In this document: positions 1-64,000 of the stretch, piece by piece
Layout of the letters: the number at the start of each line of letters is the position of its first letter
Numbering within the stretch: position 1 is the first letter of the stretch
Assembly (NCBI GenBank): GCA_018814465.1
Contig: JAHIZR010000228.1
Location: 173-64,172 of the forward strand
Source of the DNA: a bacterium
GTDB taxonomy: Bacteria; Electryoneota; RPQS01
Direction of reading: 5' to 3'
Length of the DNA: 64,000 nt
Notes under the pieces: generated by a model
The model's database searches: none
What the model was told of the DNA's origin: nothing
The model's input: only the letters and a program-made list of their open reading frames with translations
Position numbers and translations under genes: made by a program

Positions 1-482
1 ATGCCTGCCCGCAAACCACAACTGTGCATATCTATTGTCTGGATTGCGCCACACTGTAGCTGACCGATGCCTGCCCGCAAACCACAACTGCGTTATCGCA
101 TCGCCCTGCTGCCGATTGACTGTAGCTGACCGATGCCTGCCCGCAAACCACAACTTTACTGTCGGAATGTACGCACGGTCTTTTACTGTAGCTGACCGAT
201 GCCTGCCCGCAAACCACAACATGGCGGCTGGCATTAAGTGTCTCGTAAGTACTGTAGCTGACCGATGCCTGCCCGCAAACCACAACCCTGTCACTCACTT
301 GGATATAGGCTGTCAACTGTAGCTGACCGATGCCTGCCCGCAAACCACAACACCTGCACCCGCGACGATTGCCGCACCGAAACTGTAGCTGACCGATGCC
401 TGCCCGCAAACCACAACCGTTTCCTGCGGGTTATTAGCAGCACGGGACTGTAGCTGACCGATGCCTGCCCGCAAACCACAAC
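1..482. CRISPR. CRISPR array: 8 copies of the 36-bp repeat ACTGTAGCTGACCGATGCCTGCCCGCAAACCACAAC (first copy truncated at the window edge; full copies at 53, 119, 185, 251, 316, 382, 447) and 7 spacers of 29-30 bp. It continues upstream of the window. No cas genes in the window.
   Basis: Identical repeats and unique spacers read directly. The reverse complement GTTGTGGTTTGCGGGCAGGCATCGGTCAGCTACAGT has the GTTGT...GCTACA(A/G)T shape of type II-C repeats, and the 36/30 geometry also fits type VI-B. Confidence 0.93.
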
Positions 483-501
483 CAGCGCCGCAATAGAGTT
501 C

Positions 502-1620
502 TTAGATACCGCTCAGCGCTTCCTTGGGAAGCGGTAGATCGGCGCTGGCTTTCACTTCAAGACGCTTTAGCATTGCAAGGTTTCGAATCGTCAAAGCCAC
601 TTCAGGTTTTTGCAGCGGAGGACGACGATGCTCTTTCCATGCCATGACCTCCCTAAGGACATCCTGCTCTGTAGGAGTATTTTTTGTGCGCATCGCAAGC
701 TCGTTTCCAGCAAATAGAACAGTGGCTACAATTTCCGCTTGCTGAGTACGCAATCTAACAAAGAGATCGGCTACATTATCCAGAGTTTTTTCCCAATCCG
801 ACAAGTGTTTAGCATATTCCTCCTTAGCGACTTCGTACGATGGCCCCACGCGCACCGCAAGCATCTGGCCTAATCGATTTTCGACAATCAGGCGATGATT
901 CATCAGGCGACTCTCGAGTCCCTTCAAACCTTCAGCGAATGGGCCGTAGCTTCCGCGCCGGAATTCCAATCCCGTCGGGATCCCCTGTAGGGTCGCTACA
1001 TAGGCAATTTTCTGGAACATGACGCGCCCGACCGGCCAGTGATATGGCTCGTCCTCGATTCGCTTCAAGATATCGACTAAGGCGATCCATGCCGGATTGA
1101 TCCGTTCCTTATAAGTATCGGGACGCACAACGCCCGTTCCAGTGTCCAGGAAGCTCAGCTGCATCTCCTCGCAAGGAGTACCGTGCGGCGCATATAACTC
1201 AACGTCAATTTCGAGGCGTTTAAGATAGCGGTTAAGTATGGGACCGACAATTCGCCATTCCAATCCGCCAAGTCCGCTTCCGAGCGGCGGAACTGCGATG
1301 GATTCGATGCCCCACGTTTTGTAGTGTGTTAGCAGGAATTCGAGCCCTTTTTCAATGTCCTCTATTCGCGAGAGCGAACGCCAGTGATCCTTTGTTGGGA
1401 AATTCAGAATCCAGCGATCCGGACTTGACTTGAAGAGATAGGGCTCCCCCAACTTGACTTCTCCTCGTTTACAACGGGTAGTGTAATCGGCGAACATCGC
1501 GGGATAGCGATTCTTGAACTCGAGCGCAATGCCTTTGCCCATCACGCCCACACAGTTGACAGTGTTAACAAGTGTTTGAGCTTTGGAAGCGAAAAGGTCG
1601 CCTGACATTACTTTGAGCAT
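502..1620 (-). CDS. darG: DarG antitoxin (N-terminal macrodomain ADP-ribosyl hydrolase plus C-terminal DarT-binding domain)
   Basis: Macrodomain motif NTVNCVGVMGKGIALEFKNRYP. 372 aa. Lies immediately downstream of darT on the same strand. Confidence 0.85.
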   Translation of the reverse strand: MLKVMSGDLFASKAQTLVNTVNCVGVMGKGIALEFKNRYPAMFADYTTRCKRGEVKLGEPYLFKSSPDRWILNFPTKDHWRSLSRIEDIEKGLEFLLTHYKTWGIESIAVPPLGSGLGGLEWRIVGPILNRYLKRLEIDVELYAPHGTPCEEMQLSFLDTGTGVVRPDTYKERINPAWIALVDILKRIEDEPYHWPVGRVMFQKIAYVATLQGIPTGLEFRRGSYGPFAEGLKGLESRLMNHRLIVENRLGQMLAVRVGPSYEVAKEEYAKHLSDWEKTLDNVADLFVRLRTQQAEIVATVLFAGNELAMRTKNTPTEQDVLREVMAWKEHRRPPLQKPEVALTIRNLAMLKRLEVKASADLPLPKEALSGI

Positions 1621-1632
1621 GATCGAGTTTCT

Positions 1633-2235
1633 CTATTTGAAGAACATTCTTGCATTAACAGTGATTGCCAACGTTGGTGCAAGCGCAGCGAGTCTTCGCC
1701 GAGCAGAATCGCACGAAACGTAGGCTCCCACAATATAATTATCCGGAATGACATTTGGAACCAAAACCTCAGCACACATTCTCGATTTGTGCTCCCATTC
1801 GGCAACTTCGTTTCCCGGATGTTTCCATGATTCTGCGAAGGTATCATTGCCAACCAGCGACAACCCGCTCGATGAAGGGCGGAATCTCGCATATTCGCTG
1901 GAAGCGTTGCGATCCGTAAAAACGACGTTAGGAAGATCAACCACAGTTGGTGAAATCTTCAGTACACAGAGTTCATCGCCAGAGCAAATACCTCCGTGGA
2001 TATCCTTGTACATCATCGGATTCCGCGCGTTGAAGTAGAGATTCACATAATCATGCAAGCGCATGCCCCCTGGAACCACTATAATCTTTCGGCGATCTTG
2101 AATCTCTGGCATAGCAACAGATCTATGCCTGATCTTACAAACACCCGTATGTGAAAGAATGCCGTGCGACAAGATCGACGGTACGTTTTCAATCGCGGTG
2201 ATGTAGTGTAGCTCTGACAGCCGAGATCGTTCCAC
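1633..2235 (-). CDS. darT: DarT ssDNA thymidine ADP-ribosyltransferase toxin (DUF4433). Start codon appears to be GTG.
   Basis: N-terminal HYITxxxNxxSIL motif, VFTDR motif and C-terminal catalytic Glu region (CAEVLV) typical of DarT. About 200 aa. Paired with a macrodomain gene. Confidence 0.82.
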   Translation of the reverse strand: MERSRLSELHYITAIENVPSILSHGILSHTGVCKIRHRSVAMPEIQDRRKIIVVPGGMRLHDYVNLYFNARNPMMYKDIHGGICSGDELCVLKISPTVVDLPNVVFTDRNASSEYARFRPSSSGLSLVGNDTFAESWKHPGNEVAEWEHKSRMCAEVLVPNVIPDNYIVGAYVSCDSARRRLAALAPTLAITVNARMFFK

Positions 2236-2457
2236 AATTACAAGTTGTTAACAGTAGTATTTACATAGATTCATTATGCGAGCGAGTGCTGAAGGGTTCT
2301 TCTGGCGGTTGCAACAGGAGGAGGCTTCGGCGGGAGGAAAAGGAGGGTAAGTTGCCGAGGATTCCCCAAATACAACTTTATCTTACGGCTAACACGGGGT
2401 CAGCCCAATTGCGCAATCTTGACTGGTAGGTCGGACATTAGTATATTGAACACGTGT

Positions 2458-2862
2458 TCAACTTTTCGCGGGTAAGTCTTGAATAAACTTGATAATACCT
2501 CTTCCGGCTTCCACCATTGTTTTTCGGATCAGATTCAGCCGTTCATCATCGATTTCAACGTTTTCGGGGAGGTCGAGTTCGACAACCAACCTTCGCCGCT
2601 TGGTGAGCTTCGTCTCCGCCTGAGACTCGAGGAAGTAGTCTTCGGAGAGTCCTAATGCACTGGCTATAAGACGTAGCGTGCTTTCGTTTGGCTTCCTCGC
2701 ACCGCGTTGAATAGCTAGTAGAGTTTTATCGGATAGTCCTGTTTTTTCTGAAATACGCTTTTTCGCTCCCCATTGCGAAAGCGCAAACTCTAAATCGCTA
2801 TGTTTTTTAATATCCAGCATATAAGAAAAATTTACAGACTTAAATCTGTATTCTATTGACAA
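2458..2862 (-). CDS. XRE/Cro-CI family HTH transcriptional repressor (putative prophage repressor)
   Basis: HTH segment ISEKTGLSDKTLLAIQRG. Divergent from the Cro-like gene at 2990. Confidence 0.7.
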   Translation of the reverse strand: MSIEYRFKSVNFSYMLDIKKHSDLEFALSQWGAKKRISEKTGLSDKTLLAIQRGARKPNESTLRLIASALGLSEDYFLESQAETKLTKRRRLVVELDLPENVEIDDERLNLIRKTMVEAGRGIIKFIQDLPAKS

Positions 2863-2884
2863 AACAGATTTATTACCGTATATT
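2856..2884 (+). promoter_or_regulatory. Sigma70-like promoter (TTGACA-17 nt-TATATT) for the rightward early operon, overlapping ACAGAYTTA operator-like repeats (2834-2849 and 2864-2872)
   Basis: Consensus hexamers with 17-nt spacing read from the sequence. A near-palindrome ACAGACTTAAATCTGT lies adjacent. Confidence 0.45.
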
Positions 2885-2989
2885 GGTTTAGAATCAAATC
2901 AAAACCCCCGACACCTGAGAAATCTTGCCGGATTGCAGGCGACGGGGGCAAAGCTAACCAACAGGGGCTTTGCGCTCCCAGAGGTCTGA

Positions 2990-3310
2990 ATGAAATATAA
3001 AGTAAAGAATGGGCATTGTCAACCTAAGATTTCACTCGACTTAACGAGTAAACAGGTTTGCGAGCTGCTGGGGGTGACGGCCAATTGGCTGAAGAGTCAC
3101 GGTCACCTCTTCAAGCGGCGTCAGCAACCGGGCCGGGGGCGGAACGGGCTGGAGTGGCGTTATGATCGAGCGAATGTAGAATCGTATCGCCGTCACGGAT
3201 ATAGCGAGACCGAACTCGTCGAAAATCCGTATCACGGCAAATCCGTCGCGGAAATCGCGGCGATAGCTAAGGAGAGAGTCAGGCGCGGCCTTGTGAGCAC
3301 AAGCTCATAG
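2990..3310 (+). CDS. Cro/excisionase-like small HTH DNA-binding protein
   Basis: Segment QVCELLGVTANWLK looks like an HTH. It is the first gene of the rightward operon, opposite the repressor. Confidence 0.5.
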   Translation: MKYKVKNGHCQPKISLDLTSKQVCELLGVTANWLKSHGHLFKRRQQPGRGRNGLEWRYDRANVESYRRHGYSETELVENPYHGKSVAEIAAIAKERVRRGLVSTSS

Positions 3311-3364
3311 GGTTCGCGCTTTTTTGTTTTTGATCGAATCCACCAACCCAACGGAGAATGCCAG

Positions 3365-3592
3365 ATGATGATCGAAGAATTCGAACGGATCGAACATGAC
3401 GGAAAGATTTCCGGGGAGCAAGTCAAGGAACTGATCGCGGATGCAATTGAGGGCGCGTACGGCGAACGGCACGAAGTAACCGATCGCGAACTCATCGACT
3501 TTTTCAAATGGGCGACGGAGATGTTTGGACAAGGGGGATGCGAACTTAACGATTTCACGGCACGGTTTCTTATCGCAACTAAGCGCGTTTAA
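3365..3592 (+). CDS. Small acidic hypothetical protein (75 aa)
   Basis: ORF with an RBS-like GGAGAA upstream. Acidic composition. Confidence 0.5.
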   Translation: MMIEEFERIEHDGKISGEQVKELIADAIEGAYGERHEVTDRELIDFFKWATEMFGQGGCELNDFTARFLIATKRV

Positions 3593-3643
3593 GCGCCTTG
3601 CAGGTTTTTAAATAATCCTACCACCCCAAAAAGCGAGAATGCC

Positions 3644-3970
3644 ATGAAGCTTTACAGATTCGAACGAGGAGACAAGGTCCGCCGCCGCGCGGAGTGCGGC
3701 GCGGCGAATCATCCCGCAATCGTCGAAGTGCTCGAATGCGACGAGTTCTGCCTTCGGTTCATCGGCGCTGGGGTTGATCATTTCGGAATTTACGATCCGG
3801 CAAACTATGAACTGGTCGAAGGCGAATGCAGCTACTGCAATGGGATCGGGCACGTCCTCGGGCGCTATTACGGCGAGGGGGAATTCGAGCGGCACACCTG
3901 CCTCGTTTGTCACGGCACGGGCCGGCTCAATTACGATGCATTGAAGGAAGCGAAAGGGATCGCGGCATGA
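3644..3970 (+). CDS. Hypothetical protein with a DnaJ-type CxxCxGxG zinc-finger pair
   Basis: CSYCNGIGH...CLVCHGTGR. Confidence 0.55.
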   Translation: MKLYRFERGDKVRRRAECGAANHPAIVEVLECDEFCLRFIGAGVDHFGIYDPANYELVEGECSYCNGIGHVLGRYYGEGEFERHTCLVCHGTGRLNYDALKEAKGIAA

Positions 3971-4332
3971 TTCGCATACTATTAGTCGAGGACGAACAGT
4001 CCATCCGCGAACCTTTCGCCGAGTTACTCCGCGAGTACGACTACATGGTAGTCACTGCGAATAATGGCTTGACGGCGGCGCAGTATCTCGAAATCATCCC
4101 GATTGATCTGGTCATCACCGACTCGGATATGCCGCTCTGCGACGCGATCGAATTGACGCGCCGAATTCGCAGAGCGAGCGCGGCCCTGCCGGTGATCGCG
4201 ATCTCCGGTGAATGGCAGAACGAAAAGCCGATGATGGAGGCGGGCGCGAATGCGTTTCTGCTGAAGCCGGTCGAAATCGAAGTGCTGATTGGAATGATTG
4301 AAGAGCTCACGAAGAAAGGAGTGGCGGCATGA
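3967..4332 (+). CDS. Stand-alone CheY-like response-regulator receiver (REC) domain protein
   Basis: MIRILLVEDE acidic pocket, DLVITD phospho-acceptor Asp and a conserved Lys in LLKP. ATGA overlap with the upstream gene. The ORF-track alternative at 3826 overlaps its neighbour heavily. Confidence 0.7.
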   Translation: MIRILLVEDEQSIREPFAELLREYDYMVVTANNGLTAAQYLEIIPIDLVITDSDMPLCDAIELTRRIRRASAALPVIAISGEWQNEKPMMEAGANAFLLKPVEIEVLIGMIEELTKKGVAA

Positions 4333-4616
4333 CAAAGGTAGTTCATGTTGAGTTCGATGATTGCGGGGCGGGGTGCCCGTTTCTTGAAAGTACTGAAGGT
4401 GTCAGCGGAGATTTTAACGGATACAGATGTAGAAGGCTCTGGAAAGAAATTTACTTTTCTTCCGGAGTATTCCCTGATGACTGCCCACTGCCGGACAAAG
4501 AAGAACCTGAACTCCCGCCCTGCGAACTGTGTGGAGAGCATATCGCGGGTGGCGAATTTGAGGGTCTTTACATTTGCGGAGATTGCTATCAAGAATTAGA
4601 GTTGCCGACCGATTAA
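4329..4616 (+). CDS. Cys-rich hypothetical protein (putative zinc ribbon)
   Basis: Several CxxC pairs. ATGA overlap with the REC gene. Confidence 0.55.
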   Translation: MTKVVHVEFDDCGAGCPFLESTEGVSGDFNGYRCRRLWKEIYFSSGVFPDDCPLPDKEEPELPPCELCGEHIAGGEFEGLYICGDCYQELELPTD

Positions 4617-4628
4617 GGAGCAGACACG

Positions 4629-5447
4629 ATGATTAAGTACATCAATCAATCACTTTTAAACCTGCATGCCAAATGCGGGATTGCAGCGGAATACCGGGTA
4701 TCAGGGCTCATCATCCCCCCTGCCGCCGCCGCGCATCGCGGCACGGGCGTGCACCGCGCGGCGGAGGCGGACGCGCGGCGGATTCAGTTGAGCAGCGACC
4801 GCTTGACCATTCCGGAATTGCAGGACGCCGCCGCGACCGCGTTTTGTGAGAGCGTCGAGAAACACGGCGTGTATCTGAGCGCCGAGGACGCTCCGCAAGC
4901 GCGAGTTATTCTCGGGCAGGCGAAAGATGAAGCCGTGCGCGCTGCCGCGCTCTACGGCGAACGGGTTAGCCCGCGCATCGGCCAGCCCGTTCATATCGAG
5001 GAAGAGATCGTCGTGCAGATGGACGGATTGGATTATCCACTTGGCGGTACGCTCGATCTCGTTCATCTCGTCACCGCCGGTTACAAAATCACCGATTTAA
5101 AAACGACGGGCAAGGCGCCCGATCCGTCCGTCGCGACCCATTCGATTCAAGCGCCGATGTACGAGCTGCTGGCCGAGCGGGCCTTGGGGTTAAAGCCGTC
5201 GTTCGAGTTCGAGTTCATCAAGCTGCTGAAAACGAAATCCGAGACGATCACGATCCCGGCCGTCTTTACGCCGCAGACGCGCGCGAACCTGCTGCAACGG
5301 GCCAGTGTCTTCGAAGCGCATTTGCAATCCGGGGTGTTCACTCCGGCGGCGCCGGGATCGTGGTGGTGCTCAGAATCTTGGTGCGGCTATTACGGGATTT
5401 GCGCGCACGGCGCGAAGCAGTCCTGCCAGATCGCGATGAGCGCGTAG
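4629..5447 (+). CDS. PD-(D/E)xK exonuclease of the Cas4/RecB/AddB type with an Fe-S cysteine cluster
   Basis: DLVHL...ITDLKT nuclease motifs. One N-terminal Cys and a C-terminal CSESWCGYYGIC cluster. AAGGAG RBS. Confidence 0.7.
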   Translation: MIKYINQSLLNLHAKCGIAAEYRVSGLIIPPAAAAHRGTGVHRAAEADARRIQLSSDRLTIPELQDAAATAFCESVEKHGVYLSAEDAPQARVILGQAKDEAVRAAALYGERVSPRIGQPVHIEEEIVVQMDGLDYPLGGTLDLVHLVTAGYKITDLKTTGKAPDPSVATHSIQAPMYELLAERALGLKPSFEFEFIKLLKTKSETITIPAVFTPQTRANLLQRASVFEAHLQSGVFTPAAPGSWWCSESWCGYYGICAHGAKQSCQIAMSA

Positions 5448-5510
5448 GCTTACGGGTAATTTGAATTGAATCACTTTCACAATCATACTGACTTAAGGAG
5501 AGTACAGATC

Positions 5511-6794
5511 ATGACAGATCAGAACAGCAACGGTCGGGAATTTGAGAATATCCCGATTGTAACGCCGGAAGTCGTCGAGCGCATGTCGGGCGGCGTCAAC
5601 GGTGTCGGCGACATTGTCGCTTCCGGACGGACGATTGAGCAGATCCGGTCGAAATATCACACAGCGGTGCGCGTACAGGTCGCGCGCGATCTGGATTCAG
5701 TGAAGAAGCGCTGTTTGCAGGAGGCGAAGCACGGCGGCGATGAGTTCGGTTGGGCATGGCCTGTCGAGATTCCGGTGAAGGACGAGCGCGGCCAGATCAA
5801 GAAGGATGCGAACGGCAGATGGATCACGAAGGAAGAGATTATCGACGGCAAGAGCGTGCATCTCGCGATGGCCGCCGCGCGCAACTGGGGCAATTGCACG
5901 ACCGAGTTGTACGTGACTGCCGACCTGCCGGATCGCTGCGAACTCATGGGCGTGTTTGTGGATTTCGAGACGGGGTATACGAACATGCGGCCTTATACGA
6001 TTCGGAAGGCGTCGCGAGAACTATCCGAGAAGCAGAAGAAGAAGGCTTCGCAAATCGCGCGGCAGGAGGATATGACCATGCAGATCGGACTATCCAAGTG
6101 CATTCGCAACGTCGTGTTGGGCGCGTTGCCATCGTGGCTGACCGATTCGATGTACGAGGAATCGAAAAAGTACGCCAAGTCCCGCGTCGAGGCAAATCTC
6201 AAGGAATCCATCGAGCGCGCGGTCGCATTGTTCGCCAAATGGGACGTCAATCTGGACCGGCTGGAGATTTTCCTCGATAAACCGCGCTCGAACGATCCTA
6301 AAACGGATTGGAACGCCGACGATGTCTTGAAGTTGCGCGCGGCCTATCAGGCGATTAAAGACGGCGATATGACGATTAGCGAGGCGTTTCCAGCGGTGCC
6401 CGGAGCGCCGATGGCAAAACCCACCGCAACACAGACGACCGCGCCAGAGACGCGAACGCCGCCGCCGCAACCTACGCAACCTGCGGAACCTCCGCACCCC
6501 GCCGCACCGCCGACGCAGACGGCGGCGCAACCGCACGACCCAGACGGCAGCTTGACTGAGGAGCAGGGCGCGATGCTCGACGAGATCAACGCGCGCGCGG
6601 GCTTGATCAGCGCCGATCCGAAGATTCAGCGGGATACGATCTTTCTCTGGAGCGGGCAAACCTGCCGGGGCACGCTCGAACTGCGCAATAAGCCGAACTA
6701 TATCATTCCGACGCTTGATGCCGCGCGGGCCGATTGCGAGGCGCGCGGGCTTCAGCTCGCCGGACAAGGGCCGAAGAAAGGAAAACTTCTGTGA
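5511..6794 (+). CDS. Putative recombination / single-strand-annealing protein with a Pro-rich linker (function uncertain)
   Basis: Sits between the nuclease and the SMC-like ATPase. AAGGAG RBS before the ATG at 5511 (the ORF track starts at 5466). No family recognised. Confidence 0.45.
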   Translation: MTDQNSNGREFENIPIVTPEVVERMSGGVNGVGDIVASGRTIEQIRSKYHTAVRVQVARDLDSVKKRCLQEAKHGGDEFGWAWPVEIPVKDERGQIKKDANGRWITKEEIIDGKSVHLAMAAARNWGNCTTELYVTADLPDRCELMGVFVDFETGYTNMRPYTIRKASRELSEKQKKKASQIARQEDMTMQIGLSKCIRNVVLGALPSWLTDSMYEESKKYAKSRVEANLKESIERAVALFAKWDVNLDRLEIFLDKPRSNDPKTDWNADDVLKLRAAYQAIKDGDMTISEAFPAVPGAPMAKPTATQTTAPETRTPPPQPTQPAEPPHPAAPPTQTAAQPHDPDGSLTEEQGAMLDEINARAGLISADPKIQRDTIFLWSGQTCRGTLELRNKPNYIIPTLDAARADCEARGLQLAGQGPKKGKLL

Positions 6795-8077
6795 GGATTA
6801 TCAGACTGACGGCGGAGAACTTCAAGCGACTCCGCGCCGTCGAAATCACGCCTGACAATAACGTCGTTGTTGTCAGAGGGAAAAACGCGCAGGGCAAGTC
6901 CAGCGTCCTGGATGCGATTTGGGCTGCGCTCGGCGGCAAGCGCGCCGTGCCGGTGAAACCGATTCGCGAGGGCGAGGAGCGGAGCGAGATTACGCTCGAC
7001 CTCGGCGATTACATCGTGACGCGCATTTTCACGGAACGCGATAGCTATCTCACCGTGAAGAACGCGGACGGCGCGCAGTTGCGCAACCCACAAGCCTTGC
7101 TGGACGGCTTGATCGGCGCGATCTCCTTCGATCCGCTCGAATTCGCGCGCATGAAGCCTATCGAACAAGCGAAGCAGCTTGCGGAGATTACCGGCGTGGA
7201 CTTCGCGGATCTCAATCAGCGCAAGCAGGAGCTGTTCGCGCAGCGCACGGAAGTCAACCGCCGCGTCAAGCAGCTGCAAGGAATCGTTGCCGAATTGGAA
7301 GAACAGCACCCGCGCATCGCCAAAGCGAAGCCGGTGGAACCGGGCGCGATCAACGACCTCCTGGCCGAGTACGACCGGGTCAAGAACGAGCATACCGAGC
7401 GCAACCGGGACTTGGAGCGGCTCAATGCGCGCGAACTCGATCTGCGCGCCGTGGAGGATGAACGCGAGCGGCTGTTGAAACGCATCGCGGAGATCGATGA
7501 AAAGCTGGCGCAGGGCTGGAAAGCGCTGGCCGTCGACACCGACGCATTGCAGGAACGCATGAAGCAGTTGCCGGACTTGCCGGAGCTTCAGCAGCGCGTG
7601 CAGGAGGCGGTGAAGGCGAACACGCTGAACGAAACGATTTCGAACTATCGGAAGACGAACACCGAACTCGAAAGCGAGCAGGCGCGTTCGACGTCACTCA
7701 CGAAGCAAATCGAGACGCTCGACAAGGAGAAAGCGGAGTTGCTCAGCAAGGCCGATCTCCCAGTGAACGAACTCGCCTTCGACGAATCCGGCGTGTTTTA
7801 TCACGGGGTGCCGTTCGAGCAGTGCAGCAGCTCGGAGCAGCTGAAGGTCAGCACCGCTCTCGCCATTAGTTTTAATCCGAAACTGCGCGTCATTCGCATC
7901 ACGGACGGCTCGCTCCTGGACGAGGACAGTCTTGAGATCCTGCGCACGATTGCCGACAGTGAGGACTTCCAGATCTGGCTGGAGCGCGTCGATGATAGCG
8001 CGGGTGCGGTCGGCGTGCTGATCGAGGACGGCGAAATCAAGGCCATCAACCGCGAGCAGGAAACGGTCGCGGCTTAA
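6791..8077 (+). CDS. SMC/SbcC/RecN-like ABC ATPase with a coiled coil (phage DNA-repair or recombination ATPase)
   Basis: Walker A GKNAQGKSS, long coiled coil, signature-like SSSEQL and Walker B/D-loop RITDGSLLDED. GTG start at 6791 with an AAAGGA RBS. The alternative ATG at 6734 overlaps the upstream gene. Confidence 0.65.
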   Translation: MRIIRLTAENFKRLRAVEITPDNNVVVVRGKNAQGKSSVLDAIWAALGGKRAVPVKPIREGEERSEITLDLGDYIVTRIFTERDSYLTVKNADGAQLRNPQALLDGLIGAISFDPLEFARMKPIEQAKQLAEITGVDFADLNQRKQELFAQRTEVNRRVKQLQGIVAELEEQHPRIAKAKPVEPGAINDLLAEYDRVKNEHTERNRDLERLNARELDLRAVEDERERLLKRIAEIDEKLAQGWKALAVDTDALQERMKQLPDLPELQQRVQEAVKANTLNETISNYRKTNTELESEQARSTSLTKQIETLDKEKAELLSKADLPVNELAFDESGVFYHGVPFEQCSSSEQLKVSTALAISFNPKLRVIRITDGSLLDEDSLEILRTIADSEDFQIWLERVDDSAGAVGVLIEDGEIKAINREQETVAA

Positions 8078-8424
8078 TTAGCTGCATCGTTCATCTCCGG
8101 CAGTGCCGTGCGCGCCGGGTTTCTGGCCGGGTCGTCATTGCTCGTTACACCCCCTTCCCGCCGGATTGTATGCCAGATAGTTGCCGGTGCCGGTGATGAA
8201 CTCCAAAAGAATAGTCTGCGCCTTCCACTCCGGCGCAAGCGCGATCATCGAGCGCTTATAAAAGCCGTGAGCGCCAGTCGGGAAAGCAATGCAGCCGACA
8301 ATCTCCCTGAAGCGCGCGGGGTGCGGGTATCGTGGAATTGGCATTCTCCGCCCGGCCTCGCGCGCAGACGGGATTACTCCGTCTTTATCGACTCTATACG
8401 AATTAACATAACGAGGAGCATAAC

Positions 8425-8718
8425 ATGGATGCACGCAAGTTCGCGGAATTCGACCGCAAAATCGCCGCCGCGCATTGCCTGCGCGAGGATATCGTCGCGG
8501 CGTGCCGGTCACTGCATATCGCGGCGCAACGCATCGAGCGGGGCGATTTCACTGACCTCGATTCGCTCGCCAATCATTATCAGTTCATCGTCGAGACGCA
8601 GGCGGAACTCGCCGCGAAATTGCAGAAGCTCGCCCTCGCCAGCGGCGCGACGTCCGTCGTGCCGGTCAGCGGCAACGGCAAGGTGGAATTCGCAAGCCCG
8701 GATCCGGCGAACCGGTAG
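8425..8718 (+). CDS. Hypothetical protein
   Basis: GAGGAG RBS. Phage early region. Confidence 0.5.
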   Translation: MDARKFAEFDRKIAAAHCLREDIVAACRSLHIAAQRIERGDFTDLDSLANHYQFIVETQAELAAKLQKLALASGATSVVPVSGNGKVEFASPDPANR

Positions 8719-8726
8719 TCAAGCTC

Positions 8727-9122
8727 GTGGATCGCTCCGTCTATACCGCCTTGATCGGCCTCTTTCGAGATCGCCCGCGCGAACTGGCGATCAAGCGCGC
8801 CGACATTCAAGCGCGCCTGCGGGAGCTCTGCGGCGTGGAGGTGCATGTGCGCGACATCCAAAGCCTTGTCGATCACATAGCGGCGAGCGAACACTGGTGC
8901 ATTATTTCGGAGGCGCGCGGCTATTGGCGGCTGAGCGAGCGGGCCTCCGCCGAGGAGCTCGAAGCCGCCGAACACTCCGTCAACACGTTGCGCGCGCACG
9001 CCGAGGCGGAACTGGAGAAAGCCAATCTGCGCGTGAAATGGATCGATTTGATCCGCGAACTGCGGGAACATCCTGAACGGCAAAACGCGCGCACGACACA
9101 ACAGGAACGGCTATTCTTATGA
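8727..9122 (+). CDS. Hypothetical protein (GTG start)
   Basis: Close-packed with its neighbours. Confidence 0.5.
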   Translation: MDRSVYTALIGLFRDRPRELAIKRADIQARLRELCGVEVHVRDIQSLVDHIAASEHWCIISEARGYWRLSERASAEELEAAEHSVNTLRAHAEAELEKANLRVKWIDLIRELREHPERQNARTTQQERLFL

Positions 9123-9418
9123 CAGATTCGATTCGCCAAACCATGTACCCGGACACCGCCAAGCTGATGGCGGATCTGAATATGCTGGACCGCCTGCTCG
9201 CGCATAACCGCGAGCTGATCGGCGACAACAATCTCAAGCTCGAAGAGTTGCGGCGGCTAAAGCAAGCTTTGCAGGAAACGACCGCGGCGATCAAGGAACA
9301 GGTGGAGATCATTCTGGACCACTGGGACGCGCTGAAGATTGACGACCTTTACTTGCCGTATCGCGTCGCTATCGCCGACGCGCTGGATAAACTAACCGAG
9401 ATGCTTTCCGATGTGTAA
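9119..9418 (+). CDS. Hypothetical protein
   Basis: ATGA overlap. Confidence 0.5.
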   Translation: MTDSIRQTMYPDTAKLMADLNMLDRLLAHNRELIGDNNLKLEELRRLKQALQETTAAIKEQVEIILDHWDALKIDDLYLPYRVAIADALDKLTEMLSDV

Positions 9419-9743
9419 TACAAATATCCATACAATCACCATCACGCCCGACAGCTGCGCTTACGACAAATCCATCCGCGACATTCTGCATGAGGAGCTT
9501 GCAGCCAACAAAATCGAGTTGGACATTCCACTCGTGGATTTCTGCACGACGGCGGGCCTGCGATTGACGCGCAAATTCGAGCAGGAGACAGCGCGCCTTT
9601 GCGCCGAGAACGCGCGGCTACAGGAGGAGCTCGCCGCAACCTGGCGCAGAGCATCATTCAATCGCAGCTGCGCGGAAGGCGGAGAGACGTGGACTCAAGT
9701 GGCCGAAGACAATGCGGCAAATCTCGGCAAGGAGCAGCTATGA
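9411..9743 (+). CDS. Hypothetical protein
   Basis: Overlapping start and stop with its neighbours. Confidence 0.45.
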   Translation: MCNTNIHTITITPDSCAYDKSIRDILHEELAANKIELDIPLVDFCTTAGLRLTRKFEQETARLCAENARLQEELAATWRRASFNRSCAEGGETWTQVAEDNAANLGKEQL

Positions 9744-9937
9744 TCGACTGTGTGCAATGCGACGGTCTGCGTTGGTACAGAAAACTGCTGGCGAGCGGGT
9801 TCGTGCTTGGCATAGTCGCGATTGATGATCAACCGCCCTATTATCGAGAGTACCGATTAATTCAAATGCGTCCATTATCGGCGCCTGTGGAAGCATACCG
9901 CACGTCCATACGGAATCAATGGGAGAACGTTCAATGA
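9740..9937 (+). CDS. Small Cys-containing hypothetical protein
   Basis: GGAGCAG RBS. ATGA overlap with rusA. Confidence 0.4.
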   Translation: MIDCVQCDGLRWYRKLLASGFVLGIVAIDDQPPYYREYRLIQMRPLSAPVEAYRTSIRNQWENVQ

Positions 9938-10401
9938 CCACCCCCTCCGAAATTAAAATCATCGTACCCGGCAAGCCGAACGCGCGCAAGGCGCATAAGA
10001 TCGGCTTAGTCAATAATCCCAAGACCGGAAAACCGGTGCGCAAGCCGCTGTTGAACGACGAGGACGCCGCTTGGCAGAACCTCGTCAAGATGGCCGCGCA
10101 GCAGGCGATGCATGGCGCGCCGCCGCTCGCCGGGCATGTCTGGGCGCATTATCTGTTCATCTTCCCCGCCCCGATGAGCGCGCTGCGCAAAGCCGAGAAA
10201 CTGCTGATTATGAGCGGCAAGACGCTGTTGGCGCAGACGCGCTCGGATATCTGTAATCTGATCAAAAACGCTAACGATGGACTCAAAAACGTGGCCGTGC
10301 AAGACGACCGGCTGATCCGCTCCGGCGGCTTCGATATCCGCGTCGGCTTGAAGCCCTGCGCGATCATCACGCTGCGGCCCATCGGAGAACAGGATCGATA
10401 A
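9934..10401 (+). CDS. rusA: RusA-family Holliday junction resolvase
   Basis: Segment DICNLIKNANDGLKNVAVQDDRLI matches the RusA catalytic Asp and Lys pattern. About 155 aa. Confidence 0.75.
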   Translation: MTTPSEIKIIVPGKPNARKAHKIGLVNNPKTGKPVRKPLLNDEDAAWQNLVKMAAQQAMHGAPPLAGHVWAHYLFIFPAPMSALRKAEKLLIMSGKTLLAQTRSDICNLIKNANDGLKNVAVQDDRLIRSGGFDIRVGLKPCAIITLRPIGEQDR

Positions 10402-10407
10402 AATATC

Positions 10408-10665
10408 ATGAAGCGACAAAACACACCCCTCGTCCCGCAACTCCTGCGCGCGGTGGAAGCCGCCCGTTATCTCGGCGTCAGCCGCAACTTTTTGCAGAAG
10501 CTGCTCGAAGCGGGCACACTGCCTTGCGTGCGCTTGGACGGGTATAAGCTACGCATCGCGAAAACCGATCTTGACCGGTGGGTGCGGAAACAGCGCGGCG
10601 CGTATCGGAAAGTCGCTTCGCGCAACCGCGAGATCCAGAAGCTGCATGCGTACCGCGAGGAATGA
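10408..10665 (+). CDS. Small HTH DNA-binding protein (AlpA/excisionase-like)
   Basis: ARYLGVSRNFLQKLLEAGTLP. Confidence 0.55.
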   Translation: MKRQNTPLVPQLLRAVEAARYLGVSRNFLQKLLEAGTLPCVRLDGYKLRIAKTDLDRWVRKQRGAYRKVASRNREIQKLHAYREE

Positions 10666-11080
10666 TCTGGAGGCGCTGCGCGCCCGTATCATCGCGACGC
10701 TGCGCCGGAGCGCGACGCCACTGCGACCCCGCGAAGTCGCGCAAGCGCTGGGGATCGCGACGGCACCCGGCTATAGCGACGCGGTCACGCGGATCGGACA
10801 ACAACTCGACAGACTCTGGAAGCACGGACATATTCAATGCACGACGCTGCTGAAGAAGCAGCGCAAATACTCGGCAAACCCGGACAGCTATTATGAACAA
10901 AATCCTCTTACTGATCTGCGCGCTGCTCGCGCTGACCGTCTTGACCGCGACTGCCTTTATCCCGCTCCCGCAGCGGCTCAAAGCGAGCCCGGGCCGGCGG
11001 CTAGCCGTGGAACGTACGCTGCATCCGGAAGTGCGGCGCGGCGAAATCCTGATCGCATACCTGGCCGACGCCGCTGGTAA
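10646..11080 (+). CDS. Hypothetical winged-helix-like protein. The reading frame conflicts with the next gene (see findings).
   Basis: By eye, third-position G/C usage reads as coding in this frame up to about 10890 and not after. Confidence 0.35.
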   Translation: MRTARNDLEALRARIIATLRRSATPLRPREVAQALGIATAPGYSDAVTRIGQQLDRLWKHGHIQCTTLLKKQRKYSANPDSYYEQNPLTDLRAARADRLDRDCLYPAPAAAQSEPGPAASRGTYAASGSAARRNPDRIPGRRRW

Positions 11081-11189
11081 TCTGACGGCTACGCGGGCGC
11101 TCGTCGATTCCGTCGCGGCGGATTCGTTTTACATTTACGTCTTTCCCACACATCCTCAACACAAAAGGAAATGTACCAATGACCACTAA
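10893..11189 (+). CDS. Small secreted or membrane protein with an N-terminal signal peptide
   Basis: MNKILLLICALLALTVLTATA is hydrophobic. By eye, third-position G/C usage reads as coding in this frame from 10893 onward. Confidence 0.5.
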   Translation: MNKILLLICALLALTVLTATAFIPLPQRLKASPGRRLAVERTLHPEVRRGEILIAYLADAAGNLTATRALVDSVAADSFYIYVFPTHPQHKRKCTNDH

Positions 11190-11487
11190 TGACCTAAAGA
11201 GAATCGATCAACTGATTCGAGAGCACATCGCGACCGGCGGCGTGCTTACGACCGCTAATCTTTTAGACACCGTGGCCGAATTGCGGCGGCTCGTTTTGAC
11301 AAACGCGCACCGGCTCCCGAAAGCCAAGTATCTCGCCGATCATCTCGGCGCCTGCGAGTCGTGCATTATCGAGCAGAACATCAAGGAAGAAGACAAGCTA
11401 CAGGAGCAACTGCCGCTCGATGCGCCCGAAGCGTTCGACGCGGAATTCGAAGGCGAAGGCACGCACGCGAGCCGGAAGGCGTCATGA
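11179..11487 (+). CDS. Hypothetical protein
   Basis: Overlapping start and stop with its neighbours. Confidence 0.5.
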   Translation: MTTNDLKRIDQLIREHIATGGVLTTANLLDTVAELRRLVLTNAHRLPKAKYLADHLGACESCIIEQNIKEEDKLQEQLPLDAPEAFDAEFEGEGTHASRKAS

Positions 11488-11975
11488 CGAAGCGCACTCC
11501 CGTCACGCGCGATACGCTGATCCGGCTCTGGAACGAGGAACCGCGCAAGGTGCCGCTCGCCGTAATGCTGACGACCGCCGAACTGGAGAGCGGGATCGGG
11601 TCCGGCAGGTACGACGCGACCGCCGAGCGTTATGAAGAGCACTTGAAGGCGCGGCGGCAGGATTGGTCGGCGGCGGATTGCACGAGCTACGGTTTGTTTC
11701 AGATACTTGGCATTAACTGGCGATCCATCGGCATAGAGTACGCGATCTACCCGGATCAACACATCGTCTTCGTCGCTGGCACGTCGCCGCTCTCGCTCGA
11801 TGATCTGCTTCGCGTGCAGATGCGAGCCTATGACCGGTTCATGGGCGCGCTAATCCGCAAGCACGGACTGCCCAAGGCGTTTCGGATCTATAATGGAGCC
11901 GGACCGGCAGCAGACCGATATCGTGACCGCGCGCAGAAAGTACAGGCACGACTCACGAAGGATCTCGTCGCATGA
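11484..11975 (+). CDS. Putative DUF3380-type N-acetylmuramidase (endolysin candidate)
   Basis: Motif TSYGLFQILGINW resembles the SWGxxQIMGFN motif of DUF3380 muramidases. Start at the ATG at 11484. Confidence 0.45.
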   Translation: MTKRTPVTRDTLIRLWNEEPRKVPLAVMLTTAELESGIGSGRYDATAERYEEHLKARRQDWSAADCTSYGLFQILGINWRSIGIEYAIYPDQHIVFVAGTSPLSLDDLLRVQMRAYDRFMGALIRKHGLPKAFRIYNGAGPAADRYRDRAQKVQARLTKDLVA

Positions 11976-13663
11976 ACGAACTTAAATTTACGCTCGGAAC
12001 CGGCATCACTTCCCGCGCGGCGATTACGACCGACATCCATAAACTGATCGTGACGCGAATGGTGATTCAAGCGAATTCCGGCGCGGGTAAATCGCGGTCG
12101 ATGCGCAGAATCCTCGAACAATGCTTCGGGAACGCGCAGGAGATCGTGTTCGACCCGGAAGGCGAATTCGTTTCACTCGCGGAGAAATTTGACTTTCTCA
12201 TCGTCGGCAAGGGCGGTCATCTGCCGGTGCGCGTCGATACCGCCGAGCTGCTCGCCCTGAAGCTGCGGCAGTTGGGCATTTCCGCCGTGCTCGATCTTTC
12301 GGACCTCCGCCCGCTCGAACGCACAGCTTACATGAAGGTCTTTCTCAACTCTTTGATGCTCGCGCCGAAGGCTCCGGAACGGCCTTGCCTCGTGGCGATT
12401 GACGAGGCGGACATGTTCGCGCCGCAGAGCCGGGAGTCGCAATCCACGGAAGCGGTCGTCGATCTGTGCGTCCGGGGCCGCAAACGCGGTCTGTGCCCCA
12501 TTCTCGCGGTCATGCGGCTGTCGCAACTACACAAGGACGCGGCGGCGCAGTGCAACAACTACCTGATCGGACGCACCGCGCTCGACGTGGATATTCATCG
12601 CGTCGTCGACATTCTCGGCTTTCAGCGATCCCGGGACCGGGTCGCCACGCTGAAAACTCTGAAACCCGGCGAATTCTTTTTCTTCGGCCCGGCGAGCAGC
12701 TCGCACGACGTCGAACTGCTGAAAGTCGGTGACGTGCAAACCTATCACCCGGATGCCCGCGCGCGCGAGGTCAAGCCGGTATCGACGCAAAGCCCGGCGG
12801 TCAAAAAAGCGCTCGCGCAACTGCAGGATTTGGCGGAAGAGGCGGAAGAGAAGCGGCAGACCGAACAGCAGTTGCGGGACAAAATCCGCGAACTGGAAAC
12901 GCAAGTCCGATCTTTCGGGAAAAACGCCGCCGATCCGAAAATCTTAAGCGACTTGCGCAACCAGAATCTGCAACTGCGTGCCGAACTGAAAGCCATGCGG
13001 GCACGGTATCATTTCATCTTGACCGAGATGAATGTGATCAACGACAAAATGGCCGGACTGATCGAGCGCGAAAAGGCAGAGAACCTTGACGAGATCGCCG
13101 AGCTTCCGTTCATCGACGAGCCGCCTGCCGTTAGCCGTCAATCCGCTTTGGAGGCGGTCTCCCCCACGCCGTTATCGCACTACAGCCAGCAATCAACCAT
13201 CGATTCGCTGACGCCGCTGGCCGCGAAGTTGCTGCGCGCCGTCGTGCAATTCCATCCGAAGCCGGTGAAACTGCGCCGTGCCCTGCTCATCGCGGGTGTC
13301 TCCCCGCGAAGCAGCAACGTCGGGAAGTTCAAGAAAGACTTGGTCGCTCAGGGATATGTCGAGATCAACGGCCAATGGATCACCGCGACAAAGGCCGCGC
13401 TCGCGGCGGTCGGCGATTATACGCCCTTCCCCACCGACGCTAAGTCGATGATCGCCTCGGTTAAGTCGCTCTTCGATCCGAGCACGGCGAACCTGCTGGA
13501 AGCCATCTATCAGCACCCTGGACTCGTGAAGGGCGCGTTGCTGGACTTCGCGCAAATCAGCCGCACGTCGAGCAACGCCGGACGCTGCTTCAAGGAGCTC
13601 CGCGAATACGGCTTGATCGAACAGCGCGGCGAACGATTCTACTTGAGTGAGGAATTCAGTTAA
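11972..13663 (+). CDS. HerA/FtsK/DUF87-like P-loop NTPase with coiled coil and C-terminal winged-helix domains
   Basis: Walker A QANSGAGKSRS and Walker B LVAIDEADMF. A coiled coil follows, then repeated wH-like segments. Confidence 0.6.
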   Translation: MNELKFTLGTGITSRAAITTDIHKLIVTRMVIQANSGAGKSRSMRRILEQCFGNAQEIVFDPEGEFVSLAEKFDFLIVGKGGHLPVRVDTAELLALKLRQLGISAVLDLSDLRPLERTAYMKVFLNSLMLAPKAPERPCLVAIDEADMFAPQSRESQSTEAVVDLCVRGRKRGLCPILAVMRLSQLHKDAAAQCNNYLIGRTALDVDIHRVVDILGFQRSRDRVATLKTLKPGEFFFFGPASSSHDVELLKVGDVQTYHPDARAREVKPVSTQSPAVKKALAQLQDLAEEAEEKRQTEQQLRDKIRELETQVRSFGKNAADPKILSDLRNQNLQLRAELKAMRARYHFILTEMNVINDKMAGLIEREKAENLDEIAELPFIDEPPAVSRQSALEAVSPTPLSHYSQQSTIDSLTPLAAKLLRAVVQFHPKPVKLRRALLIAGVSPRSSNVGKFKKDLVAQGYVEINGQWITATKAALAAVGDYTPFPTDAKSMIASVKSLFDPSTANLLEAIYQHPGLVKGALLDFAQISRTSSNAGRCFKELREYGLIEQRGERFYLSEEFS

Positions 13664-13735
13664 TGATTTCGAAGCAGTGGTCGATTTGACCAGAATAATC
13701 CGTAAACACGAATCACCAATTACAGAGGAAAGCAA

Positions 13736-14014
13736 ATGAGTCCCCAACATCTCGGCAAGCACGCCCAGGACAAAATCACCGGGTTTAAAGGTATCGTTAC
13801 CGGCGAGATCGCCTATATCACCGGATGCGATCAGATCCTCATTCAGCCGCAGGGTCTCGACGACAACGGCAAGCCGTTCGAAAGCCGTTGGTTCGACATC
13901 TCCCGCTGCGAAATCGGCGACGAGATTCTTTACGAGCCTTTGCGGCAAGTAGAGCCGGGCGCGGATCGTCCCGGCGGCCCCGGCGACGAGAACCCAACCG
14001 ATCACGTTCGATAG
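13736..14014 (+). CDS. Hypothetical protein
   Basis: AGGAAAG RBS. Confidence 0.5.
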   Translation: MSPQHLGKHAQDKITGFKGIVTGEIAYITGCDQILIQPQGLDDNGKPFESRWFDISRCEIGDEILYEPLRQVEPGADRPGGPGDENPTDHVR

Positions 14015-14026
14015 TTATTCAGAGCC

Positions 14027-14386
14027 ATGCCGATCCATTCTGACGACAAGCATCGCTACCCGCCGAACTGGAAGGTGATTCGCGCGGCGATTCTGAAACG
14101 CGCCACCAACAGCAACGGCGATCAGCAGTGCGAATGCCGCGGCGAATGCGGCTTGCATCACGGCAAGCGCTGCAGCGAATTGAACGGCTATCCGGCGGAA
14201 TGGGCGAAGGGCACGACCGTGCTCACGATTGCTCATCTCGATCACAACGCTGACCCTGATAACCACTCGGATGCTAACCTGAAGGCCATGTGCCAGAGGT
14301 GCCATTTACGGTATGATTCGAAGCAACATCAAGCGAATGCGCGAAAAACACGGCGCGCCAAGAAGGCGTGCGGAGAGCTTCTGTGA
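14027..14386 (+). CDS. HNH endonuclease
   Basis: Motif HLDHNADPDNHSDANLKAMCQRCHLRYD plus an upstream Cys pair. Confidence 0.75.
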   Translation: MPIHSDDKHRYPPNWKVIRAAILKRATNSNGDQQCECRGECGLHHGKRCSELNGYPAEWAKGTTVLTIAHLDHNADPDNHSDANLKAMCQRCHLRYDSKQHQANARKTRRAKKACGELL

Positions 14387-15237
14387 AATGGTTTAAGCAC
14401 GATACGGACGGTCACGAATCCGAAAAACTCGTTGCATTGAGATCAAAGTTTGGCTGGGACTGGCTGGCGCGCTGGTACGTGCTGCTCGAAATGGTGGCGG
14501 CTAAGATGGACGACTCCGACCGCTGTCATCTCGAATATCCGATCAAGGAATGGTGCTATCAGCTGGACTGTACTCCGCGCCAATTACTGGCGTTTATGAC
14601 CTATCTTGACGCCGAAAAAATTGGTGGAAGTACGGTCAAAGTTGACCCGGAGTTACTCCAAAGTTTCACCCAAAGTTCGCCTGAAGTTACTCCAAAGTTA
14701 CGTCAGAGTTCGGCTGAAGTATCGCCAAGGTTACGCCGAGATTCCGTGGCTATTACGTCTAAGTTACTTCGGATTGACATACCTAACCTGCTGAAAAAGA
14801 GAGATGATAGCTCTCGAAAAGTCCGGAAAAAGTCCAGTAAAAGTCCCGGCCAGAGCGTAGAGCGTAGAAATTCTTCTAACGAAGAATTAAAAGAGCGTAG
14901 AGCGAAGAGCGAAGAGCACGCAAACGATTCCGAACCGAACATCGCTCCATCGCCTTTTCCAAAACCTGAGTCGGAAGATCAGTTTTTGAACGATCTCGAC
15001 GAGTTCATGGATCAACTTAACGAAATCGTCAAGCTCACCGAACACGACCGGCGCGGTATTCGATTTGACATCCTCCAACGCGGCAAGAGTGACGACCTGT
15101 CATGGATTCTGGATCAACTACGAGCGGCTAAGACCGACGGGCGGTTGAACGTCGAGAAACACGGCATCCGAAACGCTACGGCGTTCATTCGCAGCAAGAT
15201 TCAGGAGCTGTCCGGGAACAAACCACAAGGCCCTTAG
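14368..15237 (+). CDS. Putative phage replication initiator (Lin1244/DUF4373-like N-terminal domain). The gene contains iteron-like repeats.
   Basis: N-terminal segment WFKHDTDGHESEKLVALRSKFGWDWLARWY resembles the DUF4373-like N-terminus of phage initiators. Periodic AAGTT repeats and an AT-rich stretch lie within the gene. Confidence 0.5.
   Translation: MRRASVKWFKHDTDGHESEKLVALRSKFGWDWLARWYVLLEMVAAKMDDSDRCHLEYPIKEWCYQLDCTPRQLLAFMTYLDAEKIGGSTVKVDPELLQSFTQSSPEVTPKLRQSSAEVSPRLRRDSVAITSKLLRIDIPNLLKKRDDSSRKVRKKSSKSPGQSVERRNSSNEELKERRAKSEEHANDSEPNIAPSPFPKPESEDQFLNDLDEFMDQLNEIVKLTEHDRRGIRFDILQRGKSDDLSWILDQLRAAKTDGRLNVEKHGIRNATAFIRSKIQELSGNKPQGP
14650..14930. repeat. Candidate phage origin of replication: about 8 phased copies of CNAAGTTAC, 3 copies of GAAAAGTCC, AGAGCGTAG repeats and an AT-rich stretch, all inside the initiator gene
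   Basis: Direct repeats at roughly 10-12-bp spacing read from the sequence. Confidence 0.5.
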
Positions 15238-15292
15238 CGAGAGATTACTTCTTTCGCCGCGCAATCCCGTCATGATCACTTAACTCACTCAC

Positions 15293-15556
15293 GTGACACA
15301 ACTTAATTTTTTTATGACAAAACAGCGCAATTTCTGCTCGGTCAACTGTGCAGAAAATTGGCCGGAGCGCATCTCGCGACTCCTTGCCGCTTACGGCTGG
15401 AGTCAAGCGCGCTGTGCCATGCGCTTGCAGTGTCACGTGCAGACCGTCGGCAACTGGGTACATGGCCGGACGGCGCCGATTCAAGCCTATCGCAGCATGA
15501 TCGAAGAACTCGAATTTCGTAAAGGACTCAGAGCGCGCGACGATGAAACGACTTGA
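15293..15556 (+). CDS. XRE-like HTH protein
   Basis: ISRLLAAYGWSQARCAMRLQCHVQTVGNWVHGRTAP. Confidence 0.55.
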   Translation: MTQLNFFMTKQRNFCSVNCAENWPERISRLLAAYGWSQARCAMRLQCHVQTVGNWVHGRTAPIQAYRSMIEELEFRKGLRARDDETT

Positions 15557-16103
15557 GATGCAAAAGTACATGCAGGGGATCAACGACCTCACCGAGACGG
15601 AATACAAATTCCTGCTGGCTTACTGCGGGATCGATCCGCCGGGAAGCGGGCCGCGCGACGCGCAGCGCGCTTATCTGGCGATCCGGCCCAACGTGAAGGC
15701 ACTCTCGGCGCAGGTCTCCGGACGGCTGATGCTGAAACGCATTCGCGAGAAGGGCGCATTGCCGGAGCTGTTCGAATTACGCAATCTGGGTCTCAATCGC
15801 GCCGTGGATCTGCTCGGCGAATGCGCGCAAGCGGAAACCGTCAAGATCATCCGGCACCGCAACGGCGCCTGGGATTACGTTTACGCGCCGGACTACCGCA
15901 CGCGCTTTCGCGCGGCGCGGCTGCTGCTCGAACTGCACGGCATGATCGGCCCCGAAGCACAAGTGAATATCCACGTCGACAACCGCAAGACGTTCGCGCA
16001 AGCCATCGCGGAACAGGCGGAGGCGGACGAGCGCAAGAAACTCGAACACGACCAAGGATTCAAGAGCGATGCCGAAGACGCGGACTTCTGCGAAACGGAA
16101 TGA
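15543..16103 (+). CDS. Putative terminase small subunit
   Basis: Position immediately upstream of the large terminase. Size about 186 aa. Confidence 0.5.
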   Translation: MKRLEMQKYMQGINDLTETEYKFLLAYCGIDPPGSGPRDAQRAYLAIRPNVKALSAQVSGRLMLKRIREKGALPELFELRNLGLNRAVDLLGECAQAETVKIIRHRNGAWDYVYAPDYRTRFRAARLLLELHGMIGPEAQVNIHVDNRKTFAQAIAEQAEADERKKLEHDQGFKSDAEDADFCETE

Positions 16104-16398
16104 CGAACCGGAACGCCCGCGCGTCCTGCACTGCGAGCAGAAGCGCGACGACGGCTTTCCGCTCGGCGCGGAAACGGTCGTATTCAGCATCACAGCGGAA
16201 GTGTCCGAACGCGAATATCAGCGCATCGCCGACGCCTGGGAAACCGGCGCGGACTACGCGCTCGAAGTGGCCGGCAAAGCGCACGTCGGCACGGTCAAAG
16301 GCAATATCGTCCTCACCGAGCGCGGCACGGCGATATGGACGGTCCAATTCGACCTGCACGAGGATCCCGGCCAATGGGCGGCGCTCCTGAAATCATAA
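16069..16398 (+). CDS. Hypothetical protein
   Basis: By eye, third-position G/C usage reads as coding in this frame. Overlaps both neighbours. Confidence 0.45.
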   Translation: MPKTRTSAKRNDEPERPRVLHCEQKRDDGFPLGAETVVFSITAEVSEREYQRIADAWETGADYALEVAGKAHVGTVKGNIVLTERGTAIWTVQFDLHEDPGQWAALLKS

Positions 16399-17867
16399 TC
16401 GTCCGCAATCAGAAGCTCAAGGACGCGGAGTTTCAGTATCGCGACGACCCAGAAGCGTTCTCCGCCGACGTGCTCGGGCTCATCCTGTGGGATAAGCTCG
16501 TCGAATACCTCTGGAGCGTCGCGCAGCATCAGAACACCGCGCTCAAAGCCTGCTTCGCCTCGAGCAAGACGTTCGGCTTAGCGGCGATCTGTCTGTGGTT
16601 TCTGTTCACGCGCTACAACAGCAAGGTCGTCACGACCGCGCCGACGCGGCGGCAAGTGCGCGACCTGCTCTGGGCGGACATCGCGAGTCTGCACGCGCAC
16701 AGCAAAATTACGCTGGGCGGCGAATGCCTCACGGAACGGCTGCAGTTAGGGCGGCGCTGGCTGGCCGTCGGCTTTACGGCGAATAAGCGCAATCAAGCGA
16801 CGTTTCAAGGCTATCACGCTTCCGGCGGCTTACTCTACGCCATCGACGAAGCGACCGGCGTCGCGCCGAATATCTTCAACGCCCGCGACCGCATCATCGT
16901 CAGTCCCGAGGATCGCTTCGTCTGCATCGGCAATCCAACCGATCCGAATTGCGAATTCGCGCGCGCGTTCAAGGACCCGACCTTCCACAAGCTGCAAATC
17001 ACCGCCTATGAGACGCCGAACGTCCGGGCGGGCCGGACGATCATTCCGGGCATGATGACCGTGGAATGGCTGCGCGACAAGGAAGCGCGCTGGAAAGATC
17101 GCATCCCGCAGCTCTGGCTCAGTATGGTCATGGCCGAATTCCCGGAAGGGCGGGACGACGCGCTGATCCCGCTGTCGTGGATCGAAGCCGCGATGCTGCG
17201 CTGGGAAACACTGCGCGAACAGCAAGCCGTGCTGGACGAAGCGCGGAAGATTCTCGGCATCGACGTGGCTACGACCGGCACCGACTTCTCCGTCTTCGCG
17301 CCGCGGCTTGGTCAATGGGTGGAAGAGCTGCACTCCTACAGCGGCAAGGACACGCAGGAGCTCGCCGCGCTCGCGCAGATCGAGCACGGACGCGGCTACG
17401 AGCTGGCCGTCGATGCGATCGGCGTCGGCGCGGGCGTCGCTGACGCGCTGCTGCAAGCGGGCGTCCCCGTGCATAAAGTCATCGGTAGCGCCGCGAGCGA
17501 TAAGAAAGACAGTACCGGCTCCTTCGGCTTCACGAACGTGCGCAGCGAACTGCACTGGTCGATGCGCGAACGGCTCGACCCGGCCGGTCCGCTACCGCTG
17601 GCGTTGCCGCGCGACGAACTGCTGCGCGAGGAGCTCGCGGCGCCGACATGGAAACCCGTGATCGGCGGGCGCGTCCAAGTCGAGCCGAAAGACAAAGTGA
17701 AGGAAAAACTCGGCCGTAGTCCAGATCGCTCCGACGCGCTCATCAATACGCTGGCCGTCGAGAACTTCGCGACACCGGCTTACCTGCCCCCCGCCCCGTC
17801 AGCGGATCGGCAGCAGCGCCAACAACATCAACCGACTCCATCAACAGAACGAAAGCGAAAATGGTAA
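16335..17867 (+). CDS. Terminase large subunit (ATPase plus nuclease)
   Basis: Walker A-like FASSKTFG, Walker B LLYAIDEATG and a C-terminal RNaseH-like region GIDVATTGTDFS. An alternative start is at 16374. Confidence 0.8.
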   Translation: MDGPIRPARGSRPMGGAPEIIIVRNQKLKDAEFQYRDDPEAFSADVLGLILWDKLVEYLWSVAQHQNTALKACFASSKTFGLAAICLWFLFTRYNSKVVTTAPTRRQVRDLLWADIASLHAHSKITLGGECLTERLQLGRRWLAVGFTANKRNQATFQGYHASGGLLYAIDEATGVAPNIFNARDRIIVSPEDRFVCIGNPTDPNCEFARAFKDPTFHKLQITAYETPNVRAGRTIIPGMMTVEWLRDKEARWKDRIPQLWLSMVMAEFPEGRDDALIPLSWIEAAMLRWETLREQQAVLDEARKILGIDVATTGTDFSVFAPRLGQWVEELHSYSGKDTQELAALAQIEHGRGYELAVDAIGVGAGVADALLQAGVPVHKVIGSAASDKKDSTGSFGFTNVRSELHWSMRERLDPAGPLPLALPRDELLREELAAPTWKPVIGGRVQVEPKDKVKEKLGRSPDRSDALINTLAVENFATPAYLPPAPSADRQQRQQHQPTPSTERKRKW

Positions 17868-17870
17868 CTC

Positions 17871-19322
17871 ATGGGACTTCTTGAAAAACTCGGCTGGCGG
17901 CGCCCCGTCGCCGTGCTCGGCCTGCCGCTGCGCGAGAGCGACTCCGGTCGCTGGATTCGCATCGGCGGCGGTCTGCGCTATAACCGCGATATGTCCGCGA
18001 CGGATATCTACGAAACGTGCGACCGCGCCTTTCGCGCCTGGCGGCTCAATCCGTTCGTCAAGCGCTTAACGGAAATGTGGGTGAACTTCGTCGTCGGCGC
18101 CGGCCTGACGTTCACGGCTAACGACGAGCGCGTGCAAGCCGTGCTGGACGACTTCGTAAAACGCAACAAGCTCAACCTGCGCATGAAAAAGCGCGCGCGC
18201 GAAGCGTTTCTGTTCGGCGAACTGATCTGCGCGCCGAACGTCAACGTCGCGACCGGCCACACGCGGCTCGCCTTTCTCGATCCGCTGCAAGTGAGCAAGA
18301 TCGAGCTCGATCCTTTCGACGGCGATAATCCCGTCGCGATCGTCGTCTCCGGACAGGACGGACAGGCGCTTAGCTTGCCGATCGTGCGCGAAGACCTCGC
18401 CAGCGCCGCCGCGCTGCGCATTCCGGAACTCTACGGCGCTAAACGGCCCGGCGGGTTCAACGCGCCGTTGCTCACGCTGGGCCGGAAAGTCGGACGCGCC
18501 TTTTACCTCGCGTTCAACAGCATCGTCGGCTCGACGCGCGGCACGTCCGACCTGCTTACGATCCTCGACTGGTGCGCGGGCACGGAAGATCTGCTCTGGG
18601 AATTTCGCGCGCGGGCGGAAAGCCAGAACCGGCTCTTTGGCGTGATCACGATCAAGGGCGCGACACCCGCGCAATTACGCAAGTACCGCGACAAGGATTC
18701 GGCGGAGTACATTCCCCCGCCCGGCACGGAAAAGGAAGCGTGGGCTTACGCGAACGAGAATATTACCTTCGCCTTCGTTAATCCGCAGCTCGGCGCGAGC
18801 GATATCGCGGAAGCCATTCGCCTGTTCAAGTCGATGATCGAGATCGGCGGCGGTCCGCCGGAACACTACCTGGGACAAGCCAAGGAGATGACCTACGCCT
18901 CGGCGCAGGATGCCTCGAATCCCTTCCTGCAGCAGATCCGCTCCGGTCAGCAGGAATTCACGGAATTCTGGCTGGAGATCGCGCAGTACGTCGTGGATCA
19001 GAAGCTGATCTTCACGAACGAGCTGGACGGTATCACGGACTTGACGGTTGCCGTCAAAGCGCCGGAAGTCGTGCCGGAGGACGCGAAGTATAAAGCGGAG
19101 CTCGCGAATCAGTTCACGCAGGTCGTTGTGGCGTGGCGCGCGAATAATTGGGTCACCGACGAGCAGGCGATTGACCTGATGCATCAGATCGCGCAAGCCG
19201 CCGGGATGAAAGTCAAAGTCGTAGAGCAGATCATCGGCCCGGTCGCCGCGCAGCAGAACTGGGCGCGGGAAGCCTTGCGGAGGATCAGCAATCCAGAATC
19301 AAACACGAGGTTACAGCAATGA
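17871..19322 (+). CDS. Portal protein
   Basis: About 480 aa, immediately after the large terminase. Overall portal-like sequence. Confidence 0.7.
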   Translation: MGLLEKLGWRRPVAVLGLPLRESDSGRWIRIGGGLRYNRDMSATDIYETCDRAFRAWRLNPFVKRLTEMWVNFVVGAGLTFTANDERVQAVLDDFVKRNKLNLRMKKRAREAFLFGELICAPNVNVATGHTRLAFLDPLQVSKIELDPFDGDNPVAIVVSGQDGQALSLPIVREDLASAAALRIPELYGAKRPGGFNAPLLTLGRKVGRAFYLAFNSIVGSTRGTSDLLTILDWCAGTEDLLWEFRARAESQNRLFGVITIKGATPAQLRKYRDKDSAEYIPPPGTEKEAWAYANENITFAFVNPQLGASDIAEAIRLFKSMIEIGGGPPEHYLGQAKEMTYASAQDASNPFLQQIRSGQQEFTEFWLEIAQYVVDQKLIFTNELDGITDLTVAVKAPEVVPEDAKYKAELANQFTQVVVAWRANNWVTDEQAIDLMHQIAQAAGMKVKVVEQIIGPVAAQQNWAREALRRISNPESNTRLQQ

Positions 19323-19801
19323 ACAACTCAACGCTCTTCTCATTTCTCTTTCTTTTAGTCACGCTCGTGCTCGGCTGCACTGACGAGAATAACTACTACA
19401 CTCTGAACAGCCAGCCGGACGAGGGAGTGCAGATTCTTTATCCGACCGCCACGGATACGATCAGAATCTACACGAGTCCGGATTGGGGCGCTGATACCAT
19501 CGTCTATGGTCGCGTGCGCGCCAGTCTTCCCGCCGGGGTTTTCTCAGCAAACTCGCTGCGCATGGATCGCGATTCGTGCGGTTGGTACGCAAATCAGCCG
19601 GTGACATACCCGACTGCGGAGGAATTCGCGCTGCCGATCTTGCGCGAGCATACGATCAGAAATGAGACGGACAACTGCAATGCTGGAGTGATCGAAGGAA
19701 TACTACCCTGCTGGATCCGCATCGTCGTCGCCGATAATGCGGGCGCGGAGTGGTATCGCACGGTCAGTTTCCACATCGCATACATTGACACGACACACTA
19801 A
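19319..19801 (+). CDS. Lipoprotein (signal peptide plus LVLGC lipobox) encoded inside the packaging and head module
   Basis: MNNSTLFSFLFLLVTLVLGC. Confidence 0.6.
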   Translation: MNNSTLFSFLFLLVTLVLGCTDENNYYTLNSQPDEGVQILYPTATDTIRIYTSPDWGADTIVYGRVRASLPAGVFSANSLRMDRDSCGWYANQPVTYPTAEEFALPILREHTIRNETDNCNAGVIEGILPCWIRIVVADNAGAEWYRTVSFHIAYIDTTH

Positions 19802-19822
19802 CCGTTCCGAAAGCAAATCGCA

Positions 19823-21235
19823 ATGCACAACAATCATAACACGTTGAACGGGTTTCCCGTGAAACACTGCCGACTCGATGAACTTACGAAAGCAAGCTGG
19901 AATCCGCGCCAAATCAGCGATGAGCAAAAAGCAGCCTTGCAACGCTCATTGGAAACCTTCGGCGTCGTCGAACCCATCGTCTACAACGAGGTGACCGGAC
20001 ACGTGGTGGCCGGACATCAGCGGCTCGACGCGCTAATCGCGAATGGCGAGACCGAAACCGACGTGGTCGTCGTTCAACTCGACGAGACGCGCGAGAAGCA
20101 GCTCAACGTCGCGTTGAACCGGATCAGCGGCGAATGGAATTACGATCTGCTGCAGGAACTGTTCGCCGACTTACAAGCCGAGGGCGCGGATTTGTCGCTG
20201 ACCGGGTTCAGCACCGCCGAGCTCGACGATTTGCTCGCTCCAGTCCCGAGCGCCGCGACCACTCCCGAACTCACGGAAGAACAAGCAGGCCATCTGAATC
20301 GCGCTTGGCAGGAATGGGCGCAGGATACGCTCAAGTTCATCGACCTGCTCGCGCCGCACGGCGTCGTCTCGCATAACTGCACTCCGGCGATTGCCCGCGT
20401 TCATTTCCTGCGCGCGCTGTATCAAGGCGAACGCTATCCGCGCTGGTGCTCGCATGCGTTTCACCCGCGCCAGCTGCACGTTGCCGGACACGCGCATAGC
20501 ATGGTGGACGCGCTCAAGTTCTTCGCCGAAGATCCGACGCTGGAATACGGCGACTCCTTCCGCTGGTGCCTGAAGGACCGGCCGTCCATCGACGTGATTC
20601 TCGCGCAGAGCCTGCCGCTCGGCAGTTGCCGGATCGCGCCGGACTTTCCGGCGGATCTGGCGCGCGACTTGATCGACGAATTCTGCCCGGCAGGCGGGGC
20701 GGTGCTGGATCCCTGTCACGGCTGGGGCGGACGGCTCGTCGGCTTCCTGCTCAGCCGCGCCATGGCTTACACCGGCTTCGATCCGGCGGAAGCCACGCAC
20801 ACCGGCACGAAAAAACTCTTCGCGGATTTTTCCCGCTTCACGCCCGGCAAGCAAGTCGACTTCCAGTGCCGCTGCTTCGAGGAAAGCGAACTCGAACCGG
20901 AAAGCTTCGATTTCGCGCTCACCTCCCCGCCCTATTTCAACGTCGAAAAATACGAGGGCGAGGACTCCAGCCACCGCAAGTACAAACAGTTTCAAGTCTG
21001 GGACGCCTGCTTCTACCACGAACTGATCGCGCGCACGGCGCAAGCGCTTAAACCGCACGCCGTCTTCGCATTGCAAGTCGGCAATCAGAAACACCCGCTC
21101 GAACAGCGCGCGAAAGAGCACGCGCAGCGGTGCGGCTTGACCTATCTCGAAACGCGCGCGTCGGGCATGACGAATAACTGGACGGAGACGCCGGAAGCGG
21201 ACGGCGAAGTCGTCGTGCTCTTTCGCAAAGGATGA
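19823..21235 (+). CDS. ParB-like nuclease domain fused to a DNA methyltransferase (N6A/N4C family, SPPY motif)
   Basis: N-terminal VVAGHQRLDAL ParB motif. FxGxG-like DPCHGWGG and catalytic LTSPPYFN. Confidence 0.75.
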   Translation: MHNNHNTLNGFPVKHCRLDELTKASWNPRQISDEQKAALQRSLETFGVVEPIVYNEVTGHVVAGHQRLDALIANGETETDVVVVQLDETREKQLNVALNRISGEWNYDLLQELFADLQAEGADLSLTGFSTAELDDLLAPVPSAATTPELTEEQAGHLNRAWQEWAQDTLKFIDLLAPHGVVSHNCTPAIARVHFLRALYQGERYPRWCSHAFHPRQLHVAGHAHSMVDALKFFAEDPTLEYGDSFRWCLKDRPSIDVILAQSLPLGSCRIAPDFPADLARDLIDEFCPAGGAVLDPCHGWGGRLVGFLLSRAMAYTGFDPAEATHTGTKKLFADFSRFTPGKQVDFQCRCFEESELEPESFDFALTSPPYFNVEKYEGEDSSHRKYKQFQVWDACFYHELIARTAQALKPHAVFALQVGNQKHPLEQRAKEHAQRCGLTYLETRASGMTNNWTETPEADGEVVVLFRKG

Positions 21236-21621
21236 GCGTGATCATTACTCGCGCGGCGCGGCTCGCGCGCCTCGCGCAATTGCGGCAAACCGAAGCGAAA
21301 AGCGACGTCTACCCGCTGATCGGCAACCTGCCGACGATGCGCCTGATTCTGGTGTGGCCGAAACTCGCGCTGGACCTGCCGGAAGCGTACGAGAGCAACG
21401 AACCCAACGCCGCACGCGCTCTGGACGATCTCTGGGCGGGTATCATCCTGGATTATCCGGCGCTCGCCGACAGCGCGCGCATCCCGCTATCCGTCATTAA
21501 GCAGCACGTCCGCGAAGCGCAAGTGCACCGCTGGATCTACCCGGACGGCTCGATTCACGCGCACGCACTCGAACTCGCGCGCGCGACCATCCTGAAAATC
21601 GCGCGCGGCAAAGAGGAGTAA
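21232..21621 (+). CDS. Hypothetical protein
   Basis: ATGA overlap. Confidence 0.5.
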   Translation: MSVIITRAARLARLAQLRQTEAKSDVYPLIGNLPTMRLILVWPKLALDLPEAYESNEPNAARALDDLWAGIILDYPALADSARIPLSVIKQHVREAQVHRWIYPDGSIHAHALELARATILKIARGKEE

Positions 21622-21628
21622 GCAAGGC

Positions 21629-22483
21629 ATGCCAGTAACACCGGATAAAATCAGGCAATTCGAGCGACGCGTGAAAGCCTTGCAGGCGAGCGCGGAACAC
21701 CTCGCCAAGGACGTCCGCGCGCGCGTCAATGCGGTCGTAAACGAGCACCGGCGGCGCATCAAGGAGCTGCTCGATCAACAGCCGCTGCAGCAGGCTGCAA
21801 TCGCGGCGGCGGACGTGCCGCGCCTCAAAACTCAGCTGCGCCGCGAAGTCGACGAAATGCTCGCCGAAGCGATTGAACTCGTGCAAGCCGCCGAAGAGCT
21901 CGCTTGGTCGAAAGGGTTCGCCGCCGGTCAGGAATTAGCCGCCAGTCTCGGCCTTGAAGCGTCCTTCTTCGCGCCGTCCCTCGCTTTGCGCACGATCGCA
22001 ACCGGCTATACCGCCGATCTGATTCGCTCGATTGCGGACGACCTCATGCCGAAAGTCAACGGCGTGATCGCGCGCGGCGTCTTAGGCAACCTCTCGCCCT
22101 ACGCGGCGATGCAGGAGATCGACGTGCTCCTTGGCCGCGGCGGACAGCGCGGCGTGAGCTATCAAGCCGAACGCATCGTGCGCACCGAAGTGCAGCGCGT
22201 CTACTCCATCGCGCTCGACACGCAAGTACAAGCGCTCGCGGCCATGGCGGAACATCCGCAAAAACTCCGCAAACAATGGGTTGCCGGACCGTTTCGACAG
22301 GGTCGCCGCGAGGAGCATCAGCAGATCGACGGTCAGACCGTTCCGGTCGCCGAGCCGTTCAAACTCCCGGATGGCACGCGCCTGATGTATCCGCGCGACC
22401 CCGCCGGCCCGCCGCATCAAACCATCAACTGCGGCTGTTCTTGGATCATCGACCCGGACTCGCTCGCCGACGCCATGCACTAA
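21629..22483 (+). CDS. Head morphogenesis protein (Mu gpF / SPP1 gp7 family)
   Basis: C-terminal region with conserved His and a Cys pair (HQTINCGCSW). Position after the portal. Confidence 0.65.
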   Translation: MPVTPDKIRQFERRVKALQASAEHLAKDVRARVNAVVNEHRRRIKELLDQQPLQQAAIAAADVPRLKTQLRREVDEMLAEAIELVQAAEELAWSKGFAAGQELAASLGLEASFFAPSLALRTIATGYTADLIRSIADDLMPKVNGVIARGVLGNLSPYAAMQEIDVLLGRGGQRGVSYQAERIVRTEVQRVYSIALDTQVQALAAMAEHPQKLRKQWVAGPFRQGRREEHQQIDGQTVPVAEPFKLPDGTRLMYPRDPAGPPHQTINCGCSWIIDPDSLADAMH

Positions 22484-22518
22484 CGCTATTCCCCTCCAAA
22501 GGGGCATCCCCCAAAAAA

Positions 22519-22558
22519 CTCCTATAAGATTCGTACGAACCTTATAGGGGTTTTTTAT
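22519..22558 (+). terminator. Rho-independent terminator. The hairpin CCTATAAG...CTTATAGG is followed by GGTTTTTTAT. An A-run upstream makes it potentially bidirectional.
   Basis: Perfect 8-bp stem with an inner palindrome TTCGTACGAA, then a T-run. Confidence 0.7.
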
Positions 22559-22566
22559 AACAGGCC

Positions 22567-22595
22567 TTGACGAGGCCCGCCAGCAACTGTAGATT
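22567..22595 (+). promoter_or_regulatory. Sigma70-like promoter TTGACG-17 nt-TAGATT upstream of the capsid polyprotein gene
   Basis: Hexamers and spacing read from the sequence. Confidence 0.4.
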
Positions 22596-22628
22596 CAGGA
22601 TGTACGCTCGCTTACTCGATTAATCATA

Positions 22629-25061
22629 ATGCACCGCATCAAATTCAATCGCATTTCCGAATCGCGGATTTTAGCCGCCGATAAATCCGGCAAGATCTGG
22701 GAAGTCCTCGTGATCAAGGAAGGACTGTCCCGCAACTTGTGCCCGGAAGGCTTCCGCTATTACTACGACGCCGCCATGCTCAAGACGGCGCTGCCGCTGT
22801 TCGATAATCGACCCGCCTATGCCTTCGAGTTCAGCTCGGAATACTTCAATCATGTGCCGGACGGCGCGATCCCGATCAAGCAGCAAGCCGGAATCGCCAA
22901 GAATAAAGTCGGCGTCTACACGAATCCCCATTGGGGCCAGGACGACGAGGGTAACGAGGGTATTATCTGCACCTTGACGCTCGTCGACGTCGATCTGGCC
23001 GGAAAGATGCGCGAAGCCTGGGACAGCGGCCTGCGCGATTTCGTCGGCTACTCCATCGACGGTGACGGCGGCTATGAGCTCGTCAAAGTCGGCGGACAAA
23101 CCGTCGCCAGCGTTCAGTTACGAAGTATCGACTCTATCGATGTTGTGACCTCTCCAGCGGCGGGAGGCAAAAATATCCGCTTAGTTGCCGCACAATCCAG
23201 TGATCAAACCGAGGACAAGAAACCCATGAACGTAAAAGTGCGATCCGCCATCTTCCGCATTTTAGAGGCGCGGAAGGCCGCGAAAGAGCGCTCCGACCGG
23301 ATCCTCGAAGCGGACGACGCAAGCGCCCTCACCGTCGCCGTTGAGGAACTCAAAAAAGAAGCCGATGTCATGCAGCGGCAATCCGGCATGGAACAAGCCG
23401 TGCAACTCGCGCAAGAAGCGATCTCCGCGCTGCAAGCGGGCAACGCGGACGGCGCGCTCGTCGCGCTGCAGAAGTTGCTCGACTTGCAAGCGCCACCGGC
23501 TCCGGCACCGGCGGCGCAGAACTCCGCTGCGCCCGCCGCGCAATCCGGACAGCCTTCTCCCACTGTCGTCAATCCGACCGCGCCTGCGCAGGCAGCGGAC
23601 AACAAACCGCAGGAACCGGCCGGCGCGAACGGCGGCAGCGCCGGTACGCCGGATCAAATGCAACAGCTCAAGGAAGAAGTCGCGTCGCTCAAGACGGAGC
23701 TCGATCAGGATAAGGCCATCAAGCTGATCGAGGCCAGCAACCTGCCCGACGCTTCGAAAGAGCATTTAAAAGAAAGCGTGCGCGAACGCAGCTTGACGAG
23801 TCAGCGCGTGCGCGAAGCGATTCAAGCCGAACAGAAGTACCTCGAGCGGCTCGGCATCGGCAATACGGAAAACGTGCAGTTGCGCGAAGCCGGACGCGAG
23901 GACGTGATCCTCGCCGTGGAAGGCTTCTTCGACAACGCCGATCAGAAGGATCCGAAAGGCCGCGTCGTGCGCCGCTTCCGCAATATCCGCGAAGCAGCGA
24001 TGCGCGGTTTCGGCGTATCGCACGATGTCGCGCAAAACGCCGACCGGCTGCTCGGCATGCTCTGCCGCAATTCTTACGCCTCGTCCGTCCGCTTAGCGGA
24101 GAGCATGACGACGGCGACTTTCGATCAAGTCTTCGGCGACGCGCTGCACCGCAAGCTCATGAAAGAGTACCAGCTTCCGCTCTGGAACGACTGGCAGAAC
24201 ATCGTGGAGATCGTGGACGATATCACCGACTTCCGCGAGCACAACTTCATCCGGCTCGGCTACTGGGGCGAACTGCCCGACGTGAATCCGGACGGCGGCA
24301 CGTTCCAGGACTTGCCGGATCTCGCCGATGAGCAAGTTGGGCTGAGCGTGACCACCAAGGGCGGCATCTTCTCGATCACGCGCAAAATGCTCGTGAACGA
24401 CGACATGCGCGCGATCCGGCTGCTGCCGGTGCGGGCCGGGCGAGCGCTCAAGATGCGCATCTACCGCGCGGTCTTCGGCGCGCTCGTCAATAATGTCGCC
24501 TGCGGTTACGACAACACCGCCTTGCTGCATACCAACCACGCCAACAAAGCCGGCGGCTCGGATACCTTATCCGCGCCCGCGCTGAACGCCGGACGCTCGA
24601 AAATGTTCATGCAGAAAGCCGCGCTCTCCGACGCCACCGAGCCGGAATACCTCGGCGAAGCGAACACTCCGCGCTGGCTGATCGTCCACCCGGATAACGA
24701 ACAGATGGCGCTCGCGCTTACGAAGTCCGTCGCCGCCGTGCAGCTCGCGCAAGCGGCGGGCGGCTACGCGGCGAGCCAGTTCCTCGCGTCTAATACCGTC
24801 CCGAACCTCCATCAGAACACGATGGATTACATCCTCTGTCCGCGCATTCCGAACGCCACTTACTGGTGGATGCTCGCGGATCCGTCCTACGTGCCGACCA
24901 TCGCTGTCGGTTTCCTGAACGGCCAGCGCGAACCGGAGCTCTTCCAGGAAGTCGCGAACAGCGGTTCGAACTTCACGGCGGATAAAGTCAGCTACAAAGT
25001 GCGCCACGACGCCGGTGTCAAGCCGGTCGATCATCGCGGCGTCTACGGCTTCAACGGTTAA
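22629..25061 (+). CDS. Fused prohead protease (Mu gpI-like) - coiled-coil/Pro-Ala scaffold - HK97-fold major capsid protein
   Basis: Single 810-aa ORF. The N-terminal ~200 aa are protease-like, a coiled-coil and PAPAPAAQ linker sit in the middle, and the C-terminal ~430 aa are capsid-like. Confidence 0.6.
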   Translation: MHRIKFNRISESRILAADKSGKIWEVLVIKEGLSRNLCPEGFRYYYDAAMLKTALPLFDNRPAYAFEFSSEYFNHVPDGAIPIKQQAGIAKNKVGVYTNPHWGQDDEGNEGIICTLTLVDVDLAGKMREAWDSGLRDFVGYSIDGDGGYELVKVGGQTVASVQLRSIDSIDVVTSPAAGGKNIRLVAAQSSDQTEDKKPMNVKVRSAIFRILEARKAAKERSDRILEADDASALTVAVEELKKEADVMQRQSGMEQAVQLAQEAISALQAGNADGALVALQKLLDLQAPPAPAPAAQNSAAPAAQSGQPSPTVVNPTAPAQAADNKPQEPAGANGGSAGTPDQMQQLKEEVASLKTELDQDKAIKLIEASNLPDASKEHLKESVRERSLTSQRVREAIQAEQKYLERLGIGNTENVQLREAGREDVILAVEGFFDNADQKDPKGRVVRRFRNIREAAMRGFGVSHDVAQNADRLLGMLCRNSYASSVRLAESMTTATFDQVFGDALHRKLMKEYQLPLWNDWQNIVEIVDDITDFREHNFIRLGYWGELPDVNPDGGTFQDLPDLADEQVGLSVTTKGGIFSITRKMLVNDDMRAIRLLPVRAGRALKMRIYRAVFGALVNNVACGYDNTALLHTNHANKAGGSDTLSAPALNAGRSKMFMQKAALSDATEPEYLGEANTPRWLIVHPDNEQMALALTKSVAAVQLAQAAGGYAASQFLASNTVPNLHQNTMDYILCPRIPNATYWWMLADPSYVPTIAVGFLNGQREPELFQEVANSGSNFTADKVSYKVRHDAGVKPVDHRGVYGFNG

Positions 25062-25161
25062 TAAGCAATCTCGGTTACGCCGGGGCCGCGCTGGCGCACA
25101 GCGCGAGCCGGTCCCGGCCACCGAATCCATTCTCACGACTCAACCAGAAGGAATCCCCGCT

Positions 25162-25584
25162 ATGGGAAAGACTCGATTCAGCGATATCCCCGGACCGCTG
25201 CCCTTCAGCGCGCGCACGCCCGCTCATCTCGCGGCCACCGCGACGGAGGAATGGCCGGTCTTCCGCGCCCCCTTCGCTTGCACCCTGAAGAAACTCGATA
25301 TCGTCCCGCAAGCCGCCGTCACCGGCGATAACACCAATCGCACGAATCTGAACGTGCTGAATAAAGGCGCGGCTGGCGCCGGCACGATCGAAGTCGGCAA
25401 TCTCGATCTCGCCACCGGCACAAATCTCACGGCTTTCGACTCGACGTCGCTCCCGCTTAACGCCACCTATACATCCGGCGTCACGCTTGCCGAAGGCGAC
25501 GTCGTCACGATCCAGCATGAGAAAGTCGGCAACGGCGTGCTCGTGCCGGAATGTCTCGTCTATCTCGAAATCGATCCGGCGTAA
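25162..25584 (+). CDS. Hypothetical head protein
   Basis: RBS-supported ATG at 25162. Position in the head module. Confidence 0.5.
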   Translation: MGKTRFSDIPGPLPFSARTPAHLAATATEEWPVFRAPFACTLKKLDIVPQAAVTGDNTNRTNLNVLNKGAAGAGTIEVGNLDLATGTNLTAFDSTSLPLNATYTSGVTLAEGDVVTIQHEKVGNGVLVPECLVYLEIDPA

Positions 25585-25590
25585 CGGCGC

Positions 25591-25998
25591 ATGAGCAAAA
25601 TCCTGAAAACGGAAAAGATCGCGGACGGCGTCGTGCTGAACGACGCGCAGACGAGCTACAACTGCCGCCCGGTCAATCTGAGCGGAATCGTCACCGACGA
25701 TTCGCCCATCTACTACGCTATCGGCTCCAACGCCGTCGCGGGCGGAACTTTTAGCGGCGCTCTGAACGGCGCATTGACGGAAGCCGATCTCGCGGATAGC
25801 GGACGACGGATCAATGCACTGGCACAGCTATTCCCGTCGACTGGAGCAGTAGCCACCGCGAAGCAGCTCCGCAATATCGAGTTCTCAGCGAGCATACCAG
25901 AAATTACTCCATGGCAGCAAGTCGCGCTCAGCCGCGCTTCCGGCGCGGGCACAGCGATCACCGTCGATGTCTGGGCTGTCTGGCGCGAGGAAACCTGA
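25591..25998 (+). CDS. Hypothetical structural protein
   Basis: Position. Confidence 0.5.
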   Translation: MSKILKTEKIADGVVLNDAQTSYNCRPVNLSGIVTDDSPIYYAIGSNAVAGGTFSGALNGALTEADLADSGRRINALAQLFPSTGAVATAKQLRNIEFSASIPEITPWQQVALSRASGAGTAITVDVWAVWREET

Positions 25999-26363
25999 TG
26001 AGCGCGCGCGCGAGCAGGCAATTTCACTTGACTTCGCTGGAAGTCCACCTCAATAAAGAGCAGCAGGTGGTTTCCGACGTTCTGGACACCTCGCGCTTCT
26101 ACTCTTTAACAGTGGGAATCACCTCCGACGAAGCCATCAGTCCTGATCGGGCGGCAATTATCGTTGAACAGTCCGTTGATAATCAGACATGGTTTGAGGC
26201 GATGCGGGTCGGCGTGAATATGATTCAGAATCCGATCCCCGTAGGCAACTCATTTCAGTGTGTCTACTCACCGATCATGAAATTCTCCCGTGTTCGAATC
26301 GTCAATACAGCAGGTGATTTCGAGTTCACGATTCTCTCCGCTTGGGCGGAGGCGAAGACGTGA
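25998..26363 (+). CDS. Hypothetical structural protein
   Basis: ATGA overlap. Confidence 0.5.
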   Translation: MSARASRQFHLTSLEVHLNKEQQVVSDVLDTSRFYSLTVGITSDEAISPDRAAIIVEQSVDNQTWFEAMRVGVNMIQNPIPVGNSFQCVYSPIMKFSRVRIVNTAGDFEFTILSAWAEAKT

Positions 26364-27025
26364 GCCGCCACTTCGACGCGCTCGCGAACGAAGTGCGCGG
26401 CCTGATCAAGGACGGCGACGGCTACGTCTCGGAAGACGAGCTGGCCGCCGCCGTGCGCCGCGGAATCGCCAGACTAGCCGAAGCCCGCCCGCGCCGGATC
26501 ATCGCCGACTTTCCGGGCAACAGCAGCGCGCAAGTCTTCACGCTGCCGAACAGCTTCGAGCCGTGCTTTAGCGACGTCGTGAAAGTTCTCTATCCGTTCG
26601 ACGCGAGCGCCGTGGAATTGCCCGAAGATCTCGAGCTCGCGCGCTTAACGCTCGTCGAGACGGGCGACGGCACGTATAAGCTGCGACTGCCCTTCGCCCC
26701 GGCCAACGCCAAGCAACTGCGAGTCGTCTTCACCGCACATCATACGGTGAACGAGCAGACGAGCACGATCAAGGCCGCTGCGGACGAAGACGCCGTCATT
26801 CACTGGGCCGCCGCCGAATGCCTGCGCATCATGGCGGCGAAAGCGATTGGCGTGGGCGACTCCCTGCTCGGCGCGGATACCGTCAGCTATCAGTCGCGCT
26901 CGAGCCAATACAAAAGTCTCGCGGAATTCTACGAGGAACAGTCCGGATTGAAAACCATTCCGGGGTTCGTGTTCAACCGCGTGTTCGTGACGACGAACGA
27001 AGGTCTCCTTTACTTGACGCATTGA
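26359..27025 (+). CDS. Hypothetical head-tail connector protein
   Basis: GTG start overlapping the upstream gene. Position. Confidence 0.45.
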
Positions 27026-27032
27026 GGATCCC

Positions 27033-27524
27033 ATGGCGGAACAACCGCTCCAGTTCGAGATCGTGATTCGCCCGCCGCTTGACGCATTTCTGAAAAGCGA
27101 CAAGCTGACGAACGACGCCAACCGGGAACTCGAAAAAACGATGCAGGACGCCGCGTTCCTCGTGCATAGCGCGGTGATCCCGAAGACGCCGCATGCGTCC
27201 GGAACGCTGCGCAGTTCGATTCAACCGGCGGAACCCATCGTGCTGCACAACTCGATCACCGGCGCCGTCTCCACCTCGCTTCCGTATGCGCCGTACGTCG
27301 AGTACGGCAGTAAACCGCATTGGGCGCCGATCGGGCCGCTCTTGCTCTGGGCGCAGCGCAAGCATCACGATCCGCGCATCGCCTACATCGCACAAAAGGC
27401 TATCGCCAAGCGCGGCACGAAAGCCTGGCACATGTTCCGGGACGGCTTAGCCGAATCGAAAGCGCGCGCGCAGCAATTGTTCGACGCAGCCGTCGAGCGC
27501 ATCTTGGCCAAGTGGAGACAGTAA
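27033..27524 (+). CDS. HK97 gp10-family head-tail joining protein
   Basis: Motif TLRSSI...LPYAPYVEYG. Confidence 0.6.
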   Translation: MAEQPLQFEIVIRPPLDAFLKSDKLTNDANRELEKTMQDAAFLVHSAVIPKTPHASGTLRSSIQPAEPIVLHNSITGAVSTSLPYAPYVEYGSKPHWAPIGPLLLWAQRKHHDPRIAYIAQKAIAKRGTKAWHMFRDGLAESKARAQQLFDAAVERILAKWRQ

Positions 27525-27994
27525 TGACGTCCATCGACTATCTCGAAATCGCGAATCAGATCACTTCACGGCTTGCGGCGGTCCCGAATGTAGGGCGCGT
27601 GCATCACTATCAGCGCAACCTCACTTCGCTCGAAACGGTCAAAGCGGAATTCTTCGATCATAACCTCGGCCGCATCGCCGCCTGGACGGTCTCCCGCGAA
27701 TCCTTCACCGACACGCAGTCCAGCAACATCGAGAATACCCGCGTCGCCACGTGGGTTTTGCGCGGCTACATGAGCGTCGAGGACGCGCAAGCGACGGAGC
27801 TGCTCTTTCAGCAGGTGATCAACGACATCAGCGCGGCCTTCCGACCGCAAGACGATTTGGGTGACACTGTCGAATTGATTCAGCCAGTGCAAGCGCGCAC
27901 TATCGGCTACACGATGCTCGGCAAGCCCGATTCCGGCGTTCTCTGTCACTCCGCCGAGCTCGTACTCCAAGTGCAGGAATTCTATCAGAATTGA
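27524..27994 (+). CDS. Hypothetical neck / tail-terminator protein
   Basis: ATGA overlap. Position. Confidence 0.45.
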   Translation: MTSIDYLEIANQITSRLAAVPNVGRVHHYQRNLTSLETVKAEFFDHNLGRIAAWTVSRESFTDTQSSNIENTRVATWVLRGYMSVEDAQATELLFQQVINDISAAFRPQDDLGDTVELIQPVQARTIGYTMLGKPDSGVLCHSAELVLQVQEFYQN

Positions 27995-28004
27995 CGAGGA
28001 ACCA

Positions 28005-29153
28005 ATGGCTTTAGGAACAGCGACCGGTTATTCCGGCATCATGGGCGCCGCGAAGGAAACCGCCTTCCGCACCCCGGTCAATATCAACACACGGATTCCG
28101 ATCACTGCGGAGGGCCTGAGCGACGCAATCAAGCTGATCGAACAAGAAACGCTCATGGGTTACCCGGGCCGGGACACGCTCGACGCGGGACCGATTTCCG
28201 TCACGGGTTCGGTCGATACCGAAGTGCGCTTCGCGACGGCGAACAGCGGGCGCACGATCTTCTTCGGCAACGACTTGCTCGTCGCGCTCGCGATGGGCGC
28301 CTGCGCATGGCACGCCGGATCGAGCACGAACATCCTCAAGCTTTCCGACGATCTCGACAAGTCCGCCACGCTCGCGCTGCATAAGAAGATCGCGATCTGG
28401 GAATTCGTGTCGTGCTTCTTTAAGGGCTTCAAATTCAGTGGCAAGGCCGGGGAAATCTGGAAGACCTCGTTCGATACCGTCGCTTACAAATTAATGCGCG
28501 GCGATCCGTCGAGCGGTAGTCAGCAGAACAAGCAAGCGCAGTTCAACGCACTGAGCGTCACGGCGGGCAAGCGCGGACTCTTCGGCGACAGCACGTTTAT
28601 CCTCGCCCCGGTCAACACGGCTTGGGGCGGCGGCGAGAGCAATTTCCGTATCGGCTTAAACGAATTCAGTTTGAATTACGAGAGCGGTTTGACGGATCCG
28701 GAATTCAGCACGCCCGACGCCGCCGGCGGACACACGGACGCGAACTTGACGATTCAGCCGGTGCGCGGCGGATTCCGCAAGTGCGAATTGGAATTCTCCT
28801 TGCCGCGCTATCAAGACTTGAGCGGCGGCGCGCTGCAATGGGGCTCGCAGCTGCTGGCTTGGAAAGACACGCAAGCGCCCTTGCAACTGCTCGGCACGAT
28901 TCAGCCGAGCGGTGACAGCACGCGCATCATCAAAGCGATGTGTCCGTATCTCGTGATTACCGCGGTCGATGCCGCAATCAGCGGTCCGGCACCGGCTTCG
29001 ATGAAAGTCAAAGCGACGCTGCTGCGCGGCGCGGGCCGCAATACCGTCGTGACGGACGCCGCCGGATCCTCCATCGCCGAGGAGTTCCAGCTCGAATTCA
29101 AGAACAGCAACAACGCGGCATCTGAGTATGGCCGCAATGCCGCCATTTTCTAA
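28005..29153 (+). CDS. Major tail (tube) protein, paralog 1
   Basis: Shares an N-terminal ALGxxxGYS segment and the PVRGGFRK...SLPRY motif with the next gene. Confidence 0.55.
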   Translation: MALGTATGYSGIMGAAKETAFRTPVNINTRIPITAEGLSDAIKLIEQETLMGYPGRDTLDAGPISVTGSVDTEVRFATANSGRTIFFGNDLLVALAMGACAWHAGSSTNILKLSDDLDKSATLALHKKIAIWEFVSCFFKGFKFSGKAGEIWKTSFDTVAYKLMRGDPSSGSQQNKQAQFNALSVTAGKRGLFGDSTFILAPVNTAWGGGESNFRIGLNEFSLNYESGLTDPEFSTPDAAGGHTDANLTIQPVRGGFRKCELEFSLPRYQDLSGGALQWGSQLLAWKDTQAPLQLLGTIQPSGDSTRIIKAMCPYLVITAVDAAISGPAPASMKVKATLLRGAGRNTVVTDAAGSSIAEEFQLEFKNSNNAASEYGRNAAIF

Positions 29154-29230
29154 GGTTGTGATTTGCATGCAACCATTAGTCAGCTACACTATGCAGCGCG
29201 AATCCATCATCGCCATTAAGGAGTGATCTT

Positions 29231-30724
29231 ATGCCCGGCGTAGCGCTCGGCTATAATTCGAAAGCGGCGCTGCGAATGCGCAGCCGCATTAACAAGCTCG
29301 ACGTGTGGAACGCCAACGCCGAACCGTTCTGGAAGCTCGGCAAGCACCACCAGCTCTGGCTGGAAAGCGAAAGCATCAGCGAGGAGCTGAAGCACCTCGC
29401 CGACGAATCCTTGACCGGCAAGGCAGGCTTGGACACGCTCGATCTCGTTTCCATGCTCTCCGGCGGTTCGCTGAACGTCAACGGCTTCTTCTACGGTCTG
29501 GATCAATTGCTCGCCATGGCGCTGGGCTACGAGCGGATCCGCACGAACGCCGCTTACGAATCTCCGTCCTTCGACAAGGCGTTCAACAACACCGTCAAGA
29601 CCGGCACGACGGCTTCCGGCTGCACCGCCACGCGCATCGTCGCCAATGCGTCGGTGTTTGCTGCGGGCGATGTCGGAAGTTATATCCGGCTGGAAGCTAA
29701 TAGCGTTATGGTCGGAAGCTTTCACGACCAAGTGCGCCGCATCACCAACTACGTGAACAGCACGACGGTGGATATCTCGCCCGCGCTCGACACCGGCGGC
29801 GGTTCCGGCTGGTACAGCTACGGAATCGTACCGTCAGCGGGAGTCAACTTTCGCGTCGCTCGCGTCTTTACGCACACCTTCGAAGTCGCGCGCAATCTGC
29901 ACGCCGAGCCGTTCACCGAGCTCGGGATCGGCGACAGCTATTGGGCGAACGCCGAGAACACCGCCAACCGCTGGATCGCCCGCGAAGCCGTGCTCTCTAT
30001 CTGGAAGAATATCGCCTATTGGACGTTTCTGCCGGTGATGCTCAAGACGCTCGCGCTTAAGCTCGACGCAAACGGGCTGAAGGTGGCGGCGGAATTCGCG
30101 GCACGGGCTTTCAATAACGGCAATGAGGACGGACAGAATCATACGCTCTGGGGCTTCTGTCCGCTGCCCGCCTTCGTCAAGGAACGGGCGCTCTTCGGCG
30201 ATTTCTCGTTCAGTCTCGATCCGTTCAGCACATCGGCTTGGCCGGAAACGAAACTTCCGATCACCGCTTTCGACCTGCAGATCGACAACGCGCTCGACAG
30301 CGACCTGATCACCGTCGGCAACGTCGTGCGCGACGAACCAGTGCGCGGCGGCTTTCGTAAGATCGGCGGCTCCATCGCCCTGCCGCGCTATAAAGATCAG
30401 GCGCTCGAAGACTACTGCCGCAATCAAACCGAGCTCATGGGCGCGCTCAAAGCGACCGGCGGCATCAATCTCGTGGATTCCGGAGGCACGGTCAATCACG
30501 AACTGCGCGTTTTCCTGCGCCGTTTGAAACTGACCAAGCAAGACACGCCGGTCAGCGGTCCCGCGCCGCTCGCGCAAAAGTACACTTTTCATTGCTTGCA
30601 GCCGACCACCGGCAACAGCTTCAATATGCCGACCCCCAGCACGGGGATAGAAAACGGCGAGCTCATCATCCAAACGGTGAATCAGAATCCGTACAACGCA
30701 TTTATGAACCAATGCCAGGAATGA
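29231..30724 (+). CDS. Major tail protein paralog 2
   Basis: Motif PVRGGFRKIGGSIALPRY is shared with 28005-29153. Confidence 0.55.
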   Translation: MPGVALGYNSKAALRMRSRINKLDVWNANAEPFWKLGKHHQLWLESESISEELKHLADESLTGKAGLDTLDLVSMLSGGSLNVNGFFYGLDQLLAMALGYERIRTNAAYESPSFDKAFNNTVKTGTTASGCTATRIVANASVFAAGDVGSYIRLEANSVMVGSFHDQVRRITNYVNSTTVDISPALDTGGGSGWYSYGIVPSAGVNFRVARVFTHTFEVARNLHAEPFTELGIGDSYWANAENTANRWIAREAVLSIWKNIAYWTFLPVMLKTLALKLDANGLKVAAEFAARAFNNGNEDGQNHTLWGFCPLPAFVKERALFGDFSFSLDPFSTSAWPETKLPITAFDLQIDNALDSDLITVGNVVRDEPVRGGFRKIGGSIALPRYKDQALEDYCRNQTELMGALKATGGINLVDSGGTVNHELRVFLRRLKLTKQDTPVSGPAPLAQKYTFHCLQPTTGNSFNMPTPSTGIENGELIIQTVNQNPYNAFMNQCQE

Positions 30725-30731
30725 CCCACCC

Positions 30732-31145
30732 ATGAACAACGGCTTAACGCTTATTCAAGGCAAAAAGGAATTCTGCCGCGAACTCGCGAACGGCGCGCGC
30801 ATCTTCTACCGCCGCCTGCCGCTCCCGATCTTCGTGAACTTCGTGCGCGGCAATCTGCTCGACGACCGCACCGGCAAAACCGACTGGCAACAAGTCGCTG
30901 AAAAAGGCGCCTTATACGCGATTACGCGCTGGGAGAACGTCTTCGACGAGGACGGCAACACTCCCGCCGAATGCAACGAGGAAAACAAAGCGATGCTGCC
31001 GCCGCAGGTGCTGGGCGACATTTCCCGGCTCGCCATCGAACACTTAAAAGAAAGCTCCAAAGAAGCGACGGAGTTCGCGCGGGAAATCGCCGCTGAGGGC
31101 TCGCCCGACCCTTTAGCGAATACGACGCGCGCGCCCGAGGCATAA
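30732..31145 (+). CDS. Tail assembly chaperone
   Basis: Position before the tape measure. Acidic. Confidence 0.5.
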   Translation: MNNGLTLIQGKKEFCRELANGARIFYRRLPLPIFVNFVRGNLLDDRTGKTDWQQVAEKGALYAITRWENVFDEDGNTPAECNEENKAMLPPQVLGDISRLAIEHLKESSKEATEFAREIAAEGSPDPLANTTRAPEA

Positions 31146-31189
31146 CGCGCGGCGGACAACTGCAGCGCTTCGTCGAGCTGCAATGCGCG

Positions 31190-31537
31190 GTGCAGTGGAA
31201 CTACTGCCCGAACTGCTACGCCAGCTACCGCGACGACGGGCGGCGGCCGCCGTGTATGACAAACGCCGACGGGCTTTGCAAATACACGCTGGAACCGCCC
31301 TTTTTTCTCGCCGCATCCGAACGGCTCGCCTGGGACGTTTTTCAGGATGTGATCAGCTATTCGGGACCGGACAGCCTGAAGCTCCCCAGCTTAGACAAAC
31401 TCGAATGGGTGATCAACCATCGCCTGCTGCGCGATATGCTCGGTGATGATCGCTGCTTCCGCCTCATTGAAAACGTGCGCTCTATCGCCAGCATCATCCG
31501 GCAAGACCTAATCTCGAAACGGCACTCTGAATCATGA
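31190..31537 (+). CDS. Second chaperone-like protein before the tape measure
   Basis: Position. ATGA overlap with the tape measure gene. Confidence 0.45.
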   Translation: MQWNYCPNCYASYRDDGRRPPCMTNADGLCKYTLEPPFFLAASERLAWDVFQDVISYSGPDSLKLPSLDKLEWVINHRLLRDMLGDDRCFRLIENVRSIASIIRQDLISKRHSES

Positions 31538-34014
31538 GCGATAAAGTCCTCGGTATCATTCTCAAAGCGCAAACCGATATCGACGCCGCGGTCAACGAGC
31601 TGAAGTCGGGTTTGAAAGACGCCGAACGGCAGGCGGCCACCTCCGCTAAGAAGACGTCCGAAGAATACGAGCAAGCTTTCACGAAGATTCGCAACGCGAG
31701 CGCGATTGCGTTCGCGGCGGTCGGAGCAAGCATCGGGTTCGCGACAAATACCGCGATCAAGCAGGAAGACGCGGTAAACAAAGCGCGCGCGCAGGTGAGA
31801 CTCGCGGGCGGCGATTGGGAAGCCTATGGCGACCAGGTGCTGAAAGCGGCCGCCGCGATTCAAGAACATTCGCGCTACGGCGATGAGGAATTATTACCCG
31901 TCTATGCGCGCATGGTCGCAATCACCGGCGACTATCAAGCCAGTCTTGAAAACCTGAATATCGTTGCCGACGCGGCGGCCGGACTTCAGATTGACATCTC
32001 GACTGCCGGAGATTACGTGGCGCGCGCCATGACCGGGCAAGCCGAAATGCTGGGGCGACTACTGCCGTCGCTTCGCGAAAAACTCAAACTACTCGGCGAA
32101 GATGCGAGCGCTGAGCAGAAAGCCGCGCTCGCGATTCAGGAATTAGGCAGAATGTCAGGTTCCGCCGCCGCTGACGTGGAAACGGTCGGCGGAGCACTTA
32201 GCCAACTGAAGGCTACCGCTGGCGATACGACAGAGGAGATCGGCAACGCCTTTCTACCTCTTATAAAAGACATGGCGAAGGAGTTGCGCTCTGTCGCAAA
32301 AGGCGTCGGCGAATGGGTGAAGGAACATACCGAGCTTGTAAAAGTGCTTGGCACCGGCGCAATCGTTACGACCGGATTTCTCGCCTTTACAACGAGCGCC
32401 GCGTTGATACTGCCGCGCATCGCCGCTGGAGTGGCGGCCTTTACGACGGCGGCGTCCGCGCTGACCGGCGTGCTGACATTTCAGACCGCCGCGCTATGGG
32501 GTAACTCGCTCGCGTGGAATGCCGTCGGCGTCGCGATGCTCTCCGTTCCCGGCTGGGGCTGGGCTCTGGCTGGAGTGGCTGCACTCGGTACTCTTGCATA
32601 CGCTCTTTCTGATTTCGAGTACGAAGCACAAGATACGCCGCAGAAGATCGAGGATATCAATGCCGCGCTAATCGCGATGAATCCCGCCGCTGCTGACGCC
32701 ACGAGCGCCGTGCAAAACCTCGCGAAGATCACGGCTGACGAATTTAACAAGCTCAAGGACGATAACGAGCTCACGCTGATCGGGGAAGAATTCAGCGAAA
32801 CGACAAAACAAGCGATGAACGATGCTGCCGACGCCATCGCGGACTCTGGGCCGAAGGTACGCGAGGGTGCGTGGAAATTAGGCATTCAAGCCGGTGAAGC
32901 ATGGAAGGAAGCGCTCGCCTCGCAAACGCAGTCGCTGAATGATGCGCTGGAATGGGAGGATAAGGGAGATTCGGGGCAAGGACTCGTCGCATCGGAAGCG
33001 GAGTCTATCGCCGCTTTAGAATCGCTTCAGGCTGACCATCTCAATTGGAAACGCGCGCAGGACAAGGCGTATCTCACCGAACGCCAAGCCCTGCTCAATC
33101 AAGCCCTCGCCGCCGGTGTGGACGCCGAAGCCGCCGCGCAGATCATCATGACCAGCAAGACGAACGAGCAAGCGCTCGCCCGTTTCGAGCTCTACCGGCA
33201 AGAGTATCAAGCCGTGCAAGACATGACCGCCGGAATGCAGAATGCGTTCCTGACCGGCATGCAGAGCATCACGGATGCGGAAATGACCGGCAAAGCGCGC
33301 CGCGAAGCGATCTGGAACAGCTACCGGGCGACGGTGATTCGGCAGATCGCGGAAAGCGTGAACAAGTTTATTTTCGGCGAAATGGCGAAGCGCGCGGCAA
33401 TGGCGGCAACCGGCGTCGTCGCGAAGCAGCAAGTTGCCGAACAAGCCGCCGTCGAACACGCTAACGTCCTCAAATCCATCGCGCTGTCGGTCAAGGCTAT
33501 CGCGGCGAAGATCTACTCCTTTTATGCCAGCATGGGGCCATTCGGACTCCCGCTCGCCGCCGCCACGGTCGCGGCGGCAATCGCGGCCATCCGCACCATC
33601 AAGCTGCAAACGGGCGGCATCGTGCCCGGCTCCGGTCGCGGTGATACCGTCCCGGCACTGCTCGAATCGGGTGAGTTCGTTGTCAATCGCTCCGCCACCA
33701 ATCAATATCGCGCGTTGCTTGAACAAATCAATTTCGGAAGCTTGCGCCGCCCGTCCGCCTCGGCGCCCGCCGAATACGCCTATGCCAATCGCGTGGCGCG
33801 CAACGAAGCGCAACTTGCGCAAGCCGTCGCTTCCGGCGCGCTCCCGTCAACAGCCGCCGAGCAATCGCACGTCAGCATGGAGATTCATCTGGATCGCGAT
33901 ACGAACGAACGCGATGTCGCGCGCATCAAGCATCTGCTCGACACGCACGTCGTCGAAGCCGTCGAAGCGGCGATTGACCGCGGCGCGTTCCGGCGGAGGT
34001 TCGCATTCTCATGA
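31534..34014 (+). CDS. Tail tape measure protein
   Basis: 826 aa, Ala-rich, helical, with membrane-like central segments. Confidence 0.75.
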   Translation: MSDKVLGIILKAQTDIDAAVNELKSGLKDAERQAATSAKKTSEEYEQAFTKIRNASAIAFAAVGASIGFATNTAIKQEDAVNKARAQVRLAGGDWEAYGDQVLKAAAAIQEHSRYGDEELLPVYARMVAITGDYQASLENLNIVADAAAGLQIDISTAGDYVARAMTGQAEMLGRLLPSLREKLKLLGEDASAEQKAALAIQELGRMSGSAAADVETVGGALSQLKATAGDTTEEIGNAFLPLIKDMAKELRSVAKGVGEWVKEHTELVKVLGTGAIVTTGFLAFTTSAALILPRIAAGVAAFTTAASALTGVLTFQTAALWGNSLAWNAVGVAMLSVPGWGWALAGVAALGTLAYALSDFEYEAQDTPQKIEDINAALIAMNPAAADATSAVQNLAKITADEFNKLKDDNELTLIGEEFSETTKQAMNDAADAIADSGPKVREGAWKLGIQAGEAWKEALASQTQSLNDALEWEDKGDSGQGLVASEAESIAALESLQADHLNWKRAQDKAYLTERQALLNQALAAGVDAEAAAQIIMTSKTNEQALARFELYRQEYQAVQDMTAGMQNAFLTGMQSITDAEMTGKARREAIWNSYRATVIRQIAESVNKFIFGEMAKRAAMAATGVVAKQQVAEQAAVEHANVLKSIALSVKAIAAKIYSFYASMGPFGLPLAAATVAAAIAAIRTIKLQTGGIVPGSGRGDTVPALLESGEFVVNRSATNQYRALLEQINFGSLRRPSASAPAEYAYANRVARNEAQLAQAVASGALPSTAAEQSHVSMEIHLDRDTNERDVARIKHLLDTHVVEAVEAAIDRGAFRRRFAFS

Positions 34015-34412
34015 TCTTCACTTACGGCGCGACCGTGCTGCTCCTGCCCGCGAACCGCTATAACAATCAATATCCGGGCTTCAAGCCGAACGTGACGGCG
34101 GACGTAGCCGCCGATGGCAGCGTCGTCGCGTATAACGGCCCGTTCACGGAAACGCTCGTCAATATCAGATTGCGCTTGAAGAGCGCGCAGCTCGCGAGTC
34201 TGCGCGCGTTCTTTATCGACACGGTCAATTGGGCGGCGCTGGAATTTCAAATGACGCCGGACAGCGGGATCGATCTCGGCGGCGGCGTTAATCAGCCGCA
34301 GAACGTCCGCCTCTGGCAAGAGACGTACGCCGAAGTGCCGCTGGCCTACGGCATCTGGGAAGTCGCGTTCGTGCTGCGCGGTCTGCTGCCGCCTTCCGGA
34401 GGCGGCTCCTAA
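34011..34412 (+). CDS. Distal tail protein
   Basis: Position. Confidence 0.45.
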   Translation: MIFTYGATVLLLPANRYNNQYPGFKPNVTADVAADGSVVAYNGPFTETLVNIRLRLKSAQLASLRAFFIDTVNWAALEFQMTPDSGIDLGGGVNQPQNVRLWQETYAEVPLAYGIWEVAFVLRGLLPPSGGGS

Positions 34413-37312
34413 TGGCCCGCGCACTCTCCGCCAATGTCGCCACCGGAATTCAAGGCGGCAACGCCGTTCCGATCTGGCTGATCAACGCCACGGCGCGGCG
34501 CAAGAGCGACGGCGCGACCGTCGCGTTCAAATGGAGCACGGCGGCAGACAGCGGCCTCTCCGAGTTCACCACCGGGCGCATCGCGCAAGGCGGCTTGAAA
34601 CCGGTCAAGTTTCGCTGCGACGTCACGCACGGCGGCAATATCGCCGACGTGGATCCGTGGGGTTTCGACCTGCTCAACGGCGATGCTTTCTGGGCGAATA
34701 CGCTCAGCGGCTATCAATTCGAGAACCGCCCGGTTGAACTACGGCTGATCTTCGGGCGCGTCCCCGGCGTGTCCTGGGACAACGCCGCGCCCGTCTTCAC
34801 CGGCTATACCGAAGATCTCGGCATCACGCCGCGGCGCATCGCTTTTCAATGCGTCGGCAGCTGGCACGCCGTGCATCGCGAACTCCCGAAGGAGCTCGTC
34901 GCGGGGATCGACTCCATCGAACTGGTCAAAGGCAAGCAGGGTTTTCCGAAGCAGCTGATTTACGGCGATTATAATTATCGAGCGATCAACCGCGACGGCT
35001 TAGGCTATTTCCCCTCGCCCTCCGGTCTCGTCCATTACGGCTTGCGCGACGTCTGCAAAGTCGATCTGATCTCGCATAAGGAAATCCTCTACGCCGATCA
35101 CGAATTGCATACCGCGCATCTCGGCTATGAGGGCGGGGGAACCGACAGCATCCGGCTCTACAAGCAGGAGTCGGTCGTCAACGGTTTCGTTTCCTGCCAG
35201 TCGCAGATCGACACGACGCAGGACTACTTTCACGGCGAGCGCGGCTACCACGGACAAGACGTGCTGCAATTGTTTTACGCCGACGAGATCAGTCATGTCC
35301 CAGCGGTGGATGCCGCACACAGCTCGATTCAGAACCCCGCCTATTGCACGGACGAGGAGATCGGCAATTTCGCCATTTTCAAGCAAGCCGGAAGCAGCGC
35401 GAACTGCCTCAAGCTCGTGTTTCGCGAAAAAAGCGGCTGCAGCGGGTTGACATGGCACAATCTGATCCTGTACTGCACGCGGGACGGCGACGATCCGCTC
35501 TATTGCGAAATCAGCATGGCCGGCAAAGCCTCGCTCGGCCCGCTGCCGATCACGACCTACGGCAGCAACAACGTCTTCGCTGTCGATTTGTCCGACTGGA
35601 ATTTCGATGATGCGGATCCGCCGGAGCCGCTGCCCGATCCGGGCGTGCTCAGCGCGGACGTAATCGTCAAGCTCTGGGGCGAGCAGAGCGGCGGCTCGTT
35701 CAGCAACATTTATCTGCACCACGTCACGCTTAACACGCCACGCAATACGCTCGGCAGTCAAGGCGGACGCCGCGCCGAATCCGGCGATGTCTATGCCTGC
35801 GTGAAAGGCCGCAAGTTCAACGCCTGGATCGACGCCCCGAACCACGTCAACGCGCGGAACGCGGGCGAGTTGATTCAGAATCCTGCTTATATCATCGAAT
35901 CCCTGCTCGTCGATGAATGTCACCGGACGCCCGCGAATCTGGCCCGGGCTATCAGTTTCAACAGCGTGGCGGGGCTCTTCTGCTCTCACAACGACCTGCT
36001 GGCGTTCACGAGCAAATTTGCATTCGCCTGCTGGGTCTATCTGCCGTCCGCCCCGGCTTCAGTTTGCCCGCTGCTCCAAAAAAGCGGCACCATCGCTTGG
36101 CCGTACCGCTGGGCAATTGGCTCTGACCGTAAACCGTTTGTAGCCATAGGAAACGGAACTACTCAAACATCGTTCACGGCCACGAATGCTGTTCCGCTCA
36201 GCACGTGGACGCACATCGCGGTGGTTTATGACGGCAGTGCGCTTTATCACTACCTGAACGGCGCTCCGAACGGATCGCTGTCCGTTGCGCAAGCGGTCGC
36301 GGATGGCGGCGACGCCTTCTGGATCGGCTTCAACGGCTCCGTCTATGCGAATTGCCGCCTGGACGAACTGAAAGTCTGGGCAACTTCCAAGAACAGCGCT
36401 GAGATTGCGGCGGATTACAACAGCAACAACGGCGTCTTCGGCCAACCGGAGCAAGACCTCGTGCTGCTGTTTCACTTCGACGAAGGCCAAGGCCGCGACC
36501 TCCGCGACTGGGCGGAATCCGGCTTGCGCTTCGGCCTGTCCCCCGCCAGCGGCGCGAGCTTCGTCACCGGCAAAGTCAACGCGCCCCGGCAACTCCACGA
36601 ACTCAGTTTCGACACCTGCGCGCTCGCCCGCGAGTCGTGGAAGTTCGCCGGCGCCATCGCCGAAACTCAGAACAGCCGCGACGTCATCAAGGACATCTGC
36701 TACGAAGCGGGCTACGCCTACCTGACCCGCGCCGACGGACTCGAAGGCGTCGTCCAGATCGAACCGACGACCTCGCTCGGCTTCATCAGCGTAAGCGACG
36801 CGCTCATGGAGCGCGGCGGTAAGCAAACGACGCTAACCGTCGGGCGGGCGAAGCAGCAGGACGTCTACAACGAGTTCGTCTTGAAATACCGCAAGCTCGG
36901 CAACGACTACGACGGCGTCAAATACGTCATCAATCCGCTCGCCGGACAATACTCCGACCGCTGCAGCAACCTGTCCTCCGACGGCAGTACCTACTGGCTG
37001 AAGTGCCGCAGTTGCTACGTCGAACTCAATACCGTGCGGCGCTGGATCTACGAAGCCAAGTGGATCCGCGAGGACGCCACCGCCGAGGCGTTTCTGAAAT
37101 TTATGATCGCGCGGCTTGCGCGCCGCCCGTGGACGGTGAAATTCGAAACGTCGCTGAAACGGCTCGCCGACGAACTCCTCGATAACTGGAAAATCAACGT
37201 GAACGACTTGCCGACCGGCATTCGCAATTTCGCGCACTTCAAACTCATCGAACAAACCATCGACCCGAACACGAATCGCCTCAGCGAAACGTGGGTGGAT
37301 GTCGGCGTTTAA
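34412..37312 (+). CDS. Large tail fibre / host-specificity protein with a LamG (concanavalin-like) domain
   Basis: Motif WTHIAVVYDGSALYHYLNG...LDELKVW is typical of LamG domains. Confidence 0.65.
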   Translation: MARALSANVATGIQGGNAVPIWLINATARRKSDGATVAFKWSTAADSGLSEFTTGRIAQGGLKPVKFRCDVTHGGNIADVDPWGFDLLNGDAFWANTLSGYQFENRPVELRLIFGRVPGVSWDNAAPVFTGYTEDLGITPRRIAFQCVGSWHAVHRELPKELVAGIDSIELVKGKQGFPKQLIYGDYNYRAINRDGLGYFPSPSGLVHYGLRDVCKVDLISHKEILYADHELHTAHLGYEGGGTDSIRLYKQESVVNGFVSCQSQIDTTQDYFHGERGYHGQDVLQLFYADEISHVPAVDAAHSSIQNPAYCTDEEIGNFAIFKQAGSSANCLKLVFREKSGCSGLTWHNLILYCTRDGDDPLYCEISMAGKASLGPLPITTYGSNNVFAVDLSDWNFDDADPPEPLPDPGVLSADVIVKLWGEQSGGSFSNIYLHHVTLNTPRNTLGSQGGRRAESGDVYACVKGRKFNAWIDAPNHVNARNAGELIQNPAYIIESLLVDECHRTPANLARAISFNSVAGLFCSHNDLLAFTSKFAFACWVYLPSAPASVCPLLQKSGTIAWPYRWAIGSDRKPFVAIGNGTTQTSFTATNAVPLSTWTHIAVVYDGSALYHYLNGAPNGSLSVAQAVADGGDAFWIGFNGSVYANCRLDELKVWATSKNSAEIAADYNSNNGVFGQPEQDLVLLFHFDEGQGRDLRDWAESGLRFGLSPASGASFVTGKVNAPRQLHELSFDTCALARESWKFAGAIAETQNSRDVIKDICYEAGYAYLTRADGLEGVVQIEPTTSLGFISVSDALMERGGKQTTLTVGRAKQQDVYNEFVLKYRKLGNDYDGVKYVINPLAGQYSDRCSNLSSDGSTYWLKCRSCYVELNTVRRWIYEAKWIREDATAEAFLKFMIARLARRPWTVKFETSLKRLADELLDNWKINVNDLPTGIRNFAHFKLIEQTIDPNTNRLSETWVDVGV

Positions 37313-37335
37313 CTATTCTGCGGAGCACACAGCCT

Positions 37336-37632
37336 ATGGAATGGAATGCAATTTCAGCGCTCGGTCCGGTCGGATTATGCGCGGCGGTCATCGTCTATCT
37401 GTTTCTCAAGTACCCGCCGCGTTCCGACAAGGACGCGGGGAAACAGTTTGCCGCGCTCTATGACGAACTGCGCGACGATCGCGAGGAAGCCATGCGTCAG
37501 CAGCGCGAAATCTTCGACCGCTATATCAACCTCATGGAACGGCAGTCGGTGATTCTGGATCGCATCAGCGCGCGGCTCGAAGATCACATCGTTGAAGCTC
37601 GCCGCGAATGGGATCGGCGCAAGAATCAGTAG
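37336..37632 (+). CDS. Holin-like membrane protein with one N-terminal TM helix
   Basis: Hydrophobic segment ISALGPVGLCAAVIVYLFL. Confidence 0.45.
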   Translation: MEWNAISALGPVGLCAAVIVYLFLKYPPRSDKDAGKQFAALYDELRDDREEAMRQQREIFDRYINLMERQSVILDRISARLEDHIVEARREWDRRKNQ

Positions 37633-37641
37633 GAGAATCTC

Positions 37642-38121
37642 ATGCTGAAAAAGCTCTGGAAAAAATGCAACGGCAAGAAGCTCTGGACGGCGATATCCGT
37701 CGCGCTCGGCTACGGCGTCGGTATCGCCCGCGCCCGCTTCCCTTACCTCCCTTGGGACGAAATAATTATCCCCATCCTCTTGTCGCTCGGCGTGATCGGA
37801 GCCGGGCACAAGGTCGTTAAAACCCGATCACAGAACAGGAGAAACGACATGAAGAACATTATCGACTCACTGCTGCCGCTGATTCTGCCGATGATCGCGG
37901 ACTACGCCGACGGCGCCCTGCCTGAAGGCCCGAAGCGCTGGCTCTACGTCCAGATCGTCTCGCTCGGCACCGAAGGCCAAGCCTGGGTCCAAAAGACGCA
38001 GACCAGCCTCGACGACGCCGCGTGGCAGGCCTTCCTCGCGGAAGCCAAGCAGGAGTTCACGGAAGCCGGGCTCCCGGATTTCCCGGAGAAGCTCGACGCG
38101 TTCGTCAAGTTCGCGGCCTGA
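37642..38121 (+). CDS. Holin-like membrane protein with two TM helices
   Basis: Hydrophobic segments WTAISVALGYGVGIA and IIIPILLSLGVIGAG. Confidence 0.5.
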   Translation: MLKKLWKKCNGKKLWTAISVALGYGVGIARARFPYLPWDEIIIPILLSLGVIGAGHKVVKTRSQNRRNDMKNIIDSLLPLILPMIADYADGALPEGPKRWLYVQIVSLGTEGQAWVQKTQTSLDDAAWQAFLAEAKQEFTEAGLPDFPEKLDAFVKFAA

Positions 38122-38148
38122 GTCGAGTCGACTTGCTGACAAACAGAA

Positions 38149-38178
38149 CCGCCCGGGAACACTTCCCGGGCGGTTTTC
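38149..38178. terminator. Bidirectional rho-independent terminator between the convergent phage and host genes
   Basis: 11-bp stem CCGCCCGGGAA/TTCCCGGGCGG followed by TTTTC. Confidence 0.75.
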
Positions 38179-38201
38179 TAATCTAATCGAACAAGCAGCG
38201 C

Positions 38202-41156
38202 TTACCGCATCAATACCATCTTCTTCGCATCAACGAAGTTGCCGGCTTCCATGCGGAAGATATAGAGTCCGGACGCGACATCGTGACCCGCACTATTCTT
38301 GCTATTCCACGTCACAGTATATGTTCCTGCGACATGAATGTTGTCAAGCAAAGTAGCAACTCGTTGTCCGAGCGTATTGTAAACATTGATTCGAACATGA
38401 GTATTTTCGGGGATATCGTAACGAATCTGCGTCGTCGGATTGAACGGGTTGGGGTAGTTCTGATAGAGGGCGAACCTATCAGGGATCGCGTTGTCCCAAT
38501 TCGACGGTCTTGATCCTTCGATTGTGCCTAACAAACCGATCAGATACTGTTCCCTCGTGAGTCCCTCTTCGAGGGATTCGATTCGCATCGATTGTGGAAT
38601 TCGATTCGCGAAAGACTCGTCAAGGCTACCATCATCCCAGTCAATGCTCCCCGCAGCCATTTGAACCAGATTCAGATCTGTCGCCACAAAAATAGAATCC
38701 TCAAACGCCAGACTGTCTTCCAGCAATTCAGCACAAAGATTAAGGGCGGATTCGAAAGCGTTTTTGTTCACGTAATAATTGACGAGAATTCGCTTACCGT
38801 GCAGTACGGCATCATAGGATGCACCATGTTGAGCGATCAACGCATTAATATAGCTCGGAATCCACTCTTCGCCTTCAATAAGATGCACGTCCGTAGTCAC
38901 GAGGCGGCTTGCCGCGCTCCAGATAGTTGACGGATCTTGCGCATGTTCGATCACGTAAAGATACAATGCCTGTGCTTCAGCAAACATCTCTTCATTTTCC
39001 AGATCGATAGCGTAAAGGAGCGTATCTACAATCAATGAGTCTTCATCGAGCGTATGTCCCGATCTGCCTGCTGTCGGTCCCGGCTGGATGCTCGATGTTC
39101 CACTTCCGCAGACACCATACGGAGTCGGAGATGGACTTGAAAAATCCCAATAGGAAGCATCAGAAGGTCTGAAATAGTTGATCTCAGGGGTCACGTTCCA
39201 ATACTGAATGATTGCTATAAACTGCGATACAAAAGGCGGGTAGTCTACCCAGCTCATGTATTTGATTTCGTGCGAATTATTCTGGATAAAATCGTTAGGT
39301 CGCTTGAGGAGCACAGGAAGAGGTCCCTTGCCTTGAAAAACCAGTAAGTAATCCGAGTCATCGCGGAACTCGTTAGCATAATTCTCTGAATTCTCCTGTC
39401 CAAACACTGGATTGCAGCCGGTCGCGGAATAAACTGTCGTCCTATAGGTCGAGGTTTCAGATGCGAGATCTTGGAATCGACAGCAGGTGAAATACGGATT
39501 GCAGGTTTCCGTATTCAGCATGACTCCATATTTGCTGGCTTCGCCTTCGAATAGACATTTGTCGAATGAACCTGATGTTTTTGAGATGTAAGTATTCGCA
39601 TAGCTACAATTACGAACCGTCGTGTTGTTGATTTTGACGTAACAGTTGCTGGTTTGTAGACCGGGCAGACCCTCGATATTCTCGATCAGACATTCGCTTA
39701 CATATTGCGTTTCCTTTGGGCTTCCAGTGAGTAAAAGTCCTCTCCCGTCGAATTGACAATAAACGATCGAAACCGGATGTGACAATGAGGTCGGAATAGG
39801 TTTATCGGTGTAAATGGCTGCCTTTGCACTTGCGTTTATGAACCTGGCTCCTTCAATCGAAACCTCTCCATTCACTTCCATGCAGTACCACTTTTCGCCT
39901 TCATCCATGGCGTCGAAGGTTACCATCTTCGAGGGAGTCCCATTCACGATCAAGGTTGCGCCTTGATCGACAATGAATGTGACATCCTGATCGAGTAAGA
40001 CTTCGACTCCCGCGTCGATTACAAGCTGTTCGCCCGGCCTGACTGCATAATTGCTTGTGATGTATATGGGTGAATGGCTGATTGTCCAATGATCGGATGG
40101 ATAAACCATCGGGTTGTCGAAGGAATGCCCGTTGACGCTATAGGATTCTATTTTCCAGCCATAAGATGGATCCAACGCGAAGCGGACAAGAATTAGGCGA
40201 CCACAGACTTCTCGAATATGAACGACCGGCTCAACCAGTTCTACTTCATTTCGCGTGGCTTGACTGAACGTATCAAACCGATCCCAAAGATAGAGTTTCT
40301 GCTGAAATCGGTTGAAGCCGATAACACCTAAGCCTTGGATGATGGCGGATTCATGTACGTTCATCCCATCGAAATCGTTGGACAACGCGAGTGCTTGAGA
40401 TTCGAGTGAAATCGCAGGATTTGAATTGCCGGCGATCAAATGATCAACGCGTTCGCTGCCTCCGTCACTAACATACAGATTAATGCGGTTATTGCTGTCC
40501 ACAAAGCCCGAGATATCGCTCAACCACTGATAACCGTCGTCGAATACTCCGGGATGTCCATAGGATGCGAGAATACTACCATTCAAATCTGTGCGAAAGA
40601 TTGACTTGGCATTCTCATCAACGATGAATAGACTGCCATTCTCATAGTGAATCCCGATTGGTCTTGTGATCAAGGGATTTGTGATGGCACTCTCGTATCG
40701 AAATTTGCCCGTGATTCCATCGAATTTGTAAATACCGATGGTTGCGCCACCGCGGAATACAACCGCGACACGGTCATCCTGCGGACTGAAGTAGGTTTGA
40801 TTCTGAATCTTGCACAGGGCGCGGGGATAGTTAAGGTTTTCCGGAATCAGACAAGAGCGCGCAACATCTTCGCGCTCTAAGGGTGCGTCGTGTTTTATGC
40901 GAAAGCATGTAAACAATGTCCAACTGTCTTCCAATACAACAACACGATAGTCGGCGGGCGAGAGCTTTAAGACTTCGATGTCCACCGGATGCATGATACC
41001 GAGATCCGTGGAATCAGTGATTTCGAATAGCCATTCAGACGAAATCTCGCTCAAGCCCGGAATACCGAACATGTTTTCCTCACGATCCAGCGTAATCGTT
41101 GCTTGAGCTTGGATCGTAAGCAGCACTAGCAAGGTCAATGTGATATATCTCTTCAT
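38202..41156 (-). CDS. Large secreted protein with a T9SS (Por) C-terminal sorting domain
   Basis: C-terminal segment YPNPFNPTTQIRYDIP...GLYIFRMEAGNFVDAKKMVLMR is a canonical T9SS CTD. N-terminal signal peptide. Confidence 0.8.
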   Translation of the reverse strand: MKRYITLTLLVLLTIQAQATITLDREENMFGIPGLSEISSEWLFEITDSTDLGIMHPVDIEVLKLSPADYRVVVLEDSWTLFTCFRIKHDAPLEREDVARSCLIPENLNYPRALCKIQNQTYFSPQDDRVAVVFRGGATIGIYKFDGITGKFRYESAITNPLITRPIGIHYENGSLFIVDENAKSIFRTDLNGSILASYGHPGVFDDGYQWLSDISGFVDSNNRINLYVSDGGSERVDHLIAGNSNPAISLESQALALSNDFDGMNVHESAIIQGLGVIGFNRFQQKLYLWDRFDTFSQATRNEVELVEPVVHIREVCGRLILVRFALDPSYGWKIESYSVNGHSFDNPMVYPSDHWTISHSPIYITSNYAVRPGEQLVIDAGVEVLLDQDVTFIVDQGATLIVNGTPSKMVTFDAMDEGEKWYCMEVNGEVSIEGARFINASAKAAIYTDKPIPTSLSHPVSIVYCQFDGRGLLLTGSPKETQYVSECLIENIEGLPGLQTSNCYVKINNTTVRNCSYANTYISKTSGSFDKCLFEGEASKYGVMLNTETCNPYFTCCRFQDLASETSTYRTTVYSATGCNPVFGQENSENYANEFRDDSDYLLVFQGKGPLPVLLKRPNDFIQNNSHEIKYMSWVDYPPFVSQFIAIIQYWNVTPEINYFRPSDASYWDFSSPSPTPYGVCGSGTSSIQPGPTAGRSGHTLDEDSLIVDTLLYAIDLENEEMFAEAQALYLYVIEHAQDPSTIWSAASRLVTTDVHLIEGEEWIPSYINALIAQHGASYDAVLHGKRILVNYYVNKNAFESALNLCAELLEDSLAFEDSIFVATDLNLVQMAAGSIDWDDGSLDESFANRIPQSMRIESLEEGLTREQYLIGLLGTIEGSRPSNWDNAIPDRFALYQNYPNPFNPTTQIRYDIPENTHVRINVYNTLGQRVATLLDNIHVAGTYTVTWNSKNSAGHDVASGLYIFRMEAGNFVDAKKMVLMR

Positions 41157-41171
41157 GGGTTTCCCCTATTG

Positions 41172-42122
41172 TTAGTCGTCTTGTTGTTCCTGTTCGGCAA
41201 GCAATTCTCTCAGGTGTTCGATTTTCCCTTGAAATCTTATTGACATTTCATAGTTTCTTTCACCATTCGGATCATACTTAGCAAGTAAGGGGCTGCCATG
41301 ACTAACAGATAGTACTCCATAATCTGTCCAAAGTTTTTCCAGATATTCCATGGCTTTGTCGTAACGGCGCAGGTGCAATGCGGATTCATAGGCAAAATAG
41401 AATCCACCAGGATCTGTCAATCCTTCGCCAATTAGGGAGTCGGCTAAACTGATAGCGTGATCGTAGTAAGATGTCTTGAATGAAACAAAAATCTCGCTTG
41501 AGATGATTCTTGCTTGATCGAAGCTATTGCATGGTTCGAGAATTTCCCAAGCAGGCGAGATTGCCGACTCTTTCGACTGGCCATCTCCAGTAAAGCGAAC
41601 GCGGAATGATATTGTATGTCCGGCAAGTGTCTCGGGAATACGAGCTACATACTGCTTTGAATTTCGTTGTGTTAATTCCGAGATTCTCGAACCCTCTTCT
41701 TGCAATTTATCAAACAGCCTATTCAGTGAACTTAATCCGTACGTGATGTTCATTTGGCTGAAGAGACTCTCATCTGGTACAAAGGTCGTGCCTTGCACGT
41801 AATCCTTTGCGAATTCCAGCATATAATCCTCCGGCCATTCAGAATCCAAAGGCTCTAAGGATTGATCATATTCATTTCTTACAACCAGAAGCAAGCAAGA
41901 TCCTGCAAGAATGCCGGGACGTTCATATTCATCTGCCTCAAGAGTGTAAGTGCTGGCGTCGTCGCATGCACTGCCATAAACAAGTGCGCGCTGCGTGATA
42001 TTTAGTGGATCGATTGCGTACGTACTTGCCGTGTATAGAGATAGGCAAAGACAAATCGCAACAAGTGATCTATAGAAGTAATAAGGCAATTCATACCTCC
42101 TGTTTCGGTCTGTTGATTGCAA
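41172..42122 (-). CDS. Secreted hypothetical protein
   Basis: Hydrophobic N-terminus. Confidence 0.55.
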   Translation of the reverse strand: MQSTDRNRRYELPYYFYRSLVAICLCLSLYTASTYAIDPLNITQRALVYGSACDDASTYTLEADEYERPGILAGSCLLLVVRNEYDQSLEPLDSEWPEDYMLEFAKDYVQGTTFVPDESLFSQMNITYGLSSLNRLFDKLQEEGSRISELTQRNSKQYVARIPETLAGHTISFRVRFTGDGQSKESAISPAWEILEPCNSFDQARIISSEIFVSFKTSYYDHAISLADSLIGEGLTDPGGFYFAYESALHLRRYDKAMEYLEKLWTDYGVLSVSHGSPLLAKYDPNGERNYEMSIRFQGKIEHLRELLAEQEQQDD

Positions 42123-42127
42123 AATAG

Positions 42128-44119
42128 CTACTGCCTATACCTAATGGAATCAGCACATTGTACACCTAAGGTCGGATCATTGATATATCCCCATTTATTG
42201 TCAGAATGATTGGGATCATCACTCCACACATCAATCCATACATTCCAAGCAGATTCACATGTCAGTCCATCATTACAATTATCATGTCGAACATATCCTA
42301 CACATTCAGGTCGACAAGGACTATAGTGTCGAAGCTTCTCATTCATCATCACACAACCGTACAGATTCCCAGAATATTGTGGACTGTGATCCGGGGCATT
42401 TATTGTATGACCCATTTCATGTGCAAGTGTGCGACGCAACACAATTTCACAAACACTCTCGAATAGTAACCGATAATCTGAATCTGGTCCCCAGCCTCCT
42501 ACACCGGTATCTGGATCATGGCGCCACCAGTCCTCAGCAATTTCATTAAAGATTCTATTCCTGTCTATTAGCACGTGTGCGTTCCCACATATGCCATAGC
42601 CTCTTAAATGGTTGACTGTACCATAGTAGTTCCAACCATAATTTGCCTCAATCGGGAAATTCCTTACTCTAAGTGCTACTTGGTCGGAGGACCTCACCCA
42701 ATCATCACCATTATGTTGATCATCTACGTGGGTTGAATCAGCAGGAGAAGGAAATGCGAGAGGTGGTCGTGGAATTGTAAAAGAATTTGCTTCCCAGTGC
42801 CCCGGCCCTGTTTCTGGTTGTTCCCATCTCCCTTGATAGGTGTCAATACATTCATATCTTAAGTTGCCGTAAGGATCTGGAGCTGCTCTTCTTATTCGTT
42901 CAGTAAGTACTTCGTTTGTATCACCATAGGTAACAACCAGACTGCAAGCTTCCACTCTTGCTGAATCTGTTCCAGGATATTTCATGAACTTCATCATCTC
43001 CTGTAATCTGGGCAAGAAACCTTCAATACTAGCATCATGAAAGAGACTATCTTGATCTATTACAAGGATATTCCGTCTTGTTTTAATCGTGTCTAGATCA
43101 AGCCTTAAATGTGAACCATCCAAGCATCTAAATCCACGATACTCCTCCCATAGTGTTAAGCCGTCGCTATCCGGATCGGCATCACTTTTCCAATCTTGGT
43201 AACCTTGGGGTATTTTAATAGAGGTACCGCCGCCATTCGGGACGGTCGCCGGGACTCCCCGCACTCTATTGTCAAATACTTGAACTGCACTGATGCTTCC
43301 CTCTGCCGCATAATCGAGCAGTCGAACGTATACTTCGTATGGTTCATCCGCTTCTAAAGTCACAATCAATGAACAAGAAGCAGTATGGTAACGATACAGT
43401 GGCGGAAGGGCTGCCCCTTCAAGAATCATGTCCGCCTTCTTCTCGGATTGGTCATCCGGTACCGGAGCATTCATCGCTATTCCTTCATAGCAGGAACTTC
43501 CAAGCGTAACCATTACCGACATCGGATAGGTGGCCCTTAGCTCGTAGCATAAAGTACTGTCATACATTGGCATATAGCGAAGGCTGTCAACCTCTGTTGT
43601 GTCCGGATTATTGCCACAAGGTCTCAGAGTCAGAGAGATAGGGTCATAAGGAAAACCAACCCAATCGTCCGGTTCTTTTGCAATATGCTTACAGTCTCCG
43701 ACCTGCTCCCAGATACAGTACCGTGAATGCACAGAGCAATGCAGTACCGACCATCCGCCCTCCCAATTCGTTTGACAATGATAGTAATAATGGGAACCAC
43801 CGGGCGGAGTATCACAGAGTCCGTATGCGCAACCTTCACCCGGTTCAAGAAATATTCCATTCGATGCAGAATTACAGGATGGTCGATCACTGCAGTTACA
43901 ACCGGTTGTTGAACACCCCCATGAAAATCCGCCGCCTAAAGAATAATATATCTTTCGAATACGGATTGTCTCGCCGTTTCCAATATCGTAATCTTCGAAG
44001 ACAATTCCATCAATGGTCCGATACAATCTCGGTGGCCATTGAGCGAGAGCATCGCTACAGACTAATATCAGGCATAAAGCTGGTATTATCAAGAGCAATT
44101 TGGAACGAATTTTATCCAT
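42128..44119 (-). CDS. Secreted zinc metalloprotease (metzincin-like HEMGHxxxxxDH)
   Basis: Signal peptide MDKIRSKLLLIIPALCLILV. LAHEMGHTINAPDH near the C-terminus. Confidence 0.6.
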   Translation of the reverse strand: MDKIRSKLLLIIPALCLILVCSDALAQWPPRLYRTIDGIVFEDYDIGNGETIRIRKIYYSLGGGFSWGCSTTGCNCSDRPSCNSASNGIFLEPGEGCAYGLCDTPPGGSHYYYHCQTNWEGGWSVLHCSVHSRYCIWEQVGDCKHIAKEPDDWVGFPYDPISLTLRPCGNNPDTTEVDSLRYMPMYDSTLCYELRATYPMSVMVTLGSSCYEGIAMNAPVPDDQSEKKADMILEGAALPPLYRYHTASCSLIVTLEADEPYEVYVRLLDYAAEGSISAVQVFDNRVRGVPATVPNGGGTSIKIPQGYQDWKSDADPDSDGLTLWEEYRGFRCLDGSHLRLDLDTIKTRRNILVIDQDSLFHDASIEGFLPRLQEMMKFMKYPGTDSARVEACSLVVTYGDTNEVLTERIRRAAPDPYGNLRYECIDTYQGRWEQPETGPGHWEANSFTIPRPPLAFPSPADSTHVDDQHNGDDWVRSSDQVALRVRNFPIEANYGWNYYGTVNHLRGYGICGNAHVLIDRNRIFNEIAEDWWRHDPDTGVGGWGPDSDYRLLFESVCEIVLRRTLAHEMGHTINAPDHSPQYSGNLYGCVMMNEKLRHYSPCRPECVGYVRHDNCNDGLTCESAWNVWIDVWSDDPNHSDNKWGYINDPTLGVQCADSIRYRQ

Positions 44120-44523
44120 TTATCCCTCGTAAATATATGGTTTTGCTGTCAGAAAGCACGTATACTCAATGGAATGCAACGAAAAAACGAACGCCTGCCT
44201 AATCGAAAACCGATAGGAAGTCGTTCGCTTCATATTGTCACCCGTAAGTTGTTATACTGTGGTTGGTTTATAATAGTTAGCAATATCTAATTGGATAGTC
44301 AAGGGTCAGGCATCTCTTTTATAAATCTTTCAGATGTGTAAAAAATAGCTCGGATCGTGCAATATTGATAAATGCTGTCCTATTATATTATTAGATAAAT
44401 ATATACTTACACATTGAAGGCAAATCTATTACTGCGTTCAAAAGGGTACAACACTGCAAAAAAGAGAAAGGGCGAAACAGTTTGCTAACCATTTCGCCTC
44501 TCTATATTCCTCGGACGAACTGT

Positions 44524-46785
44524 CTATTTTACGAGCACCATCTTATTGCTCAGTTTCACATTCGCGGCTTGCAGGGTGTTGAAATACACTCCAGACGGCA
44601 GCGCGGAGGCCTTGAAAAGATGCGAATGATGCCCTGCGTTCAACCTCCCGAAGTCAATCGTGTATACACTCTGTCCGAGCATATTGAAGACCGCCAGCGA
44701 TGTTTCAGACGCCAGCGGCAGATCAAACGCAATCGTTGTGGAAGGATTGAAGGGATTGGGATAGCAAGGATAAAGCGTGACGCTCTGTGGAATCTCAGCG
44801 GTATTCCGTCTTGGAATGTCCAACGCCTGAGTGCAATCGTAGATACCGAAATAGCATCCATCCGCAACATATGCGTAAACACCGGTAACCGCTACATGCT
44901 CTGACCAGCCAGGAGTTTCATACCAACCAGCTTCCCTCGGATTTGTGGGATCAGTGATGTCAACTACGCTTAAGTCTCCGTTCGTAGCCAAGAATAGGAA
45001 ATCATCCCGCAACGTAATATCGTAAACATATCCGAAGAAACCGCCAATATCAATTTCAACTGGATTTGCTGGATCACTGATATTTAGAACGCATAACGAA
45101 TTGGAACCTGCTCCTACGAAAGCATAATCATTAACGGCGGCAACGCATTCAACCTCATCATCCCATACAAAGGATCCAACCTCAGCAATCTGCGTTGGCT
45201 CACTAATATCGAGTATGCGTAATCCCGAGCTTCCATCGGCAACTAATGCAAGATTACCTGAAACCGCGATGTCTTTTGCATTCCCTGGAGTATTGAAGAA
45301 ACCTCTTGTCATGGGGTGCTCCGGATCACTGATTTCAATGACAAAGAGACCGAATTCATCGTCTGCAACATATGCAAAGTCTCCCTCGACAATCACATCA
45401 TAGGATAGACCGGGAGTATCCACTTGACTGACGGGTTCAGGCTCGCTCGGATCTGAAATATCAAGAATCCTTAATCCCCGGTCATAGTCTGCCACATATA
45501 GGTATTGTCCTAATATGTCAACTGCACATGCAGTTCCCGGCGTATTGTATGATGCCGCCTCGACCGGATTTGTCCGATCCGAAATATCCGCTATCAAAAT
45601 TCCCTGTGTGTTGTTTGTTATATATGCGTAATCGCCATCCACGGCAACGCATTCGAGGCGTGCTCCCCTTGAAATCGCTCCCACTTCATCGGGCTGTGTT
45701 GGATTAGAAATATCCACAATTCGCAGACCATCATACACAGATTCAGCATACACATGGTTTTCCGCGATTCCGATACGAACAATCGAGCTGGGCATATCAA
45801 TTGAATTCGCTTCAACAGGCTGTCCAGGATTAGTGACATCTATGGTTCGCAGTTCATCGAACCCCTCAGCCAAATATGCATAGTTGCCTGACAGCGCAAG
45901 ATCCTGCACCCAGCCAGGGCTTGATATGAAACCCGATTCAATCGGCACAGACGGATTGGTAACGTTTACAATTCGCAGTCCGCTTGAACCTGCAGCAACA
46001 TAAGCATAATTGCCCTGCACTTTTACATCCCATACACTGCTTGGGGGTAAATAGAATCCAACTTCATCCGGTTCGTAAGGATTGCTTGCATCAAATATCC
46101 TTAATCCAACATCCCAATCAATCACATAGGCATAACTCCCGGAAACATCGATTGCGTCGGCATATCCTCCAATAGCAGTAACCGAAGCGATTGATGGATG
46201 AAACGGATCGCTGATATCTACTACAACAAGTCCATCATAACCTATGCAATAAGCATAGTTTCCGGCTATTGCTACATCCAGTAGAAGCAGGTATTCATTC
46301 TCATCAGTCCGGCCTACCAATACGGGGTGCCACGGATCAGATACATCGACTATCACTAAGTCATCATAAGAGTCGGCAATATAGACAAATGACCCTGAAA
46401 GCACGACGCTATTAGCATCTTCGGTATCAACATAACTCAATTCAACTGGTTGATTAGGAATTGCAACACTTACAATCCTAAGTCCCGAATATCCCGTAGC
46501 CACATAAATCAAAGTATCTACTCCCACAACATCAGCCTGACGATCCCAATAATCATCCAGCAATCCGATCTGCCGGATATGCAGGCTGTCCTGTGCAAAC
46601 ACTGATGTCGTTAGAGTGAAAATACTAACCGCAATTCGAAGAAAACTTCTCACATTTGATTCTTTAGGCTTTAGAAGTTTATTTAACGAGGCTGCTATTT
46701 CTATGTAAGGACTCTTCATATGATTCCGTCGATTCATTGATCCCAATTCATATTTGTTTAAACAAAGCGAGCCCTTCCTATTCAC
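44524..46785 (-). CDS. LVIVD-repeat beta-propeller protein with a T9SS C-terminal sorting domain
   Basis: Repeated YAYVAD...GLRI.DISDP units. C-terminal YPNPFNPSTTIAFDLP...KMVLVK. Confidence 0.75.
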   Translation of the reverse strand: MNRKGSLCLNKYELGSMNRRNHMKSPYIEIAASLNKLLKPKESNVRSFLRIAVSIFTLTTSVFAQDSLHIRQIGLLDDYWDRQADVVGVDTLIYVATGYSGLRIVSVAIPNQPVELSYVDTEDANSVVLSGSFVYIADSYDDLVIVDVSDPWHPVLVGRTDENEYLLLLDVAIAGNYAYCIGYDGLVVVDISDPFHPSIASVTAIGGYADAIDVSGSYAYVIDWDVGLRIFDASNPYEPDEVGFYLPPSSVWDVKVQGNYAYVAAGSSGLRIVNVTNPSVPIESGFISSPGWVQDLALSGNYAYLAEGFDELRTIDVTNPGQPVEANSIDMPSSIVRIGIAENHVYAESVYDGLRIVDISNPTQPDEVGAISRGARLECVAVDGDYAYITNNTQGILIADISDRTNPVEAASYNTPGTACAVDILGQYLYVADYDRGLRILDISDPSEPEPVSQVDTPGLSYDVIVEGDFAYVADDEFGLFVIEISDPEHPMTRGFFNTPGNAKDIAVSGNLALVADGSSGLRILDISEPTQIAEVGSFVWDDEVECVAAVNDYAFVGAGSNSLCVLNISDPANPVEIDIGGFFGYVYDITLRDDFLFLATNGDLSVVDITDPTNPREAGWYETPGWSEHVAVTGVYAYVADGCYFGIYDCTQALDIPRRNTAEIPQSVTLYPCYPNPFNPSTTIAFDLPLASETSLAVFNMLGQSVYTIDFGRLNAGHHSHLFKASALPSGVYFNTLQAANVKLSNKMVLVK

Positions 46786-47366
46786 GTCTCAGATAGAAAA
46801 GACTCGCTTATGTTGATTGTGTTAGAATGTAGCCGAGGTTCGTGACCTTGGCTATTGGTTACAATACTCATCCAGGATTACATTGTCAAGAACAGTTTAG
46901 CGTTTTCTAATTTTTCTTTTTCATGTCGATACGCCAAGTCTGAGTTGGGAGGTAGGCAGCGAAAACAATTCTATATAACTGAATATAGTGTATTTGTATA
47001 TTCGCTTGACAAATTGAACTGCGCATTTTTGCTCGCACTTCAATGAACGCCACTTTCAGAGGCATGTGCATACTCCGCAGTCGAACTTAATTCATACTCA
47101 GGAAGCGAGGCTCATTCAATCAGGTCATGCGGCGTCATTCGAGCGTCGTTCGGGCTGCATCTTCCTGCCATTCGGCGGCAACACTAAAATCCTCACTCGT
47201 AGTCCTCAACACTGCCTCGTAATTAATGGCGCATCGCACGATTCGCTTTGTACTGCTTGTGAATGCTTGCTACCGTAGCAAAAATATAGCTGAATAAAAG
47301 CTAAATATTGGATTTACGTTTCAACTGAAAAGCGAAAAACACAGGCGTAAACCTGTGTTTTTACAG

Positions 47367-47442
<76 letters not shown>

Positions 47443-47492
47443 AATATAACTAATTAATTTAGCATATTATTCAGTCTTTGTCAAACAAAAAA

Positions 47493-47519
47493 CCTGCCCT
47501 CGAAAAGGCAGGTTTTTTC
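47493..47519 (-). terminator. Rho-independent terminator hairpin CCTGCC...GGCAGG flanked by A- and T-runs
   Basis: Read from the sequence. Confidence 0.6.
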
Positions 47520-47540
47520 AAATATTCCTATGCCCATGAA

Positions 47541-47981
47541 CTACATCATCGTATGTATCCCGGTTGCCAAGTCGCGCTGACGGCTCGTAAAGCGGTCCAC
47601 TAAATCTCGCAGCTTGCCATTACTCTCGGAAGATATTACGCCGCGCTCGGACAGAAAAAGCTCAACTGTGGAAAAATCCTGATCCGCCAATCGAAGATAG
47701 CGTTTGACCGTATTCTTCGATAATCCGTGCTCGCGCGCGGTCGCGCGAATTCCCTGACCTTCGAGCAGACTGCGATATATCTTCTCAATCGTTTCCCAAT
47801 CAAGCCGGCTGTCCCAAAAAGGAGTTCCCTTCAGCTCACTAAAGGTTTTATTACAGGTCTTACAGATTAACAGGCGCACGTGCTTGCGCCCATAGCGCGT
47901 GTAAAGACTAATGTTTCCGGCATTCCGTTTTCCGTAGTCGGAACAGCTCGGATTGGGGCAAGAAAATTTTTCGAGGTTCAT
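47541..47981 (-). mobile_element. IS1/IS1595-family InsA-like transposase N-terminal fragment (zinc ribbon plus HTH). Probable IS remnant without a DDE domain.
   Basis: CPNPSCSDYGKRNAGN...ICKTCNKTF zinc ribbon followed by the HTH GIRATAREHGLSKNTVKRYL. The pattern matches IS1 InsA. Confidence 0.6.
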
Positions 47982-48280
47982 GGGTCAGCCATGGAGTTTA
48001 TTAAGGTGGCTACGGTAGTATTATCGGCATCCATAGCTAACTCTTTAATTCCGTTGATTCAAAGCAATGATAAAGGGACATTTGTTGACAGGAATCATCT
48101 ATCGCGATTGAATTCGTGAGCTCGGCGGAAAGTTCCACGCCTCATTCTTATATATTGTTTTAATTATATTTAAGAACGTGTTCAGCCATGCGATTCACTT
48201 GACTATTTGCATAGGAATCGGTAACTTGGCCAATCGGTTAAGATGCACTTACTTTTCAACTTTTTTTCAGGAAATCTCGC

Positions 48281-49351
48281 ATGCAAGCTATTCAAAAACA
48301 ATCAACTGACGTCGGTCTTACATACATTGACAATGCTCCCGTTCCAGAGATCGTTCATTCTGACGAGGTTCTGATTAAAGTTCGAGCGGCGGGCATTTGC
48401 GGAACAGATGTAGATATCTATCGGGCAGATAAGCCACTCATGAACCGCATGAAAGATAAACTGCCGTTGACAATCGGCCACGAGTTTTGCGGTACGGTTG
48501 AGGCCGTCGGCAAAGGTGTGGTCGGGATCGAACCGGGACAATTTGTTTCCGCCGAGATGCATCTAATCTGCGGGCACTGCTATAACTGCCTGACCGGAAA
48601 CGGTCAATGGTGTCTGAATACCGTGATTGCGGGAATCGATGGCGCAGGCGCATTCGCAAATTATCTGATCATGCCGGCGCGGGCCGTGATTCACCTGCCG
48701 GAAAATCTGCCCGTCGAAGTTGCCGCCTATCTCGACGCGATCGGAAACGCCGTGCATACCGTCCGCTCGGTTGATGTCGCGGGCAAGGATGTCGTAATCT
48801 TAGGAGCGGGACCGATGGGAATCATGGCCACGTCACTGTGCCGTCTGATGGGCGCACGCTACATCTATGTCACCGATGTGCATGATTCACTGCTGAAAAT
48901 CGCTAAAGAAGAGGGAGCCGACGAAGTCTATAACGTCAGCGATGCAAAGCAACAGCGTGAATTTGTCAAGCGCGCGACATCGGACAAGACAAAGCGCGGA
49001 GTTGACGTTGTGCTCGAGCTCTCCGGACACGGTCAGGCATACCGCGACGCCCTGCGGGTAATCCGGATGGGCGGCGAGCTGTCGCTGTTAGGTCTGCCGC
49101 GCGGCGATATCGCGGTCAATTTCGCGACTGACGTGGTATTCAAAGGCATTACCATTCGCGGTATTATCGGACGCAAGATTTTTACGACCTGGATCGAGAT
49201 GCTGGCGCTGCTGCAGGGAGAGTTTATCAAAACCGCCAAGCGCATCGTCACACATCAATTTTCGCTCACCGATTTTGAGAAGGGCTTTAAAGCCAAGCTG
49301 GTCGGAGAAGGCCTGAAGGTCGTGCTGATCCCGGATGAGAAGCTTGCCTAA
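48281..49351 (+). CDS. tdh: L-threonine 3-dehydrogenase
   Basis: VRAAGICGTDVDIY, GHEFCGTV and CGHCYNC zinc motifs. High similarity to E. coli Tdh. Confidence 0.85.
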   Translation: MQAIQKQSTDVGLTYIDNAPVPEIVHSDEVLIKVRAAGICGTDVDIYRADKPLMNRMKDKLPLTIGHEFCGTVEAVGKGVVGIEPGQFVSAEMHLICGHCYNCLTGNGQWCLNTVIAGIDGAGAFANYLIMPARAVIHLPENLPVEVAAYLDAIGNAVHTVRSVDVAGKDVVILGAGPMGIMATSLCRLMGARYIYVTDVHDSLLKIAKEEGADEVYNVSDAKQQREFVKRATSDKTKRGVDVVLELSGHGQAYRDALRVIRMGGELSLLGLPRGDIAVNFATDVVFKGITIRGIIGRKIFTTWIEMLALLQGEFIKTAKRIVTHQFSLTDFEKGFKAKLVGEGLKVVLIPDEKLA

Positions 49352-49360
49352 GCACAGGTT

Positions 49361-51373
49361 ATGACCGATAAACTCCAATCCAACGGTGAACAGCAGACTC
49401 CTGAAAGTTTATGGAGAAAACTGCGGCGTCAACTGCTGGGTGACCGAAAGAATCCTTTCGATCCGAAGGTCTTTCAGCATATCTCGCTGATCGCCTTTTT
49501 TGCGTGGGTTGGATTGGGAGCCGACGGCCTTTCCTCGGCGAACTACGGACCTGAAGAAGCCTATCTTGCTCTAAAGGGGATGCGGTTTCTGGCACCGCTT
49601 CTGGCTTGTATTATCGCGGCTACGGTGCTGATTATTTCCGCCAGCTACACGCAGATCATCGAGCAGTTCCCGACCGGCGGCGGCGGCTATCTGGTGGCTT
49701 CGAAACTGGTGCATCCCAATGCGGGTGCGGTCGCCGGTTCCGCGCTGATAGTTGACTATGTGCTTACCATTGCCGTCTCGGTCACCGCAGGTGCGGATGC
49801 GATCTTCAGTTTGCTTCCGGCGGAATATGAACCGATGCGGATGGGACTGGCGATTCTCGCCGTGATTGTGCTCGTGGTCATGAATCTGCGGGGCGTGAAG
49901 GAATCCGTGCTGGTGCTGCTGCCGATCTTCATGATCTTTGTCGTGACTCATGTAGCGCTGGTAACCTTCGGACTGTTCTCGCATATTCCGATGGTTCCCG
50001 AACGGGTTGTCAGCAGTGTTGCCGAAGCAACTACGGCCTATCAGACAGAAGGATTGATCTTCATTATCCTGGCGCTGCTGCACGCCTTTAGCATGGGCGC
50101 AGGTACTTTGACCGGAATCGAGGCGGTTGCCAACGGAATGCTGGTGCTGAAAGAACCGCGGGTTGCCACCGGCAAGCGAACGATGTTCTATATGGCGGCG
50201 TCGCTGTCATTTCTGGCGGCACTGCTGCTGCTGAATTTCTTCCTGTTTGAGACTGAAGCGGTCGAAGGCAAAACACTCAATGCCGTGCTCTTCGGCCAGA
50301 TCACTCAGGGCTGGCTGCTCGGAGGGATTCACATCGGACACGGACTGGTCTGGCTGATGCTCGTCTCAGCCGCGCTGCTGCTCTTTGTCGCGGCGCAGAC
50401 CGGATTCATCGGCGGTCCGCGCGTGCTGGCAAACATGGCCGAAGACTCGTGGCTGCCGCATCGCTTCGCGCATCTGTCGGAGCGATTGGTAACCGAGAAC
50501 GGCATTATTATTATGGGGATCGGAGCGATCGCGCTGATTCTCTATGCCGATGCCAGCATCACCGTACTCGTCTCCCTGTATGCGATTAATGTGTTCATGG
50601 ACTTCACGCTGGCGCAGTTCGGCATGACGCGGCTTTGGTTCTCGAAGCGCGACACCGATCCGAAATGGAAGCGCAAGCTCGCGGTCTCGATGACCGGATT
50701 TATCGTTTCCGGCATGCTGCTCATCATCATGATCACTATCAAGTTTCTAAAAGGTGCCTGGTTGATCATGCTGGTCACCAGCTCATTGATCATACTCTGC
50801 TTCGTGATTCGAAATCACTATCGTGCGGTCAAAGGGAAAATACGCGAGCTGGACGATATTCTGGGCGGTCTGCCGCTGGGCGACGCGCCGGTCAAGCAAG
50901 AACCGCTGAATCCGATGGAACCCACCGCCGTTATTCTTGTCCAAAATTACAGCGGACAGGGAGTTCATGTTATGCTTAATGCGCAGCGCCTGTTCGGCAC
51001 GCGCTTCAAGCAGTATGTTTTTCTCTCGGTCGGATCCATCGATTCCGGCGCTTTCAAAGGGGTGGATGAGCTTGCCGCGCTTCGCAAGAAGACGAAAAAG
51101 GAGGCGGATAAATATGTCACCTTGGCACGCTCCTACGGTTTGATCGCCGAATCCCGGACAAGCTGTGAGATCGATTATATCACGGAAATTGAGCGGCTCT
51201 GTTTGGAGGTTCATGAAGAGTTCCCCAACTCAGTGTTCTTTGCCGCCCGGCTGTTGTTCTGGAAAGATACCATCTGGACGCGGATCCTGCACAATGAGAC
51301 TCCCTTGACGCTGCAGCGGAGACTCATGTTCCATGGTCTGCAATTTATCGTACTACCTGTTAGACTTCAATAA
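49361..51373 (+). CDS. Amino acid permease (APC superfamily) with an extended C-terminal cytoplasmic domain
   Basis: 12-TM-like hydrophobic pattern and APC-like motifs. 670 aa. Confidence 0.65.
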   Translation: MTDKLQSNGEQQTPESLWRKLRRQLLGDRKNPFDPKVFQHISLIAFFAWVGLGADGLSSANYGPEEAYLALKGMRFLAPLLACIIAATVLIISASYTQIIEQFPTGGGGYLVASKLVHPNAGAVAGSALIVDYVLTIAVSVTAGADAIFSLLPAEYEPMRMGLAILAVIVLVVMNLRGVKESVLVLLPIFMIFVVTHVALVTFGLFSHIPMVPERVVSSVAEATTAYQTEGLIFIILALLHAFSMGAGTLTGIEAVANGMLVLKEPRVATGKRTMFYMAASLSFLAALLLLNFFLFETEAVEGKTLNAVLFGQITQGWLLGGIHIGHGLVWLMLVSAALLLFVAAQTGFIGGPRVLANMAEDSWLPHRFAHLSERLVTENGIIIMGIGAIALILYADASITVLVSLYAINVFMDFTLAQFGMTRLWFSKRDTDPKWKRKLAVSMTGFIVSGMLLIIMITIKFLKGAWLIMLVTSSLIILCFVIRNHYRAVKGKIRELDDILGGLPLGDAPVKQEPLNPMEPTAVILVQNYSGQGVHVMLNAQRLFGTRFKQYVFLSVGSIDSGAFKGVDELAALRKKTKKEADKYVTLARSYGLIAESRTSCEIDYITEIERLCLEVHEEFPNSVFFAARLLFWKDTIWTRILHNETPLTLQRRLMFHGLQFIVLPVRLQ

Positions 51374-51388
51374 ACCCACCTAATCGAC

Positions 51389-52576
51389 ATGTATGGACAA
51401 CTTAAAAACTTTCTGATTCAGGAACTCAATTCGGTTCGAGAAGCGGGTCTTTATAAGACCGAACGGATTATTCAATCACCTCAAGGCGCTGAAATTAAAG
51501 TGCCGCAAGGCGAGGTGTTGAACTTTTGCGCTAATAATTACCTGGGACTTGGCGATCATCCCGACCTGATTGCCGCCGCCAAGGACGCGCTGGATCGCTG
51601 GGGTTACGGAATGAGCAGCGTGCGCTTCATTTGCGGCACGCAGGATATCCACCGGCAGCTGGAAAAAAAGATCGCCGAATTTCTGGGAATGGAAGATGCG
51701 ATTCTCTATTCTTCCTGTTTTGATGCGAATGGAGGGCTTTTTGAGACTCTCATGAAGGAAGAAGACGCCATCATCACCGATGCCCTTAATCACGCATCTA
51801 TCATTGACGGAGTGCGCTTGTCCAAAGCCAAGCGGGCGATCTATAAGCATGCCGATATGGCTGATCTGGAAGCGAGACTGAAAGAGCTGCGGGATGCCCG
51901 CTTTCGCCTCGTGGTTACGGACGGCGTGTTCTCGATGGACGGCGATATCGCGAAGCTTCCCGAGATCTGCGATCTGTGCGAGAAGCATGATGCGATTCTG
52001 ATGGTGGATGACTCACACTCAACCGGATTTATGGGCAAGCAAGGGCGCGGCACACATGAATTCTGCGATGTGATGGGACGCGTGGATATTATTACTTCGA
52101 CGCTCGGCAAAGCGCTGGGCGGCGCTTCCGGCGGCTTTACTTCGGCGCGTCAGGAAATCGTGGATATTCTGCGCCAGCGTTCGCGGCCCTATCTCTTTTC
52201 CAATACGCTGCCGCCTCCGATTGCCGCTTCCGCCCTGCAAGTGATAACGCTGCTATCGGAGACGACTGCGCTGCGCGATAAGCTGGAAAGCAACACGATT
52301 TATTTCCGCGAAAAGATGACGGAAGCCGGCTTCGATATCCGGCCGGGAACGCATCCGATCGTGCCGATTATGCTCTATGACGCGAAAGTATCGCAGGTCA
52401 TGGCCGACAAGCTGCTCAAGGAAGGCATCTATGTGATCGGCTTTTTCTTCCCTGTGGTCCCGAAAGGCCAGGCGCGCATTCGAGTGCAGATTTCGGCTGC
52501 GCACAGCCGCGATCACCTCGATCGCGCGATCGAAGCTTTCACGAAGGTCGGAAAAGAGATGGGCGTGATTAAATAA
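51389..52576 (+). CDS. kbl: 2-amino-3-ketobutyrate CoA ligase (glycine C-acetyltransferase)
   Basis: PLP-dependent AONS-family motifs. Sits in an operon with tdh. Confidence 0.85.
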
Positions 52577-52705
52577 AGTTCCAGCCGGGTCGGGATTCCG
52601 GATAATCATCGCGAAGACTTGATGATTTCCGGAATGACAGAGCTATGGAAAAGAGAAAGCCCGATGCTTGCATTAGCATCGGGCTTTATTTGTCATTCAA
52701 TAACC

Positions 52706-53530
52706 TTAAGAAAGCTCAAGCCAAAGGGTTTGATCCTTCTTAGCCCGGTAACGCTGTGTCCGAGCCGTATTGCGCTTCTTGGGAGCAATTTCAAGCTTCT
52801 TCGGTAACGGCATATCAACGAGACTTTCCTGCGAAGCCAAGCCGCCATGAAGAGCGGCTTCTCTAAACTTCGGATTCATCTCAATCAACAAATACCTGCG
52901 GATAAACTTGTCTCCCCGCTGGCGGTGAGTATCCAGACATGCGAATCCCGTACTCCCGGTCCCGGCAAAAGGATCAAGCACGATTTCCTCCGGACCTGTG
53001 CTTTTCTCGATCAATTGACGAAGAAGCTCCACGGGCTTTTGCGTTGCGTGCGCGCGATGAGCGGAGGGAACATTGTCACATTCCAATACATCCGAATCGC
53101 GCGGCCCGTTCAGATGCCGTTTTCCCTTCACGGCAAAGATAATCATTTCACTCTGAGGAGCATACGAACCGTTCAGATCCCCGCTGCCATGATTGTTTTT
53201 CACCCAGATCAGGCAGTTCTTTACCTTGAACAGCCTGCTGATCGCGCTGTAGAAAACGGGATACGTGTCGAAGCGTGTGAAGCAGTAGAAGTGCGTATTA
53301 TTCTTCAGAACGCGGTACATCTGCTCGACCCATGACTCCACCCAGCTTAAATCGACATCGTTGGCAAACTTGGGCAGCTTTTCTCTGGCAACTCTTCTGT
53401 TTGACTGATAATCGATTCCATAGGGCGGATCGGTCAGCACCAAATCGACGAACTCGTCCGGCACTTCTTTCAGAAGTTCGAAACAGTCTCCGCACTTGAA
53501 TTCGCTTTTAAACTGTTCGTTGTAACTCAT
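52706..53530 (-). CDS. DNA methyltransferase, beta class (DPPY motif IV before FxGxG motif I). Apparently orphan.
   Basis: LVLTDPPYGIDY and VLDPFAGTGSTG. Confidence 0.75.
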   Translation of the reverse strand: MSYNEQFKSEFKCGDCFELLKEVPDEFVDLVLTDPPYGIDYQSNRRVAREKLPKFANDVDLSWVESWVEQMYRVLKNNTHFYCFTRFDTYPVFYSAISRLFKVKNCLIWVKNNHGSGDLNGSYAPQSEMIIFAVKGKRHLNGPRDSDVLECDNVPSAHRAHATQKPVELLRQLIEKSTGPEEIVLDPFAGTGSTGFACLDTHRQRGDKFIRRYLLIEMNPKFREAALHGGLASQESLVDMPLPKKLEIAPKKRNTARTQRYRAKKDQTLWLELS

Positions 53531-53653
53531 AGCGCCTCAGAGAGAGGGTCACTCTCGACGACTCTAAAGTGACCCGAATCCGTTTATTGTTTGGGGCAAC
53601 GGCAGCGCGGTTGTCGGCTGCCGTGCATTCTGTTCTGCAAATTCCGAGCCTGT

Positions 53654-54592
53654 CTACAGTTTTCGGAATAAACTCTTGAAAACATAACCTGCTATCGCCG
53701 GATTTTCCTTCAGGCGGCGAGTCGAGTAACCGTACCAGGATTTCCCGAAGGGGACATAGATTCTCATCTTGTGGCCGCGAGCTTTTATCTGATTCCGCAA
53801 GTCAGGCCGCACTCCGAGCAGCATCTGGAACTCATAGGCGGTGGGCGGCACATTGAGTTCCTTGATCAGTTTTTCCGATTCATCCACGAGATATTCGTCG
53901 TGCGTCGCGATCCCGACATACGTTTTGGTCTCCAGCATAATCCTGAGGACTTTCAGGAAATTCTGCCGGACCTCTTCCCTGCCCTTGAAGGCAATTTTTT
54001 CCGGTTCGACATAAATTCCTTTGCAGAGGCGGAAATTCGATTCGCCGGCTTTGATCAAATCACGCACATCCTGTTCGGTGCGCCGCAAATAAGACTGTAC
54101 GACAACCCCCAGCTTTTTTCCATTGCGAAGCTGCCGGTAGAGCCAGATGGTGTTTTCGGTATAGGGAGAATCCTCCATGTCTATTCGCATGAAGACATTC
54201 CGACGGGAAGCGTTTTCAAGAATACTCGTGATATTATCGAGAGCGAAATCGCGATCGACGGAAAGTCCGATCGCAGTCGGTTTAACGGAAACTCCGCTGT
54301 CCAGCTTTTCACGTTCGATCGCTTCAAGCACTTCATGATAGTATTCAATGTGCTTAAGCGCTTCTTCGCGCGTGTCGACGAATTCGCCTAGCACATCGAT
54401 TGTTGTCTTGAAGCCGGCGGCATTCAGTTCTTTGACGGTGCGAATCGCATCCTCAAGAGTTTCACCGGCAATATAGCGAGACGCAATCAATCCCACGATC
54501 GCCTTCGGTACGAAAGGCAGAGATGCTGAAATAAATGAATCCAAGAAGCTCATAGGTGGTAACGGCTTAGAAGTTGATAGTTGCTGTGACAC
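53654..54592 (-). CDS. Proline dehydrogenase family protein
   Basis: PRODH-like TIM-barrel motifs. Confidence 0.65.
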   Translation of the reverse strand: MSQQLSTSKPLPPMSFLDSFISASLPFVPKAIVGLIASRYIAGETLEDAIRTVKELNAAGFKTTIDVLGEFVDTREEALKHIEYYHEVLEAIEREKLDSGVSVKPTAIGLSVDRDFALDNITSILENASRRNVFMRIDMEDSPYTENTIWLYRQLRNGKKLGVVVQSYLRRTEQDVRDLIKAGESNFRLCKGIYVEPEKIAFKGREEVRQNFLKVLRIMLETKTYVGIATHDEYLVDESEKLIKELNVPPTAYEFQMLLGVRPDLRNQIKARGHKMRIYVPFGKSWYGYSTRRLKENPAIAGYVFKSLFRKL

Positions 54593-55088
54593 CCAGCGTC
54601 ATGTCATGTTTGAATGATAGATCCGGTGATACGTCGATTCCGTACAACTGCGCATCTACATAGGCATCGCCCATCGACAGCAGCATTGTCCCGACAAACC
54701 ACCAGAGGGTCTTGTTTCGTCGCTCCCGGTAGCGAATGACATCCTGACCCGCGGCATTGTTCTTCGATTGAGCCAGAGCTCTCTCATCCTCGTCTTCGTA
54801 TTGCTCAGGATGAAAATCGACTTTCTGGGCGGCGCTCATCTTGTCGTTCATACGAATGATACCTTCAATCTGAAAACCCTCGAGCACCGCAAAAGCGATT
54901 GCCTTGTAGTAGGATTCATTATAGAACTGCCCCCAGCCCGGCACGGCCATGGAACGAAAGACAGCGCCGGTGGTGCTTTTCAGGGGCTTGGCTCGATCAG
55001 GCTCCTCGCTCTCCTGCGCGAACACAGTCTGGCAGACAATAAAACTGCAAAGTAAGGCAAGGCAGATCAGTCGAGGAGAGCAAGACAT
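54567..55088 (-). CDS. Hypothetical secreted or membrane protein (FCB-group specific family)
   Basis: N-terminal signal peptide. Confidence 0.5.
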
Positions 55089-55453
55089 TCGATTTCCACC
55101 AGCACATCCTTGGGCAGCCGGGCGACTTCCACCGCGCTGCGCGCCGGATACGACTGTGTAAAATACTTCGCATAGACTTCATTGATCGAGGCGAAATCGT
55201 TCATATCCTTCATGAAGACCGTCACCTTGATCACATTCTCCAGTTTACCGCCGCCTGCCTCCACAACTGCCTTCAGATTTTTGAGGACTTGCTCGGCCTG
55301 CGCGGCGGCTGTATTACCGACAATTTCACCTGTCTCAGGATGGAGTGGAATTTGACCGGCGGTATAGAGCATGGTTCCGGAGAACTTGACCGCCTGACTG
55401 TAAGGTCCGATTGCGGCGGGAGCCGTTTTTGTTGCAATAATCTCACGTTTCAT
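55067..55453 (-). CDS. ridA: RidA/YjgF family reactive-intermediate deaminase
   Basis: Segment [15 protein letters not shown]. Confidence 0.8.
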
Positions 55454-55632
55454 TTTTCGGGAATATCCTTAAACTGCGCGTCCTCTATCTGACTCCTGTC
55501 AATTGTTCTCTGCGACTCCTTCGGTCTGCCTTTGATATTTTCCTGCTGAGTCCGACGAGGAGGGCGGAAAAGCTTGTAGGCATAACGAGCGGCGATGAAA
55601 AGAACAGCCAATATCAGAAGAGTTCGCAACAT
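55450..55632 (-). CDS. Small membrane protein
   Basis: One TM segment. Overlapping stop and start. Confidence 0.4.
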
Positions 55633-55634
55633 AA

Positions 55635-56273
55635 TCAGATGTCTACCGGATTGTAAAAGCGCGTGCCGGATTGATCGCGGTCGATTTCACGCAGCAGCGC
55701 CGTCAAATGATCCTCATTGTTTACGTAATCGAGATTCGTGGAATTCACAATCAACAGCGGTGAATCATCGTAATTGAAGAAGAAGTGATTGTATGCTTCG
55801 TTCAGAGTGCGCAGGTAAGACTCCGTGATTTCCTTTTCATAGGGGCGGCTGCGTTTGCGAATATTCTGCATCAGCCGCTCGGTCGAACTCTGAAGATACA
55901 CCACCAGATCGGGCTTGCGTATCTGTACCTCCATTAAGCCCATCACCTTTTCATAAAGGGATATCTCCGCTTCGCTGAGATTGATATAGGCGAAGATCCG
56001 ATCCTTCGCGAAAAGATAGTCCGCGATCAGCGACGCGTGAAACAGATCGGGCGGCGGCAGTTCCTGCTGCTGCTTGAAGCGCGAAAGCAGAAAAAAGAGC
56101 TGCGTCTGGAAAGCGAAATGCCGGGGATCTTTGTAAAACTGGTCGAGAAAGGGATTCTCTTCGGGATTCTCGAGCACTAAGCGGCCGTTCAGCTTCTCCG
56201 CAAGCAAATGCGCCAGCGATGTCTTTCCGACTCCGATGACTCCTTCAACAGCGATGTACGGATGCTTGATCAT
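55635..56273 (-). CDS. Deoxynucleoside kinase
   Basis: P-loop VEGVIGVGKTS. dNK family size. Confidence 0.75.
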   Translation of the reverse strand: MIKHPYIAVEGVIGVGKTSLAHLLAEKLNGRLVLENPEENPFLDQFYKDPRHFAFQTQLFFLLSRFKQQQELPPPDLFHASLIADYLFAKDRIFAYINLSEAEISLYEKVMGLMEVQIRKPDLVVYLQSSTERLMQNIRKRSRPYEKEITESYLRTLNEAYNHFFFNYDDSPLLIVNSTNLDYVNNEDHLTALLREIDRDQSGTRFYNPVDI

Positions 56274-56302
56274 GTTATTGATTTGAAATTGATATCATCC
56301 AA

Positions 56303-56854
56303 TCAGACATATTCAATTTCCTTTTTGCTATGGAGGTCCCAAGTGCCATTACTCAATAGAACGAGCTCGCCAACTACTTTATACTTTCTTAAATCCAATA
56401 AAGGAGAGACATGATTTGAATACTCCACAATATCGTGTTTGAACTCATTTATGAGAGTTAGGGCAATAGAGATATATGATTCAGCGTTTATTTCCTGCGG
56501 ACAAGAATCTGTATACCATATTAAGATGAGTTTCCCATTTGAGTTGTGGCGAACATCAAAAGGAAAGAGTCTGCAGTCGATTGGTCGTTGGTCGTATATC
56601 TCGCACTTTCCTGATTTGTAGAAATAGCAAACTCCATTAAGTGATCTCATATTCGATAACGATCCTTTGTCAGGCTCTGAGAAGGAACTTATTTCCAATC
56701 CTGTGTATGAATGTATACGCTGTAAATCGTCCTGTGTTAGAACCGGATGATCTACTCTTCGACCTGTACAACAGTTAAGATTTGCGGGACAACCCACACA
56801 AAATCCAAAAGTTCCTATAGTTTTATTTATTATCTTATACATGATTCCATTCAT
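56303..56854 (-). CDS. YkgJ-family cysteine-cluster protein
   Basis: Motif GFCVGCPANLNCCTGRR. Confidence 0.6.
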   Translation of the reverse strand: MNGIMYKIINKTIGTFGFCVGCPANLNCCTGRRVDHPVLTQDDLQRIHSYTGLEISSFSEPDKGSLSNMRSLNGVCYFYKSGKCEIYDQRPIDCRLFPFDVRHNSNGKLILIWYTDSCPQEINAESYISIALTLINEFKHDIVEYSNHVSPLLDLRKYKVVGELVLLSNGTWDLHSKKEIEYV

Positions 56855-57293
56855 ACTTGGTAGATACTAACTCGTCTGCTGTTAGTTTGTCAGCGGTTTT
56901 TGAGAAGAGACTTTGCTGACCTACAAATTTCCCCTTTTTTACATACAAGAGTAAAATAGCTCCTCTTTCAAAATTGGAATTATCAGTAGAGAAATACGTT
57001 CCTGAAAGAATTCTATTCTTAAATGTGCCCGAGAACTTATAAACAATGCTTGATCCATTTTCTTGAAATTCGATTTTTGCGTCCACTTTACGTCCACGCT
57101 GCTTGAGCGTAACACTTTCATGATATTCCTTTTTATCCTCTTCGAATGTTGTTCTCCACTTTCCACCAATTCGCGGTTCATCCTTTTGCATCTTTATCGC
57201 TAATGCTGGTATCACATTCGTTGCTAGCCACTGAATAATAATTGTCGCGAAAGCTCCTATCAAAGCTAGTACAATGGTATTCTGGAAATCCAT
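56835..57293 (-). CDS. Hypothetical membrane-anchored protein
   Basis: N-terminal TM segment. Confidence 0.45.
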   Translation of the reverse strand: MDFQNTIVLALIGAFATIIIQWLATNVIPALAIKMQKDEPRIGGKWRTTFEEDKKEYHESVTLKQRGRKVDAKIEFQENGSSIVYKFSGTFKNRILSGTYFSTDNSNFERGAILLLYVKKGKFVGQQSLFSKTADKLTADELVSTKYEWNHV

Positions 57294-57345
57294 GTAGACT
57301 GTCTCCTCGGTAATGATTTTGAAATATCATTAGTTGAATCGACGT

Positions 57346-57867
57346 TTATGACCCAGTTTTTTCGACTTCCAGATTATCGCATACTGTCGCAAATAGGATT
57401 CTAAACGTTTTTTGCATAACCGGATGCAGCATGTCGGGAATTAGATCACATAACGGCCGCAGCACGAAGCGGCGTTCCGCCTGCTTCGGGTGCGGTATTA
57501 TCAGATCAGGTTGATTGATCGTTTCGCTACCCCACAGAAGAATATCCAGATCGCAAGTACGCGGCGCGTAACGCGATTCATGGCTGCGGCCAAGCTGAGT
57601 CTCTATTTTTTGAGTAACTGATAGTAAATCTTGCGCGGTGCCTTTGCGCTCCAGTTCAATAACGGCATTCAAGTATTTGCCTCCCTGCGCTCCACCCCAC
57701 GGTTCTGTTTCATACAGATCCGATATCCGCAGGATAATAAAGTCCTCCGACTTCAGAAGCGCAAGCGCCCGCTCGAAAAAAGCATACCGGTCGCCAAGAT
57801 TGGAACCGAAACCGAGATAGATATGCTCAGGAGTTCTTTCGATAACGGCTGACCTCAACTTCCACAT
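57346..57867 (-). CDS. folK: 2-amino-4-hydroxy-6-hydroxymethyldihydropteridine pyrophosphokinase
   Basis: Motifs GSNLGDR and ETEPWGG. Confidence 0.8.
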   Translation of the reverse strand: MWKLRSAVIERTPEHIYLGFGSNLGDRYAFFERALALLKSEDFIILRISDLYETEPWGGAQGGKYLNAVIELERKGTAQDLLSVTQKIETQLGRSHESRYAPRTCDLDILLWGSETINQPDLIIPHPKQAERRFVLRPLCDLIPDMLHPVMQKTFRILFATVCDNLEVEKTGS

Positions 57868-58261
57868 GCTTCAGAATCCCGCCCATCGGAACATTCGGCT
57901 TACGCACTCTTACCGTTGTCTCCATGACCGATGAAAACTTATTCAACAGCCCTTGAGCGATTTCAGCGGCGCAGGTTTCGATCAGCCTGAAGTTTTCACG
58001 GTTGAAGATTTCGGTGACTTCGCGATAGAGCAGCGTATAGTCGATTGTCCAGTGCAAGTCATCTGTCTTGCCCTGTCTCGAAAAATCGCCGCACACTTCG
58101 ACATCCAGCTCGAAGATCTGTCCCAAAGTCCGCTCTTCTTCAAGCGCGCCGTGAAAGGCGTAGAACTGGAGTCCGTGCAGGCGTATCTTATCCAGATTAT
58201 TCATGCTGCGCAAGATCCTTCCCAAATGATGATGCGGGCCGATCGATGCCAAGCGCGTCAA
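57827..58261 (-). CDS. folB: Dihydroneopterin aldolase
   Basis: Motif LQFYAFHG...ERTLGQ. Confidence 0.75.
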   Translation of the reverse strand: MTRLASIGPHHHLGRILRSMNNLDKIRLHGLQFYAFHGALEEERTLGQIFELDVEVCGDFSRQGKTDDLHWTIDYTLLYREVTEIFNRENFRLIETCAAEIAQGLLNKFSSVMETTVRVRKPNVPMGGILKHVEVEVSRYRKNS

Positions 58262-59037
58262 CCACTCTGACCATTTCGTTCACGAAATCAGGAAACAGAT
58301 CCAGCGGGAGCATGTTCGCGCCATCCGATAAGGCAGCAGCGGGATCGGGGTGTGTCTCAAGAAAAACCGCCGAGACCGCGCCGGTCGCGACCGCGGCGCG
58401 CGCCAACGGAAAAATAAACTCGGGATGTCCGCCGGACTTGCCGCCCGATCCGCCGATCTGCTGTATACTGTGCGTGGCGTCATAGACAACCGGATAGCCG
58501 ATACGAGCAAGCTCCACCAGCGAGCGCATGTCAACCACTAAATCACGTCTGCCGAACGACGAACCGCGCTCGGTCAGCATGATGCTCTTGTTTCCGGTGG
58601 ATTCGACTTTCTTCACGCAATGCCGCATGTCATCGGCAATCAGGAATTGCCCCTTTTTGATATTAATTGGTCGCTTTGTTTTTCCCGCCGCAACCAACAG
58701 ATCGGTTTGCCTGCATAAAAACGCGGGAATCTGAAGAATATCGACAACTTCCGCAGCGGGTGCCGCCTGCGCGGGAAGGTGAATATCGGTCAAAACCGGC
58801 AGTCCGGTCTCTTTTCGCACTTTACCAAGAATCTTCAGACCTTCCTCCAAGCCCGGACCGCGATAACTTTCTACGGAAGTCCGGTTCGCTTTGTCGAAGC
58901 TTGCTTTGAAGATCGGCAGCACTCCGGTTTGTTTCGCGATACGATACAGCTCCTCCGCGATCTGAAAGCAGTTCGCCTCCGACTCAATCACGCAGGGGCC
59001 GGCGATAATCGCCAGAGGATAATCGTGAGTAGAACGC

Positions 59038-59045
<8 letters not shown>
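58197..59045 (-). CDS. kdsA: 3-deoxy-8-phosphooctulonate synthase
   Basis: KdsA family motifs. Confidence 0.8.
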
Positions 59046-62488
<3,443 letters not shown>

Positions 62489-62776
62489 TTAATCGATCAC
62501 TCGCGGCATGCGAAAGAACTCTTCCGTGCGATCGGGTGCGTCCCGCAGAGCGACCTCGCGCGGGAGACACTCGCCGGGCTCGTCCGCTTCGGTCACATTG
62601 CGCAGATTCAGCAGATGATGGAGCGGCTCGACGCCCTCCGTATTCACCTGGCGAAGCTGGTCGAAGTAATTGAAACAACTATTCAGATCTCGCTGAAACT
62701 TGTCAATCTCTTCCTCGCGCAGCTTCAATCTGGCCAGTTCCGCTACTTTGATTACTTCTTCTCTGCTGACGTTCAT
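62489..62776 (-). CDS. gatC: Glu/Asp-tRNA amidotransferase subunit C
   Basis: EVIKVAELARLKL...EIDKF. Confidence 0.8.
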   Translation of the reverse strand: MNVSREEVIKVAELARLKLREEEIDKFQRDLNSCFNYFDQLRQVNTEGVEPLHHLLNLRNVTEADEPGECLPREVALRDAPDRTEEFFRMPRVID

Positions 62777-62797
62777 ATTTTTGTTTAAACTCTGTTA

Positions 62798-63718
62798 TTA
62801 GAACGTGACGGTTCCTTCGAGGATGGGAACCACCGAACCGCCGACGCGAACCGTGTGCGGTTGACGATTGTCGTGATCGACTTCTATGTCCAAAAAACTG
62901 GGACGCCCCATTTCCAGACCTTGCTCACTGCGGATTTTAACAGTGGGCTGATCCGTATTGAGTAAACCATGCTTCACGATATACGCACCCAGTCCACCGT
63001 TGGCGCTGCCGGTCGCGGGATCTTCAAGAATACCAAGCGAAGGCGCCATGCAGCGCACATGAATATCCACTCCCGGATTGACGGCTTCACGACAGAAAGC
63101 CGCAATCAGATGCAGCCGGTTCGCGGATGTGATCGAATTCATGATCGTCGGATTATAGTGACCGGCATCAAGTCCGGCCACATCGGCGAGCGAGCGCATA
63201 CAGACAATTAATTGCGGTGTGCCCGTCGAGACGATTTGAATCGGATAGCCTGAACCTTTGATCGCTTCAACATTCGTTCCCAAGCCCCGCGCGATCAATT
63301 CGATATCTTCAATCACCGAACCGAATTCCGGTTTCCCCTGCGTCATGACGACACTTTCAACTCTGCCGGCTTTCACATTCAGCGTTGCAGGCAAGACACC
63401 CACGCCCAATTCAAAAGTCGCTGTCGTAACCGGTTCGACAAGCTTAGTACGACCAAGTTTCGCCAACACCCAATGAGTGCCGATTACCGGATGACCTGCA
63501 AAAGGAAGTTCATACCGAGGAGTGTAGATCCGCACCCGATAGTCCGCATCCGGTCGCGTGGGCTTCATTACGAAGGTAGTTTCAGACAGATTCATCTCGA
63601 GCGCCAGCTTCTGCATCTGGTCGCTTGTCAGCTCGTCGGCATCCGGGAATACCGCCAGAGGATTCCCGCCGAATGCCTGGTTTGTGAAGACATCTACCTG
63701 ATAGAAAGTCAGCTTCAT
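62798..63718 (-). CDS. PhzF-family isomerase
   Basis: FYQVDVFTNQAFGGNPLAVF. Confidence 0.8.
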   Translation of the reverse strand: MKLTFYQVDVFTNQAFGGNPLAVFPDADELTSDQMQKLALEMNLSETTFVMKPTRPDADYRVRIYTPRYELPFAGHPVIGTHWVLAKLGRTKLVEPVTTATFELGVGVLPATLNVKAGRVESVVMTQGKPEFGSVIEDIELIARGLGTNVEAIKGSGYPIQIVSTGTPQLIVCMRSLADVAGLDAGHYNPTIMNSITSANRLHLIAAFCREAVNPGVDIHVRCMAPSLGILEDPATGSANGGLGAYIVKHGLLNTDQPTVKIRSEQGLEMGRPSFLDIEVDHDNRQPHTVRVGGSVVPILEGTVTF

Positions 63719-63826
63719 GAAAACCGCCTCCGTTTTCCCTGTTTAGTTTAAACGGAAGTCTTTATTAATTATTAGTTAAGGAAATAATCCTAACCAGTCT
63801 CAATCTATGGGAAAAAAGTCCAAATG

Positions 63827-64000
63827 TCAAGGAGATAACATGCGATTCTGAGTTGCCCCTGTCTTCCCGAATTGCAGCCGATAGAGACGATAATAGATTC
63901 CTTGCTGAGCCAGCAATTCCTCATGAGTCCCCTGCTCAGCCAGCCGTCCGTGATGCATCACCAGAATCCGGACGCAACGCTTGATGGTAGAGAGACGGTG
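63827..64000 (-). CDS. ABC transporter ATPase/permease (exporter), C-terminal fragment truncated by the window end
   Basis: C-terminal segment ...[32 protein letters not shown] is typical of the tail of an ABC exporter nucleotide-binding domain. Confidence 0.6.

Follow-up and report, generated by a model that had tools for sequence, protein, structure and literature searches.

We report a likely origin of replication that is embedded in the gene for its own initiator protein. The DNA that we analysed is a 64-kb stretch of a bacterial contig (hereafter the window), in which a prophage spans roughly 3.8–37.5 kb. We put the probability at about 0.7 that positions 14637–14930 constitute the replication origin of this prophage, located within the central, linker-coding part of the initiator gene. 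An embedded phage origin had been proposed here by an earlier sequence-only reading, and our computational tests agree with that proposal: the repeats are a property of the DNA, the gene belongs to an initiator-like family, and the layout of the site is conserved. Phage lambda and some plasmids are known to have origins of this design. The literature that we searched does not yet describe the design for this initiator family, and reports no binding or origin activity, and no mapped origin, for any of its members.

Architecture of the repeat region

The candidate origin combines two sets of 11-bp repeats with two blocks of 7-bp repeats that enclose a palindrome, and overlaps a segment of low stability (Table 1). 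Tandem Repeats Finder confirmed the 11-, 33- and 7-bp periods.

Table 1. Features of the candidate origin and neighbouring genes, with positions in the window
Feature	Position	Strand	Description
HNH endonuclease gene	14027–14386		PHROG 1571, E = 1e-25; directly upstream of the initiator gene
Initiator (replisome-organizer-like) gene	14383–15237	+	284 aa; equals NCBI MBU1921107.1
Iteron set A	14637–14768	+	~12 head-to-tail 11-bp units, core RAGTTAC, 33-bp super-period, one spacing of 12
Low-stability, purine-skewed segment	14746–14930		Codes for the interdomain linker
PNLLKKRD codons	14782–14805	+	Invariant motif; fixed landmark between sets A and B
Iteron set B	14817–14846	+	AAAAGTCC three times at 11-bp spacing (14817, 14828, 14839)
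Left 7-bp repeat block	14852–14868	+	AGAGCGT, 2.4 copies (Tandem Repeats Finder)
AT-rich 8-bp perfect palindrome	14869–14888		AATTCTTC-taac-GAAGAATT (inverted-repeat finder); between both 7-bp blocks
Right 7-bp repeat block	14891–14917	+	AAGAGCG, 3.9 copies (Tandem Repeats Finder); read in three frames as ERRAKSE
Putative small terminase gene	15543–16103		Downstream of the initiator gene
Putative large terminase gene	16335–17867		Downstream of the initiator gene

Set A codes for residues ~86–129, and was resolved by Tandem Repeats Finder as 7.8 copies of period 11 (14651–14737) and 3.0 copies of period 33 (14637–14737). The RAGTT core begins at 14639, 14650, 14661, 14673, 14684, 14695, 14706 and 14761, with four degenerate 11-bp units between the last two positions. 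The earlier count of about eight copies holds for a degenerate consensus: CNAAGTTAC is found exactly only twice, and eight times on the + strand inside the array when up to two mismatches are allowed. The pattern RAGTT-N6-RAGTT matches five times on both strands of the 64 kb, always within set A, against an expectation of 0.25. The lag-11 self-identity of set A (0.58; z = 7.6) tops every 132-bp stretch in the window at lags 4 to 40.

Beyond the PNLLKKRD codons, Tandem Repeats Finder reported 2.7 copies of AAAAGTCCAGA at 14817–14846. Three copies of GAAAAGTCC had been claimed here, a slight overstatement: that word occurs exactly once, and it is AAAAGTCC that occurs three times. In most relatives, the place of set B (+31 to +47 from the PNLL codons) is taken by two or three copies of a palindromic 11-mer of the AACTTGCAAGT type. 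The further repeats noted in the A/T-rich stretch were also recovered, AGAGCGTAG being present exactly three times and GAGCGAAG in two copies. GAGCGWAGAGCG has three matches in the window, all at the 7-mer region, where 0.08 were expected.

GAGCGWAG 7-mers stand on both sides of the AT-rich palindrome; the palindrome is absent from the sequence-only reading. When the region is folded as ssDNA, the palindrome is the only helix in the centroid structure, and it is a candidate nucleation point for unwinding.

The whole segment from 14746 to 14930 is a candidate DNA-unwinding element. By nearest-neighbour stability it falls among the least stable 0.3–0.6% of prophage windows, a level that several intergenic spots in the prophage equal or exceed. 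Its least stable 40-bp window begins at 14865, and the most purine-rich 150 bp in the prophage begins at 14790. The description 'A/T-rich' holds only relative to the prophage (GC 0.41–0.45 versus ~0.60), and the richness is modest in absolute terms.

Other types of signal were also sought. An Rfam scan of 13500–16200 returned no RNA family, and scans for sigma-70 promoters and terminators gave no signal above chance. The spacers of a CRISPR array at 1–488 had no match to the prophage with up to five mismatches allowed. GC skew shows no switch at the repeat site, a test that says little here, since all prophage genes lie on one strand. A DnaA-dependent origin was considered and rejected, as TTWTNCACA with at most one mismatch occurs 63 times in the window against 61 expected, including one chance-level occurrence at 14955.

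The initiator family and conservation of the layout

The longest form of the initiator ORF begins at GTG 14368. The likely start is GTG 14383: a GGAGA Shine–Dalgarno motif precedes it by 6 nt, and it shares bases with the stop codon of the HNH gene (GTGA). The encoded 284-aa protein matches PHROG 2562 and PHROG 270, both annotated as 'replication initiation protein'. Its match to the Pfam domain Lin1244_N (PF14297, formerly DUF4373) reaches 12.6 bits (E = 0.23), below the gathering cut-off of 25 bits, and the domain is matched (E <= 1e-3) by 5 of 9 close relatives and 45 of 108 wider ones. An N-terminal WFKHD...G..G...LE motif region is common to the protein and Lin1244_N proteins. By these comparisons the protein is a distant relative of Lin1244_N, not a formal member. 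A profile search (E <= 1e-3) placed 2998 clusters at 50% identity in the family, and sequence evidence supports the view that the family behaves as a phage replication initiator.

In AlphaFold2 (AF2) models, confidence is high for the N-terminal domain and low in the centre, and the C-terminal domain is helical. The interdomain linker is probably disordered according to the model of the 284-aa protein, in which pLDDT falls below ~60 at residues ~141–196. The predicted N-terminal domain has a winged-helix fold resembling the N-terminal domain of RepA_N. A Foldseek search of the PDB with a first, shallow model gave no significant match (best E = 0.6), with the RepA and RepE initiators among the top rows, and a PDB sequence search with profiles A1 and A2 gave no match. 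No Pfam family was found for the isolated C-terminal domain, and among the 108 relatives surveyed some have this part swapped for DnaA_N, DnaT or Phg_2220_C.

The same repeat layout occurs at the same gene position in ~40 homologous loci. Across 44 such loci, repeats called by Tandem Repeats Finder cover 9.6% of in-gene bases versus 1.75% outside. Relative to the PNLL codons, 11-bp repeats are found at −110 to −45 and at +31 to +47, followed by purine-rich 6/7/12-bp repeats at +68 to +86, which in relatives read TAGAAG, AGAAGT or AAGAATA; homologue L006 shares the AAGAGCG 7-mer array and its offset (+70). The landmark itself, ATACCTAAC, is nearly identical as DNA in 7/7 close homologues, and the strand just ahead of the PNLLKKRD motif is predicted to pack onto the N-terminal domain.

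Upstream repeats differ in sequence between clades (AAGTTAC, CAGAAC, AGTTTCAAA, AACTGAAAAC, CCGTTAT, GCACCGC and GAAACTT) and co-vary with the clade of the encoded protein, with period and position kept. In the closest homologue, L001, a perfect AGTTACTCCGA array of 3.5 copies has the same core as set A, and this core is also contained in the 21-bp repeats, six in number, of L012, L014 and L045. The pentamer AACTT/AAGTT is 4.8-fold enriched in the central gene region and present in 27/31 loci, its commonest same-strand spacing being 11, followed by 22 and then 33.

The only GenBank phage matches are annotated DUF4373 proteins of Vibrio phages, and there too the gene contains 11-bp repeats. Among Vibrio phages in culture, those whose genes are annotated as DUF4373 or 'replication protein O' have in-gene repeats of 10.5/11 bp followed by short AT-rich repeats; one of these cultured relatives, 1.155.O, has 3.6 copies of an 11-bp repeat in its DUF4373 gene, and Athena1 is another. 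A scan of genome contigs yielded only one distant locus, in a Desulfovibrionaceae MAG.

Alternative roles of the repeats

An unlikely alternative, and the one that survives best, is that the initiator binds the repeats for regulation only, through autorepression, handcuffing copy control or exclusion of related phages, and that the true origin lies elsewhere. Plasmid iterons also have control functions (PMC5043065), cloned ori regions of lactococcal phages confer phage resistance (PMC8965321), and other AT-rich spots, in intergenic regions of the prophage, are equally unstable. However, neither the iteron pair nor the 7-mer pair recurs elsewhere in the 64 kb, as it would at an SPP1 oriR-like second site, so a second 'real' origin for the same protein is not visible. 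Furthermore, the coupling of repeats, low-stability tract and purine-rich repeats at fixed, family-wide offsets is the anatomy of an origin, not of an operator.

It is less likely again that the repeats are not an origin but a packaging recognition site (cosB- or pac-like), to which the small terminase, the HNH endonuclease or both would bind. Phased repeat arrays are bound by small terminase subunits. The cos sites of HNH-dependent packaging systems are located between the HNH and terminase genes, and those of HK97-like phages between the HNH and terS genes; part of the present region may thus have a role in packaging. Pfam and PHROG scans identified an HNH endonuclease, a HerA-like ATPase, an HTH protein and a terminase as neighbours of the initiator gene, which is situated directly between the HNH gene and the putative terminase genes; the homologues in L001 and L007 likewise have terminase genes just downstream. 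Pfam gave no match for the putative small terminase or for the other unannotated prophage proteins. A point against the origin reading is that Pfam and PHROG scans identified no helicase, loader or primase encoded by the prophage. Nevertheless, the repeats travel with the initiator family, not with the terminase. On three viral contigs (L010, L011 and L016) genes for an Erf/Sak recombinase and an exonuclease precede the initiator relative, and the next gene in L010 is for a primase/helicase; on these and on the P0009 contig the in-gene repeats belong to early recombination/replication modules without a terminase gene nearby. The fixed position of the repeats relative to protein domain boundaries, and the co-variation of the upstream repeat sequence with the encoded-protein clade, also argue against a packaging site.

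Alternatively, the repeats could lack any function as DNA and reflect a low-complexity, disordered linker expanded by replication slippage, an explanation that we regard as improbable. The repeat region does code for a low-confidence, probably disordered peptide, the set A coding stretch is an insertion relative to most homologues (alignment A1), and the downstream 6-bp periods of some relatives could be dipeptide repeats (EVEVEV, ELELEL). The peptide repeats pointed out by the sequence-only reading are indeed present (SPEVTPKLRQS / SAEVSPRLRRDS / VAITSKLL). However, the 11-bp and 7-bp units, whose periods are not multiples of 3, are read in all three frames, which marks the repeat as a property of the DNA and the peptide repeats as its by-product. 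The DNA periodicity also exceeds what the peptide requires: synonymous-codon permutation gave p <= 0.05 for set A in 13/31 loci and for set B in 18/31. At the window locus, set B gave p < 0.001 in this test, and the lag-11 value of set A was reached in 0 of 5000 codon resamplings of the peptide that it encodes. Set A is degenerate here, with p = 0.15 in a local 33-bp permutation test; the whole-array test is decisive. Slippage of a linker is also at odds with the retention of period and position while the sequence changes between clades. Within the reading frame, the array can grow only in frame-preserving steps of ~33 bp (three units), and the locus is a clear case of protein sequence being set by a DNA element.

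Least probable of all is a plasmid-type partition centromere serving an extrachromosomal prophage, since the likeness of head-to-tail 11-bp repeats to ParR-type centromeres (in plasmid R1, parC is made up of 11-bp iterons to which ParR binds) is offset by the lack of a ParM, ParA or ParR-like gene among the neighbours in Pfam and PHROG scans, by the location of the element in contiguous host-like DNA of a long contig, and by the invariable presence of the repeats inside an initiator-like gene.

Proposed mechanism and comparison with known origins

Under the origin reading, the 284-aa protein would use its N-terminal winged-helix domain to bind the 11-bp iterons, namely the ~12 RAGTTAC units of set A and the three AAAAGTCC copies of set B. 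Indirect evidence for such binding comes from the co-variation between upstream repeats and protein clade and from the likeness of the fold to the RepA_N N-terminal domain. As the sites recur once per helical turn, they face approximately the same side of the double helix, and their cooperative occupation would therefore bend or wrap it. The resulting stress could open the adjoining, least stable purine-skewed stretch, in which the AT-rich palindrome is set between GAGCGWAG 7-mers, and the C-terminal helical domain could then recruit helicase-loading or priming proteins of the host. Both the peptide repeats and the disordered linker would be by-products of the DNA element.

The family-wide layout has three parts: 11-bp iterons that differ between clades and have no spacers, then a further set of 11-mers and, at a fixed offset of ~+70, short purine-rich repeats such as (TAGAAG)n, (AGAAGT)n or (AAGAGCG)n. 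The second set is AACTTGCAAGT-like in most clades, but not in the clade of the window. By analogy with DnaA-trios, and as a speculation that we consider rather doubtful, this layout may define a distinct type of origin opening by non-AAA+ winged-helix initiators, in which one monomer per turn would form a continuous filament on the duplex that extends onto the purine-rich repeats as ssDNA, and the linker would be dictated wholly by the DNA code.

If the origin reading is true, sequence alone could suffice to predict origins across this large and mostly metagenomic family of phage initiators. The annotation rule would be PNLLKKRD codons with 11-bp repeats on both sides and purine-rich repeats at ~+70. 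The family would also supply orthogonal initiator/iteron pairs from which replicons could be built for poorly studied bacteria.

The principle of an origin inside an initiator gene has been known since lambda, and the present locus is a neat extension of it, not a surprise. The sequence-only reading rightly draws a comparison with lambda, in which the iterons and AT-rich tract of ori-lambda are situated midway along O. Additional iterons lengthen the O protein, by 13 residues in Stx phages (PMC7466680, PMC5043065). Here, too, the candidate origin is found mid-gene, and extra iterons add residues, ~15 relative to L001. However, lambda has four 19-bp inverted-repeat iterons bound by O dimers, whereas the units here are direct 11-bp repeats without spacers. 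The 284-aa protein has no Pfam match to Phage_rep_O, and in contrast to lambda, where a gene for a P-like helicase loader comes after O, Pfam and PHROG scans found none following the window initiator gene.

Further parallels are found among phages of Firmicutes. SPP1 oriL is located within gene 38 (PMC6316719), and the TP901-1 ORF13 and Tuc2009 Rep2009 proteins bind repeats within their own genes (PMC8965321). For all three initiators (G38P, ORF13 and Rep2009), the direct repeats in the own gene, beside an AT-rich unwinding element, are phage origins (PMC6316719, PMC8965321). The likeness is one of organization, direct repeats in the initiator gene with an adjoining AT-rich stretch, but no sequence similarity to these replisome organizers was detected, and neither the 284-aa protein nor its relatives match Phage_rep_org_N or DnaD-type domains in Pfam.

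Plasmid initiators of the pSK41-type RepA_N group (Pfam PF06970) also have the ori inside rep. pSK41 is a Firmicute plasmid with four Rep boxes, whereas the present element belongs to a phage and has ~12 + 3 contiguous 11-bp units; no Pfam match to RepA_N (PF06970) was obtained for the 284-aa protein or its relatives, and the C-terminal domain of the 284-aa protein has no detectable family. What the locus has in common with embedded origins as a class is its arrangement: repeats inside an ORF, an unstable tract adjoining them, and a position in the DNA that codes for the linker of the initiator.

The initiator gene and its genomic setting

The prophage-like block spans approximately 3.8-37.5 kb of the window, with every gene on the + strand and a GC content of ~0.60; the host DNA around it has a GC content of 0.44-0.53. 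The longest ORF at the locus is 14368-15237 (+). Translation probably begins at GTG 14383, which is preceded by GGAGA at a distance of 6 nt and overlaps the HNH stop codon. The resulting 284-aa protein is deposited as MBU1921107.1.

Features of the initiator locus and its neighbouring genes
Feature	Coordinates	Strand	Remarks
Muramidase-like gene	11361-11975	+	first in gene order around the initiator gene
HerA-like ATPase	11972-13663	+	after the muramidase-like gene
92-aa ORF		+	between the HerA-like ATPase and HNH genes
HNH endonuclease	14027-14386	+	directly before the initiator gene
Set A (11-bp units)	14637-14768		12 units in 11-bp register with a single 12-bp step; core RAGTTAC
TRF array in set A	14637-14737		period 11 (7.8 copies), period 33 (3.0 copies)
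Low-stability tract	14746-14930		GC 0.41-0.45; nearest-neighbour energy places it in the 0.3-0.6% least stable prophage windows
Set B (11-bp spacing)	14817-14846		AAAAGTCCAGA x2.7 (TRF)
7-bp array	14852-14868		AGAGCGT x2.4 (TRF)
Perfect palindrome	14869-14888		AATTCTTC-taac-GAAGAATT, between the two 7-mer blocks
7-bp array	14891-14917		AAGAGCG x3.9 (TRF)
HTH protein	15293-15556	+	directly after the initiator gene
Probable small terminase	15543-16103	+	assigned by position and sequence pattern alone; no match to a family
Large terminase	16335-17867	+
483-aa ORF	17871-19322	+	portal position

Pfam gave no match to the protein at E < 0.1. The sequence-only reading had called it DUF4373-like, which holds in the sense of a distant, sub-threshold relative of Lin1244_N (PF14297, formerly DUF4373) but not of a formal member, as the match at relaxed threshold (E = 0.23) reached 12.6 of the 25 bits required. 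PHROG 2562, 'replication initiation protein', aligns with residues 6-45 (E = 1e-5). A word-indexed search returned only 9 relatives, and a profile search 2998 clusters (50% identity) at E <= 1e-3, including 176 at E <= 1e-30. Among 108 aligned relatives, 45 match Lin1244_N at E <= 1e-3, and the C-terminus carries Phg_2220_C in seven, DnaA_N in three and DnaT in one. These matches describe a family in which one constant N-terminal domain is combined with exchangeable modules that connect it to the replication machinery. AlphaFold2 with a deep alignment (pLDDT 77.8) predicted the N-terminal domain at pLDDT above 90 and a helical C-terminal domain at residues 197-276. Confidence was low at residues ~97-115, for which part of set A codes, and at ~141-196, which correspond to set B, the 7-mers and the palindrome in the DNA.

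The most serious alternative to a replication origin is a packaging site, as the initiator gene sits between HNH and terminase genes here and likewise in the homologous loci L001 and L007. Against this, the repeats accompany the initiator gene into early replication modules without a terminase nearby. In viral contigs L010, L011 and L016, the homologue comes after Erf or Sak recombinase and exonuclease genes, with a primase/helicase gene immediately after it in L010, and on the contig of homologue P0009 it lies in an early operon behind an HTH regulator and ERF.

Several other features of the window were recorded. The HerA/FtsK-like ATPase (563 aa; DUF87, E = 1e-12; weak match to a PHROG 'terminase large subunit' family) is coiled-coil in its middle part and ends in two C-terminal repeats that look like winged helices. 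At the left prophage edge, a response-regulator receiver-domain protein (3826-4332, +; E = 1e-21) lies near an HTH_3 repressor-like protein on the opposite strand (2458-2862, -). Of the ORFs that were scanned, none was recognised as an integrase; a tRNA-Pro lies at 47368-47442. A CRISPR array of eight copies of the 36-bp ACTGTAGCTGACCGATGCCTGCCCGCAAACCACAAC, with spacers of 29-30 bp, occupies positions 1-488 and runs off the window start; its spacers had no match in the rest of the window at <=5 mismatches. Adjoining the array is a DarTG toxin-antitoxin/defence pair, in which a DarG-like gene with a macro domain (502-1620, -) accompanies DarT (1633-2235, -; E = 2e-39 to the Pfam DarT model). 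A low-GC block (0.44-0.48; 38202-46785, -) encodes large secreted proteins that bear LVIVD repeats and the Por_Secre_tail domains of type IX secretion sorting, which suggests a host in the FCB group or a relative.

Phased repeats as a property of the DNA

The iteron array proposed from sequence alone was borne out by TRF, which detected period-11, period-33 and 7-bp arrays. The 'about 8 copies' of CNAAGTTAC stand as a degenerate consensus (eight with <=2 mismatches), but as an exact word there are two. The pattern RAGTT-N6-RAGTT has five matches in 64 kb against 0.25 expected, all five within the array, and GAGCGWAGAGCG has three against 0.08 expected, all in the repeat region of the initiator gene. 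The lag-11 self-identity of the array (0.58, z = 7.6) is the top periodicity among all 132-bp stretches of the window at lags 4 to 40. Within the low-stability tract lie the 150 bp with the highest purine content in the entire prophage. DnaA boxes were not enriched at the locus or in the window, and an Rfam search of the locus matched no family.

A purely regulatory binding array is a less likely alternative. Neither iterons nor 7-mers have a second set elsewhere in the window. For a ParR-type centromere, another possible use of such repeats, the partner genes are missing around the initiator gene.

As 11 and 7 are not multiples of 3, the repeated word is read in successive frames: GAAGTTACT, AAAGTTACG and AGAGTTCGG translate as E-V-T, K-L-R and Q-S-S, and AAGAGCG x3 as ERRAKSE. 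When codons were resampled with the peptide fixed, 0/5000 versions attained the observed lag-11 identity. The repeat is thus a property of the DNA and not of the protein, and the 'EVTPKL' peptide repeats noted earlier, which are present, are a by-product of it. The frame-independent periods and codon tests contradict a low-complexity linker repeated at the protein level only.

TRF matches were 77% for period 33 versus 63% for period 11, and this super-period fits growth by three units at once, which preserves the reading frame. Homologues P0003 and P0004 differ by an 11-aa (33-bp) insertion exactly at the ATCGGCAGAAC array of P0003, and between the window protein and its closest relative the difference is 15 aa, or 45 bp, equal to three 11-bp steps plus the 12-bp step; both differences agree with such growth.

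Repeat layout across homologous loci

An alignment of homologues places an insertion, the set A region, after the N-terminal domain and before the invariant IPNLLKKRD motif; only the window and its closest homologue, P0002, share it. The P0002 locus, L001, carries perfect AGTTACTCCGA x3.5 with the same place and core as set A, where L006, L005 and L003 have ATCGGCAGAAC x3.5, GCACCGCCTAC x3.3 and GCAACTGAAAA x5.4, respectively. L007 has AAACTCCGGAG x3 downstream of the codons of the PNLLKKRD motif (PNLL codons), at +36, the set B position.

In a survey of 44 loci (Logan, JGI, ENA, IMG/VR and metagenome scans), 9.6% of bases inside the gene versus 1.75% outside were covered by TRF repeats, which lay at three set distances from the PNLL codons. 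At -110 to -45 are repeats of 11 bp or, in some cases, 21/22 bp; at +31 to +47 is another 11-mer set, of the palindromic AACTTGCAAGT type in most clades and AAAAGTCC in the window; and at +68 to +86 are purine-rich 6/7/12-bp repeats (TAGAAG, AGAAGT, AAGAGCG, AAGAATA), the AAGAGCG 7-mer of the window being found at equal offset in L006. Three loci (L012, L014, L045) have 21-bp x6 repeats containing CAAAGTTAC. In 31 non-redundant loci, the central region shows 4.8-fold enrichment of AACTT/AAGTT (present in 27/31) and AAACT/AGTTT (present in 29/31), and the same-strand spacing of the AAGT core is most commonly 11, then 22, then 33. Within-gene synonymous-codon permutation gave p <= 0.05 for set A in 13 and for set B in 18 of the 31, where ~1.5 would be expected by chance. 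Two cultured Vibrio phages, with homologues that carry the annotations 'DUF4373' and 'origin specific replication initiation factor / replication protein O', likewise have 10.5/11-bp repeats inside the gene and short AT-rich repeats after them.

In loci L018-L047, the +31 to +47 position holds two to three copies of an 11-mer based on ACTTGCAAGT, a perfect palindrome (most members, not the clade of the window), with (TAGAAG)n or (AGAAGT)n behind it at about +70. Because these repeats are conserved across clades with differing upstream iterons, they may be read by a host factor or a conserved initiator surface. The I-P-N codons of IPNLLKKRD (window 14782-14790; L001-L008) are near-identical at synonymous sites despite only ~30-55% protein identity: ATACCTAAC is exact in five of seven loci and one base off in the other two, CCT occurs in 7/7, and L006 and L007 repeat a ACATACCT-like word close by. 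This stretch may be a further DNA-level element. Related viral contigs L009 (6487-7396) and L016 (6528-7538) carry long 36-bp/108-bp tandem arrays, AAGAAACCCAATAAA...AGCGAGTCA, which follow a transposase-like gene and lie ~2 kb past the initiator homologue.

A candidate embedded origin and its precedents

The anatomy of this putative origin matches that of an iteron origin embedded in its own initiator gene, as the sequence-only reading had proposed, because the repeats are phased, adjoin an unstable tract, lie in linker-coding DNA and, upstream, co-diverge with the protein. Both repeats and tract are encoded in the linker between the winged-helix domain and the recruiting domain. In the proposed mechanism, the N-terminal domain would bind sets A and B with one contact per helical turn, bending or wrapping the DNA; the stress would open the purine-skewed, low-stability tract around the palindrome, and the C-terminal domain would recruit host helicase-loading or priming proteins.

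The principle of an origin within an initiator gene is old. Ori-lambda lies mid-O, and in Stx phages two extra iterons lengthen O by 13 residues (PMC7466680; PMC5043065). SPP1 oriL, inside gene 38, combines direct repeats with an AT-rich unwinding element (PMC6316719), and ORF13 of TP901-1 and Rep2009 of Tuc2009 bind repeats inside their own genes (PMC8965321). The winged-helix N-terminal domain of pSK41 Rep binds four Rep boxes central in rep, the ori-encoded central domain is a dispensable linker, and the C-terminal domain binds DnaG (PMC5703833). The literature searched yielded no origin mapping for Lin1244_N/DUF4373-type proteins. By analogy, the locus would work like the lambda, SPP1, TP901-1 and pSK41 class, although the 284-aa protein belongs by sequence to none of those protein families. 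Distinctive details are that the 11-bp units of the locus are contiguous and that the layout is fixed across the family.

Follow-up and report, generated by a model that had tools for sequence, protein, structure and literature searches.

A single-frame protease, scaffold and HK97-fold capsid gene of a prophage-like region probably encodes two nested proteins

Introduction

Does a gene whose single reading frame covers prohead protease, scaffold and major capsid protein make one polyprotein, or more than one product? The question is raised by an ORF in the 64,000-nucleotide stretch of DNA analysed here (the window), which the initial annotation had read as a single protease-scaffold-major capsid polyprotein of 810 aa. 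The parts are all of known kinds: prohead proteases, scaffolds, HK97-fold capsid proteins, protease-capsid fusions and nested scaffold genes have each been described. The reading that we favour, and consider probable, is that the gene encodes two nested in-frame proteins with a common C-terminus, which co-assemble and are then trimmed by the protease that one of them carries.

Results

Gene and setting

The ORF on the plus strand starts with ATG and runs for 810 codons to a TAA. The internal frameshift or missed stop by which the initial annotation might have failed was not found: the frame has no internal stop, and one long ORF, of 618-965 aa, is kept in 28 of 30 IMG/VR loci. NCBI holds the identical 810-aa protein, from a metagenome-assembled genome (MAG), as a hypothetical protein, and nine relatives with 28-82% identity span 98-100% of the query.

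This is a head-assembly gene of a prophage-like region of ~33 kb. The head module reads portal, Mu-F-like head morphogenesis gene, 810-aa gene and tail genes, with the portal, Mu-F-like and tail-tube-like genes adjoining it on the same strand. A Mu-like transposable phage was considered and rejected, no transposase being found among the ten large prophage ORFs scanned against Pfam. Two possible signals, both consensus matches only and together spanning 22521..22595, lie upstream of the gene; promoter-like sites in the region are no more numerous than expected from shuffled sequence.

22521-22548, plus strand: 12-bp hairpin with a T-run, upstream signal (consensus match only)
22567-22595, plus strand: promoter-like TTGACG-17-TAGATT (consensus match only)

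Domain architecture

All three parts named in the initial annotation are present in the frame. An AF2 model, fold searches and Pfam together place a prohead-protease fold at the N-terminus and an HK97 fold at the C-terminus, and the protein can be divided as follows.

22629..25061, plus strand: full-length ORF, 810 aa, 88.5 kDa; a single frame for protease, scaffold and major capsid protein
22677..23189, plus strand: prohead serine protease domain, aa ~17-187; assemblin/T4 gp21 fold, of a family without a Pfam model
23190..23225, plus strand: disordered, hypervariable linker between protease and scaffold, aa 188-199; gappy, variable alignment columns
23232..23489, plus strand: helical scaffold segment 1, aa 202-287; five helices in the AF2 model
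23490..23648, plus strand: disordered Pro/Ala/Gln-rich low-complexity spacer (APPAPAPAAQ...), aa 288-340; gappy alignment columns, length varying among relatives
23649..24101, plus strand: helical scaffold segment 2, aa 341-491; AF2 helices 341-479, disordered end 481-491
24102..25058, plus strand: HK97-fold domain, major capsid protein, aa 492-810; a cut after E491 would give 319 aa and 35.2 kDa

The linker is modelled with pLDDT below 50 over residues 188-201, and confidence then climbs: it is ~55-65 around residue 200 and reaches 82-92 across residues 230-290. The scaffold-like part comprises residues 200-491, some 290 aa, and is helical with a disordered Pro/Ala/Gln-rich stretch, in agreement with the coiled-coil and low-complexity middle first proposed: helices at 202-287 and 341-479 flank the disordered residues 288-340. 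The second helical segment contains a V-R-R-F-R-x-I-R-E-A block in which V447, R449, F450, E455 and A456 are nearly invariant.

The C-terminal domain is an HK97-fold capsid protein, related to the Mu gpT capsids. PF25209 (Phage_capsid_4) matches residues 491-806 with E=1.2e-42 and 147.5 bits, against a cut-off of 27, and the match covers profile positions 2-260 of 262. In Foldseek the domain has 310 PDB matches at E<=1e-3, with phage capsids and encapsulins on top, among them HK97 (2ft1, 1ohg), D3 (9ous), cyanophage and mycobacteriophage capsids; the AF2 pLDDT is mostly above 90 across residues 495-810. A profile search of PDB sequences matched the Mu GpT-domain capsids 8rkc and 8rkx at E=2e-7, Mu-like_gpT (PF10124) matches 16 of 58 relatives, and Mu gpT itself scores 32.9 bits against the family HMM. 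The initial annotation thus had the fold right and the length wrong: its ~430 aa shrink to nearer 320 aa, residues ~380-491 being helical and belonging either to the scaffold or to an N-terminal extension.

The junction of scaffold and capsid carries a candidate site for maturation, identified with an [LIVM]-x-E motif borrowed from the specificity of T4 gp21.

24093..24101, plus strand: candidate maturation cleavage site, L489-A490-E491 / S492, [LIVM]-x-E motif

The L-x-E at E491 is the most conserved such site of the family, occurring in 57 of 65 relatives against a background of 0.029 per residue, and E491 is invariant among close relatives. It ends the disordered segment, where the Pfam capsid domain begins, and the extrapolated position of Mu gpT residue 1 is near aa 499. 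Trimming perhaps occurs after Glu491; an alternative candidate cut, between E455 and A456, is kept in 50 of 65 relatives. A third start at M493 was considered here and rejected, as its column is M/F/L and its GGAG, just 3 nt upstream, derives from the conserved L-x-E codons.

Internal start

One ORF there is, as first described, but a single product is probably incomplete. Just past the protease domain a conserved in-frame start codon follows a ribosome-binding site, the arrangement of a nested protease/scaffold gene, and these features suggest a second product from Met200.

23226..25061, plus strand: predicted nested in-frame gene from Met200, 611 aa, 66.7 kDa; scaffold-capsid protein without the protease
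23211..23215, plus strand: Shine-Dalgarno-like (SD) GAGGA, 10 nt upstream of ATG 23226

The GAGGA has an anti-SD energy of -5.9 kcal/mol, the strongest among the 19 in-frame ATGs of the ORF; with its 10-nt spacing it is a moderate SD, at the 5th percentile of its own ORF, and M1 of the 810-aa ORF has none (+0.3). Conservation singles out the same codon. The Met200 alignment column holds 66 Met, 4 Val and 2 Leu among 73 residues, that is, a possible start in 72 of 73, inside an otherwise variable, disordered linker, and in most related loci the equivalent codon is preceded by GGAGG, AAGGAG or GAGGA.

For statistical comparison the internal start of each locus was defined independently of SD energy, as the first ATG 10-30 residues past an AAGG motif. 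Among the IMG/VR loci the internal starts have a mean anti-SD energy of -8.3 kcal/mol, compared with -2.7 for 275 other in-frame ATGs (MWU P=2e-14), and in 21 of the 27 non-redundant loci the internal start falls within the lowest 10% of its own ORF (binomial P=1.6e-16). The dip in energy is limited to at most 2 codons around the internal start. The SD enrichment was replicated in loci from genomes and metagenomes (16/24, P=3e-11). Starts other than ATG include GTG with a strong SD, as in L012, L049 and L053. A good SD is missing from the internal site in about a quarter to a third of the loci, mostly distant, unfused ones; the unfused L032, a protease plus scaffold of 353 aa, retains the equivalent Met behind AAGGAGG. 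A scan of the genome collection with a narrow pattern returned two loci only.

The relative strength of the two starts is a separate matter. As a family-wide rule, a full-length start weaker than the internal one finds no support (internal SD -8.5 versus -7.7 for the best upstream candidate start, P=0.09, no significant difference); it holds only for the window and for the locus L004. By analogy, and going by how the two starts compare in the window and in its nearest relative only, the full-length protein would likely be the minor product and the internal one the major.

The main alternative is that every subunit is made as the 810-aa chain, from which the protease cuts out both its own domain and the scaffold, in cis or in trans, the ATG at Met200 being a mere codon. 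A continuous and conserved ORF, a protease with its catalytic residues intact and the annotation of related fusions in databases with one product only are all in keeping with this account. It leaves unexplained, however, why a possible start should persist in nearly every relative within a disordered and variable linker, why an SD should stand at start-site spacing in two independent sets of loci, and why a nested scaffold start should lie at the same place in unfused relatives and in Mu. By our own rough estimate, moreover, ~415 copies of the 490-aa moiety would fill more than half of a T=7 cavity. We therefore think it unlikely that the 810-aa chain is the only product, and infer that the internal start is used.

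Protease domain

The N-terminal ~190 aa have a prohead-protease fold of the assemblin-like class, recognised by fold search alone, and the closest structure found in that search is an active protease. Sequence comparison does not place the domain in any of the curated families Peptidase_S78 (PF04586), Peptidase_S77 or Mu-like_Pro (PF10123). Pfam gives no protease match to the whole protein at E<=1 or to residues 1-220 at E<=0.1, none at E<=0.001 in any of 58 relatives, and no match of the 810-aa protein to CLP_protease (PF00574); PDB sequence searches with the whole protein and with the N-terminal profile returned nothing relevant for the protease. The only weak match is to phrog_15531 ('head maturation protease', E=2e-4).

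The initial annotation had called this domain Mu gpI-type. Family membership does not stand: an HMM of the protease domain built from 81 sequences gives HK97 gp4 2.2 bits and Mu gpI -1.3 bits, the level of negative controls, and the domain has no match to PF10123, on which Mu gpI itself scores 330 bits. The layout does stand, with a Mu-F-like gene, a Z-like start and a gpT-related capsid. Alignment by hhalign to the single sequences of Mu gpI, HK97 gp4 and Mu gpT gave probabilities below 4% (1.3% for Mu gpI). The HK97 gp4 alignment from this series, uninformative as such, sets S142 opposite gp4 S118, four residues off the catalytic S114.

Two residues of the domain stand out.

22851..22853, plus strand: His75 codon, putative catalytic histidine; invariant in 81/81 and 58/58 diverse relatives
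23052..23054, plus strand: Ser142 codon in the motif G-Y-S-I-D-G, putative catalytic serine; invariant in 81/81 and 58/58 relatives

His75 and Ser142 are the sole invariant polar residues in 81 sequences of 21-39% identity. The putative catalytic His precedes the invariant Ser, the order found in HK97 gp4 (His65/Ser114) and in T4 gp21. Because both residues are invariant, the protease looks active, and proteolytic maturation of the 810-aa protein is plausible.

A protease fold may persist as an inactive module, serving only as extra scaffold or for targeting, with maturation left to another protease or absent. The domain's failure to match any curated protease family agrees with this, as does the low confidence of the His75 loop (residues 72-90) in a model built on a shallow alignment. 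Two lone invariant polar residues are nevertheless what one would expect of a catalytic dyad, the fold search leads to an active enzyme, and the head module yielded no second gene for a protease; we rate an inactive module as quite improbable.

Distribution of the fusion

A protease-scaffold-capsid fusion is a known kind of gene and not a rare one, so that its description as uncommon was overstated. The protease-domain family has 2,482 representatives of 50%-identity clusters at E<=1e-3, mostly of 780-950 aa, and the best 150 of these are mostly of fused length, ~85% having at least 600 aa. One PHROG family bears the name 'major head and protease protein'; the assemblin-fold protease family is filed there under 'unknown function'. 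Cultured Pseudomonas, Salmonella and Stx phages carry this capsid family joined to ClpP-type proteases, and for actinophages the three functions, capsid, protease and scaffold, are reported to be 'fused into one' (10.1101/2020.01.10.891226; PMC9671004). Unfused forms also exist, namely L032 and several ORFs of 317-590 aa. Short top matches of 196-355 aa were considered as stand-alone proteases and set aside, since most have nonsense tails or contig ends and look fragmentary.

That a sequencing error has joined a separate protease/scaffold gene to a capsid gene, in the manner of Mu I/Z and T, is barely credible, for although the window comes from a MAG and unfused relatives are known, the continuous architecture recurs in independent assemblies from many samples (the nine relatives and the IMG/VR loci), prevails among the best cluster representatives, is shared by cultured phages, and has a junction, residues 420-495, that is well conserved and confidently modelled.

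Discussion

We propose that translation from ATG 22629 would yield the 810-aa product, with its Ser/His prohead protease, helical scaffold and HK97-fold capsid domain, and that translation from ATG 23226 would yield a 611-aa scaffold-capsid protein, which resembles HK97 gp5 and its delta domain. The scaffold and capsid parts are identical in the two proteins and would let them co-assemble, so that a minority of subunits would bring the protease into the procapsid, tethered to the inner surface. Concentrated there, the protease would cut off the protease and scaffold parts, likely after the Glu of the conserved L-x-E (E491, then S492) or at E455, leaving a capsid protein that at ~35 kDa would match Mu gpT in size and freeing the interior for DNA. 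The same logic underlies Mu I/Z, lambda C/Nu3 and herpesvirus UL26/UL26.5, to which the present gene adds a fused shell protein. A shell needs ~400 subunits and few proteases, and two products would therefore solve the problem of dosing.

Two things are new here. One is a large assemblin-fold protease family, previously uncatalogued and still without a Pfam model, which can now be named. The other is the suggestion that triple-fusion genes are nested two-product genes and not simple polyproteins. We found no description in the literature of nested starts in protease-capsid fusions, or of this protease family. The model makes a testable prediction, of a ~67-kDa product from Met200 and a ~35-kDa mature capsid protein starting near Ser492. 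If this holds, annotation pipelines will need to include the internal gene among their calls. The finding of a nested start leaves the understanding of capsid assembly unchanged; single-gene capsid kits are possibly convenient parts for engineered nanocages.

Could the nested start be a general, overlooked rule of protease-scaffold-capsid fusions, whatever the family of the protease? We offer this tentatively, at somewhat less than even chances. The rule would take in the unnamed assemblin-fold family, the actinophage Peptidase_S78 fusions and possibly the ClpP-type fusions. One gene would then be a complete capsid kit that sets its own protease dose and matures itself: a small number of subunits would bring in the protease on a covalent tether, and all others would consist of scaffold and capsid alone. 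A single gene of this kind might suffice to assemble and mature an HK97-fold shell, and the main product of fusion genes would be absent from their database entries.

Comparison with known systems

A close parallel in layout is phage Mu, in which I (protease), Z (scaffold, nested in I) and T (major head protein) are likewise ordered behind a Mu-F-like gene, and a protease is followed by a helical scaffold as in the 810-aa protein. The start of Z lies in frame inside I, just past the protease domain, like Met200, and the two start contexts, GGAGaacaaacccATGaat (K-P-M-N) and GAGGAcaagaaacccATGaac (K-P-M-N), are almost equal, each with an SD 10-11 nt upstream. In Mu, however, T is a separate gene, whereas the 810-aa ORF has no stop between scaffold and capsid, and Mu gpI (PF10123) has no detectable sequence similarity to the protease described here.

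HK97 shares the design of the predicted internal product, its gp5 comprising a delta-domain scaffold and a capsid protein, and HK97 gp4 shares the fold class of the protease. The 'V-T-x-P-A' found here resembles the 'C-T-F-P-A' of gp4, a likeness that is not significant, and there is no significant sequence match to gp4 or Peptidase_S78. The gp4 gene is separate, whereas here the protease is fused in frame upstream. The scaffold part of HK97 has 102 aa (PMC5155283), compared with ~290 aa here.

Two kinds of fusion are alike in gene structure. The ClpP-type 'protease and major capsid protein' fusions of Pseudomonas phages MD8 and F10, Salmonella Fels-1 and Stx-converting phages share the order of protease, Pro/Ala-rich linker and capsid in one ORF, and the MD8 capsid scores 184 bits on PF25209 and 190 bits against the C-terminal HMM of the 810-aa family. 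Their protease has an unrelated fold (PF00574; 124.9 bits for MD8), in contrast to the assemblin/T4 gp21 fold of the present protein. The actinophage Peptidase_S78 fusions, 'common' among siphoviruses with small genomes (10.1101/2020.01.10.891226; PMC9671004), likewise combine a protease of the assemblin fold class, a scaffold and a capsid in one gene. In gp5 of phage Anseraureola, too, the first in-frame ATG after M1, M166 (P-N-M-N-D), closely follows the protease domain, and GAGAGGA stands 10 nt ahead of it. These fusions differ from ours in having a PF04586 protease, where the present family has no Pfam model, in a capsid that matches PF25209 weakly (20.5 bits, below the cut-off), and in size, with 528 aa and a scaffold that is far shorter.

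Herpesvirus UL26 (assemblin-scaffold) and UL26.5 (nested scaffold) form a comparable nested pair, but the major capsid protein has a gene of its own there, and the nested scaffold is translated from its own transcript instead of from an internal ribosome-binding site. The T4 prohead protease gp21, which has 13% sequence identity with the protease domain, is a stand-alone protein incorporated into a separate scaffolding core, whereas the protease of the 810-aa gene would enter the procapsid as part of the same chain as its scaffold and shell.

Gene and genomic setting

The fusion gene reads as one frame from an ATG through 810 codons to a TAA, with no internal stops. It lies in a phage head module, with the following features.

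Features of the head module and of the sequence around the two candidate starts
17871-19322, forward strand: portal-like gene
19823-21235, forward strand: 470-aa ParB_N plus N6/N4 DNA methyltransferase fusion gene, matching phrog_498 ('DNA methyltransferase', E=4e-46) and ParB-like PHROG families
21629-22483, forward strand: Mu-F-like head morphogenesis gene
22521-22548: 12-bp hairpin with a T-run, just ahead of the 810-aa ORF
22567-22595: promoter-like TTGACG-17-TAGATT, between hairpin and ORF
22601-22624: 7-codon mini-ORF (ATG 22601 to TAA 22624), ending 4 nt before ATG 22629
22629-25061, forward strand: 810-aa ORF
23211-23215, forward strand: GAGGA, 10 nt upstream of the in-frame ATG 23226 (Met200)
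28005-29153, forward strand: tail-tube-like gene

The ParB-methyltransferase gene is placed within the module, with the portal gene on one side and the Mu-F-like gene on the other. The hairpin, promoter-like site and mini-ORF might mark a separate transcription unit, or allow the full-length start to be translationally coupled. Between about 4 and about 37 kb the GC content stands at 57-61%, against 45-53% outside; it climbs from ~50% at the left edge and drops to 45-54% beyond the right one, and these shifts suggest a prophage or island of about 33 kb. The sole tRNA gene, tRNA-Pro (47368-47442, reverse strand), lies about 10 kb past the apparent right prophage end, and Pfam scans of ten large ORFs of the prophage region found no transposase.

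NCBI lists the identical protein as hypothetical, in a metagenome-assembled 'bacterium' genome. The query is covered to 98-100% by nine relatives (28-82% identity) and to 79% by a tenth (25% identity). The initial annotation had named a frameshift or missed stop as grounds for rejecting its single 810-aa ORF; both are excluded by the uninterrupted frame and by the full-length coverage from the nine relatives.

Capsid and scaffold segments

The assignment of the C-terminal part as an HK97-fold capsid protein is borne out. PF25209 (Phage_capsid_4) matches residues 491-806 (Pfam, E=1.2e-42), the family profile matches the solved 'Mu GpT domain' capsids 8rkc and 8rkx (E=2e-7), and 16 of 58 relatives have a Mu-like_gpT match. 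A full-length AlphaFold model, built on an 81-sequence alignment (mean pLDDT 83), has pLDDT mostly above 90 over residues 495 to 810; searched with Foldseek against the PDB it gave 310 matches at E<=1e-3, with capsids of phages (HK97, D3, cyanophages, mycobacteriophages) and encapsulins at the top. In the same model, helices at 202-287 and 341-479 flank a disordered Pro/Ala stretch (APPAPAPAAQ..., 288-340) whose length differs among relatives, and we agree that this middle segment is probably scaffold-like.

A conserved candidate internal start

The gene had been read as encoding a single polyprotein. The single frame stands; that it yields a sole product is probably an incomplete description, given a conserved methionine and Shine-Dalgarno (SD) sequence just past the protease domain. 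Both family consensus sequences have a Met here. Of the 73 residues in the Met200 column (81-sequence alignment), 66 are M, 4 V and 2 L, and the ten columns before it are gappy and variable. Residues 188-201 are modelled as disordered (pLDDT <50), and the model offers no apparent structural reason for keeping this Met.

At the DNA level, sites were chosen by a rule blind to the SD (the first ATG, else GTG/TTG, 10-30 residues past a conserved AAGG motif) and scored by the duplex energy of the anti-SD ACCUCCUUA with positions -20 to -4, more negative being stronger. Among 27 non-redundant loci (26 from IMG/VR and the window), the chosen site falls in the lowest 10% of its own ORF in 21 (lowest 5%, 16; binomial P 1.6e-16), with a mean of -8.3 kcal/mol against -2.7 for other in-frame ATGs (n=275; Mann-Whitney P 2e-14). 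A set of 24 genome and metagenome loci gives 16/24 (binomial P 3e-11) and -7.7 against -2.6 kcal/mol (n=166; P 9e-9); one metagenome locus, L060, apparently duplicates the contig of L032 from IMG/VR. The dip in the positional profile is confined to two codons or fewer from the chosen codon, so narrow that overall linker composition is not its cause, and several of the non-ATG sites are GTG with a strong SD. In the window, M200 scores -5.9, the strongest SD of 19 in-frame ATGs, and M1 has none (+0.3); across the family, the internal SD shows no significant advantage over that of the best candidate upstream start.

The same Met follows AAGGAGG (-13 kcal/mol) in L032, an unfused 353-aa relative with protease and coiled-coil scaffold, which resembles Mu gpI in layout and size. 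The annotated nested scaffold gene Z of Mu starts at the equivalent place, in nearly the same context as Met200 (...E-N-K-P-M-N-E with GGAGaacaaacccATGaat versus ...D-K-K-P-M-N-V with GAGGAcaagaaacccATGaac). Two single cases in other fusions are comparable. In Microbacterium phage Anseraureola gp5 (L035, 3807..5393), an unrelated Peptidase_S78-capsid fusion, M166 (P-N-M-N-D) is the first in-frame ATG after M1 and lies just past the protease domain, 10 nt downstream of GAGAGGA (-5.8). In Pseudomonas phage MD8 (L034, 1870..3951), M185 lies at or near the protease domain end with AAGGAGGAG upstream (-11.4), though within the conserved ClpP 'KEETWM' segment.

That the gene makes one polyprotein without initiating internally is less likely, as the conserved start codon and its SD would then have no explanation. 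A nested two-product gene is the best-supported reading, and the nested start is computationally well supported. The gene would yield a full-length 88.5-kDa protease-scaffold-capsid protein and, from Met200, a 66.7-kDa scaffold-capsid protein, in a ratio that we infer. Since both products would share the assembly-driving parts, subunits bearing the protease would enter the procapsid and hold it tethered on the inside. A limited literature search found no description of a nested start in protease-capsid fusions.

The protease domain

The N-terminal part has no Pfam family match; it matches phrog_29592 ('unknown function', E=1e-17) and, weakly, phrog_15531 ('head maturation protease', E=2e-4). 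Modelled separately, residues 1-200 have core pLDDT of 80-96. A search against viral predicted structures gave 89 matches at E<=1e-3, many of them 'prohead serine protease'/COG3740 entries. Only four columns are invariant among 81 relatives (21-39% identity), G32, H75, S142 and V173; a Ser/His prohead protease needs such an invariant pair, the His preceding the Ser, and the domain is a putative protease of a previously unnamed family. That this protease-fold domain is inactive is unlikely, given the invariant His and Ser and a search of the module for another protease, which found none.

The domain interpretation was largely right, except that 'Mu gpI-type' does not hold as family membership. 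The hhalign probability with Mu gpI is 1.3%, and the 81-sequence protease-domain HMM gives Mu gpI -1.3 bits and HK97 gp4 2.2 bits, with negative controls no worse; Microcystis phage Mae-JY22 scores 134 bits with this HMM, and Mu gpI 330 bits with PF10123.

Maturation cleavage

Conserved [LIVM]-x-E sites were sought, since T4 gp21, the nearest structure, cleaves behind the Glu of such motifs. The most conserved in the whole protein is E491 (V-R-L-A-E, then S), present in 57/65 relatives against a background of 0.029 per residue, at the end of a disordered segment and the start of the Pfam capsid domain; E455 ranks second (50/65). Extrapolated from the aligned block, residue 1 of Mu gpT, whose record notes an N-terminus confirmed through protein sequencing, corresponds to about residue 499. 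From this conservation, boundary position and gpT alignment, our leading guess is that the mature capsid protein begins at Ser492 and has 319 aa (35.2 kDa). In 24093-24107, Met493, just past the proposed cut after E491, has GGAG just 3 nt upstream (-5.4 kcal/mol); the column is M/F/L in relatives, so the motif is probably a by-product of conserved L-x-E codons rather than the mark of a third start.

Prevalence and comparison with known systems

To call such a fusion uncommon was an overstatement. The protease-domain profile matches 2,482 cluster representatives (clustered at 50% identity) at E<=1e-3, 987 of them at E<=1e-10; about 85% of the best 150 are at least 600 aa, and short matches are mostly truncated or frameshifted fragments. 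A single ORF of 618-965 aa is found in 28/30 IMG/VR loci, and PHROGs includes a family titled 'major head and protease protein'. In cultured phages (Pseudomonas MD8 and F10, Salmonella Fels-1, Stx-converting phages) a PF25209-family capsid, as in the window, is joined to a ClpP-type protease unrelated to the window's; the MD8 'protease and major capsid protein' has 693 aa (PF00574 + PF25209). An assembly artefact joining separate genes is excluded by the persistence of the architecture in independent assemblies and cultured phages.

The window's protease family also occurs in Mu gpI-like ORFs of 317-590 aa with protease and coiled coil (L032 and several of L041-L060); the family is therefore both split and fused, and such members could serve to date fusion events. 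Downstream of the L032 ORF (3686..4747, IMG/VR) is a 113-aa ORF, with no immediate capsid gene. Many relatives (P0010, P0052, P0064, P0104, P0122; loci L008-L012, L021) have N-terminal extensions of 100-400 aa before the protease domain, and the P0064 protein is 1,448 aa long; three of 58 carry a Cro/C1-type HTH domain and one a zinc-ribbon. The nearest relatives (L036, L037, genome contigs) come from uncultured Alphaproteobacteria MAGs (59-66% identity over the protease domain), and P0005 from a Calditrichota MAG (55%).

We conclude that the 810-aa gene is a known, not rare, kind of system, with a protease family that had no name before and a predicted nested start. Its layout is like that of Mu, with an upstream Mu-F-like gene, a gpT-related capsid and a matching internal start. 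The proposed nesting of scaffold within protease would follow Mu I/Z, lambda C/Nu3 and herpesvirus UL26/UL26.5, the shell protein being joined on in the manner of HK97 gp5.
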